NCBI GenBank assembly: GCA_046542845.1
Contig: JBKHAN010000007.1
Coordinates: 2,744-66,743 of the forward strand
Direction of reading: 5' to 3'
DNA from: Spirochaetaceae bacterium
Lineage (GTDB): Bacteria; Spirochaetota; Spirochaetia; DSM-27196; SKKC01
Length of the DNA: 64,000 bases
How positions within the stretch are numbered: position 1 is the first letter of the stretch; every line of letters begins with the position of its first letter. Below are positions 1 through 64,000 of the stretch, piece by piece. Both the position numbers and the translations under genes were made by a program. Below the pieces are notes generated by a model. That model was not told the DNA's origin, did no database searches, and saw only the letters and a list, made by a program, of their open reading frames with translations.

Positions 1-250
1 TATGGGCAAGGAGTTTTCGAGTGCGAGTCGCTTCGTGATTCCACACTCCCGCGTTCATGTGCGGTGTGATGTGAACCCCGATGAGCCACAATTCGCCCCC
101 TCGTATTCGGGCGTACGAGTCAACGAAGTTAAACTTTCTGTCCTTGACAGATTTAACCTCGGTTCCGCTGAGTTCTACCCCGCATTCGATCTGCTCCTCG
201 ACATGAAACTCATGAAAGGCTTTTTTGTTTTTTACCAGTAGCTTGTCCAT
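1..250 (-). CDS. smpB: SsrA-binding protein SmpB (N-terminal part; 3' end lies beyond the window start)
   Basis: The reverse complement of 1-250 starts with ATG (complement of 248-250). It reads MDKLLVKNKKAFHEFHVEEQIECGVELSGTEVKSVKDRKFNFVDSYARIRGGELWLIGVHITPHMNAGVWNHEATRTRKLLAH. This matches the SmpB pattern (NKKA, G.EL.G.EVKS, DSYA, H.I.P, R.RKLL.H). It is absent from the ORF track because it has no in-window stop. Track ORF 2..241(+) is its antisense shadow. Confidence 0.85.
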   Translation of the reverse strand, partial: MDKLLVKNKKAFHEFHVEEQIECGVELSGTEVKSVKDRKFNFVDSYARIRGGELWLIGVHITPHMNAGVWNHEATRTRKLLAH

Positions 251-277
251 TTCTACGCTCCAGGGCTAAAGCCCGGG

Positions 278-1966
278 CTACTCAACTTCGCCGATTACAA
301 GACGGAACCCGAGAAAGGGTGTGGACCAGTGTGCAGGCTGGCCGCCTCGACTCTCGATCCCTACCGCCGCGCGGGTATTCGCCCACGATCCACCCCGTAC
401 AACCCGGGGGAACGTATTCCCCGGACCTTCGTCAGATAGCGGTCGTTCAAAACGAAGGACATCGGAGGAACGATACCACGGGTCGGCGGTCCATTCCCAC
501 ACGTTTCCCAGCATGTCTTCAAGTCCGAGCCGGCCCGTGCGCTCGCCGGTCAGCACAGCGGGCCCGGTCGAGCGGGAGAATGCAAATGACTGTGCCCCGT
601 ACTCGTGGCGATCGAGGATTGCAGCCCATGCCCATTCCGCCTCGCCCGGCAGACGTGCGCGAAGATCCGAACCGATACGTTCGATCTCACCCGAGTACCG
701 TTCGTCGAACCACCGTGCGTATTCCGTCGCTGCATGCCAGCTTACTCCGGTCACCGGTCGGTTGTCAGGTGCGCCGTTGAAGTCTGCGAGGTATCCCTCG
801 TCCACGAGTTCCAGAGAGTACAGCTCTTCATATGCCGTAGAGCGCCACTCGGGATTTTCGTCGAGAAACTCCCGGAACTCACCCACGGTGACAGGTCGGG
901 TCGAGACCCAGAATTGAGACAGGGCAACGTTGGTGCGGGCTGGAGATCTGTCTTCCACTCCAAGGGCGGGGCGGAAACCGAGCAGCACTTCGCCGGCCGG
1001 CACGGGCTGAAACAGCGACCCGCCGATGTCCAGCGGCGCCTCAGTTTGTGCTTCAGTGGCGGTCGCGAGTACATACTCGCTGTACCCGTTTTCCAGCGCG
1101 CGATTCGCTTCAAGCTCTGCCTGGTATGAATCGCTTGCCCGAAGATCGTCAACCATATCGGAAGGGAGTATCGTTGCCAGCCAGCGCCCCCAGTTTTGAG
1201 AAAACACTTCATACTGTTCAAAAAAAGATACAATTTCGTCCGGTTGCGGCAGTTCTGACGTCCGCTCGGTCTCCTGTCGCGTGCGTGTATCGAGTGCCTG
1301 CACCAGATCCTGTAGAAGTGCAGCCGACGTGACGTCCTGCAGTCGTGGTAAGAGAAACCCGGTACGCTCGTTCGCATCCACGCCGAGCGCCGAGAGATCG
1401 CGTGCCGCAGGCACAAGGATAGGCGGAACCGGCCTGTCGGGCCGTTCTGCCCCGAGTGCGGCCCACTCTGAAAAGTCGCGAGAGGCTTCACGGATAATAG
1501 CCGCTGCACTCGCCTCAACGGAATCCCGAGGTCCGAGCGAAACGTTCAGATCATCGGTCTCCGGAGCGATCAGAGAGCCGAAAATGCGACCGCTCACTGC
1601 TATTTCGCGCTCCTCGGCAGCGAAGAACGGACGGAGAAATGTTACGGTATGCGACCCGGCCGGTACGTCATAGGTAAGCGGAGTCGAGCCGATCCTGCGA
1701 CCGTTGAGATGAACACTTGCTCCTTCGGGCGTTGAATCGAACTGGTATACCACGTGACGATCAAGGAGTCCCGGCAGGAGCAGAAAGCCCAGGAGTATCA
1801 CGGCACCTGCGACCGACAGGACTACAGCAAGCCATTTGCCCGGCTCCATCCCGAACACGGGTTTCAGGTGCACGGGCTCCACCTCAATCGTCGATGCCTC
1901 GGCCTTCGACATTGCCGCGGGGGTGTCTCCGGAACTCGTACGGCTTTTTTTCTCGCGGTGCTTCAT
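278..1966 (-). CDS. Membrane-anchored PEGA-domain / FGE-sulfatase (SUMF1-like) domain protein
   Basis: 562-aa ORF with a TM helix (WLAVVLSVAGAVILLGFLLLPGLL) and a PEGA-like segment (STPEGASVHLNGRRIGSTPLTYDVPAGSHTVTF). The C-terminus carries formylglycine-generating-enzyme-fold motifs (VTGVSWHAATEYARW, GNVWEWTADPW, RVVRGGSWAN, FLGFRLV). It ends 27 nt upstream of smpB on the same strand. Confidence 0.75.
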   Translation of the reverse strand: MKHREKKSRTSSGDTPAAMSKAEASTIEVEPVHLKPVFGMEPGKWLAVVLSVAGAVILLGFLLLPGLLDRHVVYQFDSTPEGASVHLNGRRIGSTPLTYDVPAGSHTVTFLRPFFAAEEREIAVSGRIFGSLIAPETDDLNVSLGPRDSVEASAAAIIREASRDFSEWAALGAERPDRPVPPILVPAARDLSALGVDANERTGFLLPRLQDVTSAALLQDLVQALDTRTRQETERTSELPQPDEIVSFFEQYEVFSQNWGRWLATILPSDMVDDLRASDSYQAELEANRALENGYSEYVLATATEAQTEAPLDIGGSLFQPVPAGEVLLGFRPALGVEDRSPARTNVALSQFWVSTRPVTVGEFREFLDENPEWRSTAYEELYSLELVDEGYLADFNGAPDNRPVTGVSWHAATEYARWFDERYSGEIERIGSDLRARLPGEAEWAWAAILDRHEYGAQSFAFSRSTGPAVLTGERTGRLGLEDMLGNVWEWTADPWYRSSDVLRFERPLSDEGPGNTFPRVVRGGSWANTRAAVGIESRGGQPAHWSTPFLGFRLVIGEVE

Positions 1967-2078
1967 GGTTCGCAGGAGTATAGGAACGGGGGAACAGGGG
2001 TGTCAATGTGGAAGCGGATCGGGACGGTGTGTTGCCCCGGCACACAGCGAGATGCTATTGTTCCGTCGGTCAAACAAC

Positions 2079-3056
2079 ATGAGCAACCGGTATCATACGC
2101 TACAGATAAAAACCGAACGCTTCCTCACCTGGCGGAAAGCCCGCAAGGAGCGCGCGAAGAGAAAACAGGCGGCGAAAAACAATATCCTGAGCTGGATAGA
2201 GAGCTTTCTCTGGGCGGCGGTCGTGGTGCTGTTTCTGAATCAGTTTCTTATTCAGGCCTACGTCATTCCGTCGGGTTCCATGATACCCACGCTGGAAATC
2301 GGTGACCGTATCTTCGTAAATAAAGCGGTCTTCGGGCCGGAACTCATACCGGGATACGGAAAGTTACCCGGGATCCGGATTCCTCAACGCGACGAGATCG
2401 TTATTTTTGAGAATCCGTCGTACGAGTCCCGCCCCCCGGCCGTGGAACTCTTTCACCGTCTCGTCTTCATGCTGACGCTCAGTCTTGTAAACCTCGACCG
2501 GGACGAGTTCGGTCGCCCGCGTGAACAGTTCCTGATCAAACGCGCCGCCGCATACGAGGGCGACAGAATACGCATCGTGGACGGTGAGCACGAGTTTCGT
2601 GCTCACGGGGAATCGCGGTGGATGAGCGAAGCGGAACACCGCGAGCTCCATGGACTCGGGTATCCGGTTCAGCGGCTCGTCGACGCATCAAGCATGGAGG
2701 CCTTCGTAGACGCGGGACGTGCGCGTGCGCGGGCAGACCTTGGCCTGTCTGTTTCGCGTGAACTGCGAGACTCGGTCGCACGCGCGTCCGACGCACAGGT
2801 TACCGACAGGTTTGCGCTGAACGAAGGCTACAACGCTACGCGCTACCAGGCATCCCCGAACAGCTCGCGCTTCGAACGGCTTCACCACGAAGCTGTCGTC
2901 GGATGGTACGTTCCCGACGGGCACCTCATGGGGCTCGGCGACAACAGGGACAACAGCCGCGACGGACGCGATTTCGGTCCGGTTGCCCTCGATGCGATTC
3001 TGGGGCGGGCCATGGTCCGCTACTGGCCTGCGGGGCGTATAGGAGCCATTCGTTAG
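2079..3056 (+). CDS. lepB: Signal peptidase I (S26), catalytically intact
   Basis: All S26 boxes are present: IPSGSMIPTL (Ser nucleophile), RDEIVIF, LIKRAAAYEGD (general-base Lys) and GDNRDNSRDGRDFGPV. I moved the start from the track ORF start (1836) to ATG 2079 (MSNRYH...), because 1836-1966 overlaps the divergent gene. ATG 2052 is an alternative start. Confidence 0.85.
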   Translation: MSNRYHTLQIKTERFLTWRKARKERAKRKQAAKNNILSWIESFLWAAVVVLFLNQFLIQAYVIPSGSMIPTLEIGDRIFVNKAVFGPELIPGYGKLPGIRIPQRDEIVIFENPSYESRPPAVELFHRLVFMLTLSLVNLDRDEFGRPREQFLIKRAAAYEGDRIRIVDGEHEFRAHGESRWMSEAEHRELHGLGYPVQRLVDASSMEAFVDAGRARARADLGLSVSRELRDSVARASDAQVTDRFALNEGYNATRYQASPNSSRFERLHHEAVVGWYVPDGHLMGLGDNRDNSRDGRDFGPVALDAILGRAMVRYWPAGRIGAIR

Positions 3057-3058
3057 TT

Positions 3059-3814
3059 ATGCTGAGCAGTGTCAGGGGTACGAGCACATACCGCGGACCG
3101 GAAGACCATTCGGCGGGACACCGCATTCGCATCCTCTTGACGATCCTGATTGTATTCCTCGTCTGGTATCGGCTTTTTACCTTTTTTTTCGCCGCGGGTG
3201 TTCGCGTCGAGGCAGACGGTATGGAACCGACGATCTCCGCCGGCGACGGACTCATCGTTTCGCGTATGAGCTACGGCCTACCGCTTCCGTTCACAGACGC
3301 CCGAATCGGGGAAGCCGACCCAGAGTACGACGATCTAGTGGTGTTTACGCCGAATGAAGTTCGTCCCGCACCCGCAATCCTGCGGGCTGCCGACGGCATC
3401 GTGCGCCTTTTGAGTTTCGAGCGACTCACGCTCCGTAATCTCCACGGTCGCGAATGGGAACCAGGAACTCGGGTCGCACGCGTCATCGCAGGTCCTGGTG
3501 ATACGGTATTCATGGAATCGTGGCACTACCGTGTGCAACCCGAAGGAAGCAATACGAGCCGTCCGGATCTTGACGAACGCGACGGGTCGGTGCGGATGCA
3601 ACGGCCGGAGACCCGGATCCCTCCCGATGTTGTCGTTCCCCTGTCTGGAAACATGTCCGCTGTCACGCTTGCAGACGACGAGTTCTGGCTTGCCGGTGAC
3701 AACCGGGGGCGCGCCTTCGATTCTGTTCATACAGGTCCTGTATCACGTTCTCAGATACACGCGAGGGTCGTTTTCAGGTTTCGGCCGCTACCGCGCTTCG
3801 GGGGATTACGATAG
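3059..3814 (+). CDS. Signal peptidase I-like protein lacking the catalytic Ser/Lys dyad (putative pseudo-peptidase)
   Basis: Starts at ATG 3059, 2 nt after the lepB stop (MLSSVRG...), with a TM anchor ([23 protein letters not shown]). S26 fold motifs are retained, but the active-site positions are replaced: [12 protein letters not shown] (Ser->Gly), [10 protein letters not shown] (Lys->Ala), [16 protein letters not shown] (box-E Ser lost). Confidence 0.75.
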
Positions 3815-3819
3815 ACTGT

Positions 3820-3848
3820 GGCCCGGAACGGCCCGGGTTTATTTTTTT
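3820..3848 (+). terminator. Candidate intrinsic terminator after the lepB pair
   Basis: GC stem cccgg (3822-3826) pairs with ccggg (3833-3837) around a 6-nt loop. It is followed directly by tttattttttt (3838-3848) and sits 6 nt after the stop codon at 3812-3814. Confidence 0.6.
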
Positions 3849-3896
3849 CCGGTTAAACGCATACAATACACACAGAATAGAAGAGGAAGTAGACAC

Positions 3897-4640
3897 ATGT
3901 CAGGTCACAGTAAATGGGCGACTATACGCCACAAAAAGGGAGCTGCAGACGCGAAGCGCGGCAAGCTGTTCACCAAGCTTATCAAGGAAATTATTGTATC
4001 GGCACGAGAAGGCGGAGGTGATACCGAGGCGAATCCGCGACTTCGGACGGCGGTTCTCAAGGCAAAAGCCGCCAACATGCCCAAGGACAATATCGAACGC
4101 GCGATCAAGAAAGGAACGGGCGACCTTGAAGGGGCCGATTACGTCGAACTCTCCTACGAAGGCTACGGTCCCGGCGGGGTCGCCATCATGGTTGAATGTC
4201 TGACCGACAACAGGAATCGAACCGCTGCGGACGTTCGCAGTATTTTCAGCAAGAGCGGCGGAAATCTGGGAGAATCCGGCTGTGTAAGCTATCTGTTCTC
4301 GCGAAAGGGGATCATTCACTACAGCACCGAACGTTATACCGAAGACGAGATTCTTGAGCAGGCGCTCGAAGCGGGAGCCGCAGACGTGAGTACCGAAGGC
4401 GATCAGATTGAGGTAACCTCCGCCCCGGAGGACTTTGAAGCGGTTCTTAAGGCTATGGAGGAGGCATCCTTCGAGCACGAGTTCGCCGAAGTCGCCAGAG
4501 TACCCGAGGCGACCGTAGCGCTCGACGAGGATGGAACCCGAAAAGCGCTGAAGATCATCGAAGCACTCGACGATCACGACGACGTGCAAAATGTTTCAAC
4601 AAACCTCGATATACCCGACGACTTCGACAGCGATTCATGA
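3897..4640 (+). CDS. yebC: YebC/PmpR family transcriptional regulator
   Basis: [32 protein letters not shown]... is the canonical YebC N-terminus. ATG 3897 is preceded by AAGAGGAAG. The track ORF start at 3498 is an unsupported 5' extension. Confidence 0.9.
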
Positions 4641-5152
4641 CGGCACTTCTCGGCATTGATCCCGGGCTGGCTTCAACAGGCTACGGGGTCATTGCAGTCG
4701 ACGGCAACCGGATCAGACATCTCGCACACGGAGTAATCACGACGACGGCGTCCGACGCGACGGGGTTGCGACTGGAGCAGATTTTTTCACAGCTCGAGTC
4801 GCTTATTATCCGGTACAGACCGGTCGAAGCGGGTGTTGAGTCGCTGTATTTTTCCAGGAACATCACGAGTGCGATACCGGTCGCCCACGCGCGCGGAGTA
4901 GTCCTGCTCGCGCTCGCGCAGGCCGGCGTCGTCGCACACGAATATACTCCGCAGGCGATCAAGAGCGCGATCGTGGGCGAGGGCCGTGCGGATAAGCGGC
5001 AGATCATAGAGTTCGTCCGTGTTCTCCTGAATCTTCCCGAGGCCCCCGGGCCGGACCACGCCGCCGACGCGCTCGCCGCGGCGATCTGTCACAACAATAA
5101 TCGCAGTTACATCTCGCTGAAGCAGGCCGCAGTAAAAAAGGCTTCGCCATGA
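4637..5152 (+). CDS. ruvC: Holliday junction resolvase RuvC
   Basis: [15 protein letters not shown] (catalytic Asp), VESLYF (Glu) and [14 protein letters not shown]. Its ATGA overlaps the yebC stop. Confidence 0.9.
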
Positions 5153-5733
5153 TCAACAGTCTCGAGGGAACGCTCAGTTCACACGGAGCTGATTTTGTGA
5201 GACTGAAGGTCGGCGGTTTGGAGTTTCACCTTGAGACGTCGGAGCAGACGGTACGCTCACTTCCGAACACTGGTTCTGAGGTCCGGCTTCTGACCTATCT
5301 GTACGTACGTGAAGACATGCTGAGACTCTACGGTTTTTCCCGGGAAATGGAGCGCTCGCTTTTTCTGCAGTTGCTGACCGTGAGTGGAATTGGGCCCAAA
5401 CAGGCGCTCAAACTTCTTACAGCTGCACCTGCTGAACGCCTGCTGGGAATGCTTGAAAGCGAGGACGTCGACGCGCTCGCTTCGCTTCCCGGCCTCGGGA
5501 AAAAAACCGCGGGTAAGATAGTGCTTCAACTACGCGGAAAACTTACCCAGGATACAGAATCCGGCGGTGGGACCTGGGATGATCTGGTGTCCGGCCTTGT
5601 TGAGATGGGGTACGATAAAGCGCACGCTACGAAAGCCGTGCAGCAGGCAGCCGCCGAAGCCGCCTCCGAAGGCGTCGAGGGCGCGGCGCTCGAACGGGAT
5701 GTATTCCGACGTGCGTTACTTTCGCTGGGGTAG
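5149..5733 (+). CDS. ruvA: Holliday junction branch migration protein RuvA
   Basis: MINSLEGTL..., HhH motifs (LLTVSGIGPKQALKLL and LASLPGLGKKTAGKIVLQL) and a C-terminal domain III. It overlaps the ruvC stop by 4 nt. Confidence 0.9.
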   Translation: MINSLEGTLSSHGADFVRLKVGGLEFHLETSEQTVRSLPNTGSEVRLLTYLYVREDMLRLYGFSREMERSLFLQLLTVSGIGPKQALKLLTAAPAERLLGMLESEDVDALASLPGLGKKTAGKIVLQLRGKLTQDTESGGGTWDDLVSGLVEMGYDKAHATKAVQQAAAEAASEGVEGAALERDVFRRALLSLG

Positions 5734-5739
5734 GTGGGG

Positions 5740-6777
5740 ATGAACGATTTTGAAGACGGCATTCTCAACAGCGACATGCGCGACGATGAACAGTTTGAAG
5801 TGCGTCTGCGCCCACAGAGGCTCGAAGAGTTTCAGGGCCAGACAGCGGTTAAGGATAACCTCAAGGTTTTTGTGTCGGCGGCGCTCGGTCGACAGTCGGC
5901 TCTGGATCATGTCTTTTTAAGCGGCCCTCCCGGCCTGGGCAAGACGACGCTTGCCGGAATACTTGCTCAGGAAATGGGAGCAGAATTCAAGGTAACCTCC
6001 GCACCCGCTCTGGAGAAGCCCAAGGATCTCGCCGGATTGCTCACGTCCATGAGCGACGGAGCGCTTTTTTTTATCGACGAGATACACCGCTTGAAGCCGG
6101 CGATTGAGGAGATGCTTTACATCGCCATGGAAGACTACGAACTCGACTGGATTATAGGCCAGGGACCGGCTGCCCGTAACATTCGTATCCCGCTTCCGCC
6201 GTTTACCCTGCTTGGTGCCACAACGAAACCGGGAAAGGTAGCGGGTCCACTCTACAGCCGTTTTGGCATTACCGTTCGACTTGAGCTGTACAGCGAAGAG
6301 GAGATTCTCCTTGTTCTACACCGCTCAGCAAAACTGCTTGGCATACCATGCACCGACGAGGCGCTTCGCATGCTCGCTCGAAGCTCGCGCGGAACACCTC
6401 GCGTCGCCAACCGTCTGCTTCGGCGTGTCCGGGACTTTGCAGAGGTTCTCCACGACGGAACCATACAGGCATCCGTGGTCGAACAGGCACTTGAGCGGTT
6501 GTATATAGATTCCATAGGCCTCGAACGACACGACAGGGAAATACTCAGGACCATTATCAAGAACTACGGTGGAGGCCCGGTCGGAGCTGAAACCCTCGCG
6601 ATATCAGTCGGTGAATCGATAGATACCCTCGAAGACTTCTATGAACCGTATCTGATCCGCAGCGGGCTTCTGAAACGGACACCACGAGGTCGGATGGTTA
6701 CACCCCAGGCATACGTGCATCTGGGCATTCCGCAACCGGGAACACAGGACAATGGAAACGAACAGCTTCTCTTTTGA
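5740..6777 (+). CDS. ruvB: Holliday junction DNA helicase RuvB
   Basis: [12 protein letters not shown], Walker [12 protein letters not shown], Walker [10 protein letters not shown] and sensor GATT...SRFG. I prefer ATG 5740. The track starts at GTG 5734, directly after the ruvA stop. Confidence 0.9.
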
Positions 6778-7807
6778 TCTTCCTCAGGAACTCATAGCAC
6801 AGACCCCGGCTGACAGGCGGGACCAGACGCGCCTTCTCGTCAGCACCTTCGAAACCGAGGGCGAGGGGGAGCGGGTCGAGCACATGCACACGAGGGATTT
6901 TCCCGAGCATGTACCCGGCGATGCAGTTCTCGTCGTAAACGACTCAAAGGTCCGAAAATCACGATTGCTCGCGAAACACGAGCACGGAACGACGAGTCGC
7001 GACTGCGAAGTTCTCTTTCTTTCTGCAGCCGACAGCGGTCGCGTCTGGGATGTAATGCTCGGAAAGGCCGGACGGCACCCGGAGTCGGGTGCGTATCTGC
7101 TTCCCGGTGGTCGCCGGGGTACCGTTACAGGCCGCACTGAAGATACGTTCAGGATGGAGCTCGACGAAGCGCTCGACGAACCCTGGTTTCAGCAATTCGG
7201 TCACGTGCCGCTTCCACCCTACATTAAACGCGATGATTCACTCGAGGACGAACAGCGGTATCAGACGGTGTACGCGCGGGAGTTCGGGTCGGCGGCGGCG
7301 CCAACGGCGGGTCTGCACTTCACGACCGAGATGCTTGACCGTATTCGCGAACGGGGGGTCCAGATTGCCCCGGTAACGCTGCACGTCGGTATCGGGACCT
7401 TCGCGCCAATTCGGACCGACACGGTCGAAGCGCACCACATGCACGAGGAACGGTACCACATTACCGAGGAAACGGCTGCTGTCATAAACCGGGCCCTTGA
7501 AGACCGACGGCCGGTGGTCGCGGTGGGAACGACATCTGTTCGAACACTTGAAAGCGCCGTAACCGAATCGGGCACGATCAGGGCAGGATCCGATGCTACG
7601 AGTCTGTATATTTATCCGGGATATCAGTTCCGGGTCGTCCGAGAAATGTTCACGAATTTCCACACACCGGGCAGCAGCCTGGTCGTTATGGTTTCGGCCT
7701 TCGCCGGAATCGAACGGATCAGACGTCTGTACCAGCTCGCGATCGAGCACCGGTACCGTTTTTTCAGCTACGGTGACGCGATGTATCTGAAAAGACGGGA
7801 TCAGTAG
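6752..7807 (+). CDS. queA: S-adenosylmethionine:tRNA ribosyltransferase-isomerase QueA
   Basis: [59 protein letters not shown] and FHTPGSSL are QueA signature blocks. It overlaps the ruvB end by 26 nt. Confidence 0.9.
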
Positions 7808-8427
7808 GTCTCCGGTCCCATTTCCAGGAACTCTTCGCGCACGAGATACAGCCGCTCCAGGTGTTCGTCTATGATCGCGTTGTAGTCAAGCTCCCCGGTC
7901 TCGATCCGGTAGTTCTCGTCTACCCAGTGCTGCACCTCTTCGAGGTGTACGAAGCGAAGTTGCCACGCGCGCTCGGACCAGACCAGGGCCTCGTCCCAGT
8001 AGATACGCGCGTACTGAAACAGGTCTTCGGCATGCTCAAGACTTTCCAGGTTCAGGTCGACCCACGGATAGTTGAAGAAATACGCGTTTTGCCGGTTGTA
8101 CCGATTCGCCCAGGCCAGGTACAGGTCCACGAGCAAAAGATTTACGTGCATGTTGAACAGATATCGGTATCGCTCCCAGTCCTCTTCGTCGTCGATTCGA
8201 GCAATCGCGTTTAAGGGGTTTGCAAAGTCAGCCCGTAAGGTCTGTTCAAGCCAGTAAATGTTCTCGTTCAGGTTCAGCGGCTGATTGTAGAACTGGCGTC
8301 GATACAGCCCATACAGCTGCTCCTTGTACAGGAGGCGGTAGGAAGACGCTGATGGGGCTGCCATGCACAGAACGATCACGAACAGAACGAGGCGGGAAAT
8401 CGCATTGCGAGGTAGTTGGTATCTCAC
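7801..8427 (-). CDS. Hypothetical secreted protein (Trp/Tyr-rich)
   Basis: 208-aa ORF with an N-terminal signal-like segment (RLVLFVIVLCMAAPSASS). It lies 17 nt downstream of tmk on the same strand. I recognise no motif. Confidence 0.6.
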   Translation of the reverse strand: MRYQLPRNAISRLVLFVIVLCMAAPSASSYRLLYKEQLYGLYRRQFYNQPLNLNENIYWLEQTLRADFANPLNAIARIDDEEDWERYRYLFNMHVNLLLVDLYLAWANRYNRQNAYFFNYPWVDLNLESLEHAEDLFQYARIYWDEALVWSERAWQLRFVHLEEVQHWVDENYRIETGELDYNAIIDEHLERLYLVREEFLEMGPETY

Positions 8428-8444
8428 ATCTCAAGTATCGGACG

Positions 8445-9071
8445 TCAGTGAATACACCTACAGACTTCCGCATGGACTTCCTCAACGGATTGCGTCCCGT
8501 CTATACGGTAAATACTGCTGCCATGGGCTGCCATATGATTCAGGGCGTGTTCATACGCTGCGAGGGTATCAAGCAGAAAAGCCTCCTGCTCGAAGATTTC
8601 CCGTTCACTGCGCATACTGAGTCGTGAAAGACAGACCGATACCGGGACGTCGAGAAAAAACAGGTGTCGTGGGACCGGCAGCTCACCATTAAAGGACAGG
8701 ACCTGCTGTATTCCGCAGGTAACCCCCTGGTAGGCGAGGCTTGAGGGGAGAAACCTGTCACAGACAACGTGCACGTCCGCATCGTGCCGCGCGAGAACCC
8801 CCTGTTCCGGGTCGAACATGTGAGACCTCCGGTCCGCAGCAAAAAGGAGCGCGAGCGCATGATGATCCGCATGCGAGCGGCCGGCGAGTATGTCACGGAT
8901 GTGAACCCCGACCGGCCCGTCGGTCGGCTCCCTGTCGAAGTCGACACGATGCCGCATGCCCTTGAGGTAGGATACGAGCATTTCCGATTGAGTCGTTGTA
9001 CCGGCTCCATCAAGGCCTTCGAACACGTAGAAACGATCGAGAACGCGTGACACGTTGTCTTCGGCTGCCAT
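8445..9071 (-). CDS. tmk: Thymidylate kinase-like protein with an atypical P-loop
   Basis: Tmk blocks are present: FEGLDGAGTTTQ (P-loop position), EPTDGPVG, ALLFAADR, CDRFLPSSLAYQG and a LID-like LSRLSMRSEREIFE. I moved the start to ATG 9071 (MAAEDN...), which has AGGAGG (complement of 9081-9086) 9 nt upstream. The track start is 9107. Confidence 0.75.
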   Translation of the reverse strand: MAAEDNVSRVLDRFYVFEGLDGAGTTTQSEMLVSYLKGMRHRVDFDREPTDGPVGVHIRDILAGRSHADHHALALLFAADRRSHMFDPEQGVLARHDADVHVVCDRFLPSSLAYQGVTCGIQQVLSFNGELPVPRHLFFLDVPVSVCLSRLSMRSEREIFEQEAFLLDTLAAYEHALNHMAAHGSSIYRIDGTQSVEEVHAEVCRCIH

Positions 9072-9170
9072 GTATATTCGCCTCCTGCCTTTTTTCCCTG
9101 TCTTCAATGTGTTACACTTGGAGAATCGGGGGAGTGGGGTGCGTAACGGGTAGCGGTAAGGTTAACTGAA

Positions 9171-12100
9171 TTGAACGTCAAGGACCAGAACCTGTTCACG
9201 AACATCCTGCAGGGTATCCTGATTATCTCGTTTGTCGGTCTTACGTTCGTTCTGTTCGGACCCGTCCAAAGGCGTGTCGCGGAGCGTATGGAGAGCCTGC
9301 ACGCGGAAACGGTAGCGCTTATCGAGGCGAGGCTCGGGCGCAGCTTCTCGTATGATCGGATATCACCATCTATTTTCACCAGATTTACTATCCGCGGCGT
9401 TACGATCGGTTCCGTGGAGCAACGTGATCCGCTTCTCGAACTTGACTCACTTCAGGTTCGTTATCGGGTCCTGCCGCTTATCACCGGAAACCTGCAACGG
9501 GCGATACGGGACATCCGGCTTCAGAATACCGCGCTCAGCATCGATACGGTCGACGACCGTGAGCTCGTTGAGCTCCTTCTCGGCGCGGTTGGGACAGACC
9601 CGGCTATCGAGACGGACCAGGAAGGACTCCTCACGGCGATTCCGGAAGGTATTACGGTATCCGGCCGGAACCTGACCGTTTCCGTCCGGGACGCAGTCGG
9701 AACCATACGCGCAAGCCGTCTGAGCTTTAACGCCCGACAGGGAGAAGGAGGGCTTGCGGTCGACGCGAACCTGAACCTCGCGGGGGAGACGGCGCTGTGG
9801 CCCGAACTCGGTCGCATAGACGCACGAGTGCGTGTTGAAACCCAGTTCGACGAGACTATTGAGAACGTCAGCGCTCTGCTCGACGTAGCAAGCTTCGAGA
9901 GCGACCTGTTCAGTGTCAACAGACAACAGTTCCGGCTGCAAGCCGGAAACGGCGAACTTGAGGTTCGCAAGGTCGAAGACGCTGCTCCGATCGATCTGTC
10001 ACTGCAATGGACAGGGGATACGCTGGATGTGCTCGTCGACGCCGAGGAGTACAGGCTTTCGGACTTCATTCGTCTCGAGGGCGGTTGGGCGGATGCCGAT
10101 CCCTGGCTCGCAAGCACCATGACCGGGAGCGCGCGCTTTCGCTGGGACAGGGAAGCCGGCACGGAGTACCTCGCCGATTTTTCAGCTCGCGTCCCGGAGA
10201 ATCAGATACAGGGGGGGATAGAGTTCGACATCCGCGCCCGCGGAGATCGCTCGCTGGCTCGGGTTCCGCTTTTGCAGGTTGGAACGCCCTACGGAAGAAT
10301 AATGTTCACGGGCTCCATACCCCTTCAGACGCTTCGTCCGACCGGATCGCTGCAACTCGACCGGATCGCACTCCCCGGTGCACCCGCGCTGAGTGCGTCG
10401 CTGACCGTGTCCGAAGACGACGGTGCGAGTGTATTTGAAGCGTCCCGGGTCGAATACGAGGGCCTTCTGATCACCGACTTCGTGGGACGCGTGAATCGCA
10501 CGGGCTCGCTCGTACAGCTCGACGTGTCGACTCAGCTCCCGGGCCCCGGAACTGTCAGGGCATGGGGGCGCGTTGATCTGAACTCGCCGCTCGATGCCCG
10601 CCTGTCCGCGGTCGTATCCGACGTTTCTGTACGGTCTGCAGCCGTCCCGCTCGTAGACGCACTGCTCGATATCCCGGAACAGGTCAGCCCGGCTGCAGTT
10701 CCGGAGGGCCTCTCGCTCTCGGGTTTCGTCGACTGGCAGGGCCTGGTTCCCGAAACTCGCCGGGCCAGAGCGGAGGTTCGCGTGGAGGGCGACGGCACTC
10801 AGGAGCTCTCGTCGCAGATCACGCTTGCTGCCGAGGGAAACGAAATCGATGGTAACGTCGCTCTGAGCATTCCCGATCTCCAGTTCAGCGGTGAGTACCG
10901 TTATCGACCGACACACAGCGCGTCTCTTGAAGTCGACTCGCGTCTGATGGTTCAGGGTGTAGAGTATGACATAACCGCGATGCTCAGCGAACAATACCTG
11001 TACGTATCCGGTGGTGCAGGAATACAGGCGGAGGTTCTGTTTCCGCCGGGACAGGCGTTGTCGGCTTCTGTTCGCCTGCGCAACGTTCCCGTACCACGCT
11101 CGGCGTACACCAACGAACGCTCGCGGATTTCCGCAGACGTCGAGGGTGAGTACGCAAACAGCGAAGACTGGAGCGCGGACGTCCGCGAGCTTAGGGTCCA
11201 CGAGATTGTTCTTCCATTTCTTGAGTCGGTCAATGTTTCGGCACGGGGTAGAGCCGACGAAGCCGGCGCCGTTGTCGAACAGCTGAGCTTTGAGGATGAG
11301 ATCGGTACGCTTGAGGCGGCCGCAATCCTGCAGTGGGAGCGTGACCGGGAATTTTCGGTCGATCTTGTTGCGGACAACCCCCGCGACAGGGGCGAACGCT
11401 ACGAACTGCAACTGTCGGTTTCAGACGCGGTACAGGGCAGCCTGCAGTTGCGAGACGCAGACCTCAGCCGCGCCCGAGTCGATGCCTTGTCCGGTTCGGC
11501 GGACGCAGATATTCAGATCGACGGTACCCTGGAGGCACCGGAATTCTCCGGCGACGTAACCACGAACAACGCAGTGCTCGACGGCGAAGAGCTTGAAGCG
11601 GGCGCTGCATTTTCTCTGAATCGAGATCAAATCCGGATCACCGAGTTTAACGGCAGCTACATAGGCGCACGATTTGAGAATGGAACAGCCGTGCTTTCGT
11701 CGGCGGACGAAACAGTCCTCGCAAACCTGGACACGGAAGTGCCCCTGGGCGGCGAGCTGTACGACGTTCGGGTCGAGGTCGACGGACAGGTTTACACTGA
11801 CGTCGACGGTGCAGCTGCAGCAGAAACACCGGTCCTTGATCGTAACGTTGAACTTTTTGTCCGTATACGCGGATTGCCGGTTTTCGCGGACCTGCCCGAC
11901 GTATGGGAGTTTAATCTTGGTCGGCGGGACGGCCGTGTCAGCATTATCGGCGGACCTGAAGAATCAATAGCCGTTGTTATTGAGGACGGGGGCGAGTTTT
12001 TCATGACCTTTTCCGATCCCCTCCCGTTGAACCTGGACGCGGATGGTATGTTCTCCGCCGGCGAAGTGGAACTGAACCTCACCGGCCTTCGTCTCGACGT

Positions 12101-13511
12101 AGCCACGATCCCTGATGTATTCGATTTTGGAGACGTAGCGATAACTGCAGGACGCGCCTCCGGCAGTCTCCGCATGACAGGACCGCTGACGGACCCGGAT
12201 TTTTTCGGAACGGTGCCGATCGAGGATTTCGGCATGACAGTTTCACAGTTGCCGGATGAGATTGGCCCCGCCGACGGCTTTCTTGTGTTTTCAGAGAAAG
12301 AAATGCGCATCCACCCGCTCGAAACACGAATCGGGCAGGCACGGGCGGAGGCTTCCGGAGTTTTTCTGATCAGCCGGTGGAACATTGAGCAGTACGAGCT
12401 GCTCGTGGAAACGAACGACGAACCGGGGGTGCGGTTCGCCGAAGATTTTGGCGGCTTTATCGTCGACGGGTACGGCAGGGGTACTTTGAGCCTGATACAA
12501 GACGGAGCCGACCTTTTACTCTCCGGAGACCTGACCGCTCACAACACCACAATGACGGTAGGGTCCGAAGGCGAGACCCGTGACGACCTACAGGCTGCTG
12601 CGAATAATCCACTTCTCGTGGACCTGACGATCACATCCGGTCGATCGGTCGAATTTCTCTGGCCGACGACGCAGCTTCCAATCCTGCGCGCCGTGACGGC
12701 TCCCGGGGCAATGGTCCGGATACAGGCTGATACGGTGCGGAATACGTTTCAGCTCGTTGGAGACGTGGAAACGCAGGGCGGGGAGCTGTTTTATCTCGAC
12801 AGAACCTTTTTGATTCGCGAAGGTCTGATTCGCTTTAACGAAACCCAGGAAACCGTCGACCCGCGAGTGACGCTACGAGCCGAAACCCGGGACATTGGCC
12901 CCGATGGACCCGTACGCATTTCGATAATCGCAGAGGAAAGCCCTTTGAGTGATCTGACGGTGAGGGCGGTAAGCGAACCACCGCTGTCGGACGAGGAACT
13001 GCTCGCCATATTCGGCGGCGGGGTCTTTGCAACGGGCGATTCCCTCGTGAGCCTCTCCGGAGCGGTTCTGGCCGGAAGCGATATCGTCAGTCAGTTCGGT
13101 GTCATCCGGAGCGTAGAAGCGGGCGTCCGAAATGCGCTGCAGCTTGACCTTTTCAGCGTACGCACGCAACTGTTTCAGAATCTCGTCCGGGGCGTCATTG
13201 ACGAGCCCGCGATAGATTCCGAGGAGGCGGCAATACCAAGTCTTGGAAGGGTATTCAATAATACCACGGTATTTCTCGGACGTTCTCTCGGTCCGGACGT
13301 GTTTGCTGAACTGCTTGTGCAGTTTCGTGCAAGTGATCCCTTCGAGGATGTCAGCGAACGAGCCTTTGCCGGCATTGAAGTAGACAGCGAATTCAGTCTC
13401 GAGTTTGAGACACCTTTTTTCGATCTGCAGTGGAGCTTTTTTCCACGAACTCCGGACGCATTATTCGTGCCGGATAATCAATTTACCTTTTCATGGGGCT
13501 TTACCTACTGA
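9171..13511 (+). CDS. tamB: TamB/AsmA-like translocation and assembly module protein
   Basis: 1446-aa ORF with a single N-terminal TM helix (ILIISFVGLTFVLFG) and a long beta-rich body. The C-terminal ending is TamB/DUF490-type (FSLEFETPFFDLQWSFFPR...FTFSWGFTY). It sits immediately upstream of bamA. The start is the TTG given by the track. No in-frame ATG precedes the TM helix, so the start is uncertain. Confidence 0.8.
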   Translation: MNVKDQNLFTNILQGILIISFVGLTFVLFGPVQRRVAERMESLHAETVALIEARLGRSFSYDRISPSIFTRFTIRGVTIGSVEQRDPLLELDSLQVRYRVLPLITGNLQRAIRDIRLQNTALSIDTVDDRELVELLLGAVGTDPAIETDQEGLLTAIPEGITVSGRNLTVSVRDAVGTIRASRLSFNARQGEGGLAVDANLNLAGETALWPELGRIDARVRVETQFDETIENVSALLDVASFESDLFSVNRQQFRLQAGNGELEVRKVEDAAPIDLSLQWTGDTLDVLVDAEEYRLSDFIRLEGGWADADPWLASTMTGSARFRWDREAGTEYLADFSARVPENQIQGGIEFDIRARGDRSLARVPLLQVGTPYGRIMFTGSIPLQTLRPTGSLQLDRIALPGAPALSASLTVSEDDGASVFEASRVEYEGLLITDFVGRVNRTGSLVQLDVSTQLPGPGTVRAWGRVDLNSPLDARLSAVVSDVSVRSAAVPLVDALLDIPEQVSPAAVPEGLSLSGFVDWQGLVPETRRARAEVRVEGDGTQELSSQITLAAEGNEIDGNVALSIPDLQFSGEYRYRPTHSASLEVDSRLMVQGVEYDITAMLSEQYLYVSGGAGIQAEVLFPPGQALSASVRLRNVPVPRSAYTNERSRISADVEGEYANSEDWSADVRELRVHEIVLPFLESVNVSARGRADEAGAVVEQLSFEDEIGTLEAAAILQWERDREFSVDLVADNPRDRGERYELQLSVSDAVQGSLQLRDADLSRARVDALSGSADADIQIDGTLEAPEFSGDVTTNNAVLDGEELEAGAAFSLNRDQIRITEFNGSYIGARFENGTAVLSSADETVLANLDTEVPLGGELYDVRVEVDGQVYTDVDGAAAAETPVLDRNVELFVRIRGLPVFADLPDVWEFNLGRRDGRVSIIGGPEESIAVVIEDGGEFFMTFSDPLPLNLDADGMFSAGEVELNLTGLRLDVATIPDVFDFGDVAITAGRASGSLRMTGPLTDPDFFGTVPIEDFGMTVSQLPDEIGPADGFLVFSEKEMRIHPLETRIGQARAEASGVFLISRWNIEQYELLVETNDEPGVRFAEDFGGFIVDGYGRGTLSLIQDGADLLLSGDLTAHNTTMTVGSEGETRDDLQAAANNPLLVDLTITSGRSVEFLWPTTQLPILRAVTAPGAMVRIQADTVRNTFQLVGDVETQGGELFYLDRTFLIREGLIRFNETQETVDPRVTLRAETRDIGPDGPVRISIIAEESPLSDLTVRAVSEPPLSDEELLAIFGGGVFATGDSLVSLSGAVLAGSDIVSQFGVIRSVEAGVRNALQLDLFSVRTQLFQNLVRGVIDEPAIDSEEAAIPSLGRVFNNTTVFLGRSLGPDVFAELLVQFRASDPFEDVSERAFAGIEVDSEFSLEFETPFFDLQWSFFPRTPDALFVPDNQFTFSWGFTY

Positions 13512-13568
13512 AGGTTAACAAAGCGCCCGCCGTCCACTATGATACGGGCAGCTATGCAAGGAGATTCT

Positions 13569-16154
13569 ATGCGAACCCGTGCCCTGGTCGCCATTGCGAT
13601 CATATTTTTACTTCCCGGTGTTCTTGGTGCTCAGGACAACGAATGGTTTCTCGAACGCGAGATCGTAGATATCACGTTCGAAGGCCTTGAGAACGTACGC
13701 GAAAGTGATCTCACTGGAGTCACCGAACCCTTTATTGGTCGTACCTTCACCGACAGTGTATTCAACGATATTCAGCGACGCCTGTTTGCACTCGATCTGT
13801 TTACCGATCTGATTCCCGAGGCGGTCAGACCTGCCGATGACGTCGGGATGATTCTGAACTTTATTGTCACTGAACGGCCAACAGTTGCGGAGGTTCGGTT
13901 TGAAGGGAATAGGAACTTCAGAGCGACTCGCCTTATCGAGGAAATTGTTGTCGGTGTCGGGGACGTCGTCATAAGCTCACGCCTTCGAAGTGACACCGGC
14001 GCACTGGAAGATTTCTACCAGGAACAGGGCTACGCAAACGCGACCGTCGAACACGAGGTCTCAGACGTAGACGAAGACAACAGGCAGATTGTCACCTTTC
14101 GCATCGAGGAAGGTGCCCGCACCACGATCGATGAAGTTCAGTTTGTCGGGAACGCGTTTGCGTCGGCAGGATCGCTCCGGCGTGCCATCGTGACCCGCGA
14201 GCAGAGCATCTTTAACTCGGGGGTCTTTCGCGAAGGTAATCTGGAGGAAGACCGCGAAGCCATTCAGAGCTGGTACGCGGAACGAGGATTTGTCGATGCG
14301 CGGGTAAACGAGATAGACCGGGAGGTCATAGAAGACGACGACCCACTGCGCACGCGTCTCAGGATTACGTACTTTATTGAGGAGGGAGATCAGTTCACGT
14401 TTGATGGTTTCGAGTTCGATGGAAACGTCATTTTTTCAGAAGATCAGCTTCTCAGAGGCGTTCGGCTGCAGGAGGGGAGCGTACTCAACGCGGTACAGCT
14501 TCAGCAGGACTTTGACGCAATTCTTGACGTGTACCGTGAAGGCGGATATCTGTTCAACGAGATCGACCTGGAGGAACGGCGTGACGAGACGAGCGACAGC
14601 ATTGGCTACACGGTTCGTGTCGTCGAGCGCGGACGCGCACGCATTGAAAACATCCGTGTGCGCGGCAACGAACGAACACGGGACCACGTGATTCTGCGTG
14701 AAGTGCCTCTGCAGGAAGGGGACGTGTTCAGTCTCACGAGGCTCAGGCAGGGGCTGCAGAATCTGGCCAACACGCAGTTTTTCACCGGTGTCGTACACGA
14801 TATACCTGAAGGAAGCGTACCGGGCTTGCTGGATCTTGTGCTGACCGTAGAGGAAGCACCCACTACCGACCTGACCTTCGGTGTCACTTTCGGCGGAGGA
14901 GGGGATTTTCCCGTAAGCGGTCAGGTCGGCTGGCAGGACCGGAATTTCCGCGGACTCGGTCAGACCTTCGGATTGAACGCGACTGCATCTCCGGGAACGC
15001 AAAGTCTTTCTCTGACCTTTCAGGAACGCTGGTTCACCGGTCGGCCCTGGTCGCTCGGTGGGGACATCACCGTAACGCGTGACGTACGGCCGAACGAGCC
15101 GCAGGACGTTCTCTCACCGTTTGGCGTCACCGATCCATTTACGGGGGAATACGTGTTTTCGGGTGACCGGACTTTTAACGACACCGTGTACTCCGCCGGC
15201 GACCCCTTCCCGGGCATCCCGACAGACGAGGAGATCGAGGACTTGAACCTCGTCACTGACTTTGAGTACGCAGGCGGCAGCACAGGCGTACCCGAAGACT
15301 ACCTTATGACCTACGAAGAGTGGAGCGTGTCCACCGGCGCCAACACGAGCCGGCGTTTCACGACTCCGATTGGACGGCTCACCCTCGGTACGAACGGACG
15401 GATCCGGGTTACATTTGCAACCTACGACGACACGCTCTTCCGACCTGCAGATCCCATACTCAGGGATAATCTGAACCAGTGGCGCTTTGTGAACAGCCTT
15501 GGATTCAACGCGTCCCTCGACGACAGGGATATTATCTTCAATCCGTCCTCGGGCGGTATCGTACGCCAGGAACTCAGCTTTGTCGGAGGTCCACTCGGTG
15601 GTAACCGGCACTATATCAGCACGGATACGAGAGCCGAACACTTCTTCACCCTCTGGGACCTTCCGGTCTCAGATTCGTGGAACTGGAAGGGAGTCCTCGG
15701 CGCACACACCTCCGTCGGGATTCAGTGGCCGACGTTTTTTCGCTGGGACGGAGGCGACCCGTTCGAGCCAGGTCCGGACGAACTGTTCATAGACGGTCAG
15801 ACGGTAGCGCGCGGCTGGCCACGCCGTGAGGGAGAAGCCAGGTGGAACAACTGGATCGAACTCCGGCAACCCATAGCACCACAGGTGGTCTGGTTTGACA
15901 CCTTTCTTGATGCTGTCGCGCTGTACGACGAACGATCCGACATATTGAGCACGGAAAGGACCGATTTTCTGTTTACCATGGGCGCCGGGCTGCGATTTAC
16001 AATTCCGCAGTTTCCGATACGGTTGTATCTCGGCAAGCGCTTCAGCTATGACAACGATGGATTACAGTGGGAACCGGGCGACGTTTTCAACAATCCCGAC
16101 CGGCCGGATTCCGGACTACAGTTTATCTTCAGTCTCGGCACGGAGTTCTTCTGA
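13569..16154 (+). CDS. bamA: Outer membrane protein assembly factor BamA
   Basis: Repeated POTRA-type segments (IVDITFEGLENV, VAEVRFEGNRNF, IDEVQFVGNAF, FDGFEFDGNVIFS, IENIRVRGNERTRDHVILRE). The C-terminal barrel ends in GLQFIFSLGTEFF. I moved the start to ATG 13569 (MRTRALVAIAIIFLLPGVLGAQ signal peptide), which follows AAGGAG at 13557-13562. Confidence 0.9.
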   Translation: MRTRALVAIAIIFLLPGVLGAQDNEWFLEREIVDITFEGLENVRESDLTGVTEPFIGRTFTDSVFNDIQRRLFALDLFTDLIPEAVRPADDVGMILNFIVTERPTVAEVRFEGNRNFRATRLIEEIVVGVGDVVISSRLRSDTGALEDFYQEQGYANATVEHEVSDVDEDNRQIVTFRIEEGARTTIDEVQFVGNAFASAGSLRRAIVTREQSIFNSGVFREGNLEEDREAIQSWYAERGFVDARVNEIDREVIEDDDPLRTRLRITYFIEEGDQFTFDGFEFDGNVIFSEDQLLRGVRLQEGSVLNAVQLQQDFDAILDVYREGGYLFNEIDLEERRDETSDSIGYTVRVVERGRARIENIRVRGNERTRDHVILREVPLQEGDVFSLTRLRQGLQNLANTQFFTGVVHDIPEGSVPGLLDLVLTVEEAPTTDLTFGVTFGGGGDFPVSGQVGWQDRNFRGLGQTFGLNATASPGTQSLSLTFQERWFTGRPWSLGGDITVTRDVRPNEPQDVLSPFGVTDPFTGEYVFSGDRTFNDTVYSAGDPFPGIPTDEEIEDLNLVTDFEYAGGSTGVPEDYLMTYEEWSVSTGANTSRRFTTPIGRLTLGTNGRIRVTFATYDDTLFRPADPILRDNLNQWRFVNSLGFNASLDDRDIIFNPSSGGIVRQELSFVGGPLGGNRHYISTDTRAEHFFTLWDLPVSDSWNWKGVLGAHTSVGIQWPTFFRWDGGDPFEPGPDELFIDGQTVARGWPRREGEARWNNWIELRQPIAPQVVWFDTFLDAVALYDERSDILSTERTDFLFTMGAGLRFTIPQFPIRLYLGKRFSYDNDGLQWEPGDVFNNPDRPDSGLQFIFSLGTEFF

Positions 16155-16189
16155 GACCCGTGCCGCGTACACCAGGGAGTAAAATTAAC

Positions 16190-16720
16190 GTGAGAATAAA
16201 ACGATGTACCGTACTGTTTGTGTTCCTCTTCGGCGCCGTGTGGAGCCTCACCGCCGAACAACTGACCACGGTGGCAGTTGTCGACATGGAACAGGTGCTG
16301 AACCAGTTTTTCAGCGAAAGTCAGGCCGTGCGCGCGTGGCGATCGGATGTTGAAGCATTCGACGAGCAACGCCGCGAAATCGAAACGGAGATAACCGATC
16401 TCGAAGACGAGCGACTCGCCGCCGTCGAACGCGGGAACGATACGACCGCGCTTCGCCTTGAAGGTGAGATAGACGAGCGGAGAACGTTTTTAACCGAGTT
16501 CGTCCGCATTCGAAGAGCGCAGCTTGAGCGTCAGCGCGAAGCGCTCCTTGCCGGCGACGATCAGTTCTTTCAGGAACTCGATGCCGCCCTTGCTTTTGTC
16601 GCCCAGAATGAAGGCTACACCCTTGTTGTCGATTCGGACCAACGCGGCCTTCTCTGGTTTTCGGATGAGGTAGATGTCACGCAGATGGTTGTAGGGAGAT
16701 TGCGCGAGGTTCTCGAATAA
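16190..16720 (+). CDS. skp: OmpH/Skp-like periplasmic chaperone
   Basis: Signal peptide (RIKRCTVLFVFLFGAVWSLTA) followed by an E/R/Q-rich coiled-coil body. Its position directly after bamA fits Skp. No in-frame ATG precedes the signal peptide, so I use GTG 16190, with GGGAG at 16175-16179. Confidence 0.7.
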   Translation: MRIKRCTVLFVFLFGAVWSLTAEQLTTVAVVDMEQVLNQFFSESQAVRAWRSDVEAFDEQRREIETEITDLEDERLAAVERGNDTTALRLEGEIDERRTFLTEFVRIRRAQLERQREALLAGDDQFFQELDAALAFVAQNEGYTLVVDSDQRGLLWFSDEVDVTQMVVGRLREVLE

Positions 16721-16721
16721 G

Positions 16722-19337
16722 TTGTCCGTTGAACTCACTCCCATGATGCAGCAGTACGCGCGCATCAAGGAACAGCACCGGGACGCGATCCTGTTTTTCC
16801 GTCTCGGTGACTTTTATGAGATGTTTCAGCGCGACGCTGAACAGGCGTCCCGGATACTGGGACTCACGTTGACGCAGCGTCAGGGTGTCCCCATGTGCGG
16901 TGTACCTCACCATGCAAGCCGCGGCTACATAGCGCGGCTGCTGAAAACGGGACGCAAAGTCGCGATCTGCGAACAAAAGCATGTGCCGGCGAATGGAAAG
17001 GGAATCGCCGAGCGCGAAGTTGTCGAGATTATCACGCCCGGGACGGTTATTGACGACGACTATCTCGACCGGCGCGAGTCGAACTGTCTGCTCGTCGTTG
17101 GAAGCCCGGACGAGGCGAGCGTCGTGTGTGCCGTCGGCGATGTTTCTACGGGCACGCTTACGATAGAGCTTCTCGCATCCGGCGACACCGCGCCCGCCTT
17201 GCGAGGTATCATTGCCCGCACTCAGCCGAAGGAGATTCTCGCACAGCAGACCGTGCTTGAGTCGTCGTCGGAGGTAGCGTCGGTCCTCTCGGATCTTCCT
17301 GTATCCGTCGCCCGCATTCCTGACTGGAATTTTGACGCATCTATAGGGTTTGAACGCCTGTGCCGCACCCTCGGTACGGTAAATCTCAAGAGCCACGGGA
17401 TCGAATCTGGTGATCCGGTCCTGGGATCCGTGGCGGTCTTTCTTTCCTACGCCGAAGAAACAACCGGGGTTCCACCCGTACTCCTCGGTGGATTCCGGGT
17501 TATGCGATCCAATACGCCCGTTCTCGACGAGTCAACCCTGCGAAATCTTGAAGTACTGCGGAATATGCAGGATGGAAGCAGATCGTACTCGCTCCTGCAG
17601 ACGGTCGACGCCACTGAAACCGCCATGGGAGCGCGTCTTCTGGGCGCCTGGCTTGCCTCGCCGTCGGTCGATACGCAACAGATTGTCGCACGCCACGACG
17701 CGGTGGAGGCCTTGTATCGTTCGCAGACGCGCCTGACCGGAATCAGACGTGAGCTTCAGAGCATGTCCGATATCGAACGACTCGCCACCCGCATCGCTCT
17801 CGGCCGCGCTCACGGGAAAGACCTCAAGGCCGTCGCTCAGTCTCTGCGGCAGGTTGAAACGCTCAACGAGCTGCTCGGCGACCCCCGCGAAGCGCTGTCG
17901 GAAACCGCCGCCGACCTGTTGATCCCGATACCGGGTGAACAGGCGCGCGCACGGCTCGCCGACCTGGCTGACACGCTTGAGTCTGCGCTTGTCGAAAACC
18001 CTTCAACGGTGGAGAACGAGGGTAATCTTATCCGTCCGGATTATGACCCGGAGCTGTCGGATCTGCACACCATCCGCGACACCGGCGAGCAGCGTATGCA
18101 GGAACATCTTGAGTCGGAGAAAGCGGCATCCGGTTTATCTACCCTGAAGCTGAAATATAATCGCGTCATTGGTCATTTTTTTGAAGTAACGCCGAGCCAG
18201 GCAGATCGGGTACCCCGACATTTCCGGCGACGGCAAAGCCTTGCAAACGCAGAGCGCTTCACGACCGACGAGCTCACCAACCTCGAACAGCGAATGTACG
18301 ACGCCGAGGAAAAAATCATCAATCTGGAACGGACGATATTTCTGACGCTCCGGTCACGGGCAATGTCGAACGCAGCGGAACTGGCCGGGACGGCGGCACG
18401 GGTAGCACGTATCGACGTACTCGCATCGTTCGCGTACACGGCGACTGTTCGCGCGTATACGCGACCGCAGATCACCGACACACCGCTTTTGTCGATTCGC
18501 GAGGGAAGACACCCCGTTGTAGAAGCGCACGTCGCTTCGGGAGATTTTGTACCCAACGACCTCGATCTGCACGCGGACCGCAATCGGTTCATACTCCTGA
18601 CCGGCCCGAACATGGCCGGGAAGTCAACTTATCTCAGGCAGACCGCGCTCATTGTCCTGCTCGCGCAGACAGGAAGTTTCGTTCCCGCAGCAAACGCCAC
18701 AGTCGGGATCGCGGACAGAATATTCTGCCGCGTCGGTGCAGGTGACAATCTGGCTCGGGGCGAAAGTACCTTTCTCGTTGAGATGAACGAGACCGCGTTT
18801 ATCCTTCGCCAGGCTTCGAAACGAAGCATCATAATTATGGATGAAGTTGGCCGTGGAACCGGCACCGTCGATGGGCTATCGATCGCACAGTCGGTATGTG
18901 AATACGTCGTCGACCGGATCCGATGCCGGACCCTGTTTGCGACCCACTACCACGAGCTGACAACCATGAAACTCGATGGCATTCACAACCACCGAATGGC
19001 GGTCAACGATCGTGGGGGCAGGATCGAGTTCCTGAAAAAGGTGGAAGAGGGTGCGACGCTGCAGAGCTACGGAATACACGTTGCAGAACTCGCGGGTATA
19101 CCCGAAGAGGTGATACAACGCGCGACTGAGCTGCTCGCAGAACACGGGGCCCGGTCAGCGGATCGCACGCACCCGCAGCAGGCCGAGCACAGTGATCGTG
19201 CACGTTCGGTGCAGTCGCTGTTTCAGACCGAAGAACTGGTAGCCGATATGCTGCGGAACACGAATATAGACGAAACCACTCCATTGGACGCGCTTCTTTT
19301 CCTGCAGAAACTGAAGAAAATACTGCAATCAGAATGA
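16722..19337 (+). CDS. mutS: DNA mismatch repair protein MutS
   Basis: TPMMQQY..IK, FFRLGDFYEMF, Walker A GPNMAGKSTYLRQ, DEVGRGT and FATHYHELT. The start is TTG 16722 from the track; ATG 16743 is an alternative. Confidence 0.9.
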   Translation: MSVELTPMMQQYARIKEQHRDAILFFRLGDFYEMFQRDAEQASRILGLTLTQRQGVPMCGVPHHASRGYIARLLKTGRKVAICEQKHVPANGKGIAEREVVEIITPGTVIDDDYLDRRESNCLLVVGSPDEASVVCAVGDVSTGTLTIELLASGDTAPALRGIIARTQPKEILAQQTVLESSSEVASVLSDLPVSVARIPDWNFDASIGFERLCRTLGTVNLKSHGIESGDPVLGSVAVFLSYAEETTGVPPVLLGGFRVMRSNTPVLDESTLRNLEVLRNMQDGSRSYSLLQTVDATETAMGARLLGAWLASPSVDTQQIVARHDAVEALYRSQTRLTGIRRELQSMSDIERLATRIALGRAHGKDLKAVAQSLRQVETLNELLGDPREALSETAADLLIPIPGEQARARLADLADTLESALVENPSTVENEGNLIRPDYDPELSDLHTIRDTGEQRMQEHLESEKAASGLSTLKLKYNRVIGHFFEVTPSQADRVPRHFRRRQSLANAERFTTDELTNLEQRMYDAEEKIINLERTIFLTLRSRAMSNAAELAGTAARVARIDVLASFAYTATVRAYTRPQITDTPLLSIREGRHPVVEAHVASGDFVPNDLDLHADRNRFILLTGPNMAGKSTYLRQTALIVLLAQTGSFVPAANATVGIADRIFCRVGAGDNLARGESTFLVEMNETAFILRQASKRSIIIMDEVGRGTGTVDGLSIAQSVCEYVVDRIRCRTLFATHYHELTTMKLDGIHNHRMAVNDRGGRIEFLKKVEEGATLQSYGIHVAELAGIPEEVIQRATELLAEHGARSADRTHPQQAEHSDRARSVQSLFQTEELVADMLRNTNIDETTPLDALLFLQKLKKILQSE

Positions 19338-20062
19338 ACACCGTCCAGGTATGTCGGGGTATGACATATCTTGCACGCGCCGAAGACTGGTTTCTGAACC
19401 GCCTGTGTCGTTCCTGCGGAACCCCGCTTGTGCTCTGCCCCGATCACACGGGATTAATATGCCGTGAATGCAGGGTGGTACTCCAACGCTCGTATCTCAG
19501 CGGGCGTCTGTGCGAGTGCTGCGGCTCGCCACTTCTTGGCGGCCTTTCGCCGTGTCGCCACTGCAGGGAACACCCGCCTGCGTACACGAACCACCGTTCG
19601 GTCTTTTTATATACCTCGCTGCCCGCGACGCTCGTCGTTGATTTCAAGGGGCGCGGCTTTCGTCGGCTTGCTGCGTATTTCGCGGAAACGATGCTTACGG
19701 TGCTGCCTCCCTGCGACCTGCTCGTACCCGTGCCCTTCCGACCGGCATCGGTCCGGCAAAGACCATTTGATCCGGTAACGCTCCTCGTGCGAGAGCTGTC
19801 CCGTCTGAGCACCGTACCCTCCGGTTTTATCCTGAACCGCCGCGCCGGGCGGAGCCAGAAATCGCTGAGCCGGGAAGACCGTCTCACGAACCTTGACGGC
19901 GCGATACGTCTGAATCGTCACCGAAACACCTGTCTTCGAGGCCTGTCGCTTTGCCTGATCGACGACGTCTTCACGACTGGTGCGACGGTCCATCAGTGCG
20001 CTCGCGTCCTGCTTCAAGACGAACCTGCCGCGGTGTATGTCAGAACGATCGCCATGGACTGA
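19334..20062 (+). CDS. comF: ComF family protein (phosphoribosyltransferase fold)
   Basis: N-terminal Cys-rich zinc-ribbon-like region (CRSCG...CRECR...CECCG...CRHC) and a C-terminal PRPP-binding loop (LIDDVFTTGATV). It overlaps the mutS stop by 4 nt. Confidence 0.8.
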   Translation: MNTVQVCRGMTYLARAEDWFLNRLCRSCGTPLVLCPDHTGLICRECRVVLQRSYLSGRLCECCGSPLLGGLSPCRHCREHPPAYTNHRSVFLYTSLPATLVVDFKGRGFRRLAAYFAETMLTVLPPCDLLVPVPFRPASVRQRPFDPVTLLVRELSRLSTVPSGFILNRRAGRSQKSLSREDRLTNLDGAIRLNRHRNTCLRGLSLCLIDDVFTTGATVHQCARVLLQDEPAAVYVRTIAMD

Positions 20063-20096
20063 TCGTTTGTTCCTGCACAACGCGCAACACCCGTGA

Positions 20097-20126
20097 TTGA
20101 CAGATCTTTCCGCGGATTGGTACACT
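20097..20126 (+). promoter_or_regulatory. Candidate sigma70-type promoter for rimP-nusA-infB
   Basis: TTGACA (20097-20102), an 18-nt spacer, then an extended -10 TGgTACACT (20118-20126). It lies in the comF-rimP intergenic region. Confidence 0.45.
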
Positions 20127-20161
20127 CCTGCATAAGACAACTACGACCGGGAACGGGCAGG

Positions 20162-20190
20162 GAGTCGATATCGTATCGGCTCTTTTTTTT
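20162..20190 (+). terminator. Hairpin + U8 (comF terminator and/or rimP-nusA leader attenuator)
   Basis: gagtcgata (20162-20170) pairs with tatcggctc (20174-20182). This gives 9 bp with one G-U and a 3-nt loop, followed by eight T (20183-20190). It ends 17 nt before the rimP ATG. Confidence 0.6.
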
Positions 20191-20207
20191 GTCCGGAACG
20201 TAAGGCA

Positions 20208-20648
20208 ATGGCACACAGCGACACACAGCTTACTCAGGACATCGAAGAACTGATCAACGGGATGGGAATGAACCTGGTATCCATGAATCAGCAGGTCGTA
20301 AACGGTCGCCTGCACGTATCGCTTGTCGTCCACAAGCCCGGCGGGGTCAAACTGGATGACTGCGCCGACGTTCATCGCACGGTACAGCCGCGAATATCGG
20401 TCCTGACCGGTCGAAGGGATTTGAGTATAGAAGTATCGTCGCCCGGAATAGGCCGAAAACTGAAAGAGCCGGGCGAGTATCGGCCCTTTATCGGAAGCAT
20501 GATCAAAGTCCTTCCCCGGGACGGCGACTGGTTTTCGGCTCGTCTGCGTGCCTGCGACGATACCACTGTTGAACTGGAGCGGGACGGAACCGTATCTCGC
20601 ATGAGTTATGATACAATTACTGTGTCACGACTGGACGACACAGTCTAA
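20208..20648 (+). CDS. rimP: Ribosome maturation factor RimP
   Basis: 146 aa directly upstream of nusA. It shows the RimP-like pattern (LV..G..LV, V.KPGGV.LDDC...HR, EVSSPGIGR.L). Confidence 0.85.
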   Translation: MAHSDTQLTQDIEELINGMGMNLVSMNQQVVNGRLHVSLVVHKPGGVKLDDCADVHRTVQPRISVLTGRRDLSIEVSSPGIGRKLKEPGEYRPFIGSMIKVLPRDGDWFSARLRACDDTTVELERDGTVSRMSYDTITVSRLDDTV

Positions 20649-20669
20649 AGGGAACAGAGGAAACACACC

Positions 20670-22307
20670 ATGTCTGCTCAATTAGCCGAAGCAATTCGCC
20701 AGCTGGTAAGCGATAAAGGCATCAGTGAAGAACTGATCATGACCACGATCGAAGAGTTTCTTCGAGCGGCGTATAAGCGCAAGTTCGGACACGACGACAA
20801 TGCCGTTGTGAAGTTCAGCGACGACGGGCAGGATGTAACCCTCTACGCCCAGAAAGAAATAGTCGACGAAGTCATGGACCCGGCGACAGAGATTGCGCTG
20901 AGCGAAGCGCTCGAACTTAACGATGAATGCGAAATCGGAGACGAACTGCTGATTGAGGTCGATCCGAGCGAATTCGATCGGGTCGCCGTACAGAGCGCGA
21001 AGCAGAAGGCGCGCCAGACGCTCCGGGAAATACAGAAAGATACCCTGTACAGTGAGTTCAAAGACAAAGTCGGCGAAATGATCATTGGCTACTACCAGCG
21101 TGAACGGAACGGCAACATCTTTGTCGACCTCGGAAAGACTGAGGGCATGATGCCCAAGCGATATCAAAGCCCGCGCGAAGTCTATCGCCCGAACGACCGG
21201 ATCAAAGCGCTCATCTACGAAGTTTCGAAAACACCGACCGGCCTACAGATTATTCTGTCGCGCACACATACCGACTTCGTACGTCGGATTTTTGAACTCG
21301 AAGTTCCCGAGGTATACGACAAGACCGTTGAAATCTTCAAGATTGTCCGGGAACCCGGATACCGAACGAAAATAGCGGTGTATTCCAACAGGGACGACGT
21401 CGATCCGGTCGGAGCCTGCGTTGGAATGAAGGGTGTTCGAATACAGTCGATCGTTCGGGAACTCGAGGGCGAAAAGATTGATATTCTCAAGTATGATGTC
21501 GACACGCGAAGCTTTATCAAGAACGCGCTTTCTCCCGCCGAAGTCAGCAACGTCGTTATTCTCGATGAGTCAAAACGTCAGGCCCTCGCGATCGTGCCCG
21601 AAACGCAGCTGAGTCTCGCGATAGGAAAACAGGGGCTCAACGTGCGCCTCGCCAACCGCCTGGCCGACTGGAACATAGACGTGAAAACCGAGGACCAGTT
21701 TGCAGAAATGGACATTGCCGCGGATACCAAGCGTGCCGTCAGCGCGCTCTTCGGTGACGTGGAGGAAGAGGAAATCACTCGACTTGCCGAGCTTCCCGAG
21801 ATACCACCTCGTATCGTCGACATTCTCGAGCGCCGCGGAATCGAGCTCATAGAGACGCTCGTCGGCATGACCGACGAGGATCTTCGCAGTATAGACGAAC
21901 TCTCAAGCGAGGATGTCTCAATGCTGAATCGCATCATAGCCGAAAGCGTTGAGATCATCGAGGACGAAGTCGAAGAAGAAGTCCCGGTCGAGCCGGTGGC
22001 TACTGACGAATTTGAAGATACCGGCGACGAGTCAGAGGCCGAAGACGAACGACTCGAGTCCGATCTTGACGAACCCGAAGATGAAGAAGAAGAGATCACC
22101 CTGATCAGCGAACTCCCCGATGTTCCGGATAACGTGGTTGAACGACTGCGTGCTGCAGGAGTCACGGAAGTCGTCGATCTACTCCAGATGACCGGTAAGC
22201 AGCTGAAAGCCGTGGAGGGTCTCAGCGACGAAGAGGTCGAACTGATACAGGAAATTGTCCGGGAAAGCGTTGAAGTTATCGAAGACGACGAGGACGAAGA
22301 CTATTAG
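20670..22307 (+). CDS. nusA: Transcription termination/antitermination factor NusA, with duplicated acidic C-terminal HhH repeats
   Basis: N-terminal domain, S1 domain (GEMIIGYYQRERNGNIFVDLGKTEGMMP) and KH domains (DPVGACVGMKGVRIQSIVRELEGEKIDI and LSLAIGKQGLNVRLANRL). Two acidic C-terminal repeats follow. Confidence 0.9.
   Translation: MSAQLAEAIRQLVSDKGISEELIMTTIEEFLRAAYKRKFGHDDNAVVKFSDDGQDVTLYAQKEIVDEVMDPATEIALSEALELNDECEIGDELLIEVDPSEFDRVAVQSAKQKARQTLREIQKDTLYSEFKDKVGEMIIGYYQRERNGNIFVDLGKTEGMMPKRYQSPREVYRPNDRIKALIYEVSKTPTGLQIILSRTHTDFVRRIFELEVPEVYDKTVEIFKIVREPGYRTKIAVYSNRDDVDPVGACVGMKGVRIQSIVRELEGEKIDILKYDVDTRSFIKNALSPAEVSNVVILDESKRQALAIVPETQLSLAIGKQGLNVRLANRLADWNIDVKTEDQFAEMDIAADTKRAVSALFGDVEEEEITRLAELPEIPPRIVDILERRGIELIETLVGMTDEDLRSIDELSSEDVSMLNRIIAESVEIIEDEVEEEVPVEPVATDEFEDTGDESEAEDERLESDLDEPEDEEEEITLISELPDVPDNVVERLRAAGVTEVVDLLQMTGKQLKAVEGLSDEEVELIQEIVRESVEVIEDDEDEDY
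21765..22289 (+). repeat. Tandem protein-level duplication within NusA C-terminus (two ~68-aa acidic HhH-like units)
   Basis: Unit 1 (aa 366-433): EEEITRLAELPEIPPRIVDILERRGIELIETLVGMTDEDLRSIDELSSEDVSMLNRIIAESVEIIEDE. Unit 2 (aa 472-540): EEEITLISELPDVPDNVVERLRAAGVTEVVDLLQMTGKQLKAVEGLSDEEVELIQEIVRESVEVIEDD. Confidence 0.8.
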
Positions 22308-22322
22308 CGCGTACAGGCACAA

Positions 22323-25079
22323 ATGACGGTTTCACCCGGTTTCACAAAGCCCGTGCAATCCGTTAAGATAGAGAACACGGAGGCTGAAGTCCAACAGACA
22401 AAGCGTATGGCAGAAGAGCAGGAACAGAACAAAAAACCGAAAGCAACTCTCATCAAGCATCGGAAATCCGACGCTCCAGGCGAGTCAGGCGACGAACCCA
22501 AGAGAAAGAAACCACGCATTGTCGTTAAACGGAAGGCGAAAAGTACGTCACCCGACGAAACAGCCACCCCTGCAAAGTCTTCCGAACCGCCTGCGACGCC
22601 TCCCAAACCCGACGTTGAAACGCCGCACGCTCCGGGAGCGGGCGTTGATTCGGTGAAACCGGCAGACTCACCACGGGCCGATACCCCGCAAGAGGAAACT
22701 GTGTCTCCCTCACCCGGCGACGCGCAGGCCGGAGGTTCCGATAGGGTTCCGGAAGGTGAGGCGCCGCAAGCGGCAACGGGACCTGAAGCCCCGAAAAGCG
22801 AAGTGCCGAACGAATCGTCGGTCGAAAAAGCGCCTCCTGAAAAATCGGCTGACGCCCCGACTGCGGCAACAAAAGAGGGCGACGGTAAAGAACCGGCTAC
22901 CATGCGCCAGACGGTCCGTCGGCAGACCTTCAGGCGACAGCCCACACGGCCTTCACCTGCTCCATTCAGGCGCACCGGTGGCACCGGCCGTCACGTGTCG
23001 TCCTCCGAACTCGAGGCGCGAGCAGAACGCGCCGACAGTCGCCCTGTGTCTCCGGAACAGCGAAGCCCCCGTCCGGGTGGCTTCAGTGGTCCCCGTCCGG
23101 GTGGGCCTCCACGCGGGGGAACCGGCAGCGGGCCACCGCCGGCAGGACCTGCTGCAGCCGGTGGCAAACAGGGTGGCAGAAAGTTTATCAAGTCGAAGCG
23201 AAAAGACGGTGGCTACCAGAAGCGAGAACAACAGCCCGAAAAGCAGATTTACTACAACAAGAAACGCACCCAGCAGCAACGTGCGAACCCGGTCCCGAAA
23301 CAGATCGACATTATGGAGGTCGTGACCGTTTCGGAGCTCGCGCGTAAAATGAACCTCAAAGCTTCCGACATCATCGGTAAACTCATGGGCATGGGTATGA
23401 TGGTGACCATCAACCAGCAGATCGACGCTGAAACAGCCGAGATTGTCGCCTCCGAGTACGGATGCTCGGTCAACGTCGTTAATCTTTACGACGAAACGCT
23501 TATTGCGACCCCCGAGGATACGGCCGAAGAGCTGCAGCCACGGCCCGCGATCGTGACCGTTATGGGTCATGTCGATCACGGTAAAACCAAACTGCTCGAC
23601 GGGATACGCAAAACCAACGTTGCAGGCGGCGAATTTGGTGGAATCACTCAGCACATAGGGGCGTATCAGGTCGAAACAGAGCACGGGAAACTGACCTTCC
23701 TTGATACACCGGGCCACGAAGCGTTTACCCTCATGCGTGCCCGAGGCGCGAACATTACCGACATTGTGATACTCGTCGTGGCCGCGAACGACGGCGTAAT
23801 GCCTCAGACCATCGAGGCTATAGATCACGCCAAAGAAGCCAAGGTGCCTATTATTGTCGCCCTGAATAAAACTGACCTTCCGGATATCAATGTCGATCGC
23901 GTCAAGCAGCAATTGAGCGAGCTCGACCTGACGCCCGAAGAGTGGGGCGGTTCGACGCTCCTTGTGCCAATCTCGGCACTGAAGGGCACGGGCGTAGCCG
24001 ATCTGCTTGAGACCGTCGCGCTGCAGGCAGAGCTCCTTGATCTGAAGGCAAACTACAATTGCCGCGCGGAAGGAAAAATTATCGAAACTCGTATAGATGC
24101 GGGCCGTGGTACCGTTTCGAGCGTTCTGATCGAACGTGGTACGCTGCGCGTCGGTGACAGTTTTGTCGCCGGAGTATATCCCGGACGGGTTCGTGCGATG
24201 TTCAACGACCGGGGCGAGCGCATCGACGAAGCGTCTCCGAGCATGCCGGTAGAAATACTCGGTCTCACCGGCATACCTGAGGCGGGCGACCCCTTTCAGG
24301 TTACCGAAAGCGAGAGAATGGCTCGGCAGGTCGGGGACAAGCGCCAGGAGCTTCGTAAGCTTGAGGATGCCCGAAACGTGAAAAAGGTCACGCTCGACAA
24401 CCTGTATGACACGATTCAGGAAGGAAATGTCCAGGAACTGAAGGTCGTCGTCAAGGGAGACGTTCACGGCTCGGTTGAAGCTCTCAAGAGTTCACTTGAG
24501 GGCTTGAGCACGCCCGAGATCAAACTGACGGCGATACGCGCCGCAGCCGGTGCCATCAACGAAAACGATGTTATGCTTGCAAGCGCGTCGAATGCGGTTA
24601 TTGTCGGTTTCCACGTACGCCCCACACCGCGCGCATCTGAAATCGCGGACAGAGAAAAAGTCGAGATCAGGAAATACAGCATTATTTACGATGCTATCGA
24701 CGATATCCGGACGGCAATGGAAGGTATGCTCGCGCCCGAACTGCGTGAAGAGACTGTGGCAACCGTCGAAGTACGAGAAACCTTCAAAGTACCCAAAATC
24801 GGCATCATCGCCGGCTGTTTCGTGAAGACCGGTACCGTGACGAGAAACGCCCAGGCGCACGTCATTCGCGATGGTGTGGAAATTTTCACCGGCAAGATCA
24901 ATTCGCTCAAACGCTTCAAAGACGACGTACGAGAAGTGAAGGCGGGATACGAGTGCGGTCTCGGGATCGCGAATCTGAACGACCTGAAGCCTGGAGATGA
25001 AATCGAAGTCTTCCAGATCACGGAAATCAGCAGGAAACTATCTGCCCCGGTAAAAGCATCGAAGAGCGAAAAACGGTAG
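22323..25079 (+). CDS. infB: Translation initiation factor IF-2
   Basis: Low-complexity P/E/G/K-rich N-terminus followed by the G domain ([26 protein letters not shown]). The C-terminal domains end ...[12 protein letters not shown]. The start is uncertain: ATG 22323 or ATG 22407 (MAEEQEQ). Confidence 0.9.
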
Positions 25080-25085
25080 AGCAAC

Positions 25086-25427
25086 ATGGAACGAACCGAT
25101 CGCGCCGGACGCCTGCTCCAGAGGATAATCAGCGAAATGATTCTCACGGAGCGCGTCCGTGATCCGCGGGTCAGCAAGCTTGTCACCATCCACGAAGTCG
25201 AAGTAACAAAGGATCTTCGTAACGCGACGGTTCACGTCGGCGGATACGTCTCCGAACCTGAGCTTCAGTCTTCGGTAGATGGACTCAATGCGGCCGCGGG
25301 CTTTCTGCAAGCAGGCATCGCCAGGCACATACAGTGGAAGTCGACACCAAAGCTCACGTTTGTGATGGATACCCGCGTTCGCGAATCGCAGGAACTTCTT
25401 CAGGACATGGATCGTCACGGCCTCTAG
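25086..25427 (+). CDS. rbfA: Ribosome-binding factor A
   Basis: 113 aa with R..R....I...I......DPR......I..VEV..DL..A.V pattern. It occupies the infB-rbfA-truB position. Confidence 0.85.
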   Translation: MERTDRAGRLLQRIISEMILTERVRDPRVSKLVTIHEVEVTKDLRNATVHVGGYVSEPELQSSVDGLNAAAGFLQAGIARHIQWKSTPKLTFVMDTRVRESQELLQDMDRHGL

Positions 25428-25445
25428 CGCACAGCGGTAAGCGAA

Positions 25446-26336
25446 ATGTCAGAGAGTCACACCGGAGCAGTTCTTCTTGACAAAGCGGAGGGAATCTCGT
25501 CGTTCAAGGCTCTTTCCCCGGTAAAGCGAGCCTATCGGGGAAAAAAGGTGGGTCACACCGGCACGCTCGATCCGTTTGCGTCCGGACTGCTGGTCGTGCT
25601 CGTCGGTCCGCTTACCCGCCTCGCCGGCGAGTTAACCGGACTCGAAAAGCATTACTCGACGACCGTTACCTTTGGCGAAGAGACTGACACGCTTGACCCT
25701 ACCGGGACGGTGGTACACCGCTGCGACACGATACCGGACCTTTCGGAAATCGAAAGCGTTCTCCCGCGCTTTATCGGTACGATTACGCAGGTCCCACCTA
25801 TATACAGCGCCGTCCACATAAACGGACGGCGAGCGTACGACCTCGCGCGCCGTGGAATCGATGAAGCAGTTCCCGAGCGAACGGTTACGGTCAGCTCGCT
25901 GTCTGTAAGCGACTGGTCACCACCGGAGCTTTCGCTTGAGATCACCTGCGGTTCCGGCACGTACGTGCGCTCGCTCGCCCGAGACATTGGCCTGGCCTGC
26001 GGCTCAAGAGCGCACGTCTCGAGGCTTCGTCGGACCCGCGTCGGACAGTTTCACATCGGCGACAGCCAAAGCGTCGACGATTTTTCGGCACGCCCGCGAC
26101 TCGTTTCCGCATTTGAGGTTCTTCGCCGCATGCCGGGAATTGATTGCCGGACAGTTCACGAACATGCCGCGGCGGATATCGCGCACGGGAAGCCGTTTCG
26201 CACCGCCATGCTTGCAGAAGCCGGGACGGAAACCAGCGAGTCAGACCTTGCACTTTTCGATACCAGCGGGAATTTTCGAGCGCTCGTGCAAAAGACGCAG
26301 ATTGGATACAAGTATCGTTTTGTCGTACCACCGTGA
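25446..26336 (+). CDS. truB: tRNA pseudouridine(55) synthase TruB
   Basis: LLDKAEGISSF, the catalytic-Asp motif KVGHTGTLDPFASGLLVV, QVPPIYSAV and GTYVRSLARDIG. Confidence 0.9.
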   Translation: MSESHTGAVLLDKAEGISSFKALSPVKRAYRGKKVGHTGTLDPFASGLLVVLVGPLTRLAGELTGLEKHYSTTVTFGEETDTLDPTGTVVHRCDTIPDLSEIESVLPRFIGTITQVPPIYSAVHINGRRAYDLARRGIDEAVPERTVTVSSLSVSDWSPPELSLEITCGSGTYVRSLARDIGLACGSRAHVSRLRRTRVGQFHIGDSQSVDDFSARPRLVSAFEVLRRMPGIDCRTVHEHAAADIAHGKPFRTAMLAEAGTETSESDLALFDTSGNFRALVQKTQIGYKYRFVVPP

Positions 26337-26361
26337 GCAGACGCGCGACAGACTGGTCGGG

Positions 26362-26390
26362 TTGACAGAGACCTGTCGCGTAATCATAAT
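26362..26390 (+). promoter_or_regulatory. Candidate sigma70-type promoter for rpsO(-pnp)
   Basis: TTGACA (26362-26367), a 17-nt spacer, then CATAAT (26385-26390). It lies ~180 nt upstream of the rpsO ATG. The -35 sits in the loop of a perfect 8-bp inverted repeat (cgcgacag at 26344-26351, ctgtcgcg at 26373-26380). Confidence 0.45.
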
Positions 26391-26570
26391 TAACGTTCAA
26401 TATCGCGCGCTTACCATCCCCGGGGCGCTTTCGCATACCGAGATTTTCACATGAAAACCCGATATGCAAAAGTGTACGAAGCGTTTGCTCCCGCGAACAG
26501 CGGCGGCAAGGGCGCGGTTTGACTACATTTTCAGGTTTTGTGCCGGCATACCATGGAGGACACGATCTAT

Positions 26571-26840
26571 ATGCCATTATTGAAGGAAGAAAAACAGCAG
26601 ATTGTCGAGCAGTTCGGCGCAAGCGCCACCGACACCGGCAATACGGAGGTTCAGATTGCGCTTCTTACCAGGAGAATCGACCAGCTGACCGAGCATTTCA
26701 AGACTCACAAGCAGGATCATAATTCGCGCCGTGGGCTTTTGAAGCTTGTCGGACGAAGGCGGCGACTTCTACGGTATCTGAGCGAGAACGACCTCGACCG
26801 CTACCGCCAGCTTATCGCAACCCTCGGTCTTCGAAAGTAG
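26571..26840 (+). CDS. rpsO: 30S ribosomal protein S15
   Basis: [16 protein letters not shown]....[44 protein letters not shown] is canonical S15. ATG 26571 is preceded by GGAGGA. The track start at 26538 is an extension. Confidence 0.92.
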
Positions 26841-26866
26841 ACCCGGGCAACCCCGTCTACCGGCGG

Positions 26867-26904
26867 CTGGTCGAACACGTATATCGATCAGTCGCTTTTT
26901 TTTT
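26867..26904 (+). terminator. Candidate intrinsic terminator/attenuator between rpsO and pnp
   Basis: ctggtcga (26867-26874) pairs with tcgatcag (26884-26891), giving 8 bp with one G-U and a 9-nt loop. After 4 nt comes a run of nine T (26896-26904). A second hairpin, gtagac/gtctac (26837-26860), spans the rpsO stop codon. Confidence 0.5.
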
Positions 26905-26978
26905 GCTTCGCCGTACATACCCTGAAAGTATGGAAAGCACTTCCTGTGAACGGACACATACAAGGACATAGAAAGAAC

Positions 26979-29066
26979 ATGACAAAAGTAAGCGTAACGA
27001 TAGGAAAAACGGAACTCACCCTCGAAACGGGCCGAATGGCGAAGCAGGCAAACGGCTCAGTATTCGCCACCTACGGTGGCAGTGCCGTTCTCGGAACGGT
27101 CTGCTGTTCAAGCAAGGAACTCGACGTAGACTTCCTGCCGCTCTCGGTCGACTACAACGAAAAATACTACGCAGCGGGGAAGATCCCCGGCGGTTTCCTG
27201 AAACGGGAAGGTCGTCCGAAAGACAAGGAAGTTCTCGTATGTCGTCTCATCGACCGTCCCATGCGCCCGCTCTTTGACAAGAACTTTCGTCGTGATATTC
27301 AAATCGTCCCGACGACCGTCAGTGCGGACTCAATTAATCCTCCCGACGTGCTCGGTATGATCGCGGCTTCAGCTGCAGTCACGATATCCGATATCCCGTT
27401 TAACGGCCCCACCGGTGCCGTACGCGTATCAATGATCGACGGCGAGTACATCATTAATCCAACGTACGAGGAAATCGAAAAGGGTCTCCTTGATATTGTC
27501 GTTGCCGGCACCCGTGACGGTATTACCATGGTCGAAGGCGGCGCAGCCGAAATCTCCGAAGAGATTCTTGCAGGTGCGATCGATGCGGCTCGAGAGCCCA
27601 TACAGCAGATATGTACGCTTATCGAGAATCTTCGGGAAAAGGCTGGTAAGGAGAAACTTCCTGTACCGCCCCCGGCACCGGAAATCCCCAACGCGGACGA
27701 GATACGCTCGCATGTGCGTCCGAAAATGGAAGAAGCAGCGTTTGTAAAGGGCAAGTTTGAACGCCACAGCGCGATTGCGGCTGTCGTCAAGGAAGCCGCA
27801 GAGCACTTTGCATCGACGATAGAAGAGCACGGTGAAAAGGGCTTTTATTCGATTATGGATGCGATGGAAAAAGAGATTCTCCGGAACAGCATACTCGAAC
27901 GTAAGATCAGGACGGACGGACGCGGCCCTGAAGATATCAGGTCAATTACCTGCGAGGTGGGTGTCCTTCCGCGCACACACGGCAGTGCCCTGTTCACGCG
28001 AGGGGAGACCCAGGCGCTTGCGATCACGACTCTTGGCACCGCTCGCGACGAGCAGATCCTCGACGATATCGAAGGTGATCGCCGCGAGAACTTTATGCTC
28101 CATTATAACTTTCCTCCGTTCAGTGTCGGTGAAACCGGTCGCCTTGGCACCGGACGACGGGAAATCGGACATGGTCACCTTGCGCTCAGGGCTATTGAGC
28201 GCATTCTCCCGACCAAGGAAGCATTTCCGTATACCACTCGCATCGTCAGCGAAGTGCTCGAGTCAAACGGGTCAAGCTCGATGGCGACGGTATGCGGCGG
28301 ATCGCTCAGCCTTATGGACGCAGGCGTACCCATTTCGGCTCCGGTTGCAGGCATCGCGATGGGGCTTGTCCAGCAGGGCGACCGTACAGTCGTCCTCAGC
28401 GATATTCTCGGAGAAGAAGACGCGCTTGGAGATATGGATTTCAAAGTTGCTGGAACGGAAAAGGGCATTACTGCGTTCCAGATGGACATTAAACTGTCCA
28501 ACGTCGACCCGAGTGTCATGCGGACTGCGCTCGAACAGGCGCGTAAAGGCCGTATGCACATTCTTTCGATCATGAACGAAGCGCTCGCACAACCGCGCAG
28601 CGAGTTGAGTGAGCACGCACCGAGGATTATGAGTTTCAAGGTGGATCAGGACAAGATTGGTCTCATGATTGGGCCCGGAGGCAAAACGATCAAGAGCATC
28701 TCGGAAAAACACGATGTTCAGACCAACATTGAAAATGACGGCACGGTAACCATCTACTGTAACGACAAGGCAGGCGCCGAAGCGGCAAAAGCGGCATTCA
28801 TGTCGCTGCTGGAGGAACCTGAGGTCGGTAAGACCTACGAAGGCGTGGTGCGACGCATCGTCGATTTTGGCGCGTTTATCGAGTTTCTCCCCGGAAAGGA
28901 AGGTCTATGCCATATTTCGAAGATGGCCTCGCATCGGGTTGAGTCGGTGTCTGATATCCTCGAACTCGGACAGGAAGTTCCGGTCAAGATCATCGAGATC
29001 GACAAAATGGGGCGGACGAATCTGCGACTCATATACGACGAGCCGGAACGTAGCCAGAATAAGTGA
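26979..29066 (+). CDS. pnp: Polyribonucleotide nucleotidyltransferase (PNPase)
   Basis: Two RNase PH-like domains, then KH ([10 protein letters not shown]) and S1 ([31 protein letters not shown]) domains. [13 protein letters not shown] is the classic N-terminus. I prefer ATG 26979 over the track's GTG 26946. Confidence 0.92.
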
Positions 29067-29097
29067 CAAAAGGGTGAAACCCTGAGACTCAACTCGC

Positions 29098-30381
29098 ATG
29101 AACGGTAACCACCGCATAGAACGCTACGTCGCACGGGAAGTATTATTCTCGTTCTTCGTAGCGTTTCTTTTTTTCTTTTTCATATTCTTTGTGAACCAGC
29201 TCCTTCTGCTCGCAGAGGACATTCTGGAAAAACAGGTTCCGGTTATTGACGTGCTCATGCTTCTGGTGTACTCGCTGCCGAGCTGGATCGCACTCGCGGT
29301 CCCGTTCGGAAGCCTGCTTGGGTGCCTTATGGCTCTCGGACGCCTGGCCAACGATAACGAGGTTATTGCAATCCGAGCCGCCGGAATCAGCATGGCCAGA
29401 ATTTTTCGACCGGTGCTCATGATCGGCGTTGGTCTCACCCTTGTATCGTTTATTGTCAACGACTATTTTCTTCCAATCGGAAACCTGAATTTGGTACGAC
29501 GTTACAGAGAGCTCGTTCTTTCGAATCCGGATCTCGAGTTTGAACCCTTTGCAATCAGGGAGTTTCAGGACCTTGTGCTGGTCTCCGGTGATGTCCCGGA
29601 CGGTACCATTGAACAGCTAATGATTATAGAAACCGGGCGGGGCGGCCGGGAGCGCATCATCTCTGCCGGCCGCGCAGAACTTCAGGAAGACGCTGCCGAG
29701 AGCGGGGTCATCTCGCTGAATATGTCAGACGTTTTTGTACACGATCCAGTGGGTGGCAACGCGGAAGATTTCGACTTTTCACGATCAGAAACCATGAACT
29801 ACAACATTCTGCTTCGGGATATCGCATTTTCGATACAGAATCCGACCGCGAGAGAAATGAGCTCGGTGGATGTGCTTGAGATGGTGCGATCGCAGGAGGC
29901 AGACCTTGAACTCCGGCAGTCCGAACAGCAGATGATCGTTGATCGCACGCGCGCCGAGCTCCTGTTGCGGTATCAGATTCTGCAACAAGCGACAATCGAA
30001 GACGCTGCGGCACAGCAGATCGCAACCGGGGAGCTCGAATCCCTGTGGAACCGCTACGTCACGGAACGCGACCGAAGCGTCCATAGTCGGACACTTCAGG
30101 TCAATCGTATAGAGTTTCATAAAAAGTTTTCGATACCCGCTGCGTGCCTTGCATTCGTTATATTCGCGTTTCCCGTCGGTGTACGGGGACGGACCTCAAC
30201 TCGTTCGGTCGGTTTCGGCCTTGGCCTTTTCGTATCGTTCCTGTATTGGGGTGCGATTTTTGCAGGCCAGACTGTCGGTATACAGCAACCGCAGATTCCA
30301 GCCTTCCTGACCATGTGGGCTCCAAACGTTATTCTGGCTGTACTCGGCGCTCTCCTGTTCGCGCATGGACGACGAGCATGA
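29098..30381 (+). CDS. lptF: LptF/LptG family (YjgP/YjgQ) permease
   Basis: 427 aa with an N-terminal Y.....L..F......F.F.....L pattern, multiple TM helices and a large periplasmic insert. It is paired with a second family member. Confidence 0.7.
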   Translation: MNGNHRIERYVAREVLFSFFVAFLFFFFIFFVNQLLLLAEDILEKQVPVIDVLMLLVYSLPSWIALAVPFGSLLGCLMALGRLANDNEVIAIRAAGISMARIFRPVLMIGVGLTLVSFIVNDYFLPIGNLNLVRRYRELVLSNPDLEFEPFAIREFQDLVLVSGDVPDGTIEQLMIIETGRGGRERIISAGRAELQEDAAESGVISLNMSDVFVHDPVGGNAEDFDFSRSETMNYNILLRDIAFSIQNPTAREMSSVDVLEMVRSQEADLELRQSEQQMIVDRTRAELLLRYQILQQATIEDAAAQQIATGELESLWNRYVTERDRSVHSRTLQVNRIEFHKKFSIPAACLAFVIFAFPVGVRGRTSTRSVGFGLGLFVSFLYWGAIFAGQTVGIQQPQIPAFLTMWAPNVILAVLGALLFAHGRRA

Positions 30382-31457
30382 ACACCACCCTCGATCGACT
30401 GACCCTGCGGAGCTTCTTCCCGGTCTTTTTGATCTCACTGCTTTTTTTTGTGCTCATACTGCAACTTGTCGATCTGTTCGAGCACATCGTGACCTATCTG
30501 AATCGGGAGGTTGCAGCGAGGTCCGTCGCATGGTCGCAACTGCTTTTTCTACCGCGGACGCTGGTCTTTTCAGTCCCGCCGGCGCTGTTGTTCGCTATCA
30601 GCTACACGCTCGGTTCAATGTACTCGAATAACGAACTGATTGCAGTTTTCAGTGCAGGCCGCCCTTTGAGACGTTTCGTACTGCCTCTCATAGGCGTGTC
30701 AATCCTTGCCGGTATAAGCCTGTTCTTTTTTGAAAACACCGTTGCCATCCCCTCACAAAGTGCCCGAAACGAGCTGCAACGACAGCTTATTGGCGGGTCA
30801 GGCTTCTCTTCAACAAATACCACGATAAGCTGGAACGGAGGCAGACTGGTATTTTTTACCGAGTACTATGCGCGCAGCAGCGACACCATGGACAGGGTCA
30901 CGGTAGTCGAGCGGTCTCCGGAGGGCGAGCTCGTGCGCCGTATCAACGCACGGAGCGCGCGATGGGAGGATTCGCGGTGGGTTTTCACGGATGCAATTGT
31001 ATTCGAGCTTGATGAAACTCCCCGAGACGCCGTCGCAACTCGCCACGAAGAGTATTCCAATGACGGCTACGACGTTCGGCCCGAAGTGTTTCGACGGGGA
31101 AGCGAAGACATACAGGACATGGGGCTCGCCGAAGCGCGAAATTTCATACGTCAACGGCAGGATGCAGGGCTGCCTTCGCGAAAGGTGGAAACCGACTATC
31201 TGTCCCGCTATGCTTTTGCGATGACACCGGTTATCGTTGCGATTTTCGCCACCGCGGTCGGAAGCAGAGTCAAGAAAAGCGTACTCCTTTTGAGTCTTCT
31301 TTCGGCCCTCATTCTGTCAATCCTGTTTTACGTTTCGAGCATGGTGTTTGGCCTGTTCGCTCGCTTCGGCTACCTTTCGCCTTCGGCTGGGGCATTCGGT
31401 CCGGTATTGCTATTCCTGTTTTTATCCATACTATCATTATTTCGAGCACGCACATGA
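30378..31457 (+). CDS. lptG: LptF/LptG family (YjgP/YjgQ) permease
   Basis: Its start ATG 30378 overlaps the lptF stop (ATGA). MNTTLDRLTLRSFFPVFLISLLFFVLILQLVDLF... with 6 predicted TM helices. The track start at 30144 is an out-of-context extension inside lptF. Confidence 0.7.
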   Translation: MNTTLDRLTLRSFFPVFLISLLFFVLILQLVDLFEHIVTYLNREVAARSVAWSQLLFLPRTLVFSVPPALLFAISYTLGSMYSNNELIAVFSAGRPLRRFVLPLIGVSILAGISLFFFENTVAIPSQSARNELQRQLIGGSGFSSTNTTISWNGGRLVFFTEYYARSSDTMDRVTVVERSPEGELVRRINARSARWEDSRWVFTDAIVFELDETPRDAVATRHEEYSNDGYDVRPEVFRRGSEDIQDMGLAEARNFIRQRQDAGLPSRKVETDYLSRYAFAMTPVIVAIFATAVGSRVKKSVLLLSLLSALILSILFYVSSMVFGLFARFGYLSPSAGAFGPVLLFLFLSILSLFRART

Positions 31458-32599
31458 CTTTTACCTCACAGCATTTACATCTTACCCATTACGATACTCA
31501 CTCTTCGGCTCGTAGCGGGACGCTCTCGCTTCCGCACGGAGACGTGGCAACTCCCGCATTTATGCCGGTCGGCACCGCGGCGAGCGTCAAGGCGGCGGCC
31601 CATCGCGACGTTGAAGCGCTCGGTTTCAAGCTGATTCTGGGCAACACGTATCATCTTTTTCTCCGTCCTGGAATCGAGATTATACAATCCGCCGGCGGAC
31701 TTCATTCCTTCAGTAACTGGCGGCACAATATTCTCACCGACTCGGGCGGCTACCAGGTATTCTCGCTTGCGCCGTTTCGCAAGATTCGCGACGAAGGGGT
31801 ATACTTTCGCAGTCACATCGACGGCTCATATCACACCCTGACACCCGAACGCGTCGTACGGATTCAGGAAGCGCTCGGAAGCGATATACAGATGGTTCTC
31901 GACGTGTGTACGGGATACGACGTTTCCCGACGGGAGTCCGAGTCAGCGGTGAAAGTTACCAGCGACTGGGCGCGTCGCGCCTTCGAGGAATATCGCCAGT
32001 GCGGTCCAGCGTACCATGGACTGCTGTTCGGAATTGTTCAGGGAAACTTCCATCATGATCTGAGACAGCAGAGTGCTCAGGAAATCACGTCAATTCCATT
32101 TCCGGGTTTCGCTATCGGAGGACTGTCGGTAGGGGAGCCGTTTCCGGTTTTTCAGGAGTTTCTATCATCAACCGCGGCTCTACTCCCCGTCGACAAGCCA
32201 CGCTATGTTATGGGCATCGGTACGCCCGAATACATACTCGAGGCGGTGGAGCACGGAATCGATATGTTTGACTGCGTATTTCCGACGCGGATCGCGCGCA
32301 ACGGCACTGTGTTTACCCGCGACGGGCGCATCGCGCTCCGAAACAGGCGTTTTCGGGACGACTTTGGATCGCTCGACCCGGATACCCCGTGCGCGTTGAC
32401 CGACGGCTACTCTCGCTCGTACGTCCGGCATCTGCTTATGGCAGGTGAGATACTCGCGCCTATGATCGCCACGATACACAACCTGAATTTTCTCGCGGTC
32501 ATGATGGAGGAGATACGTGAATCGATAGTGGCGGGCCGTTTTCTCGAATACAAGAAGGCGTTTCTGAGTCGTTACAGCCGGGACCCTGCAGATGCCTGA
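31454..32599 (+). CDS. tgt: Queuine tRNA-ribosyltransferase (Tgt), zinc-site variant
   Basis: TPAFMPVGT, LGNTYHL, LTDSGGYQVFSL, GLSVGEP, YVMGIGTPEYILEAVEHGIDMFDCVFPTR and YSRSYVRHL...TIHNL. It overlaps the lptG stop by 4 nt. Confidence 0.9.
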   Translation: MTFTSQHLHLTHYDTHSSARSGTLSLPHGDVATPAFMPVGTAASVKAAAHRDVEALGFKLILGNTYHLFLRPGIEIIQSAGGLHSFSNWRHNILTDSGGYQVFSLAPFRKIRDEGVYFRSHIDGSYHTLTPERVVRIQEALGSDIQMVLDVCTGYDVSRRESESAVKVTSDWARRAFEEYRQCGPAYHGLLFGIVQGNFHHDLRQQSAQEITSIPFPGFAIGGLSVGEPFPVFQEFLSSTAALLPVDKPRYVMGIGTPEYILEAVEHGIDMFDCVFPTRIARNGTVFTRDGRIALRNRRFRDDFGSLDPDTPCALTDGYSRSYVRHLLMAGEILAPMIATIHNLNFLAVMMEEIRESIVAGRFLEYKKAFLSRYSRDPADA

Positions 32600-34190
32600 C
32601 AATCTGCCTCCCCACGAACCTCACGGCCACGGGATCGAGAGCATGAATCGCAGTGCACGGAGCGCTCTGCTGGTCATGCTCACCACCTTTGCATCCCGTA
32701 TCCTCGGGTTCATAAAAATGGCCGTCATAGGGAGTATCTTCGGCGCAGGGGCCCGGGCGGATGTGCTCCATCTTGTGTTCGTGATTCCGAACAATCTCCG
32801 AAAACTCCTCGCTGAAGGAGCACTGTCTTCGGCGTTTATACCTGTGGTGTCGGAAAGGATCGTAAATGATCCCGGCGGTCGAAGCGCTCCCGATCTGGTG
32901 CGGCGACTGTTGACCTTTCAAGCCATGATTCTCGTCCCCGTTATCGGTCTCTCGATTCTCTTCGCCCCCGGACTCATACGAATTCTTCTCGATTTCCAGG
33001 ATCCCCGACAGCTCGAACTCGCGACCGAGCTCTTTCGCTACATTATTCCCTATCTGTTTCTGATAAGTATTTCAGCCGTCCTCGTCGGCACGCTGAACAG
33101 TCACAACAGGTTTTTTATTCCGGCCGTTGCACCTCTTGCATTCAGTGTGTCAGTCATCGCCGGAATCGCACTCTTTGCCGACACGCTTGATGTTTTTTCG
33201 ATGGCGGTCGGTGTGACAGTCGGAGGAACGTTACAGCTCCTGCTGCTCGTTCCGCAGTTTTACAGGCTCGGGTACCGATTCCGCTTGCTGTCGCCGGGTA
33301 ACGACCCGCATATGAAGCGCATCCTCACTCAGTGGCTGCCGGTACTCGCGACGGCCGGTGTATACAGTGTCAACCAGCAGATCGCGATGCGTTTCGCCTC
33401 CGGTCTCGACCCGGGAAGCGGTTCCGCCATGCAGAATGCACTCGTATTCTGGCAGCTTCCGTTCGGGCTGTTTTCAGCGTCGATTACGACGGTACTCTTC
33501 CCCCGTATGAGTCGTCAGATTGCATCTGACGACCGCGAGGGGGTCAGAGACACGCTTGAAACGGGCCTCAGGTACCTGGTTGGCCTTCTCGTCCCGTCGG
33601 CGGTTTTTCTGGGACTGTTCGGAACCGAGACGATTGCTTCGGCACTGCAGAGCGGAGCCTTTACCCGCGCGAACAGTCTTCTCGCCGGTGATGTCCTTGG
33701 CGCGTACTCGCTCGGGCTGTTCAGCGTCGGTGCCTATACCTTCGTACAGCGATTCTTCTACGCCCGTGGCGATTTCCGCACGCCCCTGTACACATCGGCG
33801 TTGGTTCTCCTGATCGACGTCGTGCTCAGTCTATGGCTCAAGGAGACTCCGTTACGGGTTCGTGGGCTCGCTGTCGCACATTCCATCGCTTTTACTGCAG
33901 GCTTGAGTATTCTTCTGCTTCGTGTCAGACAGGCGTCGGGACAGTTGAACATGAAAGCCTTCGGCTCGACGGTCATCAAAACGCTCGTCGCTTCCGCGGC
34001 TCTGGCTCTGTACCTAATCGGCATGCGACTGCTTCTACCGACGATATTTATCGGTGGAAGAAGCCTGACAAGCATTCTGTCGGTCACGCTCGTCGCTGCA
34101 GGCGGAGCAGTCGTGACTCTTGCATTGATGTGGATCATGAACGTTGAAGTTGTAACGGTCTTTCTGAAGAACAGGATTTACCGTCGTTAG
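32592..34190 (+). CDS. murJ: Lipid II flippase MurJ (MviN)
   Basis: TFASRILGFIK..VIGSIFGAG...D......IPN.LR.LLAEGALSSAFIPV is the MurJ N-terminal signature. About 14 TM helices follow. The start is ATG 32592 or ATG 32643 (MNRSARS...). Confidence 0.85.
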   Translation: MPDNLPPHEPHGHGIESMNRSARSALLVMLTTFASRILGFIKMAVIGSIFGAGARADVLHLVFVIPNNLRKLLAEGALSSAFIPVVSERIVNDPGGRSAPDLVRRLLTFQAMILVPVIGLSILFAPGLIRILLDFQDPRQLELATELFRYIIPYLFLISISAVLVGTLNSHNRFFIPAVAPLAFSVSVIAGIALFADTLDVFSMAVGVTVGGTLQLLLLVPQFYRLGYRFRLLSPGNDPHMKRILTQWLPVLATAGVYSVNQQIAMRFASGLDPGSGSAMQNALVFWQLPFGLFSASITTVLFPRMSRQIASDDREGVRDTLETGLRYLVGLLVPSAVFLGLFGTETIASALQSGAFTRANSLLAGDVLGAYSLGLFSVGAYTFVQRFFYARGDFRTPLYTSALVLLIDVVLSLWLKETPLRVRGLAVAHSIAFTAGLSILLLRVRQASGQLNMKAFGSTVIKTLVASAALALYLIGMRLLLPTIFIGGRSLTSILSVTLVAAGGAVVTLALMWIMNVEVVTVFLKNRIYRR

Positions 34191-34235
34191 GACAGGGCTG
34201 TACGGGCACCCCCGGTATACCGATATATTCACCAT

Positions 34236-35666
34236 ATGAACGTCAGAAATAAACTCGCGTATGCGCTTGTATCCATGTTCCTCGTAGTGAACGCGAGCGC
34301 TCAGACAACGGACGATGCAGCAGACGAAGCGGACGAAGCCGCGGAAGTGTTCGAAGCCGAAGTCGAGACCTATAGCGAAGCCGACCGGGAAACGCGACGG
34401 GAACAGGAAGAAGAATGGCGGGAGACGCTGCGCTTCGGGATAGATACGCAGGTAGCGGAGCTCATTTCGACGCTCACCGAACAGCGCGTGGAAGCGCTCG
34501 CCGACGATATCGTTGAGCTTCTCTCAGAGGATCGCTCTTCAGCGGTAATCGAGCGCGCGATCGGGTACTTTCAGGAAATCGAGGACCCGCGAGGTGAGTC
34601 CGCAGCTCGCGAAGTGGTCAGCGAGTTCGATACGCGTACCGAAACGACGGTCCTCGAAGCCATACGGTATATAAGCAACACGCTAACCGAATCCGACGAC
34701 GACACGCGAGAGGTTCTGCGCACTGCCGTCGAGTTTGCGTCCGAGCGTGTAGCGGCCGAGGCCGCCCTTGCGCTGGGGCGAATCGGCGACACTGATTCGA
34801 TTCCAGTGCTGCAAGAGATATTCGAGCGCCGAAGCAGCGTCGCCATACAGGGCAACATAATGCTCGCGTTTGGAGAACTGGGTCCCGCAGCCGACGGTGC
34901 GGTCGAGTGGCTTATTGCCCTTGCGGAATCCGAATCGCAGTCCAACACCGTTCGGTACTACGCGGTGGACGCGCTTGGGCGGATCGGAAGTCCCGAAGCG
35001 GTGTCACCGGTGCGGGCGCTGCTTTCGTCGGACGACGCGCTTATGCGTGCGTACGCCCTGTCGGCGCTGCTCGCCCTCGAGGCGGATGATCTCGATACGG
35101 CACTGTTGTCTGCGATACGCGACGATAACTGGCGGGTGCGGCAGCTCGCCGTCGAAGGTATGGGAGCGTCCGGTAACAGGGAACACGTCAACGCGGTCTC
35201 TTTTGTCTCGCGACGCGACCCCGATCATCGGGTCCGTCGCAGCGCGCTGCAAAGCCTCGCCGACCTTGATACCGGGGAAGGGTGGGACGTGATACGGTCG
35301 CTGATGCTGTCTCGTTCTGCGCCGCACGAATCGCGAACTTTCGCGGTCGAATTGATCGCAGAACAACCCGGCGCACCGACGATCGAAGCATTGGTGGAAC
35401 TATACGAACAGGAAGAAGGCAACCGGGACCGTCGACTGCTGCAGCAGCTCGCGAGGAGCGCCTCCACCATGGAAAGCCGCGAACTGGAACCTCTGTACGA
35501 ACTCCTTCTGTCCCACGAGGATGTGGCGATACAGACCTACGCGGTGCGAGGCATAGCCTTAAACCGCATGGGTTCTTTCAGAGAACAGCTTGAGCGCTAC
35601 TCCGAGCGCGAAGGAGGGCCCGTGTCGCTGCGGCGTGCAGTCGACGAGGCCCTCGACAACATGTGA
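34236..35666 (+). CDS. Secreted HEAT/PBS-lyase-like repeat protein
   Basis: Signal peptide (LAYALVSMFLVVNASAQ), an acidic linker, then repeated A..ALG.IG....V..L..LL.D......A..AL units typical of HEAT_PBS repeats. Confidence 0.65.
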   Translation: MNVRNKLAYALVSMFLVVNASAQTTDDAADEADEAAEVFEAEVETYSEADRETRREQEEEWRETLRFGIDTQVAELISTLTEQRVEALADDIVELLSEDRSSAVIERAIGYFQEIEDPRGESAAREVVSEFDTRTETTVLEAIRYISNTLTESDDDTREVLRTAVEFASERVAAEAALALGRIGDTDSIPVLQEIFERRSSVAIQGNIMLAFGELGPAADGAVEWLIALAESESQSNTVRYYAVDALGRIGSPEAVSPVRALLSSDDALMRAYALSALLALEADDLDTALLSAIRDDNWRVRQLAVEGMGASGNREHVNAVSFVSRRDPDHRVRRSALQSLADLDTGEGWDVIRSLMLSRSAPHESRTFAVELIAEQPGAPTIEALVELYEQEEGNRDRRLLQQLARSASTMESRELEPLYELLLSHEDVAIQTYAVRGIALNRMGSFREQLERYSEREGGPVSLRRAVDEALDNM

Positions 35667-35696
35667 GTTTTGCGTATCCGTGTGAGACCCGCCCGG

Positions 35697-38396
35697 TCAG
35701 CTCTTGAGCACCGGTTCTATGGCTTTCACTTCGTACTTGTACTGGTGATCTCCGACAGAAAAATCAAGCACGTCGCCGACCCTGTGATCGTACAGCGCCT
35801 TGCCGAGGGGTGACTGATAGTTAATAACCCCATGCTCCGGGTCCGACTCCCACGGGCCGAGTATCGTAAAGGAAACGGTCTCGTTCTTTCTGATATCGAA
35901 CAGTTCAGCCTTCGTTCCGAAAGAAATCACTTCGGTGTCTACGTCCTGCGGACGCACGATTGAGACCCGCTGAAGATCGTCGGTCAGGCGGGCAGCATCG
36001 TTGTTCAATTGCTCCTGACGCTCTTTCGCTGCCTTATACTCGGCGTTTTCCTTCAGGTCACCGTATTCCCGCGCCGCAGCAATCTCCTGTGAGTTCTTTG
36101 GAACCTCGACGGAGTGAATGAGTTCAAGCTCCTTCTGCTTCGCTTCATAGCTCGACGCGATGGTCATGAAGCCACCCCGGCGCACCGTTTCGGGTCCCTG
36201 ATCACCGTAAAAACGGAAATCCGGGAAACGTTTGATTACAATATTCTTAAGATCCAGGCCAATGGTCGGGTCAAGTCCGGCAACGTCTTCAACGAGCGTG
36301 TAGATGCGTTGTATGGACTCTTCGTCCACCGTCTCAAGCGCATCAGCAAGCCTTCGTTCCTTGAACAGGAAGGTCTGCACCTGCCGGTTGATACGCCGGT
36401 TCTCCGTGACGTCCCGTCGATTCTCAATGTCCCGGAAGGTGAGGTCCAGGATGTGCACCAGGTTAATAAGCATTTTTTCGTAACTGAGACCAATCGCCTC
36501 GTACCAGGGGATCTCTTCGCTGTGGCGAGCGAGCCATACAAAGGCTTCGCGATAATCCCGGTAACCGTCGGCAATCTGTCGGTAGATCTTATGCAACGCG
36601 TCGGTCTTGCCGGCTGCTTCAAGATCGTCGAGTAATTCCTTGCTGAGATAGTGCGGAAATACATGGACAAATATTGTGTCCCACTCGGAATGATGCTTTC
36701 GAAGCTGTCGCAGAAACGACTTGCGAATGTCGGCGTTCGCGATGTTTCGAAAGATCTCTTCGATGTTCGACGCGTGTTCAAGATAGTCTTCGAACGCAAG
36801 ATTCACGCCCGGATTCAAATACGGATGCTCGGAAATCACGCGCTGCAGCACCAGGACACTTCCGAAGGTATACTCATTGACCTCGGAGACAGACCGGAGA
36901 TATCCGGTAAAATAATCGACCATCTCGCGAACGAATTCTGTATCACTCGCCTCAACATCTCCACGTTCGACGTAGCGAAGGAACTCGAACAGGGTTTTCG
37001 CGCGGTCGAAGAAGCTCTTTTCGGCTTTGAAGCGGTTATACATTTTTTCTTCAAGGGTGATGGGCTGCTCGCGAACCGAATAGCTGTCCACCTTGTCCGG
37101 GACGTTCCAGAAGCGCTCATCCGTCTTCAGAATCTCCCGCGCGCGCGTGCTCCAGCTCGACCACTCACCCTGGGTGAGGATAGATGGGACGAGCTCGGCT
37201 TTGATCGCTTTCATATCCGCAGAGTTGTTCATACTGCGTATTATGATCTCAAGCGCCCAGTCCGGATTCTTCTTTACTTCCTTCCGCAAGCGGTCTTTCT
37301 TTCGTGTTGTCTTGAGTACCCAGATATGGTCCTTCGGAAGTACGGTGAGCGCACTCACCGCCATCTTCAGGGACATCGTATGATTTCTTCGTTTTACAAA
37401 GTCGATGGTGATCTCGTCGTCGTCTATACCCCGGATCAGACCGACACCCCAGCTTCTGTGAAACACGAAATTCCCGGCGTCAAAAGCGATGTGCTTCTCG
37501 AAATCGGCTATAGCATCGTGAACATTGCGCCAGCCCTGATTCAGATTGCTGAGTTTTATGTATTCGTCGAGGTGGCTGTGGTGCGAATAAAGCTCACGAT
37601 AGCACTCGGTGATCTCTTTCCGGGCCCAGGGATTCTTCGCATCGTACGTGAGGACACGTTTCAGGATTGTGATCGCGGTCTGATAATCTTCTTCCTGCCG
37701 AAAATGCGGGTACAGATCCTCAAGAAGCTGAATCGCGCGCTCTTCGCTCAGGGCACGAGAGATTTTTCGCTCGGCGTGGAAGAAGAACTCGGTCTCACCC
37801 AGGGAATCTTTAATGAGCTTGTGCCAGATTTCCTTGATGTTGGAGAACGACTTCTTTGCGATGTACCGGTGCAGCGCTTTCTTGTAGTAACCAAGCGCTT
37901 CTTCAGGGAGACCCTTCTTTTCCTTGTATTCGGCGAGCTGTTTAACAATATCTGCTTCGTCAAAATCGATGCGTATCAGGCGCTCCCAGGTCGCGTACAT
38001 CTCGTCGACCATATTGTCGTTGTTGTAGCTGTCTGCCAGCGTCCTCAGGGCGAACTTGTTTTCGCCATGGTCGAGTATGCGTTCACAGAGGTACCTGACA
38101 ATTGCCCACTTGTGATTGTCGATAAAAATTTCGATCAATGAGACCAGATTCGCATCGTCGACATTCTGGCGTCGGATCTTGATCCTGCCCGATATGTACA
38201 GCGCGATAATGCTGTTTTTGGTGTGGTGCAGGTGCTCGTTGCACAGTTCGAGCACCTCGTCTGCCTGTTCCTTGTCCTGTATTTGTTCAATGAGCTTATC
38301 CAGTTCGCTGAAATTTGCTACCGTGTAGTTATTCAGGGTTGCTCGGGTCCATTTTTCTTCGTTCAGTAGCTCAGTAATTCGCTCAGTCAGCTGCAT
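35697..38396 (-). CDS. greA: Long-form transcription elongation factor GreA (~740-aa N-terminal extension + C-terminal GreA)
   Basis: The C-terminal ~155 aa is a complete GreA (AAAREYGDLKENAEYKAAKERQ...SFGTKAELFD...SPLGKALYDHRVGDVLDF). I moved the start to ATG 38396 (MQLTERI...), with AGGAG (complement of 38405-38409) about 8 nt upstream. The track start is 38444. Confidence 0.85.
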   Translation of the reverse strand: MQLTERITELLNEEKWTRATLNNYTVANFSELDKLIEQIQDKEQADEVLELCNEHLHHTKNSIIALYISGRIKIRRQNVDDANLVSLIEIFIDNHKWAIVRYLCERILDHGENKFALRTLADSYNNDNMVDEMYATWERLIRIDFDEADIVKQLAEYKEKKGLPEEALGYYKKALHRYIAKKSFSNIKEIWHKLIKDSLGETEFFFHAERKISRALSEERAIQLLEDLYPHFRQEEDYQTAITILKRVLTYDAKNPWARKEITECYRELYSHHSHLDEYIKLSNLNQGWRNVHDAIADFEKHIAFDAGNFVFHRSWGVGLIRGIDDDEITIDFVKRRNHTMSLKMAVSALTVLPKDHIWVLKTTRKKDRLRKEVKKNPDWALEIIIRSMNNSADMKAIKAELVPSILTQGEWSSWSTRAREILKTDERFWNVPDKVDSYSVREQPITLEEKMYNRFKAEKSFFDRAKTLFEFLRYVERGDVEASDTEFVREMVDYFTGYLRSVSEVNEYTFGSVLVLQRVISEHPYLNPGVNLAFEDYLEHASNIEEIFRNIANADIRKSFLRQLRKHHSEWDTIFVHVFPHYLSKELLDDLEAAGKTDALHKIYRQIADGYRDYREAFVWLARHSEEIPWYEAIGLSYEKMLINLVHILDLTFRDIENRRDVTENRRINRQVQTFLFKERRLADALETVDEESIQRIYTLVEDVAGLDPTIGLDLKNIVIKRFPDFRFYGDQGPETVRRGGFMTIASSYEAKQKELELIHSVEVPKNSQEIAAAREYGDLKENAEYKAAKERQEQLNNDAARLTDDLQRVSIVRPQDVDTEVISFGTKAELFDIRKNETVSFTILGPWESDPEHGVINYQSPLGKALYDHRVGDVLDFSVGDHQYKYEVKAIEPVLKS

Positions 38397-38450
38397 GCCA
38401 GTTTCTCCTGCTTTCATCGCCATCATTGCTTCCATTGTCCACATTTATTA

Positions 38451-39413
38451 CTAGTTTGTATAACGCTGGTATATCTTCATACTCAGCTCTCTGATCTTCA
38501 ACAGTATTTCGTCTATCTTGCTTCGTTCTTCGCCGGTATTCGAATAGTGATCTATGAGCCAGAAATAGCGGTTGATAAGACGCGCCTTTTTGGAACCGTC
38601 AATCGTTGCCGGATCTTTTACTTCATGGATTTCCCGCTCAAGAGCGTAAATACTCTGCCGGAGTTTCCCGTATTCAATCGCGCGAAGCTCCCGTTTGACA
38701 GAAAACACACCATACAGAACCCCGTACACCGGAACCCATTCCGCCAGCTCAGCTCCCTCCAGTCCTTCCTCGCGAACCTTTTCGATAAGCCTGCAGATCA
38801 TCTGAGACTCGAGCGAAGAAATGTTTATCCTTTGCGGCGAAATAAAGAAGGCTTCACGAAAAAATGCCTTGGCTTTAACCGCCTCGCCGGTTAAAGCGTA
38901 ACAATCGGCAAGCTCAGCCAGGATTTGCGCGTCTTCCCTGCGTACTTTTCCGGCACGTTCCAGCGCCGAAAGCGCAGAATCATAGTGACCGAGCGCTTTC
39001 TCGCACCGCCCCAGCCGTAACAGAAGCTCGGTATCGGCCGAACCGGCCTGTTCGGCGACGCTCTGATAATTGACGAGAGCCGCTCCGAACACATGAGCCC
39101 GTACCGCGGCCATCCACGGCTCGGACGCTTCACCCACGCGGTCTACGAAGTGCAGAAAATTCTGCCATTGGGACAGGAGAAACTCTCCCTGCTCAAGGGC
39201 ACTGCCAATCTGTTCGAGCAACGACAGCCGGTCTATCCAGAAACGAACATACTTCAGGCTGACAACAAGATCCGGATGGTCAAAGTCCACCGTCAACGCG
39301 TGCTCTAGCAGTTCCGCCGCTTCGACAAGCCTGTGCTCGGAAACGGCCGCTCTGGCGTTCTCAATGAGATCCTGTACTGTCTGACCCTGATGGATCGCGT
39401 CATGTGCCGACAT
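38451..39413 (-). CDS. TPR-like helical repeat protein, upstream of and co-oriented with greA
   Basis: 320-aa all-helical ORF with TPR-like A..Y..A/L..A periodicity (e.g. LGRCEKALGHYDSALSALERAGKV and LADCYALTGEAVKAKAFFREA). It ends 54 nt before the greA start. Confidence 0.6.
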   Translation of the reverse strand: MSAHDAIHQGQTVQDLIENARAAVSEHRLVEAAELLEHALTVDFDHPDLVVSLKYVRFWIDRLSLLEQIGSALEQGEFLLSQWQNFLHFVDRVGEASEPWMAAVRAHVFGAALVNYQSVAEQAGSADTELLLRLGRCEKALGHYDSALSALERAGKVRREDAQILAELADCYALTGEAVKAKAFFREAFFISPQRINISSLESQMICRLIEKVREEGLEGAELAEWVPVYGVLYGVFSVKRELRAIEYGKLRQSIYALEREIHEVKDPATIDGSKKARLINRYFWLIDHYSNTGEERSKIDEILLKIRELSMKIYQRYTN

Positions 39414-39507
39414 AAACCTCTTAATTTCACCCGAACATCCAATTATACCCGTTCACTTGGCTTCGTCAACGCAGTAAAAATACAGGGTGAACGCGCGGTC
39501 ACGATTG

Positions 39508-39516
39508 TGCTATTAT
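39508..39516 (+). promoter_or_regulatory. Extended -10 element (TGcTATTAT) 7 nt upstream of the rpe ATG
   Basis: TG (39508-39509), c, then TATTAT (39511-39516). The rpe ATG is at 39523. Only a weak -35 is present (TGAACG, 39488-39493). Confidence 0.3.
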
Positions 39517-39522
39517 CGGGGC

Positions 39523-40191
39523 ATGAATATCAGTGTTCCAAGCCTTGCTCCGAGCATCCTCTCAGCCGATTTTACCCGACTCGCCGACGAGATTCGGCGC
39601 GTTGAGCAGAGCGGGGCGGGCGTACTGCACCTCGACGTTATGGACGGTCATTTCGTCCCGAATCTTACCTTTGGTCCGAAGATGGTCGCAGACATTCGCG
39701 ACATTACTGATCTTCCGCTTGATGTGCACCTCATGATCACCAATCCGGAACAGTCGGTCGATTCATACATAGACGCAGGTGCCTCCGTCGTCACGTTTCA
39801 CGCGGAGGCGGTCGTGCACAGCCACCGGCTCGTCGACCGGATTCACGCTCTCGGTGCGCAGGCCGGACTCGCGATCGTCCCGTCGAGTCCATTGAGTATG
39901 GTGGAACCCATGCTTGAGGACATCGATCTGCTTCTGATAATGACGGTGAACCCGGGTTTTGGCGGGCAGAAGCTCATCCCATTCTGTGTCGATAAAATTC
40001 GAAGCGCTCACGCGCTTCGCAGCGAGCGCGGAGCACGGTTCCTTATCGAGTGCGATGGTGGCGTTAATGAGGTAACTACACCCGAGCTGCTGTCGGCAGG
40101 GACTGATATGCTGGTGGCCGGGAGCGCCTTTTTCGGCAGTGCCGACCCGGCGCGGCTCGTTTCACTGGTGCGGAATGGTGGGAAAACCTGA
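39523..40191 (+). CDS. rpe: Ribulose-phosphate 3-epimerase
   Basis: LAPSILSADF..L.....V...GA..LHLDVMDGHFVPNLTFGP, DVHLM, VTFH, MTVNPGFGGQ and DGG...T......AG....VAGSA. I prefer ATG 39523 over the track's GTG 39487. Confidence 0.9.
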   Translation: MNISVPSLAPSILSADFTRLADEIRRVEQSGAGVLHLDVMDGHFVPNLTFGPKMVADIRDITDLPLDVHLMITNPEQSVDSYIDAGASVVTFHAEAVVHSHRLVDRIHALGAQAGLAIVPSSPLSMVEPMLEDIDLLLIMTVNPGFGGQKLIPFCVDKIRSAHALRSERGARFLIECDGGVNEVTTPELLSAGTDMLVAGSAFFGSADPARLVSLVRNGGKT

Positions 40192-40284
40192 ACGTGAACG
40201 CACGCAAGCGCGTGTCCGTCATACCAGTCTCATTTCAGACCTTGGCCGAACATGACGACATATCAAGGAGAGGTGTATTCGATT

Positions 40285-41157
40285 ATGATGCAAGGACTAC
40301 GTCGTGCCGCCCTTACAGCAGCCGTGTTTCTCGCCGCGGGTTCGGTGAGTCTGGCTGCCGACTCTTTTACCGAAACATACAACTCGGCAATCGACGCGTT
40401 TGAGAGCCGCGACTTTGAGTCCGCGGCGTCCGGGTTTCGGGATGCAGCGTCGATCGGTACCGACGAGCAGAACGTTACAGCATGGTTCTGGGCCGGACGG
40501 TCGCATCTCGCGGCGTCTCAGCCGGAGGATGCGGAAGAAGCGTTTCAACAATATCTCCGGCAGGCCCCTGCGGATCACGAGTTCAGACCCGAAGCCCGGT
40601 ACCAGCTCGGACGGGTCGCGTTTCTTCAGGCGGATTTTCAGCGCGCACTGCGGGAGTTCGATGCATTCATCGCCGAGTACGAAGGCGAGCCGCTGGGCGG
40701 AAACGCGCTGTACTGGAGCGGAGAAAGCCTGCTTGCACTTGGCCGCACCGAGGAAGCAGCCATCCTTTTCTCCGCAGTCCTGTCCGACTATCCGGATAGT
40801 CCGCGTTTCGAAGCTGCGCGCTACCGCCGCGATGTCATAGAGCTTAGCCGGCGCGAGCAGGAGCTTATCGAGCTCCTCAGACTCAGTGCAGAGGAACAGG
40901 TACGGCTCGCCGAAGCCCTGCAGGCCGAACAGGCGGCAAACCGTGAAAACCGCGACGGAGCAGAGGCGGCAGCGTCAGATGAGCTCGCGCAGGCAGAACG
41001 GGAACTTGAAATCGCGCGTCGTGAGGTCGAGCAGGGACGACGTGAGGTCGAAGCCCTCACCGAAGAGCTGAATCAACGGATTGAAGCGGTAGAGCTTCAG
41101 CAGGAACTGCTGTCGCTTATCGGAGCATACGCCGACTGGATCGAGGAACAGGAGTAA
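40285..41157 (+). CDS. Secreted TPR protein (YbgF/CpoB-like TPR block) with C-terminal coiled coil
   Basis: Signal peptide (MMQGLRRAALTAAVFLAAGSVSLAA). The TPR block resembles YbgF (FDAFIAEYEGEPLGGNALYWSGESLLALGRTEEAAILFSAVLSDYPDSPRFEAARYR), followed by an E/R/Q/A coiled coil. A GGAG-type SD lies at 40265-40274. Confidence 0.65.
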   Translation: MMQGLRRAALTAAVFLAAGSVSLAADSFTETYNSAIDAFESRDFESAASGFRDAASIGTDEQNVTAWFWAGRSHLAASQPEDAEEAFQQYLRQAPADHEFRPEARYQLGRVAFLQADFQRALREFDAFIAEYEGEPLGGNALYWSGESLLALGRTEEAAILFSAVLSDYPDSPRFEAARYRRDVIELSRREQELIELLRLSAEEQVRLAEALQAEQAANRENRDGAEAAASDELAQAERELEIARREVEQGRREVEALTEELNQRIEAVELQQELLSLIGAYADWIEEQE

Positions 41158-41160
41158 GCA

Positions 41161-42441
41161 ATGAGAACGACAACAGGGCGAGCTGCATTACTGCGTACGA
41201 TCTGTCTCCTCCTGTTGATGTCGCAGGCTGCGCTTCTGTGGGCATCGGGGGACCGGGAACGCGATGCACCATTCGCTCCTGCATTCGGATCGCTTCCAGG
41301 CTGGGTGTATGAGAGCAGTGAAAACGGAAGTCCATCTATCCGCCTGCAGGAGGAGGCCGAGCCGGAGGCTTTCACCCTCTGGAACCCGGAGATGTCCGAG
41401 GGTCGGCTTCGAATAGATAACATGGTATACAACTTCGAGGATATTCTCGGAGACGATCTGATCGCACGAGCCGGCGGCCTCGAAATCACGTTCGGTGCGG
41501 CTATCGACGACGTGAGTCCGGATTTGAGCCTCGTCGTGATCACAACAGTCCTGGAAAACGCTGCCTCCCGTCCTCGCAGCGTAGGATTGCGGTTCGTACT
41601 GTCGCCCTCGCCACAACGGGAACAGCCAATACGCGCATTTCACCTTGCACCAGGCCTCCCCATAGAACTCGAAGAAACGACAGACGGAGGCACGAGCTTT
41701 ACGCCGCAGAGCCGTATTTTCGAACAGGAAACAAGTTTCGCAGCGGAAAGCAGCGAACAGGTGCTGATTCCGCTCGTCGGTCCGTCTGACTCGTATCGGA
41801 CCACGGCTCCGCCGATTGTCGCCTGGAACATAGCGAACGGCTCGGAAGCAGTACAGTACAGCGTTGCAAACCGAACCCGACTCCTCGAAAGTCCCTGGTC
41901 CTTTCAGACCGGACGAGCTCGTGACTTTTCCGTGGTGCCTGGGGCACCTCCCGATGCAGGCATAGGGATACGCTTCGCCGAACAGACACTCGCACCCGGG
42001 GAGACCGTTTCCTTCGAGTACTCCGTCTATATTCAAAATCAGAGTCCCGCCGTCGCGTCTGAATCGCAATCATCGACCGACGATGAAGCCGTTCCCAGCG
42101 GCGACGCATCGCAAGAGACCGAAACCGAACCGGCTCCAGAGCCGGCCGCCGATGCGTCCGAGGAGGCCGGGGGCGCGGAACCTTTGAGGTCGCCTCAGGA
42201 GGAAGCCGAACGCGAATCAGCCGATGCCGTGGTACCGGAGGACGATAATCAGAGCGCTTCACCGGCAGAAGAGCAGACCGAGCGAGCGTTCACCGAGCTC
42301 AACCGCGAGCTGAACAGACTCCGCGCCCTTCAACAGCGGGAAACACCGCCCACGCAGGAAGAGCTGGATGCAATTCGGGACACCATCGAACGTCTGAGAC
42401 AGGAGCTCGACAATGCGCGCCGGAGTGAAACGCAGGAATGA
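41161..42441 (+). CDS. Hypothetical secreted protein (beta-rich core, acidic tail, C-terminal coiled coil)
   Basis: 426-aa ORF starting 3 nt after the previous stop. It has a signal-like N-terminus (ALLRTICLLLLMSQAALLWASG) and an acidic S/E/A/P-rich tail, ending in a coiled coil (ELNRELNRLRALQQ...ERLRQELDNARR). Confidence 0.6.
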   Translation: MRTTTGRAALLRTICLLLLMSQAALLWASGDRERDAPFAPAFGSLPGWVYESSENGSPSIRLQEEAEPEAFTLWNPEMSEGRLRIDNMVYNFEDILGDDLIARAGGLEITFGAAIDDVSPDLSLVVITTVLENAASRPRSVGLRFVLSPSPQREQPIRAFHLAPGLPIELEETTDGGTSFTPQSRIFEQETSFAAESSEQVLIPLVGPSDSYRTTAPPIVAWNIANGSEAVQYSVANRTRLLESPWSFQTGRARDFSVVPGAPPDAGIGIRFAEQTLAPGETVSFEYSVYIQNQSPAVASESQSSTDDEAVPSGDASQETETEPAPEPAADASEEAGGAEPLRSPQEEAERESADAVVPEDDNQSASPAEEQTERAFTELNRELNRLRALQQRETPPTQEELDAIRDTIERLRQELDNARRSETQE

Positions 42442-43568
42442 AGCAGGAAAGCGCGTTGCGCACCGCTGAGCAGCACTATAGACGGCGACGCTACGCTCAG
42501 ACAATAAGCACGCTTGAACCGCAAATTTTTCTGTACCGCGAGAACGTTTTTTTCTTCCACCTCCTCGGTCTCGCGTGCATGAAGACCGGAGACCTCGGGG
42601 GCGCCCGTTCGTATCTGATGCGGGCCACACAGATCGACGCTGACGCGATTGCTCCGCGACTGGCCCTTGCTGCCTGCGATCTTGGTCGCAGCGACTCAAA
42701 GGAAGCCCTCCAGATGTGGCTCGAGATACTCGACGAAGATCCGGAGAACCGCTACGCACGAAAAGGTCTTGAGCTGCTTCGAAGCGGACTCACCGCGCCT
42801 GATGGTAGCGCAGTGAACGTCGGCGAGCAGATGCACAGGCTCTACCCGGACATCGAAAAGAGACGATACGATCCGAGGACGCTTCGTCTCGCGGGAATTC
42901 TGCTTGCGGTCGCGGCAATTATTACCGCATCGCTTGTGTATGCGCCACGAATCCGCACGCTCGTTCAGGAGCGTGGTCCGTTGCGCGACGGCAGTGAACT
43001 GACGGAGCTCTCAAGACGGAGTGATCTTGTGACGGAACCGGATGCCGACGAGCTCGACGCGTCAGATACACGGTACACGCTGAGCGATGCGGAGATACGC
43101 GAGACGTTTGACAGTCTCAGGACGTACTTCCTCGCCGAACGCGACAACATGGCCGCACGCGAAATAAATCGCATCGTCCATTCAAATGCGCGCGAGACGT
43201 TCAGGAATCAGGCCATCGCGCTTCGTGGCTATCTGCGAACTCCCTCGTTTGCCGATTTTACCGACGGGTTCGACCTTGACGCGGTTCGTTCGGACCCCGT
43301 CCTCTACGATGGCACGTATGTTCGGTGGCGTGGACGGTCGAGCAACCTCGAGGTCACCGACGAACGGGTACGTTTCGATTTCCTGGTGGGGTATGAGGAT
43401 CTCGTCAGCGTTGATGCCATCGTACCGGTCGTGTTCAACCGGGCCGTTCGCCTCGACCCCCAGCTCGCGATCGAACTGATCGGCAGGATACACTCGGATC
43501 CCGACAGCCCGGAGGGGTTTCGGATCGAGGGAACGTCCATACGGCTAATACGCGCTGCCGAAGGCTAG
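42438..43568 (+). CDS. TPR-containing single-pass membrane protein
   Basis: It overlaps the previous stop by 4 nt (ATGA). N-terminal TPR-like repeats (FFHLLGLACMKTGDLGGARSYLMRATQID) are followed by a TM helix (LAGILLAVAAIITASLVYAP) and a ~200-aa C-terminal domain. Confidence 0.6.
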   Translation: MKQESALRTAEQHYRRRRYAQTISTLEPQIFLYRENVFFFHLLGLACMKTGDLGGARSYLMRATQIDADAIAPRLALAACDLGRSDSKEALQMWLEILDEDPENRYARKGLELLRSGLTAPDGSAVNVGEQMHRLYPDIEKRRYDPRTLRLAGILLAVAAIITASLVYAPRIRTLVQERGPLRDGSELTELSRRSDLVTEPDADELDASDTRYTLSDAEIRETFDSLRTYFLAERDNMAAREINRIVHSNARETFRNQAIALRGYLRTPSFADFTDGFDLDAVRSDPVLYDGTYVRWRGRSSNLEVTDERVRFDFLVGYEDLVSVDAIVPVVFNRAVRLDPQLAIELIGRIHSDPDSPEGFRIEGTSIRLIRAAEG

Positions 43569-43600
43569 GGCATCCATTCCACAAGCACATGGAGACGTGC

Positions 43601-44050
43601 ATGCGAGCAGTTGTGACAAGGGTATCCCACGCACGAGTCACGTGCAGGGGATCCGTCTCGGGAGAGATTCAGGGCGGGATCATGGCGCTCGTCGGTATAT
43701 CCACGCAGGATCGTGAAGACGATGTGAATTATATCGCGCGGAAGATACACGGGCTGCGCATTTTTGACGATGCGGACGGGGTCATGAACCAGAGCATCGC
43801 CGAGGCAGGCGGTTCGGTGCTGCTTATCTCGCAGTTCACGCTTTACGGGAACGCCAGGAAAGGCAGGCGCCCGTCATATAACCAGGCAGCAGCCGGTGCG
43901 TACGCGCGTCCACTATTCGACGCTCTCGTGCAGAAGCTGTCGGACTACGGTCTGCATGTGGAAACCGGTGTCTTCGGTGGTCCGATGTCCGTCGAGAGTA
44001 CAAACGAAGGGCCTGTCACCATACTGCTCAGCTCCGAGGGGGAGTTCTGA
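43601..44050 (+). CDS. dtd: D-aminoacyl-tRNA deacylase
   Basis: MRAVVTRV..A.V, LVGIS..D, KI..LRIF.D, LLISQFTL and NEGPVTILL. I chose ATG 43601, preceded by GGAGA. The track start is 43589. Confidence 0.88.
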   Translation: MRAVVTRVSHARVTCRGSVSGEIQGGIMALVGISTQDREDDVNYIARKIHGLRIFDDADGVMNQSIAEAGGSVLLISQFTLYGNARKGRRPSYNQAAAGAYARPLFDALVQKLSDYGLHVETGVFGGPMSVESTNEGPVTILLSSEGEF

Positions 44051-44075
44051 TGTGTGGCTCCTCGGCAGCGCCCGA

Positions 44076-45179
44076 TTATATGAACAGTTTCATGGAACTG
44101 AGATAGTTCCACGCGTCGAATGGTTCGAAGAAGGGTGCCAGGGATTTCTCCTCGTGAATGCGCATGATTATTTCGGCGCTCAGTCTCGCACTCGACACAA
44201 CGTGCAGAAACGGCATCGCTTCCCTGACATGCGGCGGGCAGGCGACTGTATCGGTGCATACGATGCTCGATAGTAAGCCTTCGTTGTAGAGCTCCTGCAG
44301 CCGCGAAAGGGCGGGGCCGCTGAAAACAGGGTGTATTGCCGCGATGTGTATGTTCCCCACCTTGCGTTTTTTCAATTCCTTCACGAGGGTGTAGACCGAA
44401 CCGCCGGTATCGATCATATCGTCTACGATCCATACCGTTTTCCCTTCAACGGGAGAATCCGAGAGTATATTTATGCCCTCAACCGTATTGGCCTTGTGAT
44501 AGTTCCGTGTCTTGTGCGCAATCATGAGTTTTGCGCCGAAGGCTCTCGCGTATGTTCTTGCGACGCTCTCTCCTCCGGCATCCACAGAACAGAACAGCCA
44601 GTCCTCCGCGACGGTTTGTTCGAGGGTTTCCATGGTCTTGATATAGTTATCACTTATGTATTCTTCGAGCAGGGCGTTCGCCGGGACGTCGTCAATAGCG
44701 CATACCGCCGGGTCGAATACAGTCCGCGACTTATCGCTGTGAAGCTGGTAGGTAATAAAGTGGTCGATACCGAGGGTTGTGAGTGTCTTGTAATGCATAA
44801 ACAGCCCGACCGAATTACGACGGGTCGTCCTGTCACTTCGCGAGCAGCTGCAGTAGGGCTCAAAAAGCGTGATACGCGAGGGCTGTGCCCGTCTGAGCGC
44901 GTCGATCGTGTGGTACAACTCCATTTTCGAGTCGGCAACCGACAGTTGCTTGGCGTTCCGACCGGAGTTGGCGAACAGGAATACGTCCTTTCCCCGCACA
45001 GACGAATGCACTTCAACTTCCATCTCTCCATCGGCAAACGAAAGCGTGCGAAGTTTGCCCATATAGTTCCCGGCTTTTACTTCCGAATGAAAATCGGGAA
45101 ACGTCTCAAGCTGGTACGCGACTCGCTGTACGTAGTCCTCCATACTGCGGGTAGAACAAAGGGCGAAATTTCCTCTCAT
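44076..45179 (-). CDS. prs: Ribose-phosphate pyrophosphokinase family protein (long, divergent form)
   Basis: FADGEMEVEVHSSVRGKDVFLF, MELYHTIDALRRAQPSRITLFEPY, an SRSDR in place of ARQDR, and the PRPP loop VWIVDDMIDTGGSV. At 367 aa it is longer than typical Prs because of insertions. Confidence 0.7.
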   Translation of the reverse strand: MRGNFALCSTRSMEDYVQRVAYQLETFPDFHSEVKAGNYMGKLRTLSFADGEMEVEVHSSVRGKDVFLFANSGRNAKQLSVADSKMELYHTIDALRRAQPSRITLFEPYCSCSRSDRTTRRNSVGLFMHYKTLTTLGIDHFITYQLHSDKSRTVFDPAVCAIDDVPANALLEEYISDNYIKTMETLEQTVAEDWLFCSVDAGGESVARTYARAFGAKLMIAHKTRNYHKANTVEGINILSDSPVEGKTVWIVDDMIDTGGSVYTLVKELKKRKVGNIHIAAIHPVFSGPALSRLQELYNEGLLSSIVCTDTVACPPHVREAMPFLHVVSSARLSAEIIMRIHEEKSLAPFFEPFDAWNYLSSMKLFI

Positions 45180-45218
45180 ATGGCTTCTGTGTGCTGCATG
45201 GGTTTTACGGTCCGTATC

Positions 45219-45938
45219 TTAGTCGGCAGCCGTCGAAGAGTCAATCGAAGCTTCTATGCGAGACCTCGCCTCGCGCGCAGCGATCACGACATCGCGATTG
45301 CGTGAGGTCTGCTCGATAAGAACGGTAACGCGGAGAAAAACGCGTTCCGGCAGCATTTCAACCGCCTCGAGCCAGGCAATCACACCCGCTGCTTCATCCA
45401 CCGGCAGTCGGCCGGCGTGTTCGTCGAGCTCACGAGCTATCCGGTGACCCTCGCGCTGAAGACTCAGACGCCAGGTGGAATCGGTTCGCGTTATGGCACC
45501 CGTCCTCAGCAGGACTTCCCGGAGCCCTGAAGGCATCGTCGCCACCGTATCCTGAAACCGCCGCAACGATTCGCCGAGACTGGGCTCCACAGCGTCTCCT
45601 CGCCTCAGTACGGTAAACGCGCCCTCAGCGAGCACGCGCAGGATGTTCAGCCGCTCATGAGCCCGAAGCCCGAGCGTCGCCTCGTGAAAAACGCGAATCG
45701 CACTCGCAAGCTCCCCGGCGTCCCCGCGGGCAGCGATACCGGAGGCAGCCCCGTAAGCCTCGGAAAACGGACCGCGTCCGGCATACAAGCGCAACAGGTA
45801 CACATCGTCGGTGACAGGCGGGTCGGAGGCGTACGCGGTCAGGGGAACGACGCACAGCGCGACAACGATTAACAGAACCGCAATTGACCGGCGTGGGTCC
45901 GAGAGATAGTATGAAGAAAAGAGCAATCGCTCGTTCAT
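45219..45938 (-). CDS. Hypothetical secreted protein
   Basis: 239-aa ORF with a signal/TM segment (IAVLLIVVALCVVPLTAYAS). It is upstream of and co-oriented with prs across a 39-nt gap. I recognise no motif. Confidence 0.55.
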   Translation of the reverse strand: MNERLLFSSYYLSDPRRSIAVLLIVVALCVVPLTAYASDPPVTDDVYLLRLYAGRGPFSEAYGAASGIAARGDAGELASAIRVFHEATLGLRAHERLNILRVLAEGAFTVLRRGDAVEPSLGESLRRFQDTVATMPSGLREVLLRTGAITRTDSTWRLSLQREGHRIARELDEHAGRLPVDEAAGVIAWLEAVEMLPERVFLRVTVLIEQTSRNRDVVIAAREARSRIEASIDSSTAAD

Positions 45939-46002
45939 TTCACCCCGTAGTATATAATATCAGCCGGATGCGGCATAGAATTTCGCTACGGAAGGGGTTT
46001 AC

Positions 46003-47196
46003 ATGGCAAAGAAAGAATCGACAACGCCGACGACGGAAAAACAGAATACCGGGGAAGAGAAACAGCGGGCGATAGAAGCCGCTCGGCTTCAGATCGAGAA
46101 GCAGTTTGGTAAGGGCTCCCTCATGAAACTCGGCACCGGCGTGCAGGGTATCGGAATAGGGACAATACCATCAGGCGCAATAATGCTCGATGAAGCGCTC
46201 GGTCTCGGTGGCTACCCGCGCGGGCGCGTAATCGAGATATATGGACCGGAAAGCTCCGGTAAAACGACGCTTGCGTTGCATGCAATCGCACAGGCGCAGA
46301 AATCCGGGGGCATTGCCGCCTTCGTTGACGCGGAACACGCGCTTGACCCGAGCTACGCGCGCAATCTCGGTGTGAATATCGACGAGCTGTGGGTCAGTCA
46401 GCCGGACACCGGAGAACAGGCGCTTGAAATCACCGAGAGCCTCGTACGCTCGGGCGCGGTCGACATCATTGTCGTGGACTCAGTCGCGGCGTTGACGCCG
46501 CAGGCAGAAATCGACGGCGACATGGGCGACAGTCACATGGGGCTTCAGGCCCGCCTCATGAGTCAGGCGCTGCGAAAGCTCACCGGGACCATACACAAAT
46601 CTGGAACCTGTCTTATTTTTATCAACCAGATACGCATGAAAATTGGTGTCATGTTCGGGAACCCCGAAACAACAACCGGCGGAAAAGCCTTGAAATTCTA
46701 CTCATCGGTTCGCCTTGAAGTCCGTAAAATAGAGACAATTTCGAAAGGTTCCGAAGACGCAATCGGTAACAAGGTTCGCGTGAAGGTCGTAAAAAATAAA
46801 GTCGCGTCTCCTTTCCGAAAATGCGAGTTGGAGATCATCTTCGGCAAGGGACTATCGGAAAGCGGAAGCCTCCTCGATGCTGCGTTGAAACACGATCTCA
46901 TCGCGAAAAGCGGGAGCTGGTACAGCTACGGAGAGGATCGTATCGGGCAGGGGAGAGACAACGCGAAACAGTTTCTCGAAGAGAACAGCGATATCGCGAT
47001 ACGTCTTGAATCATCGCTCAGGGACATAATGTTTGGTCATCTCAAGGCGCAGCCCACGGAAAACGGCGAGGCGAAGGATGCGGCGGGTCCGGACGACGGA
47101 GTGGAGCCGAAGAGCACGCCGAAGTCCAAAGCGAAAGCTCCGGCGGCGACCTCCACCGCGGCCGATGTCTCCATACCGGACGACGAGCTGTTTTAG
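46003..47196 (+). CDS. recA: Recombinase RecA with extended C-terminal tail
   Basis: [12 protein letters not shown], Walker [22 protein letters not shown]....L.VSQPD.GEQALEI and [16 protein letters not shown] lies upstream of the ATG. At 397 aa it is ~45 aa longer than typical RecA. Confidence 0.92.
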
Positions 47197-47214
47197 ACCG
47201 GGCGGATACAATAC

Positions 47215-47757
47215 GTGAAGGATGAAAGGCCACAAACGCCCCGAGACCGGGCGTTTCTCGACACGGATCAGGTCGCGATAGGCATAGGATCCAACCTCGG
47301 CGACAGGTTGACACATATCCAATGCGCGTGCGCGAAACTCGCAACCCGCGTAACGGATATCGTCGCTTCCAGACTGTACGCGACCGAGCCGGTCGGTTAC
47401 ACGGAACAGGAGGAATTCCTCAACGCCGTCGTGGTCGGCCGCTGGCACGACGGCCCGCACCAGCTTCTTGACTTCCTGCAGGACATCGAGCGATCGGGAG
47501 GCAGGATTCGCGGGCAGGGGCCCCGATTCGGCCCTCGAACGATCGACCTCGATATTCTTTTGATTGGCCGGCAGACTCTTGACACCCCGGATCTGACGGT
47601 GCCCCATCCGCGAATGTACGAGCGCCGGTTTGTGCTCGATCCCCTGCTCGAACTGTACCCGGAACTTCTCGATCCGGCCAGTCGAACAGCTTTCTCGGTC
47701 TTCGCTCGGAGACTGCCACAGGCAGGTATTTACGAATACGGCGAGCCACCGATATAA
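47215..47757 (+). CDS. folK: 2-amino-4-hydroxy-6-hydroxymethyldihydropteridine diphosphokinase (HPPK)
   Basis: VAIGIGSNLGDR, S.LY.TEPVGY..Q..FLNAVV, RFGPRTIDLDILL, L..PHPRM.ER.FVL.PL. It uses a GTG start (47215). Confidence 0.85.
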   Translation: MKDERPQTPRDRAFLDTDQVAIGIGSNLGDRLTHIQCACAKLATRVTDIVASRLYATEPVGYTEQEEFLNAVVVGRWHDGPHQLLDFLQDIERSGGRIRGQGPRFGPRTIDLDILLIGRQTLDTPDLTVPHPRMYERRFVLDPLLELYPELLDPASRTAFSVFARRLPQAGIYEYGEPPI

Positions 47758-47797
47758 TCGTCTCCCCTCCACACAGGCGAGGCAGGAGCCGGTACGC

Positions 47798-48601
47798 ATG
47801 GAAATTGTCGAACAGGAAAACGCGAGCGATCAGGTGGATCGGGAGCACGTATCAGACGCACACCGGTTCAAACTGGGAGACTTTGAAGGGCCGCTTGACC
47901 TGCTCCTTTTTCTCATACGCCGGTCCGAAGTGAACATTTACGATATCCCTATCGCGCAGATCACCGAGCAGTATCTCGCATACCTGGAGTTCTCAACGAA
48001 AGTAGATCTCGACAGCATTACCGAGTTTTACGTACTCGCGAGCACACTCCTCTATATCAAATCCCGCATGCTGCTTCCCGTGGAGTCAGATCTCGACGAC
48101 GAGTTCGACGATCCACGTCAGGAGCTCGTTGAGCGGCTGATCGAGTATCAGAAGTACAAGAAGCTCACCGACCTCATGAAGGACCAGGAGGAACAGGCGG
48201 AGTGGTCCATAGAGCGAAAAAAGAAACAGCGAACGCTCGACTTTCTTGAAGACGAGGAGATGTGGGAAGAGCTCGACGTGTGGGATCTCCTTCAGACCTT
48301 CTCGCATCTCATGACCAATCTGACCCCCGAGCGCATCATCGACTTGTACGAAGAGGTGTCAATAAACGAAAAAGTTACCCTGATTACCGAGCTGCTTGAT
48401 ACGAAGGAGGAGTTCCTTTTCACCGACCTGATAGTCCGACCCGACTCATTTCTCGATGTTGTGTGCGCGTTTCTTGCTATACTCGATTCTGTCAAGGAAC
48501 GCCGTATTTCGATCTATCAGAACAGAATGTTTGGCGACATACGGATTCGTCGCTCCGAACGGAAAGCACCACAGGATCACAATAATGGAACTGAAGACTG
48601 A
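47798..48601 (+). CDS. scpA: Segregation and condensation protein A
   Basis: FEGPLDLLLFLIRRSEVNIYDIPIAQITEQYL is the ScpA signature. ATG 47798 has AGGAG at 47784-47788. The track start at 47630 lies inside folK. Confidence 0.88.
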   Translation: MEIVEQENASDQVDREHVSDAHRFKLGDFEGPLDLLLFLIRRSEVNIYDIPIAQITEQYLAYLEFSTKVDLDSITEFYVLASTLLYIKSRMLLPVESDLDDEFDDPRQELVERLIEYQKYKKLTDLMKDQEEQAEWSIERKKKQRTLDFLEDEEMWEELDVWDLLQTFSHLMTNLTPERIIDLYEEVSINEKVTLITELLDTKEEFLFTDLIVRPDSFLDVVCAFLAILDSVKERRISIYQNRMFGDIRIRRSERKAPQDHNNGTED

Positions 48602-49130
48602 GATATCGTTGATTGAGGCAATCCTTTTTCTCGAGAGCGAGCCGCAGGACACCGCGACGCTTGCCCGCATCAGCGGTCTTTCGAAAAACGTCGTAGAAGC
48701 ATGCACGGAGGCACTGCAGACCCGTCTCGCCGGCGAAGAATACGGCCTGGAGTTGCTGGATATCGGGGGCGGTTGGCTTCTGACCCCGAAGCGGCACTTG
48801 TGGGAGCAGTTGCGAACGCGATACGGTAAACGAAACGATAACAAGCTCAGCAAGGCTGCTTTGGAAACGCTGAGCATCATAGCCTATTCGCAGCCGGTCA
48901 CCAGGGCCGAGGTCGAAAACATTCGCGGGGTGCAGGCGGACAACATGATACGGCTGCTGCTTCAGCGGGAACTGATACAGGAAGTCGGGCGTAAGGATGC
49001 GCCCGGCAGACCCGTTCAGTTCGGTACCACGCGCAACTTTTTGAAGGTGTTTCGACTCTCGAGTATTTCCGAGCTTCCGAAACTCGACGAAGCTGATCGA
49101 AGGAGGTTCGAACTCGATGGCAAGGAATGA
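48585..49130 (+). CDS. scpB: Segregation and condensation protein B
   Basis: IEAILFLESEP........I.GL, the winged-helix pattern LS.AALETLSIIAY.QPVTRAEVE.IRGV and GRKD.PGRP..FGTT..FL. ATG 48585 overlaps the scpA end by 17 nt. Confidence 0.88.
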   Translation: MELKTEISLIEAILFLESEPQDTATLARISGLSKNVVEACTEALQTRLAGEEYGLELLDIGGGWLLTPKRHLWEQLRTRYGKRNDNKLSKAALETLSIIAYSQPVTRAEVENIRGVQADNMIRLLLQRELIQEVGRKDAPGRPVQFGTTRNFLKVFRLSSISELPKLDEADRRRFELDGKE

Positions 49131-49938
49131 CGAGACGGAAACGATGCGGCTTCAGGTGTATCTCGCACAAGCCGGACTGGGTTCACGCCGTTCATGTGAA
49201 AACCTTATAGACGAGCTCCGTGTAAGCGTTAACGGAGAAATGGTATCCCGGCATGGTGTACGTGTCAGCGACGAAGACGTTGTAAAAGTTGACGGGAAAC
49301 AGGTCCACCGCACAAAGAAAAGCGTCTATCTGGCGCTTCATAAACCCCCGGGTTACCTGTGCGCACAGAGCGACCCCGAAGGACGCCCGCTCGCCGTTGA
49401 ACTCGTACAGTCGCGCTACGGCATGCGCCTGTATACGGTTGGTCGACTCGACTTCAATAGTTCCGGCCTGATATTTATGACAAACGACGGTGACTTTGCG
49501 CAGGCCGTATCTCATCCGTCGAACGAGGTCGAGAAGGAGTACATCGTACAGACCCGTAAACCGGTATCCGAAGAGTTTCTCGAAGCGTGCGTTCGGGGTT
49601 TGAACATCGAAGGTGTGCAGTACCGCTTCACGAACTGGGAACGGGCGGGCTCGAGAAGCATACGGGTCACGCTCCGGGAAGGAAAGAACCGCGAAATCAG
49701 GACCGTGTTTAACCATTACCGCTATGGTGTCAAACGTGTCCATCGCGTCAGAATCGGTCCCGTGAAACTGTTTCGTATGGCGCCGGGACGATTCCGACCC
49801 CTGACGCGTCAGGAGATTAACTGGTTTTTCAAGCAGGCGGGCGTGGCTCCTCCCGGGGACGCCCCGACGCCCGGGGAGAGCTCGGATAAAGCCCCGCGTA
49901 AAAAACAGGTACGTGTTCGCAGAGGGAAGACAACGTGA
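49117..49938 (+). CDS. rluB: Pseudouridine synthase, RsuA/RluB family
   Basis: S4 domain (MRLQVYLAQAGLGSRRSCENLI...V.VNG), the catalytic motif YTVGRLDFNSSGLIFMTNDGDF, and KEY.V. A basic C-terminal tail follows. Confidence 0.85.
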   Translation: MARNDETETMRLQVYLAQAGLGSRRSCENLIDELRVSVNGEMVSRHGVRVSDEDVVKVDGKQVHRTKKSVYLALHKPPGYLCAQSDPEGRPLAVELVQSRYGMRLYTVGRLDFNSSGLIFMTNDGDFAQAVSHPSNEVEKEYIVQTRKPVSEEFLEACVRGLNIEGVQYRFTNWERAGSRSIRVTLREGKNREIRTVFNHYRYGVKRVHRVRIGPVKLFRMAPGRFRPLTRQEINWFFKQAGVAPPGDAPTPGESSDKAPRKKQVRVRRGKTT

Positions 49939-50597
49939 TCGTGGCGATAGACGGACCGGCAGGAAGCGGTAAAAGCACAATCGCAGAGCGCTGTGCGCAG
50001 GAAGTCGGATTTGCCTACGTGAACTCGGGACGACTCTACCGGGCCGTCACCCTGTATGCGCTGAAAAACGGCATAACCAGCGACGCGGACCGCATTGTAC
50101 CCCTGCTTTCGGCAATCAGCATAGAAATCGCAGGATCCGACATCCTGTTGAACGGTCATATCGTTTCCGACCGGTTGCACGACGACGAAGTCGACCGCTG
50201 GGTTCCTCAACATTCGTCCCTGCCCGAAGTACGCACCTACGTTAACACCAGGCTGCACGACATAGCACGGCAGGGAAATGTCGTGGTCGAAGGTCGCGAT
50301 ATAGCGACCGTCGTGTTTCCCGACGCCGAGGTCAAAGTTTACCTGGACGCGTCCATCGAAGCACGGGCGCAGCGAAGATACCGGCAGGGGACGAGCGAAC
50401 TGACCTATGAACAGATATACAGCTCCATCGAACAGCGCGACGAACTCGACCGGAACAAACAGATCGGACGGTTGAGACAATCCAAGGACGCGACATATAT
50501 CGACACCTCGGACTTGACCATAGATAAAGTTTGTGACAAGGTATTGAGCATTATCCACGGACATCTCGAATCTTCAGGAAAAGTACATAAAACATGA
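49935..50597 (+). CDS. cmk: Cytidylate kinase
   Basis: VAIDGPAGSGKSTIA...A...GF.YVNSG.LYRA and VVEGRDI.TVVFPDA..K.YL.AS.E.RA.RR. The GTG start overlaps the rluB stop. It has the classic cmk-rpsA arrangement. Confidence 0.88.
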   Translation: MIVAIDGPAGSGKSTIAERCAQEVGFAYVNSGRLYRAVTLYALKNGITSDADRIVPLLSAISIEIAGSDILLNGHIVSDRLHDDEVDRWVPQHSSLPEVRTYVNTRLHDIARQGNVVVEGRDIATVVFPDAEVKVYLDASIEARAQRRYRQGTSELTYEQIYSSIEQRDELDRNKQIGRLRQSKDATYIDTSDLTIDKVCDKVLSIIHGHLESSGKVHKT

Positions 50598-52300
50598 GCG
50601 ATAGTCAGTCTAGTCAAGGCGCAGGCGCGCCGCTTCAGGAACAGCTTCAGGAACAATATCTCGACCACCTCGATCAGCTCGAAGAAGGGCAACTGGTCGA
50701 GGGCATAGTTATCGAGGTCGGACCCGAACAGGTCTTCGTCGACGTCGGATACAAGTCCGAAGGCAAGATCGATATTTCGGAGTTCAGAGAACTCCCGAAA
50801 GTCGGCGACAGCGTAGAAGTTGTGCTGGTAAACAAGGAATCCCGTTCAGGCGAAGTCATTGTTTCCAAGAAGAAAGCAGACGAGCGGGTCTTCTGGAAGA
50901 CCATGAAAGAGGCGGCGGCCGAGCATCGTGCGGTGCCGGGTCGGGTCAAGCGCGCCATAAAGGGCGGATTCGAGATTGATCTCGGTCACGACGTGCGCGC
51001 ATTCAATCCCATCTCAAAGATGGACCTTCATCGCATTAACAACCCCGAAGAATACGAGGGCATGGATACGTTCTTTTATATTGAACGTCTCTACAGCGAC
51101 AACCGGGTTAATATTGTACTCAGCCGGCGCGACTGGCTCGAAGAGACCGTCGAGAAAAACCGAAACCAGTTTTTCGAGAATGTCAGCATAGGCGACGTCG
51201 TCGAAGGAACGATTAAAAGCTTCACCAGTTTTGGCGCTTTTGTTGATCTGGGTGGTTTTGACGGCCTGCTGCACATAAACGATATGAGCTGGGGACATGT
51301 CACGCGTCCCAAGGACTACGTCAAGAAAGGCGACAAGATCGAGCTGAAAGTGATCCGCATGGATCCCGAGGCGAAGAAGATAAATCTCTCGCTCAGACAC
51401 ATGACCGAGGATCCATGGTCCCAGTTCGAAGAGAAGTACGCAGAGGGCGACATTGTCGTTGGCCACGTAACGAAGCTCACCGAATTCGGGGCTTTCATTG
51501 AGCTCGAAGAAGGAATTGAAGGTCTCGCTCATATCTCCGAGCTTTCCTGGACACGACGCATTAACCACCCGAAAGAAGTACTCGATGTCGATCAGGAAGT
51601 AGAGGTTAAAATACTCGCTTACGATCTTCAGGAAGGAAAGGTCAGTCTTGGTGTCAAGCAGGCAATGCCCAACCCATGGGATCACATCGAGCATATGTAC
51701 CCGGAAGGCCTTCGCCTGATTCGTCCCATCAAAAAGCTCACGAACAGCGGAGCGTTTGTGGAACTCGAAGAAGGCATCGACGGATTTCTTCACGTGGACG
51801 ATTTGAGCTGGACCAAGCGGTACAAGCATCCGAGTGCCATCCTTCAGGAAGGCGAAGAAATCGAATGCATGGTCATACGCAGCGATTCAAAGAATCGGAA
51901 TGTGCGTTTAGGCATAAAGCAGCTCTCCGAAGACCCCTGGGACAGTCTAAAGAAAGCCTACCCCGAAAACACGGTCATCGAAGGCGAGGTAACGAATATT
52001 ACCGATTTCGGCGTCTTCCTTCGAGTACAGGGCGGCATCGAAGGTCTTATTCACAAGGCGGCGCTTGTCGATCCGCGGCAGGAGTCCTACGAAGACGCGA
52101 TCAAGAAGATCAAGGTCGGAGATTTCCTCCGGGCAGTGGTCGTAGAGCTGAATACTGCCAAGCAGAAACTCGGACTGTCTGTCAGGGAACTCGAGCGTCT
52201 CGAGCAGCGTCAGGAGCTCGACAAGTATATTCACGAGGACGACGACGACAGTGCGACCATTACGCTCGGCGATATTCTGAAGGACAAAGACTCCAACTGA
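50594..52300 (+). CDS. rpsA: 30S ribosomal protein S1 (six S1 domains)
   Basis: Six repeats of the S1 motif (G.VV.G.V......GAFVDLG...GL.HIS). One example is VEGTIKSFTSFGAFVDLGGFDGLLHINDMSW. The ATG overlaps the cmk stop. Confidence 0.92.
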   Translation: MSDSQSSQGAGAPLQEQLQEQYLDHLDQLEEGQLVEGIVIEVGPEQVFVDVGYKSEGKIDISEFRELPKVGDSVEVVLVNKESRSGEVIVSKKKADERVFWKTMKEAAAEHRAVPGRVKRAIKGGFEIDLGHDVRAFNPISKMDLHRINNPEEYEGMDTFFYIERLYSDNRVNIVLSRRDWLEETVEKNRNQFFENVSIGDVVEGTIKSFTSFGAFVDLGGFDGLLHINDMSWGHVTRPKDYVKKGDKIELKVIRMDPEAKKINLSLRHMTEDPWSQFEEKYAEGDIVVGHVTKLTEFGAFIELEEGIEGLAHISELSWTRRINHPKEVLDVDQEVEVKILAYDLQEGKVSLGVKQAMPNPWDHIEHMYPEGLRLIRPIKKLTNSGAFVELEEGIDGFLHVDDLSWTKRYKHPSAILQEGEEIECMVIRSDSKNRNVRLGIKQLSEDPWDSLKKAYPENTVIEGEVTNITDFGVFLRVQGGIEGLIHKAALVDPRQESYEDAIKKIKVGDFLRAVVVELNTAKQKLGLSVRELERLEQRQELDKYIHEDDDDSATITLGDILKDKDSN

Positions 52301-52339
52301 CAAACGGTTATAAGGCGTGCGGAGTCGTGGAAGCCACAC

Positions 52340-53851
52340 ATGCTCTCAGAAAACGTTGATCTTCGACGGCTGGACACGCTTATAGAGATTAACACTCTCA
52401 TAAACAGTGACTACAGCGACCCGAACGCACTGCTCACACGCATAGTCGAATCTGCAACTCGTCTTACCGAGGGTGAGGCGAGTTCCCTCCTGCTCATTAA
52501 TCCCGACGACAACAAGCTCTACTTTGAGGTTGCTCTTGGTTCCAAAGGAACCGAAGTTCAGCGTTTCAGTCTGAATAAAGGGGAAGGGATCGCGGGCTGG
52601 GTGGTCGACAAGAATCGCAGCCTCATCGTAAACGACGTCGAGTCCGATACGCGGTTTTTTTCCAACATAAGCAAGGCAATAGGTTTTTCGACTCGGAACA
52701 TACTCGCTGCACCCATGCGCATCCGTGAAAGCTGCGTCGGTGTACTCGAGATCCTGAACAAAAAGGATGGCAAGAACTTCACCGAAAGTGATCTGTGGTG
52801 GCTCGAGATTTTTGCGAACCAGGCTGCCCTGGCCATACAGAACGCGAGATCCTTTCAAAAAGCCCGAGATCAGATTGATTTTCTGAGCGAGCAGGTGCAG
52901 GAATCCCAGGGATACCACACCTTCGTCGCGGAGAGTCCCGCGATGCTTGAGAAACTCGATCTGGTAAAGCGCGTCGCCCCGACTGACTCGTCGGTATTGA
53001 TACTCGGCGAAAGTGGCGTCGGCAAAGAACTCTTCGCGGAGCAGCTTCATTTAAACTCCCGGCGCGCCGACCGCCCGTTTGTACGGGTGAACTGCGCCGC
53101 TCTTCCGGAGTCGCTGCTCGAAAGTGAACTGTTCGGCCACGTAAAAGGTGCCTTTACAGACGCGAATCGTGATCGGATCGGACGTTTTGAGCTCGCAGAC
53201 GGCGGAACGATCTTTCTCGACGAAATAGGGGAGCTTCCCCTCGCTTTGCAGGCGAAGCTCCTGCGCGTGCTTCAGGAACGGACGTTTGAGAAGGTAGGTG
53301 CCAGTGAGCCGAAAAACGTCGACGTTCGTATCGTTGCCGCCACTAACCGCGACATCGAAGTTGAAGTGTCGGAAGGCAGATTTCGACGGGATTTATACTA
53401 CCGCCTGAATGTGCTTCCACTGTATATCCCACCCCTCCGATCACGACCCGAGGACATACCGGGACTTGCACGATTTTTCCTGAAGCGCCTGAATCATGAG
53501 ACCAAGAAGCAGATTCGCGGCTTTTCGAACGAGGCGATCGAGCAACTGCTCTCGTATTCCTGGCCCGGCAACGTCCGCGAGCTCGAGAATGCCGTCGAGC
53601 GTGCGGTTGTGATAACTCGGGGCGATGAGATATCACCCGAGGATCTTGTCCTTCAGCGAAGCTCAAGCGACAGCACACGATATGCGGGAAACAGTCTGAA
53701 AGATGCGGTAAATTTATTTAAGAAACAGTATCTACGTGCTACTCTCGAACGGTGCGACTGGAATCAAACTATTGCAGCAAAAGAACTTGGAATTCAACGG
53801 ACGTATCTTTCCCGGCTCATTAAGGAGCTTGAAATATCGCGTTCAGATTGA
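52340..53851 (+). CDS. Sigma-54-dependent transcriptional activator (GAF - AAA+ - Fis-type HTH)
   Basis: N-terminal GAF domain (..GIAGWVV......IVNDV..D.RF.......[11 protein letters not shown]......[18 protein letters not shown]). The AAA+ core has GESGVGKE, a GAFTGA-position loop reading [16 protein letters not shown] and RVIAATNRD. The C-terminal HTH is [22 protein letters not shown]. Confidence 0.88.
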
Positions 53852-53884
53852 ACCACATGATATTGATAGGAGTACATAATAATA

Positions 53885-54577
53885 ATGAAATCGACGGATG
53901 AACGAACGGCACGCGAGCGCTTTGTGGATGCACTCAGCGGCTTTCTGCAAAGGCAGCGAAAACCGATTCTCGCACTGACGGTCATTGTGCTTGCGGGCAT
54001 TGCAGGCTTCGCGGTCTACGCAGAAATCAGAAACCATCGCGCAGAGGAGGCTCTGGTCCAGCTGGAGGACCTGCAGACCCGCGTGGATGAGCGACAGGGG
54101 CTTGAGGAAGACGAGAGGACGGAATTCGATGAGGACGTGCTCGGTGAGCTGAACGATCTGATCGATCGCTACCCCGGAACGTATGCCGCACAACGATCCC
54201 TGTTTCTCAGCGGCATCCTTTATATGGAACAGGAGAACTTCGAAGCAGCTGCCGATTCTTTCGGACGTCTCGCCGACCGGTTTCCCGAGGGCCATCTCGC
54301 ACTGATAGCCCGTGCAAACGAGGCGACTGCGCATGAAGAAAACTCCGAGCCCGAAGAGGCCATGGACGCCTACCGACAGCTCCTCTCGATGCGGCCTGAT
54401 TCGAGTCCCCTGACTGCACGCGCGTTGTTCTCGCTTGGACGTCTCAGCGAACGTCAGTCCGGCGACGGCGACGACCCGAGAGATTACTATGAGCGCATTA
54501 TAAACGAGTATCCGCAGAGTAACTGGACAACTCTGGCACGAAACAGACTCCTCGCGCTCTCTACGGCAGCACCGTAG
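53885..54577 (+). CDS. Membrane-anchored TPR-like protein (YfgM-like architecture)
   Basis: 230 aa. A short cytoplasmic N-terminus is followed by one TM helix (ILALTVIVLAGIAGFAVYA) and a helical TPR-like ectodomain (YAAQRSLFLSGILYMEQENFEAAADSFGRLADRFP). Confidence 0.55.
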   Translation: MKSTDERTARERFVDALSGFLQRQRKPILALTVIVLAGIAGFAVYAEIRNHRAEEALVQLEDLQTRVDERQGLEEDERTEFDEDVLGELNDLIDRYPGTYAAQRSLFLSGILYMEQENFEAAADSFGRLADRFPEGHLALIARANEATAHEENSEPEEAMDAYRQLLSMRPDSSPLTARALFSLGRLSERQSGDGDDPRDYYERIINEYPQSNWTTLARNRLLALSTAAP

Positions 54578-54603
54578 AGTCAGCACATCAGTCTGACACC
54601 GGT

Positions 54604-57036
54604 ATGAAGGGGGAGACCATGGCCGATCAAAAGACGCAGAGCAGGAAACGGAGATCCAGAACCTGGAAACGATTCCGGGAGACCCGGAATTTTGGCCCTT
54701 TGATCGGAGTTTTTGTATTTCTCGCACTACTCGTCTTCACGACTGTGTTTCCCGTCATCCCCGATCGCCTTGAACTCTCCGTGGTGGATTTTAATTTCAA
54801 CCTCCGACAGTTTACGGGAACCACGCGGCTGGAGGAGGGTGTCGTACTCGCCGAGCAGAATCCGGCTATCTCCCCCGATATACTGATTGTAGGTGTCGAT
54901 TTCAACGCACTGCAGCGCTTCGGTAACTGGCCGTTTCCACGCGCGAGACACGCAGACCTCGTGAACTCGTTCGCACGCATATCGGACCAGACTCAACGTG
55001 AAAACGCAGTCTTCCTCGACTTTTTCTTCATAGAACCTGTCGCGGAGGCTTTTAACGACGCTCTGCTCGTAGACGCAATGATCGAGAACAGACGCGTGTT
55101 TCTCGAAACAGTGCTCGAGTCATCGCCACCTCCTTCGGGGCTGGAGAACGAACTCTTTGCACGACACGACGTTCTTTTTGACCGACAGGGTCGTTTCGGG
55201 ACGATAGCCGGCGACTGGCAGGAGGTTCCCGGGAACGATGGACTTCAGCCGCCCCTGCAACCCTATGGAGCAGCGTCCGCAGGGTTTGGCCACGCGAATT
55301 TTTCCTCCGATATTGATGAGGTTTTTCGGCGTCAGGCACTCGTAGCCAAATCGTCGGAACTGCTCGGTTTTGTCTTTCTGGAAGACCTGGAGCCGGGCAT
55401 AGAACTCATAGACGAGAGCGTTTTCGAGCGTCTCGCATGGGTGGATCGGTCCGGGCGCGAGCACCAGATTCGAATGCCGATCACTGAAGAGTCTCTCGCT
55501 TCACTGCGAGCCGAAATGGAAGCGGAAGCGCCGCCACGACGCGTAGAACTCGACGACGGCACTGAAGACGACGTATTTCTGATCCGGGTCTACCGGGACG
55601 AGTTTGTGCCCTCGATCACGCTATCACTTGCCATGAATTACTGGAATCGGAGTCCGGAGGAGGTTGATGTTCATTTCGGTGAGCACATCCGGATTCCCGA
55701 GCCTCGCGTCTATAATCCCGAAACCGATAGCCTCGAACCGTATCGCATACTCGAACGCCCGGAACGACGGGATGAGGACGGTGAGATTGTTGAGGAAGCA
55801 CGGTACCGGGACGTTCCCGAGATCCTTATCCCGATCGACGAACACGGAAACATGACCGTTAACTTTATGGGACCTCGGTCGAGTGCCACACGGGGCGAAT
55901 ACCAGACCTTTCCCGTGCGCAGCTACAGCGGATACGCGTCAAACCCACCAGGTGCCTTGAGTGAACGCTGGCCGCGGACACGGGCGGTGCCGAACAGCAT
56001 TATCATGGTCGGAGCCTTCGCTCCCGGTATGGCGGCCGATGAGCTCACAACCCCTTACGGCCTCATGTACGGTATAGAGGTGCATGCGAATGCGCTCAAT
56101 ACCATTCTTATGGACAACTTCCTGAGAAACGCACCGTCCTGGTTGAACACTCTGATTCTGTTCGCTGCGTCCGTGCTTATCGCGTTCGCCTCGTCACGGC
56201 TGCCGACGGGCTGGGCTCTTGGAATTCTGATCGTTGGCATACTCGGATTCTTTATCGTAAACAACCTGTATCTGTTCGATTCCGCCGGCATGATCGTCGA
56301 TTTTGTTATCCCTGTTACCGGAGCCACGCTCAGCTTTCTCTCGGTAGTCGTATACCGGATTGCGACCGAAGAGCGGGACAAACGGCGCCTGCGGGAAATG
56401 TTCGGGAAGTACGTAAGCCCGCACGTCGTCAGCGATATTATGAACAATCCTCCCGAGCTCGGTGGAACGGATAAGGAACTCACCGTGATGTTCAGTGATA
56501 TTCGGGGCTTCACGACCTTGTCGGAAAGCATGACGCCGCAGGAACTTGTAAATCATCTCAATCTGTATCTGACTGCGATGACTGATATAATTCTTGAGTA
56601 CGAGGGAACCCTCGACAAGTACGTCGGCGACGAGATCATGTGCTTCTGGGGAGCTCCGATTCCACAGGAGGATCACGCGATTCGAGCGTGCCGATGCGCT
56701 CTGAAGCAGATGCAGGCCCTCGATCAGTTGAACGAGGGCTGGGAGCCTGAGCGGCGCATCAACTTTGGAATAGGGATTAACTCCGGGATCATGACCGTTG
56801 GAAATATGGGGTCTCCCGGACGCCTTAACTATACGCTTATGGGAGACAACGTGAACCTCGGAGCACGGCTTGAAGGTACGAACAAGCAGTACCGGACAAC
56901 CTGCATTATCAGCGAATACACCTACGGACTCGTTAAGGACAAGGTCATAGCCCGTGAGCTCGACAACATTCGGGTCAAAGGAAAAAACAAGCCTGTCCTT
57001 ATCTACGAGCTCATCGATATGGCGGATGCTGTATAG
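54604..57036 (+). CDS. CHASE2-domain sensor adenylate/guanylate cyclase (class III)
   Basis: A TM helix (IGVFVFLALLVFTTVFPVI) is followed by a ~430-aa extracytoplasmic domain and three TM helices. The cyclase domain contains VMFSDIRGFTTLSE, LDKYVGDEIMCFWGAP, GINSGIMTVGNMGS and YTLMGDNVNLGARLEG. An alternative start is ATG 54619, behind AAGGGGGAG. Confidence 0.85.
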   Translation: MKGETMADQKTQSRKRRSRTWKRFRETRNFGPLIGVFVFLALLVFTTVFPVIPDRLELSVVDFNFNLRQFTGTTRLEEGVVLAEQNPAISPDILIVGVDFNALQRFGNWPFPRARHADLVNSFARISDQTQRENAVFLDFFFIEPVAEAFNDALLVDAMIENRRVFLETVLESSPPPSGLENELFARHDVLFDRQGRFGTIAGDWQEVPGNDGLQPPLQPYGAASAGFGHANFSSDIDEVFRRQALVAKSSELLGFVFLEDLEPGIELIDESVFERLAWVDRSGREHQIRMPITEESLASLRAEMEAEAPPRRVELDDGTEDDVFLIRVYRDEFVPSITLSLAMNYWNRSPEEVDVHFGEHIRIPEPRVYNPETDSLEPYRILERPERRDEDGEIVEEARYRDVPEILIPIDEHGNMTVNFMGPRSSATRGEYQTFPVRSYSGYASNPPGALSERWPRTRAVPNSIIMVGAFAPGMAADELTTPYGLMYGIEVHANALNTILMDNFLRNAPSWLNTLILFAASVLIAFASSRLPTGWALGILIVGILGFFIVNNLYLFDSAGMIVDFVIPVTGATLSFLSVVVYRIATEERDKRRLREMFGKYVSPHVVSDIMNNPPELGGTDKELTVMFSDIRGFTTLSESMTPQELVNHLNLYLTAMTDIILEYEGTLDKYVGDEIMCFWGAPIPQEDHAIRACRCALKQMQALDQLNEGWEPERRINFGIGINSGIMTVGNMGSPGRLNYTLMGDNVNLGARLEGTNKQYRTTCIISEYTYGLVKDKVIARELDNIRVKGKNKPVLIYELIDMADAV

Positions 57037-57775
57037 GGGAGTGCGGGGCAGGGCGTCGGGCGTTCTCGTGCCGTCCACACTGTTCGTCGTGTGTATGATC
57101 GCCTCATGCGGACTTACTACGGGCGTGCGGGTCATATCACCTCCCGAACGCCGGTCATCGACAATAAACTCGGTGGTCTTTGAACACGCGCTCCCGCAGA
57201 ACGACGATGTCGGCTTTCAGGGATACGAGCTGTACTACAAGATTTACGGCAACAACCAGAGTGAAGCCCAGGAGGCCGATGAAAACGCGATCGAGGGCAC
57301 GAGTGACCCATTCTCCGTGCTGAACGAGCGCGGGTTTCGTCGCTTTCAGCTGGAGGACATCGATCGCGAGCGTCCGCCGGTGATCGCTCATGTGATACCA
57401 CCGGTGGACGAGCCTGTGACGTTCTCACTCGATTTTCTACGCGCAACGGGTCCATCCCCTGAAAGCAATCCGGTCCTTCTGATAGAGCGCGGGGATGCTG
57501 ATCCAGTCGAATACCGTCTGGTACGCACTATACAGGCAGCGCCGGGAGACTTCGGATCCGAGGCGTCGCGTCGAGCGTTTAACGAGCCGGGAGAACCCCG
57601 TTGGCTTGTAGACGGCAGCGACGATGCCGCACCACACGCGGACGTGGATAGCGATTACGACGGAATTTCGCAGGTGTCGATTCTGATCTATGCTATTGGA
57701 CAAGCGCTTGATGTCAACACGCTTACGCCGATTCGCAGTCTCGATGCACTGCAGCTTATAGAGATTGAGTTATAA
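57026..57775 (+). CDS. Putative lipoprotein, unknown function
   Basis: ATG 57026 overlaps the cyclase end by 11 nt. MLYRGVRGRASGVLVPSTLFVVCMIASCG has a basic n-region, a hydrophobic core and a lipobox-like IAS-C. GTG 57041 is an alternative start. The track start at 56954 lies inside the cyclase gene. Confidence 0.55.
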   Translation: MLYRGVRGRASGVLVPSTLFVVCMIASCGLTTGVRVISPPERRSSTINSVVFEHALPQNDDVGFQGYELYYKIYGNNQSEAQEADENAIEGTSDPFSVLNERGFRRFQLEDIDRERPPVIAHVIPPVDEPVTFSLDFLRATGPSPESNPVLLIERGDADPVEYRLVRTIQAAPGDFGSEASRRAFNEPGEPRWLVDGSDDAAPHADVDSDYDGISQVSILIYAIGQALDVNTLTPIRSLDALQLIEIEL

Positions 57776-57789
57776 GGAAAGAACCTCGC

Positions 57790-58083
57790 ATGCCAACACA
57801 AATACTTTCAACAGCGCTTATATACCTCGCTTCAGGACTCTTTGTTGCGATTGTCTACATGTACGTTTTCCGTGCATCCGTTCCCGGAGGTGTTACCGTC
57901 GCACTGTTTGTCGCGGTCACCGGATCATTTCTCGGTGGCGTCCTCGAAGTCGCTTTGCAGGACCTCATACAGAGTCTTCAGGATGTTGCCGGTGTAAATC
58001 TCTTTCCCGCGATACTAACCGCGACGGTGCTGCTGATCGCGTTCGGCGCAACGGGAAGACTGCGGAACGACGACCATGAATAG
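57790..58083 (+). CDS. Small integral membrane protein (3 predicted TM helices)
   Basis: 97 aa with hydrophobic Gly-rich helices (LIYLASGLFVAIVYMYVF, VALFVAVTGSFLGGVL and LFPAILTATVLLIAFGA). It starts 14 nt after the previous stop. Confidence 0.55.
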   Translation: MPTQILSTALIYLASGLFVAIVYMYVFRASVPGGVTVALFVAVTGSFLGGVLEVALQDLIQSLQDVAGVNLFPAILTATVLLIAFGATGRLRNDDHE

Positions 58084-58167
58084 TACCATTACTTCTGATA
58101 ATAAACATTCTGTCTACTTATAATACCACATGCAAACAAAGCACACGAATGAAAGGAATTACCTTCC

Positions 58168-59016
58168 ATGACCATACGACATAATCGAGCCACTCCTCAC
58201 GACAGGGTTTCTTTCGGTCCGCACACGAGCGCTTCGAGAATCGAGGCGCTGCGTAATGTGATCCGTGTACTCAGGAGCCCTGTCGGGTGTCCATGGGACC
58301 GCGAGCAGACGGTCACGAGCCTGAAAAAGTCCCTTCTTGAGGAGGCGTTTGAAGCCGCCGACGCTATCGATCATTCTGACGATCTTCATCTTCAGGAAGA
58401 GCTCGGGGATGTTCTGCTTATTCTGCTTCTCATGTCTCAGATTGAGGAAGATCAGGGAGTCTTCTCCTTCGAGGATGTAATGTCTACGCTGTACGACAAA
58501 CTCATCCGGCGGCACCCCCATGTGTTCGGTGAAGAATCGGTAGAATCATCCGACGACGTGAAGATACGCTGGAAACAGATCAAGAAGGATGTCGAAGGTC
58601 GGATCGCGCCGGATTCGGTCCTGTCGAAGGTACCGGTCCATTTACCACCGCTTCTGCGGGCACAGAAGTTGCAGAGCCTGGCGGCGCAATCCGGATTCGA
58701 CTGGAACAGCATAGAGGGCCCGCTCGATAAGATTCGGGAGGAAATTCAGGAGCTATCTGAAGAGCTCCGGAACGCCGAGATCGATACCGAACGTGTCTCC
58801 GACGAGCTTGGTGACGTGCTGTTCTCCGTGATTAACGTCGCGCGGCACATCGGGATCAGCGCGGACGACGCGCTTCGAAAGGCAAACCGGAAGTTTCATG
58901 AACGCTTTATGCACGTCGAACAGGAAATGTCCAGTTCCGGCACGGAAATGAAACCGGAGAACCTCGATGCAATGGAAGCGTACTGGCTTTCCGCAAAAAA
59001 CCGATCCCGATCCTAG
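58168..59016 (+). CDS. mazG: Nucleoside triphosphate pyrophosphohydrolase MazG (tandem MazG domains)
   Basis: L..V...LR...GCPWDREQT..SL...LLEEA.E..DAI and EELGDVLL; the second domain has ELGDVLFSVINVARH.GI.AD.AL. GAAAGGAA precedes the ATG. A TATAAT lies at 58119-58124. Confidence 0.88.
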   Translation: MTIRHNRATPHDRVSFGPHTSASRIEALRNVIRVLRSPVGCPWDREQTVTSLKKSLLEEAFEAADAIDHSDDLHLQEELGDVLLILLLMSQIEEDQGVFSFEDVMSTLYDKLIRRHPHVFGEESVESSDDVKIRWKQIKKDVEGRIAPDSVLSKVPVHLPPLLRAQKLQSLAAQSGFDWNSIEGPLDKIREEIQELSEELRNAEIDTERVSDELGDVLFSVINVARHIGISADDALRKANRKFHERFMHVEQEMSSSGTEMKPENLDAMEAYWLSAKNRSRS

Positions 59017-60887
59017 AATTCCCACCACGGCAGGTACCACGGTTGCATGGCCCGGACTGCCTCTTCGTAGGTCTGGTCGGCAAAAATTCCCTGGAGGATT
59101 ACGTTGGCCGCTTTCGGTGACCAGAACTCATATTCGTTGTCCGCATCGACAAGGACGACAACCGCAACCTGATCCATAGGATCTTCCGGCTCAACAGGAG
59201 CGTAGGCAACGTACCAGCTGTGCCACTGATCGTCCCGCCCGACCTCACCGGTACCGGTCTTACCCACGCTGTCGACCGCCTGCGTTATAACCGTCCCGCG
59301 AGCGGTCCCGACGGTTACCGCTCGCCGCAAACCTTCTTCCACGTGGAGAAACGAAGACTCACGTATGGGAGCGCTTCGGAGAATTTCAGGTTGTATACGT
59401 TCAAGGACTTCGCTGGTTCCGGGATCCCTGACCTCCCGGACCAGGTGGGGTCTGTAGACGGTCCCGCGATTCGCTACCATGGCCATTACATTTGCCATCT
59501 GCAGAGGCGTGACTCCGGTGTAGCCCTGCCCTATGCTCATATTGACGGTATCACCACCAACCCAGGGCTCGCCGAAGGTACGTTCTTTCCACGTGGGCGA
59601 CGGCACAATACCAGGGCGTTCGCCCGGGATATCGATACCCGTACGTTCGCCAAGCCCGAAAATTCGTGCATAGTTACCGATCCGCTCCGCACCAAGATAC
59701 TCGTTGCCAAGCGTATAAAAGAAAAAGTTCGATGAGTTGGCGAGTGCGCCGTAGATATCAAGCGGACCAAAGCCCTGCGGCCGAAACGCAATGCCCCACT
59801 CATGAAACAGCTGATTCCCCACCCGGTACGCACCTCGTGTATTAATGATCGTGTCTGTGTCTACGAGTTCTTCTTCAAGAGCGGCGGTCGCCATGACAAT
59901 CTTGAAGGTCGAGGCCGCGGGAGCTTCGAGCTGAGTGGCACGGTTGAGGAAGGGAGACTGGGAGTCTCTCGAAAGGCTGTTGAATACCGCTGAGCCACCG
60001 CCGTACATAAAGCGGTTTGCGTCGTATCCAGGGTAGCTGTACAGCGCGAGAACCTCACCGGTTGCTACCTGTAATACGACCACTGCCCCGCTACGTTCCC
60101 CGAGCGCCTGTGCCGCGAGCTGCTGTATGTCCCGGTCAACGGTCAGGACGATGTCGTGACCGGGGACCGGTGGCGTAACCTCAAATTCACCCTCGATTTC
60201 TCTGCCAAGAACGTCGACGTCGCGGGTTCGCATTCCTTCCCGGCCCCGTAGAATCGTGTCGTATTGCTGCTCGAGTCCGGTTTTCCCGATGATGCTCCCG
60301 GCGTTGTACCCTCTGTTAAACAGAATCTGCAACTCATTTGAGGTGATTTCACCGACATACCCGAGCATGTGACTGAAAAGCTCGCCATCCGGGTAGTATC
60401 GCCGTGGATCGTTGCGCCACGTTATACCGGGGAACTGGTCACTTCGCTCGGCGATACGCACGATGGTCTCGAACGGAACGCCCGATCGGAGTTCGATTTC
60501 GCGAAACTGTCCCCGAATGTTCATCGGAACCCGTTGATGCAGCTGCTCGGTGCTGACGTCAAGCAGCCACGATAACTGTTCAAACATCGGTCCGAAGCGG
60601 TCTGCGGGAACATCCGACGGATTAATGGATACCACATAGGAGTCAACGCTTGTCGCGAGGGGGCGGCCACGGCGATCGAGAATATCGCCCCTCTGCGGTG
60701 ATAACACCGAGCTTCGTCGGGTTACTTCCTGCGCGCGAAGCGCGTACTGCGACCCGTCGATTATCTGCATCGTGAATATCTGCGCGAGATACGCCACAAT
60801 AAGCGTACCGATAATTCCGCCGATCAACAGGAGTCCGAGCTTTGATACATTATTAACGTTGTTGCCTGAGTAGCCCGACACGCTCAC
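59013..60887 (-). CDS. mrdA: Penicillin-binding protein 2 (elongasome transpeptidase)
   Basis: N-terminal TM helix, a dimerisation domain, and transpeptidase motifs STFK (AAPASTFKIV), SSN (ALANSSNFFF) and KTGT (VGKTGTGE). It sits after mreBCD. The GTG start (60887) is 10 nt after the mreD stop. Confidence 0.9.
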   Translation of the reverse strand: MSVSGYSGNNVNNVSKLGLLLIGGIIGTLIVAYLAQIFTMQIIDGSQYALRAQEVTRRSSVLSPQRGDILDRRGRPLATSVDSYVVSINPSDVPADRFGPMFEQLSWLLDVSTEQLHQRVPMNIRGQFREIELRSGVPFETIVRIAERSDQFPGITWRNDPRRYYPDGELFSHMLGYVGEITSNELQILFNRGYNAGSIIGKTGLEQQYDTILRGREGMRTRDVDVLGREIEGEFEVTPPVPGHDIVLTVDRDIQQLAAQALGERSGAVVVLQVATGEVLALYSYPGYDANRFMYGGGSAVFNSLSRDSQSPFLNRATQLEAPAASTFKIVMATAALEEELVDTDTIINTRGAYRVGNQLFHEWGIAFRPQGFGPLDIYGALANSSNFFFYTLGNEYLGAERIGNYARIFGLGERTGIDIPGERPGIVPSPTWKERTFGEPWVGGDTVNMSIGQGYTGVTPLQMANVMAMVANRGTVYRPHLVREVRDPGTSEVLERIQPEILRSAPIRESSFLHVEEGLRRAVTVGTARGTVITQAVDSVGKTGTGEVGRDDQWHSWYVAYAPVEPEDPMDQVAVVVLVDADNEYEFWSPKAANVILQGIFADQTYEEAVRAMQPWYLPWWEF

Positions 60888-60897
60888 CCCCCGTCAG

Positions 60898-61404
60898 TTA
60901 AAAATTCCGTTCGCGGTAATCCAGCAGCAACCATCGCATACGACCAAGAATCGCATACAAGAGGGGTGCAAGCACAGCGTTATACGCGATCTCGATCAGA
61001 AACCCGCCTGAGAAGACAGCCGAAACGACTCCGTCTATGCCAAAGATAAACGCCACGAGAACGAACAGTACACCCTTAAGCAGCGTCGCCAGGGCGACAA
61101 GCAGCATGGGAAACACAACCCCGTCGAGGAACACGTTTCCTTTGCTGAAACCGTACACAAAGCCTATGACCGTGTTAACAAGCGTGTAGAAGCCGAGTGG
61201 AGCCAGACTCAGAAGGTCTTGCAGCAGTCCCGACACAGCACCGGCGGCCTGCCCGACGCCTGGTCCGTTTTTATTGGCGATAAACGTGACGAGAATCAGC
61301 AGTACATCCGGGCGCACCGACAGAACTGCTACGGCATGGAGCAGATTGGTTTGCACCACAGCTACAGCAGCGATAAGGACTATGCCGGCAAGGTAGGGAA
61401 TCAT
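60898..61404 (-). CDS. mreD: Rod shape-determining protein MreD
   Basis: 168-aa polytopic membrane protein between mreC and mrdA. Its ATGA overlaps the mreC stop. Confidence 0.8.
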   Translation of the reverse strand: MIPYLAGIVLIAAVAVVQTNLLHAVAVLSVRPDVLLILVTFIANKNGPGVGQAAGAVSGLLQDLLSLAPLGFYTLVNTVIGFVYGFSKGNVFLDGVVFPMLLVALATLLKGVLFVLVAFIFGIDGVVSAVFSGGFLIEIAYNAVLAPLLYAILGRMRWLLLDYRERNF

Positions 61405-62240
61405 AGGCGGGCTTCCTGTGCCTGTATTATAAACAGGTACTCGAGTCTGTTGAGGTCCACGAAGGGACGTACGGGAACCTCGAGTGTCGGTTCATATGGA
61501 TGGGACTCGATACCCTGTACCAGCCCTATGAGTATGCCCTCGGGGTACAGCGACTGGAGGCCACTCGTAATGACCGTAGCACCATGCCGTATATCCTCCG
61601 CTGCAGACTGCGGTATGTGTCGAAGCTCGACTGCCCCGTTCGCACTGCCGGTACCGGCTGCAAGCCCCTGGTGCCGCGAATCGGAGATCATTGCCGACAC
61701 GAAAGAGCCGGGCTGGGTAATGGGCTGAACACGCGAGCTGAGTTCGCTGACCTCCACTACCCGCCCGACAAGCGCTTCACGGCCCTCCTGCACGGCAACG
61801 ACCGGCGAGTCGCGTTCCACACCGTGCCGCGATCCACGGTTAACCGTTATCGTCGAAAAAAGGCTCTGCGGATCACGCCCGATTATTTGCGCAGGCATGT
61901 GATCGTACCTGAGAGACTCTGAGAAATCGAGAATACTCCTGAGCTGCTCGTTCTCCCTCCTCAGCGACTCTATATCCTGTTCGAGAACTTCCGCCGACCT
62001 GACTCGTTCAAGCAAGGCGTCGTAATCGTCGCGCAACTGTCCCAGCTGCCGAACCGAGTCCACTGTTTCAGTGAAGAACCGTCCAAGCGAACTCACACCG
62101 GCCTGCATGACACCGAGAACAGTGCTTCCCTGATTCACCAGAGATGAGGTCGAGAACAGCAGCGACACGCTTGATACGGACACTATCAGGACAAAGACGA
62201 CCAGAGTACTGTGAAGCTTAAGGAATCCTCTGATGTCCAT
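61401..62240 (-). CDS. mreC: Rod shape-determining protein MreC
   Basis: N-terminal TM helix, a coiled coil (LRDDYDALLERVRSAEVLEQDIESLRRENEQLRSIL), then a beta domain (G.VV.V....S.V..IT.......A......G...G). I prefer ATG 62240. The track uses TTG 62255. Confidence 0.85.
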   Translation of the reverse strand: MDIRGFLKLHSTLVVFVLIVSVSSVSLLFSTSSLVNQGSTVLGVMQAGVSSLGRFFTETVDSVRQLGQLRDDYDALLERVRSAEVLEQDIESLRRENEQLRSILDFSESLRYDHMPAQIIGRDPQSLFSTITVNRGSRHGVERDSPVVAVQEGREALVGRVVEVSELSSRVQPITQPGSFVSAMISDSRHQGLAAGTGSANGAVELRHIPQSAAEDIRHGATVITSGLQSLYPEGILIGLVQGIESHPYEPTLEVPVRPFVDLNRLEYLFIIQAQEARL

Positions 62241-62262
62241 ACGCAAACCGTGCAACGCCCGA

Positions 62263-63303
62263 TCAGGCGTTCATGGAGTTATAGATGTTCCGACTGTTAT
62301 TCTTGGTCCTCATGTGTTCGAAATACATTCCGGTACCGAGACAGACACAGTTCAGCGGATCTTCCGCCTTGAAACACGGGACACCTGTCTCATTTGCGAT
62401 CAGGGTGTCGAGACCTTTCAACAGGCTTCCACCACCGGTCATGACGATGCCACGCTCGACAATATCGGCAGCAAGCTCGGGCGGAGTCTGACCGAGCGTT
62501 CGCTTTATCTCCTCGACTATGGCGTTTATCGGTTCCTGAAGAGCCTCCCGGACCTCGACGGAATCGATCTCAAGTCGACGAGGCAGACCGGTAATCGCAT
62601 CCGTACCCTTGACTTCCATCTTTTCTATCTTTTTGTCCGGAGTTGCGTTTCCAATATTCTTTTTCAGTTCCTCGGCGGTCCGTTCACCGATTATGAGGTT
62701 GTGCACGGTACGAACATGTTTCATGATCGCTTCGTCGAACTCGTCGCCGCCAAGGCGGATCGCGTTTGTAACGACCATACCGCCAAGGGAAATCACCGAT
62801 ATTTCACTGGTACCCCCACCAATATCGCAAACCATGTGCCCAGCTGGTTCGTAGATAGGAATATTCGCGCCAATTGCAGCTGCGAGCGATTCCGGGATTA
62901 CCTTCACTTCGCGCGCTCCGGCTTTATACGCTGCATCCTGTACCGCGCGTTCCTCTACCTCGGTGATGCAGGCCGGAACACCGATGACCATGCGAGGCTT
63001 CACGAACCATCTCCGTGAAAGCACACGGTGAACAAAATATCGTATCATTCGCTCGGTTGTCTCGGGATCTGCAATGACTCCGTCCCTTAACGGCCTGATC
63101 GCGATGATATCTCCTGGGGTCTTCCAGAGCATCCGTCGTGCCTCTTCCCCGACTGCGACCACCTTTCGAGTACCACGCTCCACTGCCACGACGCTCGGCT
63201 CGTTGGCGCATATCCCGCGCCCACCCACGTATACGAGCGTGTTGCAGGTACCCAGATCTATGCCGATGTCACTCGACAAACTCAGTGCTTTTCCAAACCC
63301 CAT
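62263..63303 (-). CDS. mreB: Rod shape-determining protein MreB
   Basis: [14 protein letters not shown], the actin-fold phosphate loops, [16 protein letters not shown] and [24 protein letters not shown] lies immediately upstream of the ATG (complement of 63304-63313). Confidence 0.93.
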
Positions 63304-63314
63304 ATTTTCCTCCG

Positions 63315-64000
63315 CTAGCTGTCCAGGCGCCGCAATGCAGCAGCGTGAGCGCTATCTATATTCACTGCGTTTCGCCATTGGGCTCGCGCACGAACTCCGT
63401 CACCCATTGCATCAAAAAGTTCTCCCAGGTAGAAATGAGCATCGGCAGAATTCGGGTCCTCTTCAAGAACGAGACGAAACTGCTCCTCGGCGCGATCGTA
63501 TCGTTCATCTGCAAGCTCGATCTGGCCCAGGAGGAAACGTGCTTCGTGCACGAGCTGTGGCTCATCCGACTCCGAGATAACTCTTTGAAGGTGAGGCAGA
63601 GCCTCACGAGACTGATTGTTTTCCACCAGTCGTTCGGCAACCGCCAGAAACGACACATCACGAGGGGATCGTTCCGCAGCCAGAAGCAGGTTCTCGATGG
63701 CACGGTCCCGGTCGTACAACCGTTCATATGAAAGCCCGAGAAACTCGTACGCTGAAGCCTCGTCGACACCCATCTCAATCGCCTGCTGAAGGTGCTCGAC
63801 GGCGAGATCGGCATAATGAGTCCCTCGCTCATAATACGCAAGCCCAAGAACAAAGTTTACTTCTGCCGAAAAGTGATCCGCCGATACCGTCTGCGCTCGA
63901 AGCAGAAACTGTATAGACGACCGAATCAGATCGTCGCGGTTTTCGAGGTCGACGTCTGCGGCGGCTGCGTAATAGCCGGCCAGACCGCGGAACACAAGCG
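63315..64000 (-). CDS. TPR repeat protein (5' end probably beyond the window)
   Basis: Repeated 34-residue TPR units (e.g. [59 protein letters not shown] and [29 protein letters not shown]). The frame is still open at position 64000. It ends 11 nt upstream of mreB. Confidence 0.7.

Follow-up and report, generated by a model that had tools for sequence, protein, structure and literature searches.

The analysed window, a 64,000-nucleotide stretch of DNA from a Spirochaetaceae bacterium, carries a conserved gene block in which a sigma-54 activator, whose N-terminal GAF domain belongs by profile and predicted fold to the cyclic-nucleotide-binding subfamily, is followed two genes downstream by a CHASE2 sensor fused to a predicted adenylate cyclase. 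We propose, at a probability of roughly 0.4, that the two form a module in which cAMP from the cyclase controls the neighbouring activator. If so, cAMP would feed directly into sigma-54-dependent transcription. In line with an earlier note on this DNA, which considered such wiring undescribed, we found no report of a cAMP-binding GAF domain in a sigma-54 activator in the literature searched. The cAMP-gated circuit put forward in that note is partly supported: GAF subfamily, cyclase class and gene adjacency count in its favour, and substitutions in GAF helix 4, a clade lacking the cyclase and GAF-less activators at two loci (L095 and L096) count against it.

Organisation of the gene block

The earlier note described four co-oriented, closely spaced genes (activator, TPR protein, CHASE2 cyclase and putative lipoprotein), and the open reading frames, coordinates and Pfam matches bear out both this arrangement and the domains assigned. 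We add a fifth. The features, all on the + strand, are:

50594..52300, +, rpsA (context), directly upstream of the activator gene
52340..53851, +, sigma-54 enhancer-binding protein, 503 aa (GAF, AAA+, HTH_8; Pfam)
52418..52840, +, GAF domain (aa 27-167), cyclic-nucleotide-binding subfamily by sequence profile and predicted fold
52925..53422, +, AAA+ sigma-54 interaction domain (PF00158, E 1e-72)
53723..53827, +, HTH_8 DNA-binding domain, Fis-type (Pfam)
53885..54577, +, TPR protein, 230 aa, membrane-anchored, YfgM/TPR_21-like (Pfam TPR_6, TPR_16, TPR_21)
54604..57036, +, CHASE2 sensor fused to class III cyclase, 810 aa (Pfam)
54730..56178, +, CHASE2 extracytoplasmic domain (aa 43-525; PF05226, E 4e-32)
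56473..56994, +, predicted class IIIb adenylate cyclase catalytic domain (aa 624-797; Guanylate_cyc, E 4e-23)
57026..57775, +, putative lipoprotein, 249 aa (sequence reading)
57790..58083, +, small hydrophobic membrane protein, 97 aa, the fifth co-oriented gene

The intergenic gaps, in order from rpsA, are 39, 33, 26, -11 and 14 nt, and no terminator-like site was found on the + strand between the block's genes. The negative value reflects the overlap already reported between lipoprotein start and cyclase stop, which measures 11 nt (ATG at 57026, stop at 57034-57036) and is also present in loci L001 and L003. The TPR protein has a hydrophobic segment at its N-terminus; the N-terminus of the putative lipoprotein, MLYRGVRGRASGVLVPSTLFVVCMIAS-C, is compatible with a lipobox, and this protein has no family match in Pfam or NCBIfam. 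The block ends a long array of housekeeping genes that all run in one direction (scpA, scpB, rluB, cmk, rpsA), and the window as a whole is a housekeeping region encoding RuvB, BamA, MutS, NusA, IF-2, PNPase and RecA, among others.

The activator and its GAF domain

Pfam assigns to the activator a GAF domain (aa 27-167, E 7e-17), Sigma54_activat (aa 196-361, E 1e-72), an AAA lid and HTH_8 (aa 462-496), and its top NCBIfam match, nifA-like, falls below the cutoff. Walker A (GESGVGKE) and Walker B (DEIG) motifs are present, and the L1 loop that contacts sigma-54 (about 53147-53164) reads GAFTDA, not GAFTGA; FlgR is known to function with the same G-to-D change (PMC3162934). Orthologues with 60-97% identity occur in many Spirochaetia. 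In an AlphaFold2 model (pLDDT 84), residues 149-190 form one continuous helix running into the AAA+ domain.

We built a profile from 19 orthologous GAF regions and searched it against the PDB. Its top match was the Leptospira Lcd1 GAF bound to cAMP (5w10, E 8e-30), followed by PDE5 (2e-28), CyaB2 (1.5e-25), PDE2A (2e-22) and PDE10A (2e-20), so that the head of the list consists of nucleotide-binding GAFs only. Other types were far weaker, including the DosS haem GAF (8e-16) and the GAFs of the sigma-54 activators Nlh1 (5e-8) and NifA (0.05), and the single window sequence as query returned PDB matches in the same order. Foldseek likewise placed 5w10 first for the model (E 2.6e-14, TM 0.76-0.86), ahead of PDE10A, an HD-GYP GAF, PDE5A and PDE2A. 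We therefore assign the domain, from sequence and model, to the cyclic-nucleotide-binding subfamily on whole-domain profile and fold similarity, not on the NK-F-D motif alone.

That motif, quoted in the earlier note within a 16-residue segment and read there as NKFDE-type with the final E replaced by L, is present in the translation; N140, K141, F147 and D151 are invariant, and cAMP-binding Lcd1 (N-R...F...D-L) has the same E-to-L replacement. The conserved residues S49, I84/A85, T118 and E137 align with what we take to be the ribose-phosphate and stacking contacts of PDE2A. Helix 4 departs from type: the signature D-x-x-T-x-[FY]-x-T, common to PDE2A, PDE5A, Lcd1, the PmGH HD-GYP GAF and most Desulfamplus-type activators, reads S-x-x-I-x-F-x-T in the window family, with Asp replaced by Ser and Thr by Ile. 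These replacements alter the pocket, and the window GAF could have a different ligand.

The cyclase

From its sequence, the cyclase has one transmembrane segment, a periplasmic CHASE2 domain, three further transmembrane segments and a cytoplasmic catalytic domain. The motifs quoted earlier (FSDIRGF, LDKYVGDEIM, NYTLMGDNVNLGAR) are all in the translation. The nearest solved catalytic domains are those of Pseudomonas aeruginosa CyaB (3r5g, E 8e-39) and Spirulina CyaC (1wc0), with which both metal Asp residues, the Lys...Thr pair and the Asn/Arg align, whereas the guanylate cyclase Cya2 (2w01) has Glu...Gly in place of Lys...Thr. The class IIIb assignment of the earlier note agrees with the published definition by Asp-to-Thr replacement (PMC2613629). 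The protein is by sequence a complete class IIIb-type adenylate cyclase, with adenylate specificity predicted.

Conservation and recurrence of the neighbourhood

Viewed from the cyclase, the adjacency described in the earlier note holds throughout: among metagenomic orthologues (48-60% identity) whose upstream sequence reaches 1 kb or more, the activator lies upstream in all 67 of 67 informative loci, with the TPR gene detected between the two in most, and the block stays intact while its downstream flank varies between lineages. Viewed from the activator, it breaks down in the Treponema clade. In 11 termite-gut loci with enough downstream sequence, a conserved activator whose GAF region shares 48-58% identity with that of the window is kept beside rpsA, with the TPR gene in most, and none has an adjacent cyclase, which counts against a coupled module; so does the reverse situation at L095 and L096, where TPR and cyclase genes are kept beside an activator without GAF. 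The TPR gene follows the activator in most orthologous loci, most of the cyclase-less ones included; by tblastn, most loci with the cyclase also have the gene for the 97-aa membrane protein, and none was found in the cyclase-less Treponema-clade loci. Synteny covers the entire stretch from scpA past rpsA to the block, and rpsA adjoins the activator gene in 31/31 spirochaete genome loci; inheritance of gene order, without functional coupling, could explain some of the conservation seen between activator and cyclase.

The activator-cyclase pairing also recurs, independently arisen, in two other phyla. In three Desulfamplus loci (L040, L044, L173), the GAF activator carries the canonical nucleotide-GAF signature and is directly followed by a Lys/Asp adenylate cyclase fused to transmembrane and TPR segments. 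At a Nitrospiraceae locus (L169), the activator gene is convergent with an operon whose products are a CHASE2 adenylate cyclase, a FecR-TPR protein and a cyclic-nucleotide phosphodiesterase of class II-like type. By a rough count, 3 of 7 lineages of this GAF type have a cyclase within 6-10 kb, compared with 1 of 50 loci of other activators (Fisher p = 0.0045); the remaining four lineages of this related activator family have none nearby.

Sigma-54 promoters

The earlier note found no correctly spaced TGGCAC-N5-TTGC promoter in the window, and our scan agrees: TGGCAC-N5-TTGCW with up to 2 mismatches gave 18 matches against 20.9 expected, which is not above chance, and a weighted GG-N10-GC scan of the window placed no element upstream of any gene. 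Neither the window nor 1.1 Mb of related loci yielded a sigma-54 promoter, and no GG-N10-GC element keeps its position across about 100 orthologous loci.

A possible cAMP-to-sigma-54 module and its alternatives

As to ligand, sign of regulation, cue, accessory proteins and regulon, we infer that the module would work as follows. The inner-membrane CHASE2 cyclase would make cAMP upon a periplasmic cue (an 'envelope signal' as its input being conjecture), and may be helped in sensing it by the co-transcribed lipoprotein, the 97-aa membrane protein and the membrane-anchored TPR protein. cAMP would bind the N-terminal GAF of the enhancer-binding protein and, by analogy with other GAF-regulated sigma-54 activators, relieve inhibition that reaches the AAA+ domain by way of the long linker helix; this domain would then oligomerise and open sigma-54 promoters elsewhere in the genome. 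As in NorR, PexR and Nlh2, the GAF would be expected to hold the ATPase inhibited until a signal arrives.

It is a substantial possibility, if short of even odds, that activator and cyclase are not directly coupled: the descendant of a nucleotide-binding GAF would sense another small molecule, or serve solely for dimerisation and inhibition, the cyclase would signal through other receptors, and their adjacency would be core gene order. The two helix-4 replacements, the conservation of the GAF in a clade without adjacent cyclase and the GAF-less activators of L095 and L096 fit this explanation, as does a housekeeping setting in which the rpsA-activator adjacency is equally conserved and a functional link is not expected. 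It accounts less well for a GAF far nearer to established cAMP/cGMP-binding domains than to solved GAFs of any other type, for cyclase orthologues that in the 67 informative loci never occur away from the activator even though the flank beyond the block rearranges, and for the pairings that arose independently in Nitrospiraceae, with a phosphodiesterase, and in Desulfamplus.

Alternatively, the GAF could bind cAMP but read a global pool supplied by several cyclases, the CHASE2 enzyme not being a dedicated input. Class III cyclases are numerous in spirochaetes such as Leptospira, and both the Treponema-clade genomes and several lineages of the related family keep their activator without a local cyclase; we nevertheless regard this as unlikely, given the strict linkage of cyclase orthologues to the activator locus and the clustering of cyclase, phosphodiesterase and activator at L169, which suggests dedicated modules. 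The arrow might also run the other way, with the activator driving a sigma-54 promoter of the downstream TPR, cyclase and lipoprotein genes and the cyclase as output. Activators often adjoin their target operons, and the genes here are all co-oriented and closely spaced, but gaps of 26-39 nt are too small for promoter plus enhancer, and GG-N10-GC elements are lacking both within or close to the 3' terminus of the window's activator gene and at any conserved position in the orthologous loci, making this very improbable.

Comparison with known systems

The cyclase of the block has substrate and metal residues identical to those of P. aeruginosa CyaB, a class IIIb membrane adenylate cyclase whose sensor is MASE2, not CHASE2, and whose cAMP acts through the CRP-family Vfr. 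CHASE2 class III cyclases are found in Sinorhizobium meliloti, where CyaD1, CyaD2 and CyaK convert an external cue into cAMP with the help of an envelope protein (PMC13001267). There, as proposed here, cAMP controls a transcription factor; the S. meliloti receptor, however, is the CRP-family Clr, whereas a GAF sigma-54 activator is the candidate here, and the two systems have unrelated accessory proteins (the beta-barrel NsrA there, a lipoprotein and a TPR protein here).

The GAF domain shares its subfamily and NKFD(E) motif with Anabaena CyaB1/CyaB2 and mammalian PDE2, PDE5 and PDE10 (PMC4411481, PMC11977230), in which tandem GAFs regulate a cyclase or phosphodiesterase domain of the same polypeptide; here a single GAF has a transcriptional ATPase as output. 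In its GAF, AAA+ and HTH architecture, the activator resembles group III enhancer-binding proteins (NifA, NorR, FhlA, PexR and Aquifex Nlh1/Nlh2; PMC7175178), but their GAFs, only distant relatives of the window GAF (E 5e-8 to 0.05), sense 2-oxoglutarate, NO-iron, formate or peroxide-metal, and the literature searched gave no report of cyclic-nucleotide binding by this group. The closest parallel to the GAF is Lcd1 (LIC_13137; PDB 5w10) of Leptospira interrogans, a cAMP-activated enzyme in which a cAMP-binding GAF is fused to a GGDEF diguanylate cyclase (PMC8846402, PMC11800159). Both proteins are of spirochaete origin, place an N-terminal GAF in control of a C-terminal output domain and carry the motif N-[KR]...F...D-L, with Leu replacing the eukaryotic Glu. 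They differ in helix 4 (D...T...T in Lcd1, S...I...T in the window) and in output, which is c-di-GMP synthesis in Lcd1 and a sigma-54 AAA+ ATPase in the window.

Gene block and its setting

An open reading frame and Pfam reading of the window places the genes of interest in a single co-directional array on the plus strand, running from scpA to mazG (47.6-59.0 kb). The window as a whole belongs to the core housekeeping part of a spirochaete chromosome.

Genes of the co-directional array (window positions)
5' part of the array, +, scpA, scpB, rluB, cmk and rpsA (rpsA at 50594-52300)
52340-53851, +, activator, 503 aa; Pfam GAF (aa 27-167), Sigma54_activat, AAA lid and Fis-type HTH
53885-54577, +, TPR protein, 230 aa; Pfam TPR including YfgM-like TPR_21, hydrophobic N-terminal anchor
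54604-57036, +, CHASE2 cyclase, 810 aa; Pfam CHASE2 (aa 43-525) and class III cyclase domain (aa 624-797)
57026-57775, +, putative lipoprotein, 249 aa; plausible lipoprotein signal ending IAS-C
57790-58083, +, hydrophobic small membrane protein, 97 aa; fifth gene of the block
3' of the 97-aa gene, +, mazG, last gene of the array

From rpsA to the 97-aa gene the successive intergenic gaps measure 39, 33, 26, -11 and 14 nt, and no terminator-like site was found between the block genes. The earlier note had described four genes here, with the lipoprotein start overlapping the cyclase stop; both observations were confirmed (ATG at 57026, stop codon at 57034-57036), and all the motifs it cited were found in the translations. 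Judged by the activator, the closest relatives are metagenome-assembled Spirochaetaceae (91-92% identity), whose isolate names (CSSed..., DLM...) resemble sediment or lake samples.

Several other features of the window were recorded in passing. The cmk and rpsA genes are separate with a 4-nt overlap (49935-50597 and 50594-52300), and in a Treponema-clade locus (L025, 7568-9976) they form a single 802-aa fusion ORF. On the minus strand, 35697-38444 encodes a 915-aa protein with GreA/GreB domains confined to its last 150 residues, preceded by an N-terminal extension of about 760 residues in which no family was detected. Two overlapping consecutive ORFs at 1836-3814 (+) both match Peptidase_S26 (signal peptidase I) and are tandem paralogues, and at 9171-16154 (+) a TamB-like protein (1446 aa) is followed directly by BamA/Omp85 with POTRA (871 aa), so that outer-membrane assembly genes adjoin. 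Three ORFs (426, 376 and 239 aa; 41161-43568, +, and 45219-45938, -) have no Pfam family; their equivalents in two of the compared loci (L001 and L003) are likewise unannotated genes, lying between an rpe-proximal TPR gene and recA.

A group III activator with a nucleotide-type GAF domain

The AAA+ domain of the activator (PF00158, E 1e-72) retains Walker A, Walker B, the arginine fingers and sensor II, with PGNVRELEN legible in the translation, and is flanked by an N-terminal GAF sensor (aa 27-167) and a C-terminal HTH_8 (aa 462-496). This combination of AAA+, GAF and Fis-type HTH domains is that of the group III bacterial enhancer-binding proteins. The protein, a single soluble polypeptide, is strongly conserved, at 60-97% identity over many Spirochaetia. 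Its sigma-54 contact loop reads GAFTDA (about 53147-53164) in place of the canonical GAFTGA; Treponema-clade orthologues have GAFTSA, and a Desulfamplus protein described below has GAFTGA. By analogy with FlgR, which is functional with a G-to-D change at the same position (PMC3162934), the GAFTDA loop is probably functional.

That the GAF domain is of the nucleotide-binding type had been guessed from a motif, and the guess held over the whole domain. A profile built on residues 1-195 of 19 orthologues was searched against all PDB sequences. The leading match was the cAMP-binding GAF of Lcd1, the Leptospira interrogans GAF-GGDEF diguanylate cyclase (5w10, E 8e-30), followed by those of PDE5 (cGMP-binding, 2e-28), CyaB2 (cAMP-binding, 1.5e-25), HD-GYP 4mcw (ligand not stated, 5e-23), PDE2A (cGMP-binding, 2e-22) and PDE10A (cAMP-binding, 2e-20), and then by DosS (haem GAF, 8e-16), PtsP (another GAF type, 5e-9) and the sigma-54 activators Aquifex Nlh1 (5e-8) and NifA (0.05). 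The window sequence alone ranks the solved GAF domains identically. In a representative library, the top 150 matches to the GAF profile were giant multi-GAF proteins, ranked on summed score. The structural comparison proposed in the earlier note gave a consistent picture: an AlphaFold2 model from 24 orthologues (pLDDT 84) was matched best by Foldseek to 5w10 (E 2.6e-14, TM 0.76-0.86), then to PDE10A, the HD-GYP GAF, PDE5A, PDE2A and PDE6, with the activator GAF Nlh2 at rank 37. The 5w10 entry is the Lcd1 GAF complexed with cAMP, which activates the Lcd1 diguanylate cyclase (PMC8846402, PMC11800159). By profile and by predicted fold, the activator GAF is thus placed in the cyclic-nucleotide-binding subfamily. 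Similarity gives no support to NifA-like 2-oxoglutarate sensing, the NCBIfam nifA model scoring 439 bits against a cutoff of 529 and the NifA GAF reaching only E 0.05.

The NKFDE signature on which the earlier reading had leaned survives in part. N140, K141, F147 and D151 are invariant among orthologues; the final Glu gives way to Leu, Ile, Val or Met, and cAMP-binding Lcd1 too has Leu at this position. The signature marks nucleotide-binding GAF domains yet makes no ligand contact (PMC11977230, PMC4411481). We therefore turn to the pocket itself, aligned with those of PDE2A GAF-B, PDE5A GAF-A, Lcd1 and the HD-GYP GAF. The beta-1 Ser (S49), the stacking Ile of GIAG (I84) and E137 before the NK are conserved in every orthologue; A85, next to the stacking residue, is conserved as well. 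In helix 4, however, the comparators read D-x-x-T-x-[FY]-x-T and the window family S-x-x-I-x-F-x-T, with Ser111 for Asp and Ile114 for Thr. The last Thr of this helix, T118, aligns with PDE2A T492; the roles given to the PDE2A pocket residues follow the 1MC0 literature, and the residue numbers fit the aligned sequence. As aligned, the pocket is non-canonical, a real departure from the signature, and cAMP is a candidate ligand. In CyaB2, however, the equivalent Asp, together with an Asn, reaches adenine solely through water (PMC4411481), so the helix-4 change may be tolerated.

A predicted class IIIb adenylate cyclase and its accessory proteins

The nearest solved relatives of the cyclase catalytic domain are P. 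aeruginosa CyaB (3r5g, E 8e-39) and Spirulina CyaC (1wc0); FSDIRGF, LDKYVGDE and NYTLMGDNVNLGAR align with both. Both metal Asp residues, the substrate Lys, a Thr for the substrate Asp and the transition-state Asn/Arg are all present; at the substrate positions Cya2, a guanylate cyclase, carries Glu and Gly. The Asp-to-Thr change is part of the class IIIb definition (PMC2613629), and the class IIIb call made previously agrees with these residues as compared with CyaB and CyaC. These residues predict an active enzyme with cAMP as its product. In the translation, one hydrophobic segment precedes CHASE2 (PF05226, E 4e-32, aa 43-525) and three follow it, a pattern that fits the CHASE2 sensor layout of a transmembrane segment, a predicted extracytoplasmic CHASE2 domain, a transmembrane bundle and a cytoplasmic output. 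A response to CO2 or bicarbonate is shown by the prokaryotic class IIIb cyclases assayed to date (PMC2613629); inorganic carbon as a second input to this cyclase (56473-56994) is pure conjecture on our part. The window lipoprotein shows marginal similarity (E = 0.1) to that of the Treponema clade, sharing F-x-x-[YF]-x-[LI]-Y-Y-[KR]-I-Y at the same position.

Conservation of the neighbourhood among spirochaetes

Among 31 spirochaete genome loci with full-length activator orthologues (60-92% identity), rpsA lies directly upstream of the activator in all 31 and a TPR gene lies 3' of it in most. The CHASE2 cyclase gene comes next in Spirochaetaceae-like loci but is missing in a termite-gut Treponema clade (11 loci with enough downstream sequence), where a cmk-rpsA fusion is followed by the genes for activator, TPR protein and lipoprotein. 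Approached from the cyclase side, 80 metagenomic orthologues (48-60% identity) gave an activator upstream in 67/67 loci whose upstream sequence reaches 1 kb or more, usually with the TPR gene between; the other 13 end within 0.75 kb of the cyclase gene. The conserved adjacency expected at the outset therefore holds without exception from the cyclase side and breaks down in the Treponema clade from the activator side. Since the activators of cyclase-bearing loci are both nearer to that of the window and farther from it (53%) than those of the Treponema clade, the cyclase was, on these sequence relationships, probably ancestral at the locus and lost once. The outer flank varies by lineage (mazG and mreBCD, or a TPR gene, gcpE and V-ATPase genes) with the block intact.

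T118 was considered as a sign of coupling to the cyclase, since 53 of 63 cyclase-bearing loci but none of the 11 cyclase-less ones have Thr there, and was rejected: four cyclase-bearing loci (L128, L130, L138 and L139) carry the 'RH..GYP[AS]KTML' of the cyclase-less clade, so the T118 change preceded cyclase loss and reflects phylogeny.

The earlier note had found no correct -24/-12 promoter in the window and had placed the targets of the activator elsewhere. Our scan agrees, with no such element above chance in the 64 kb. Nor was a positionally conserved sigma-54 promoter found in 1.1 Mb of orthologous loci, isolated matches in L089 and L130 not being conserved, and no rpoN lies within the 64-kb window. 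The activator might be thought to drive the block genes downstream of itself on the same strand; given these scans, this is unlikely.

Recurrence outside the spirochaetes

Two Desulfamplus genomes, D. magnetovallimortis and a second, were picked up in a genome scan through the GAF peptide NKKDGKNF, so that their ascertainment is independent of any cyclase. The Desulfamplus GAF activator has 538 aa and shares 35% identity with the window protein over aa 26-500. At a distance of 308 nt downstream lies the gene of an 839-aa protein, which combines a Lys/Asp adenylate cyclase domain at its N-terminus with a membrane segment and TPR repeats. The GAF domain of the activator has the canonical S...D-x-x-T-x-F-x-T, with PDE2A GAF-B, the HD-GYP GAF and Lcd1 as best PDB matches. 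The activator-cyclase pair occurs again in a third genome (77% identical). A second arrangement was found on a Nitrospiraceae chromosome (CP070632.1). There the gene of the GAF activator and an operon are convergent; the products of the operon are a CHASE2 Lys/Asp adenylate cyclase, a FecR-TPR protein of 1126 aa, a small protein and a cyclic nucleotide phosphodiesterase of the metallo-beta-lactamase fold, class II-like.

Activator-cyclase loci outside the spirochaetes (locus positions)
L040, 9920-16835, Desulfamplus lineage, GAF activator, then cyclase-TM-TPR fusion
L173, 8001-14247, Desulfamplus lineage, GAF activator, then cyclase-TM-TPR fusion
L169, 6001-13539, Nitrospiraceae CP070632.1, GAF activator converging on the cyclase operon

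In both L040 and L173 the fusion is followed by a 760-790-aa protein with Ig-like and CsgG/LpoB-like domains. By gene content, L169 unites cAMP synthesis, degradation and a candidate receptor at one site. In a further Nitrospirae contig (L171, BDTC01000043.1, 4351-6009), a GAF protein with HD/HD_5, possibly an HD-GYP-type phosphodiesterase, is encoded 2 kb upstream of an activator of the Desulfamplus type with no cyclase in its vicinity.

Activators of the Desulfamplus type form a family with thousands of members and are widespread in Magnetococcales, Nitrospirota and Desulfobulbales (47-52% identity, full length), and in four other lineages no cyclase was found within 6-8 kb. A cyclase thus lies near the GAF-type activator in 3/7 lineages, against 1/50 other activator loci of the same scan (within 10 kb), a difference for which Fisher's p = 0.0045 is a rough guide, the numbers being small and detection differing. 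The single cyclase among these 50 control loci is on the opposite strand, beside a receiver-type activator; a SAR324 locus (L043) of that description was set aside as chance. Used by itself as the query of a word-indexed search, the Desulfamplus GAF region returned four matches, on contigs too short or irrelevant. In all three lineages the cyclase is accompanied by a TPR module of predicted periplasmic location, as a separate protein in two and fused to it in one; the window TPR protein showed no specific homology to the Desulfamplus fusion (E = 0.17). The Desulfamplus and Nitrospiraceae clusters suggest that the activator-cyclase arrangement may be general and not a spirochaete peculiarity.

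Proposed mechanism and comparison with known systems

Building on the architecture, the GAF subfamily, the predicted catalytic competence and the adjacency documented here, we infer the remainder of a pathway in which the CHASE2 cyclase would make cAMP on a cue from the periplasm; the translationally coupled lipoprotein, like the TPR and small membrane proteins, may share in sensing. cAMP would bind the activator GAF domain, and the signal would run along a helix (aa 149-190), continuous between GAF and AAA+ in the AlphaFold2 model, into the AAA+ domain, allowing the activator to oligomerise and open sigma-54 promoters. In NorR and Aquifex Nlh2, the GAF domain keeps the AAA+ domain inactive until a signal arrives. 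The same has been described for PexR (PMC12754779).

The earlier interpretation, running from cyclase to cyclic nucleotide to GAF to sigma-54, is partly supported. We put at about 0.4 the probability that cAMP, coming for the most part from the adjacent cyclase, is the ligand of the GAF domain. The main rival, inherited synteny with a re-purposed GAF domain, is a serious contender that we hold to be nearly as probable. The rpsA-activator adjacency is equally conserved, so synteny alone is no proof of function, and the remodelled helix 4 would suit a changed ligand. A counter-example is also provided by two metagenomic loci (Ga0123353; L095, 4195-5244, and L096), where a 349-aa GAF-less activator with AAA+ and HTH only is accompanied by retained TPR and CHASE2 cyclase genes; judging by GAF-deleted activators, such a protein should either be active constitutively or depend on regulation in trans. 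Against this rival stand the nucleotide-type fold and the recurrence in Desulfamplus, whose ascertainment did not depend on a cyclase. More broadly, we tentatively propose, as a possibility short of likely, that a wide sigma-54 activator family (Spirochaetota, Desulfobacterota, Nitrospirota and Magnetococcales) is directly cAMP-gated through a PDE/Lcd1-type GAF domain, its members forming in several lineages dedicated modules with a membrane adenylate cyclase and a periplasmic TPR component, sometimes also a phosphodiesterase, and the window representing a spirochaete version with a remodelled pocket.

Bacterial cAMP works on transcription mainly via CRP-family proteins. Such a family, if real, would constitute a CRP-independent path from cAMP to transcription, and a cAMP-binding GAF activator would link the cAMP and sigma-54 systems directly. 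Some spirochaetes, such as Leptospira, have many class III cyclases and few characterised receptors, and the activator would be a candidate cAMP receptor for the group. Each part by itself is of a known kind, be it the group III enhancer-binding protein, its nucleotide-type GAF domain or the CHASE2 class IIIb cyclase. The wiring had been thought undescribed, and in the literature searched we likewise found no report of a sigma-54 activator that binds a cyclic nucleotide; the GAF ligands described there for such activators are 2-oxoglutarate, NO, formate and peroxide, and NifA, NorR and FhlA form the GAF group in reviews (PMC7175178).

The nearest functional analogue is the S. meliloti system of CyaD1/CyaD2/CyaK, NsrA and Clr, which leads from CHASE2 cyclase through cAMP to transcription (PMC13001267); its cAMP receptor is a CRP-family protein, whereas the candidate here is a GAF sigma-54 activator. 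The nearest sensor analogue is Lcd1, whose output, by contrast, is c-di-GMP synthesis.
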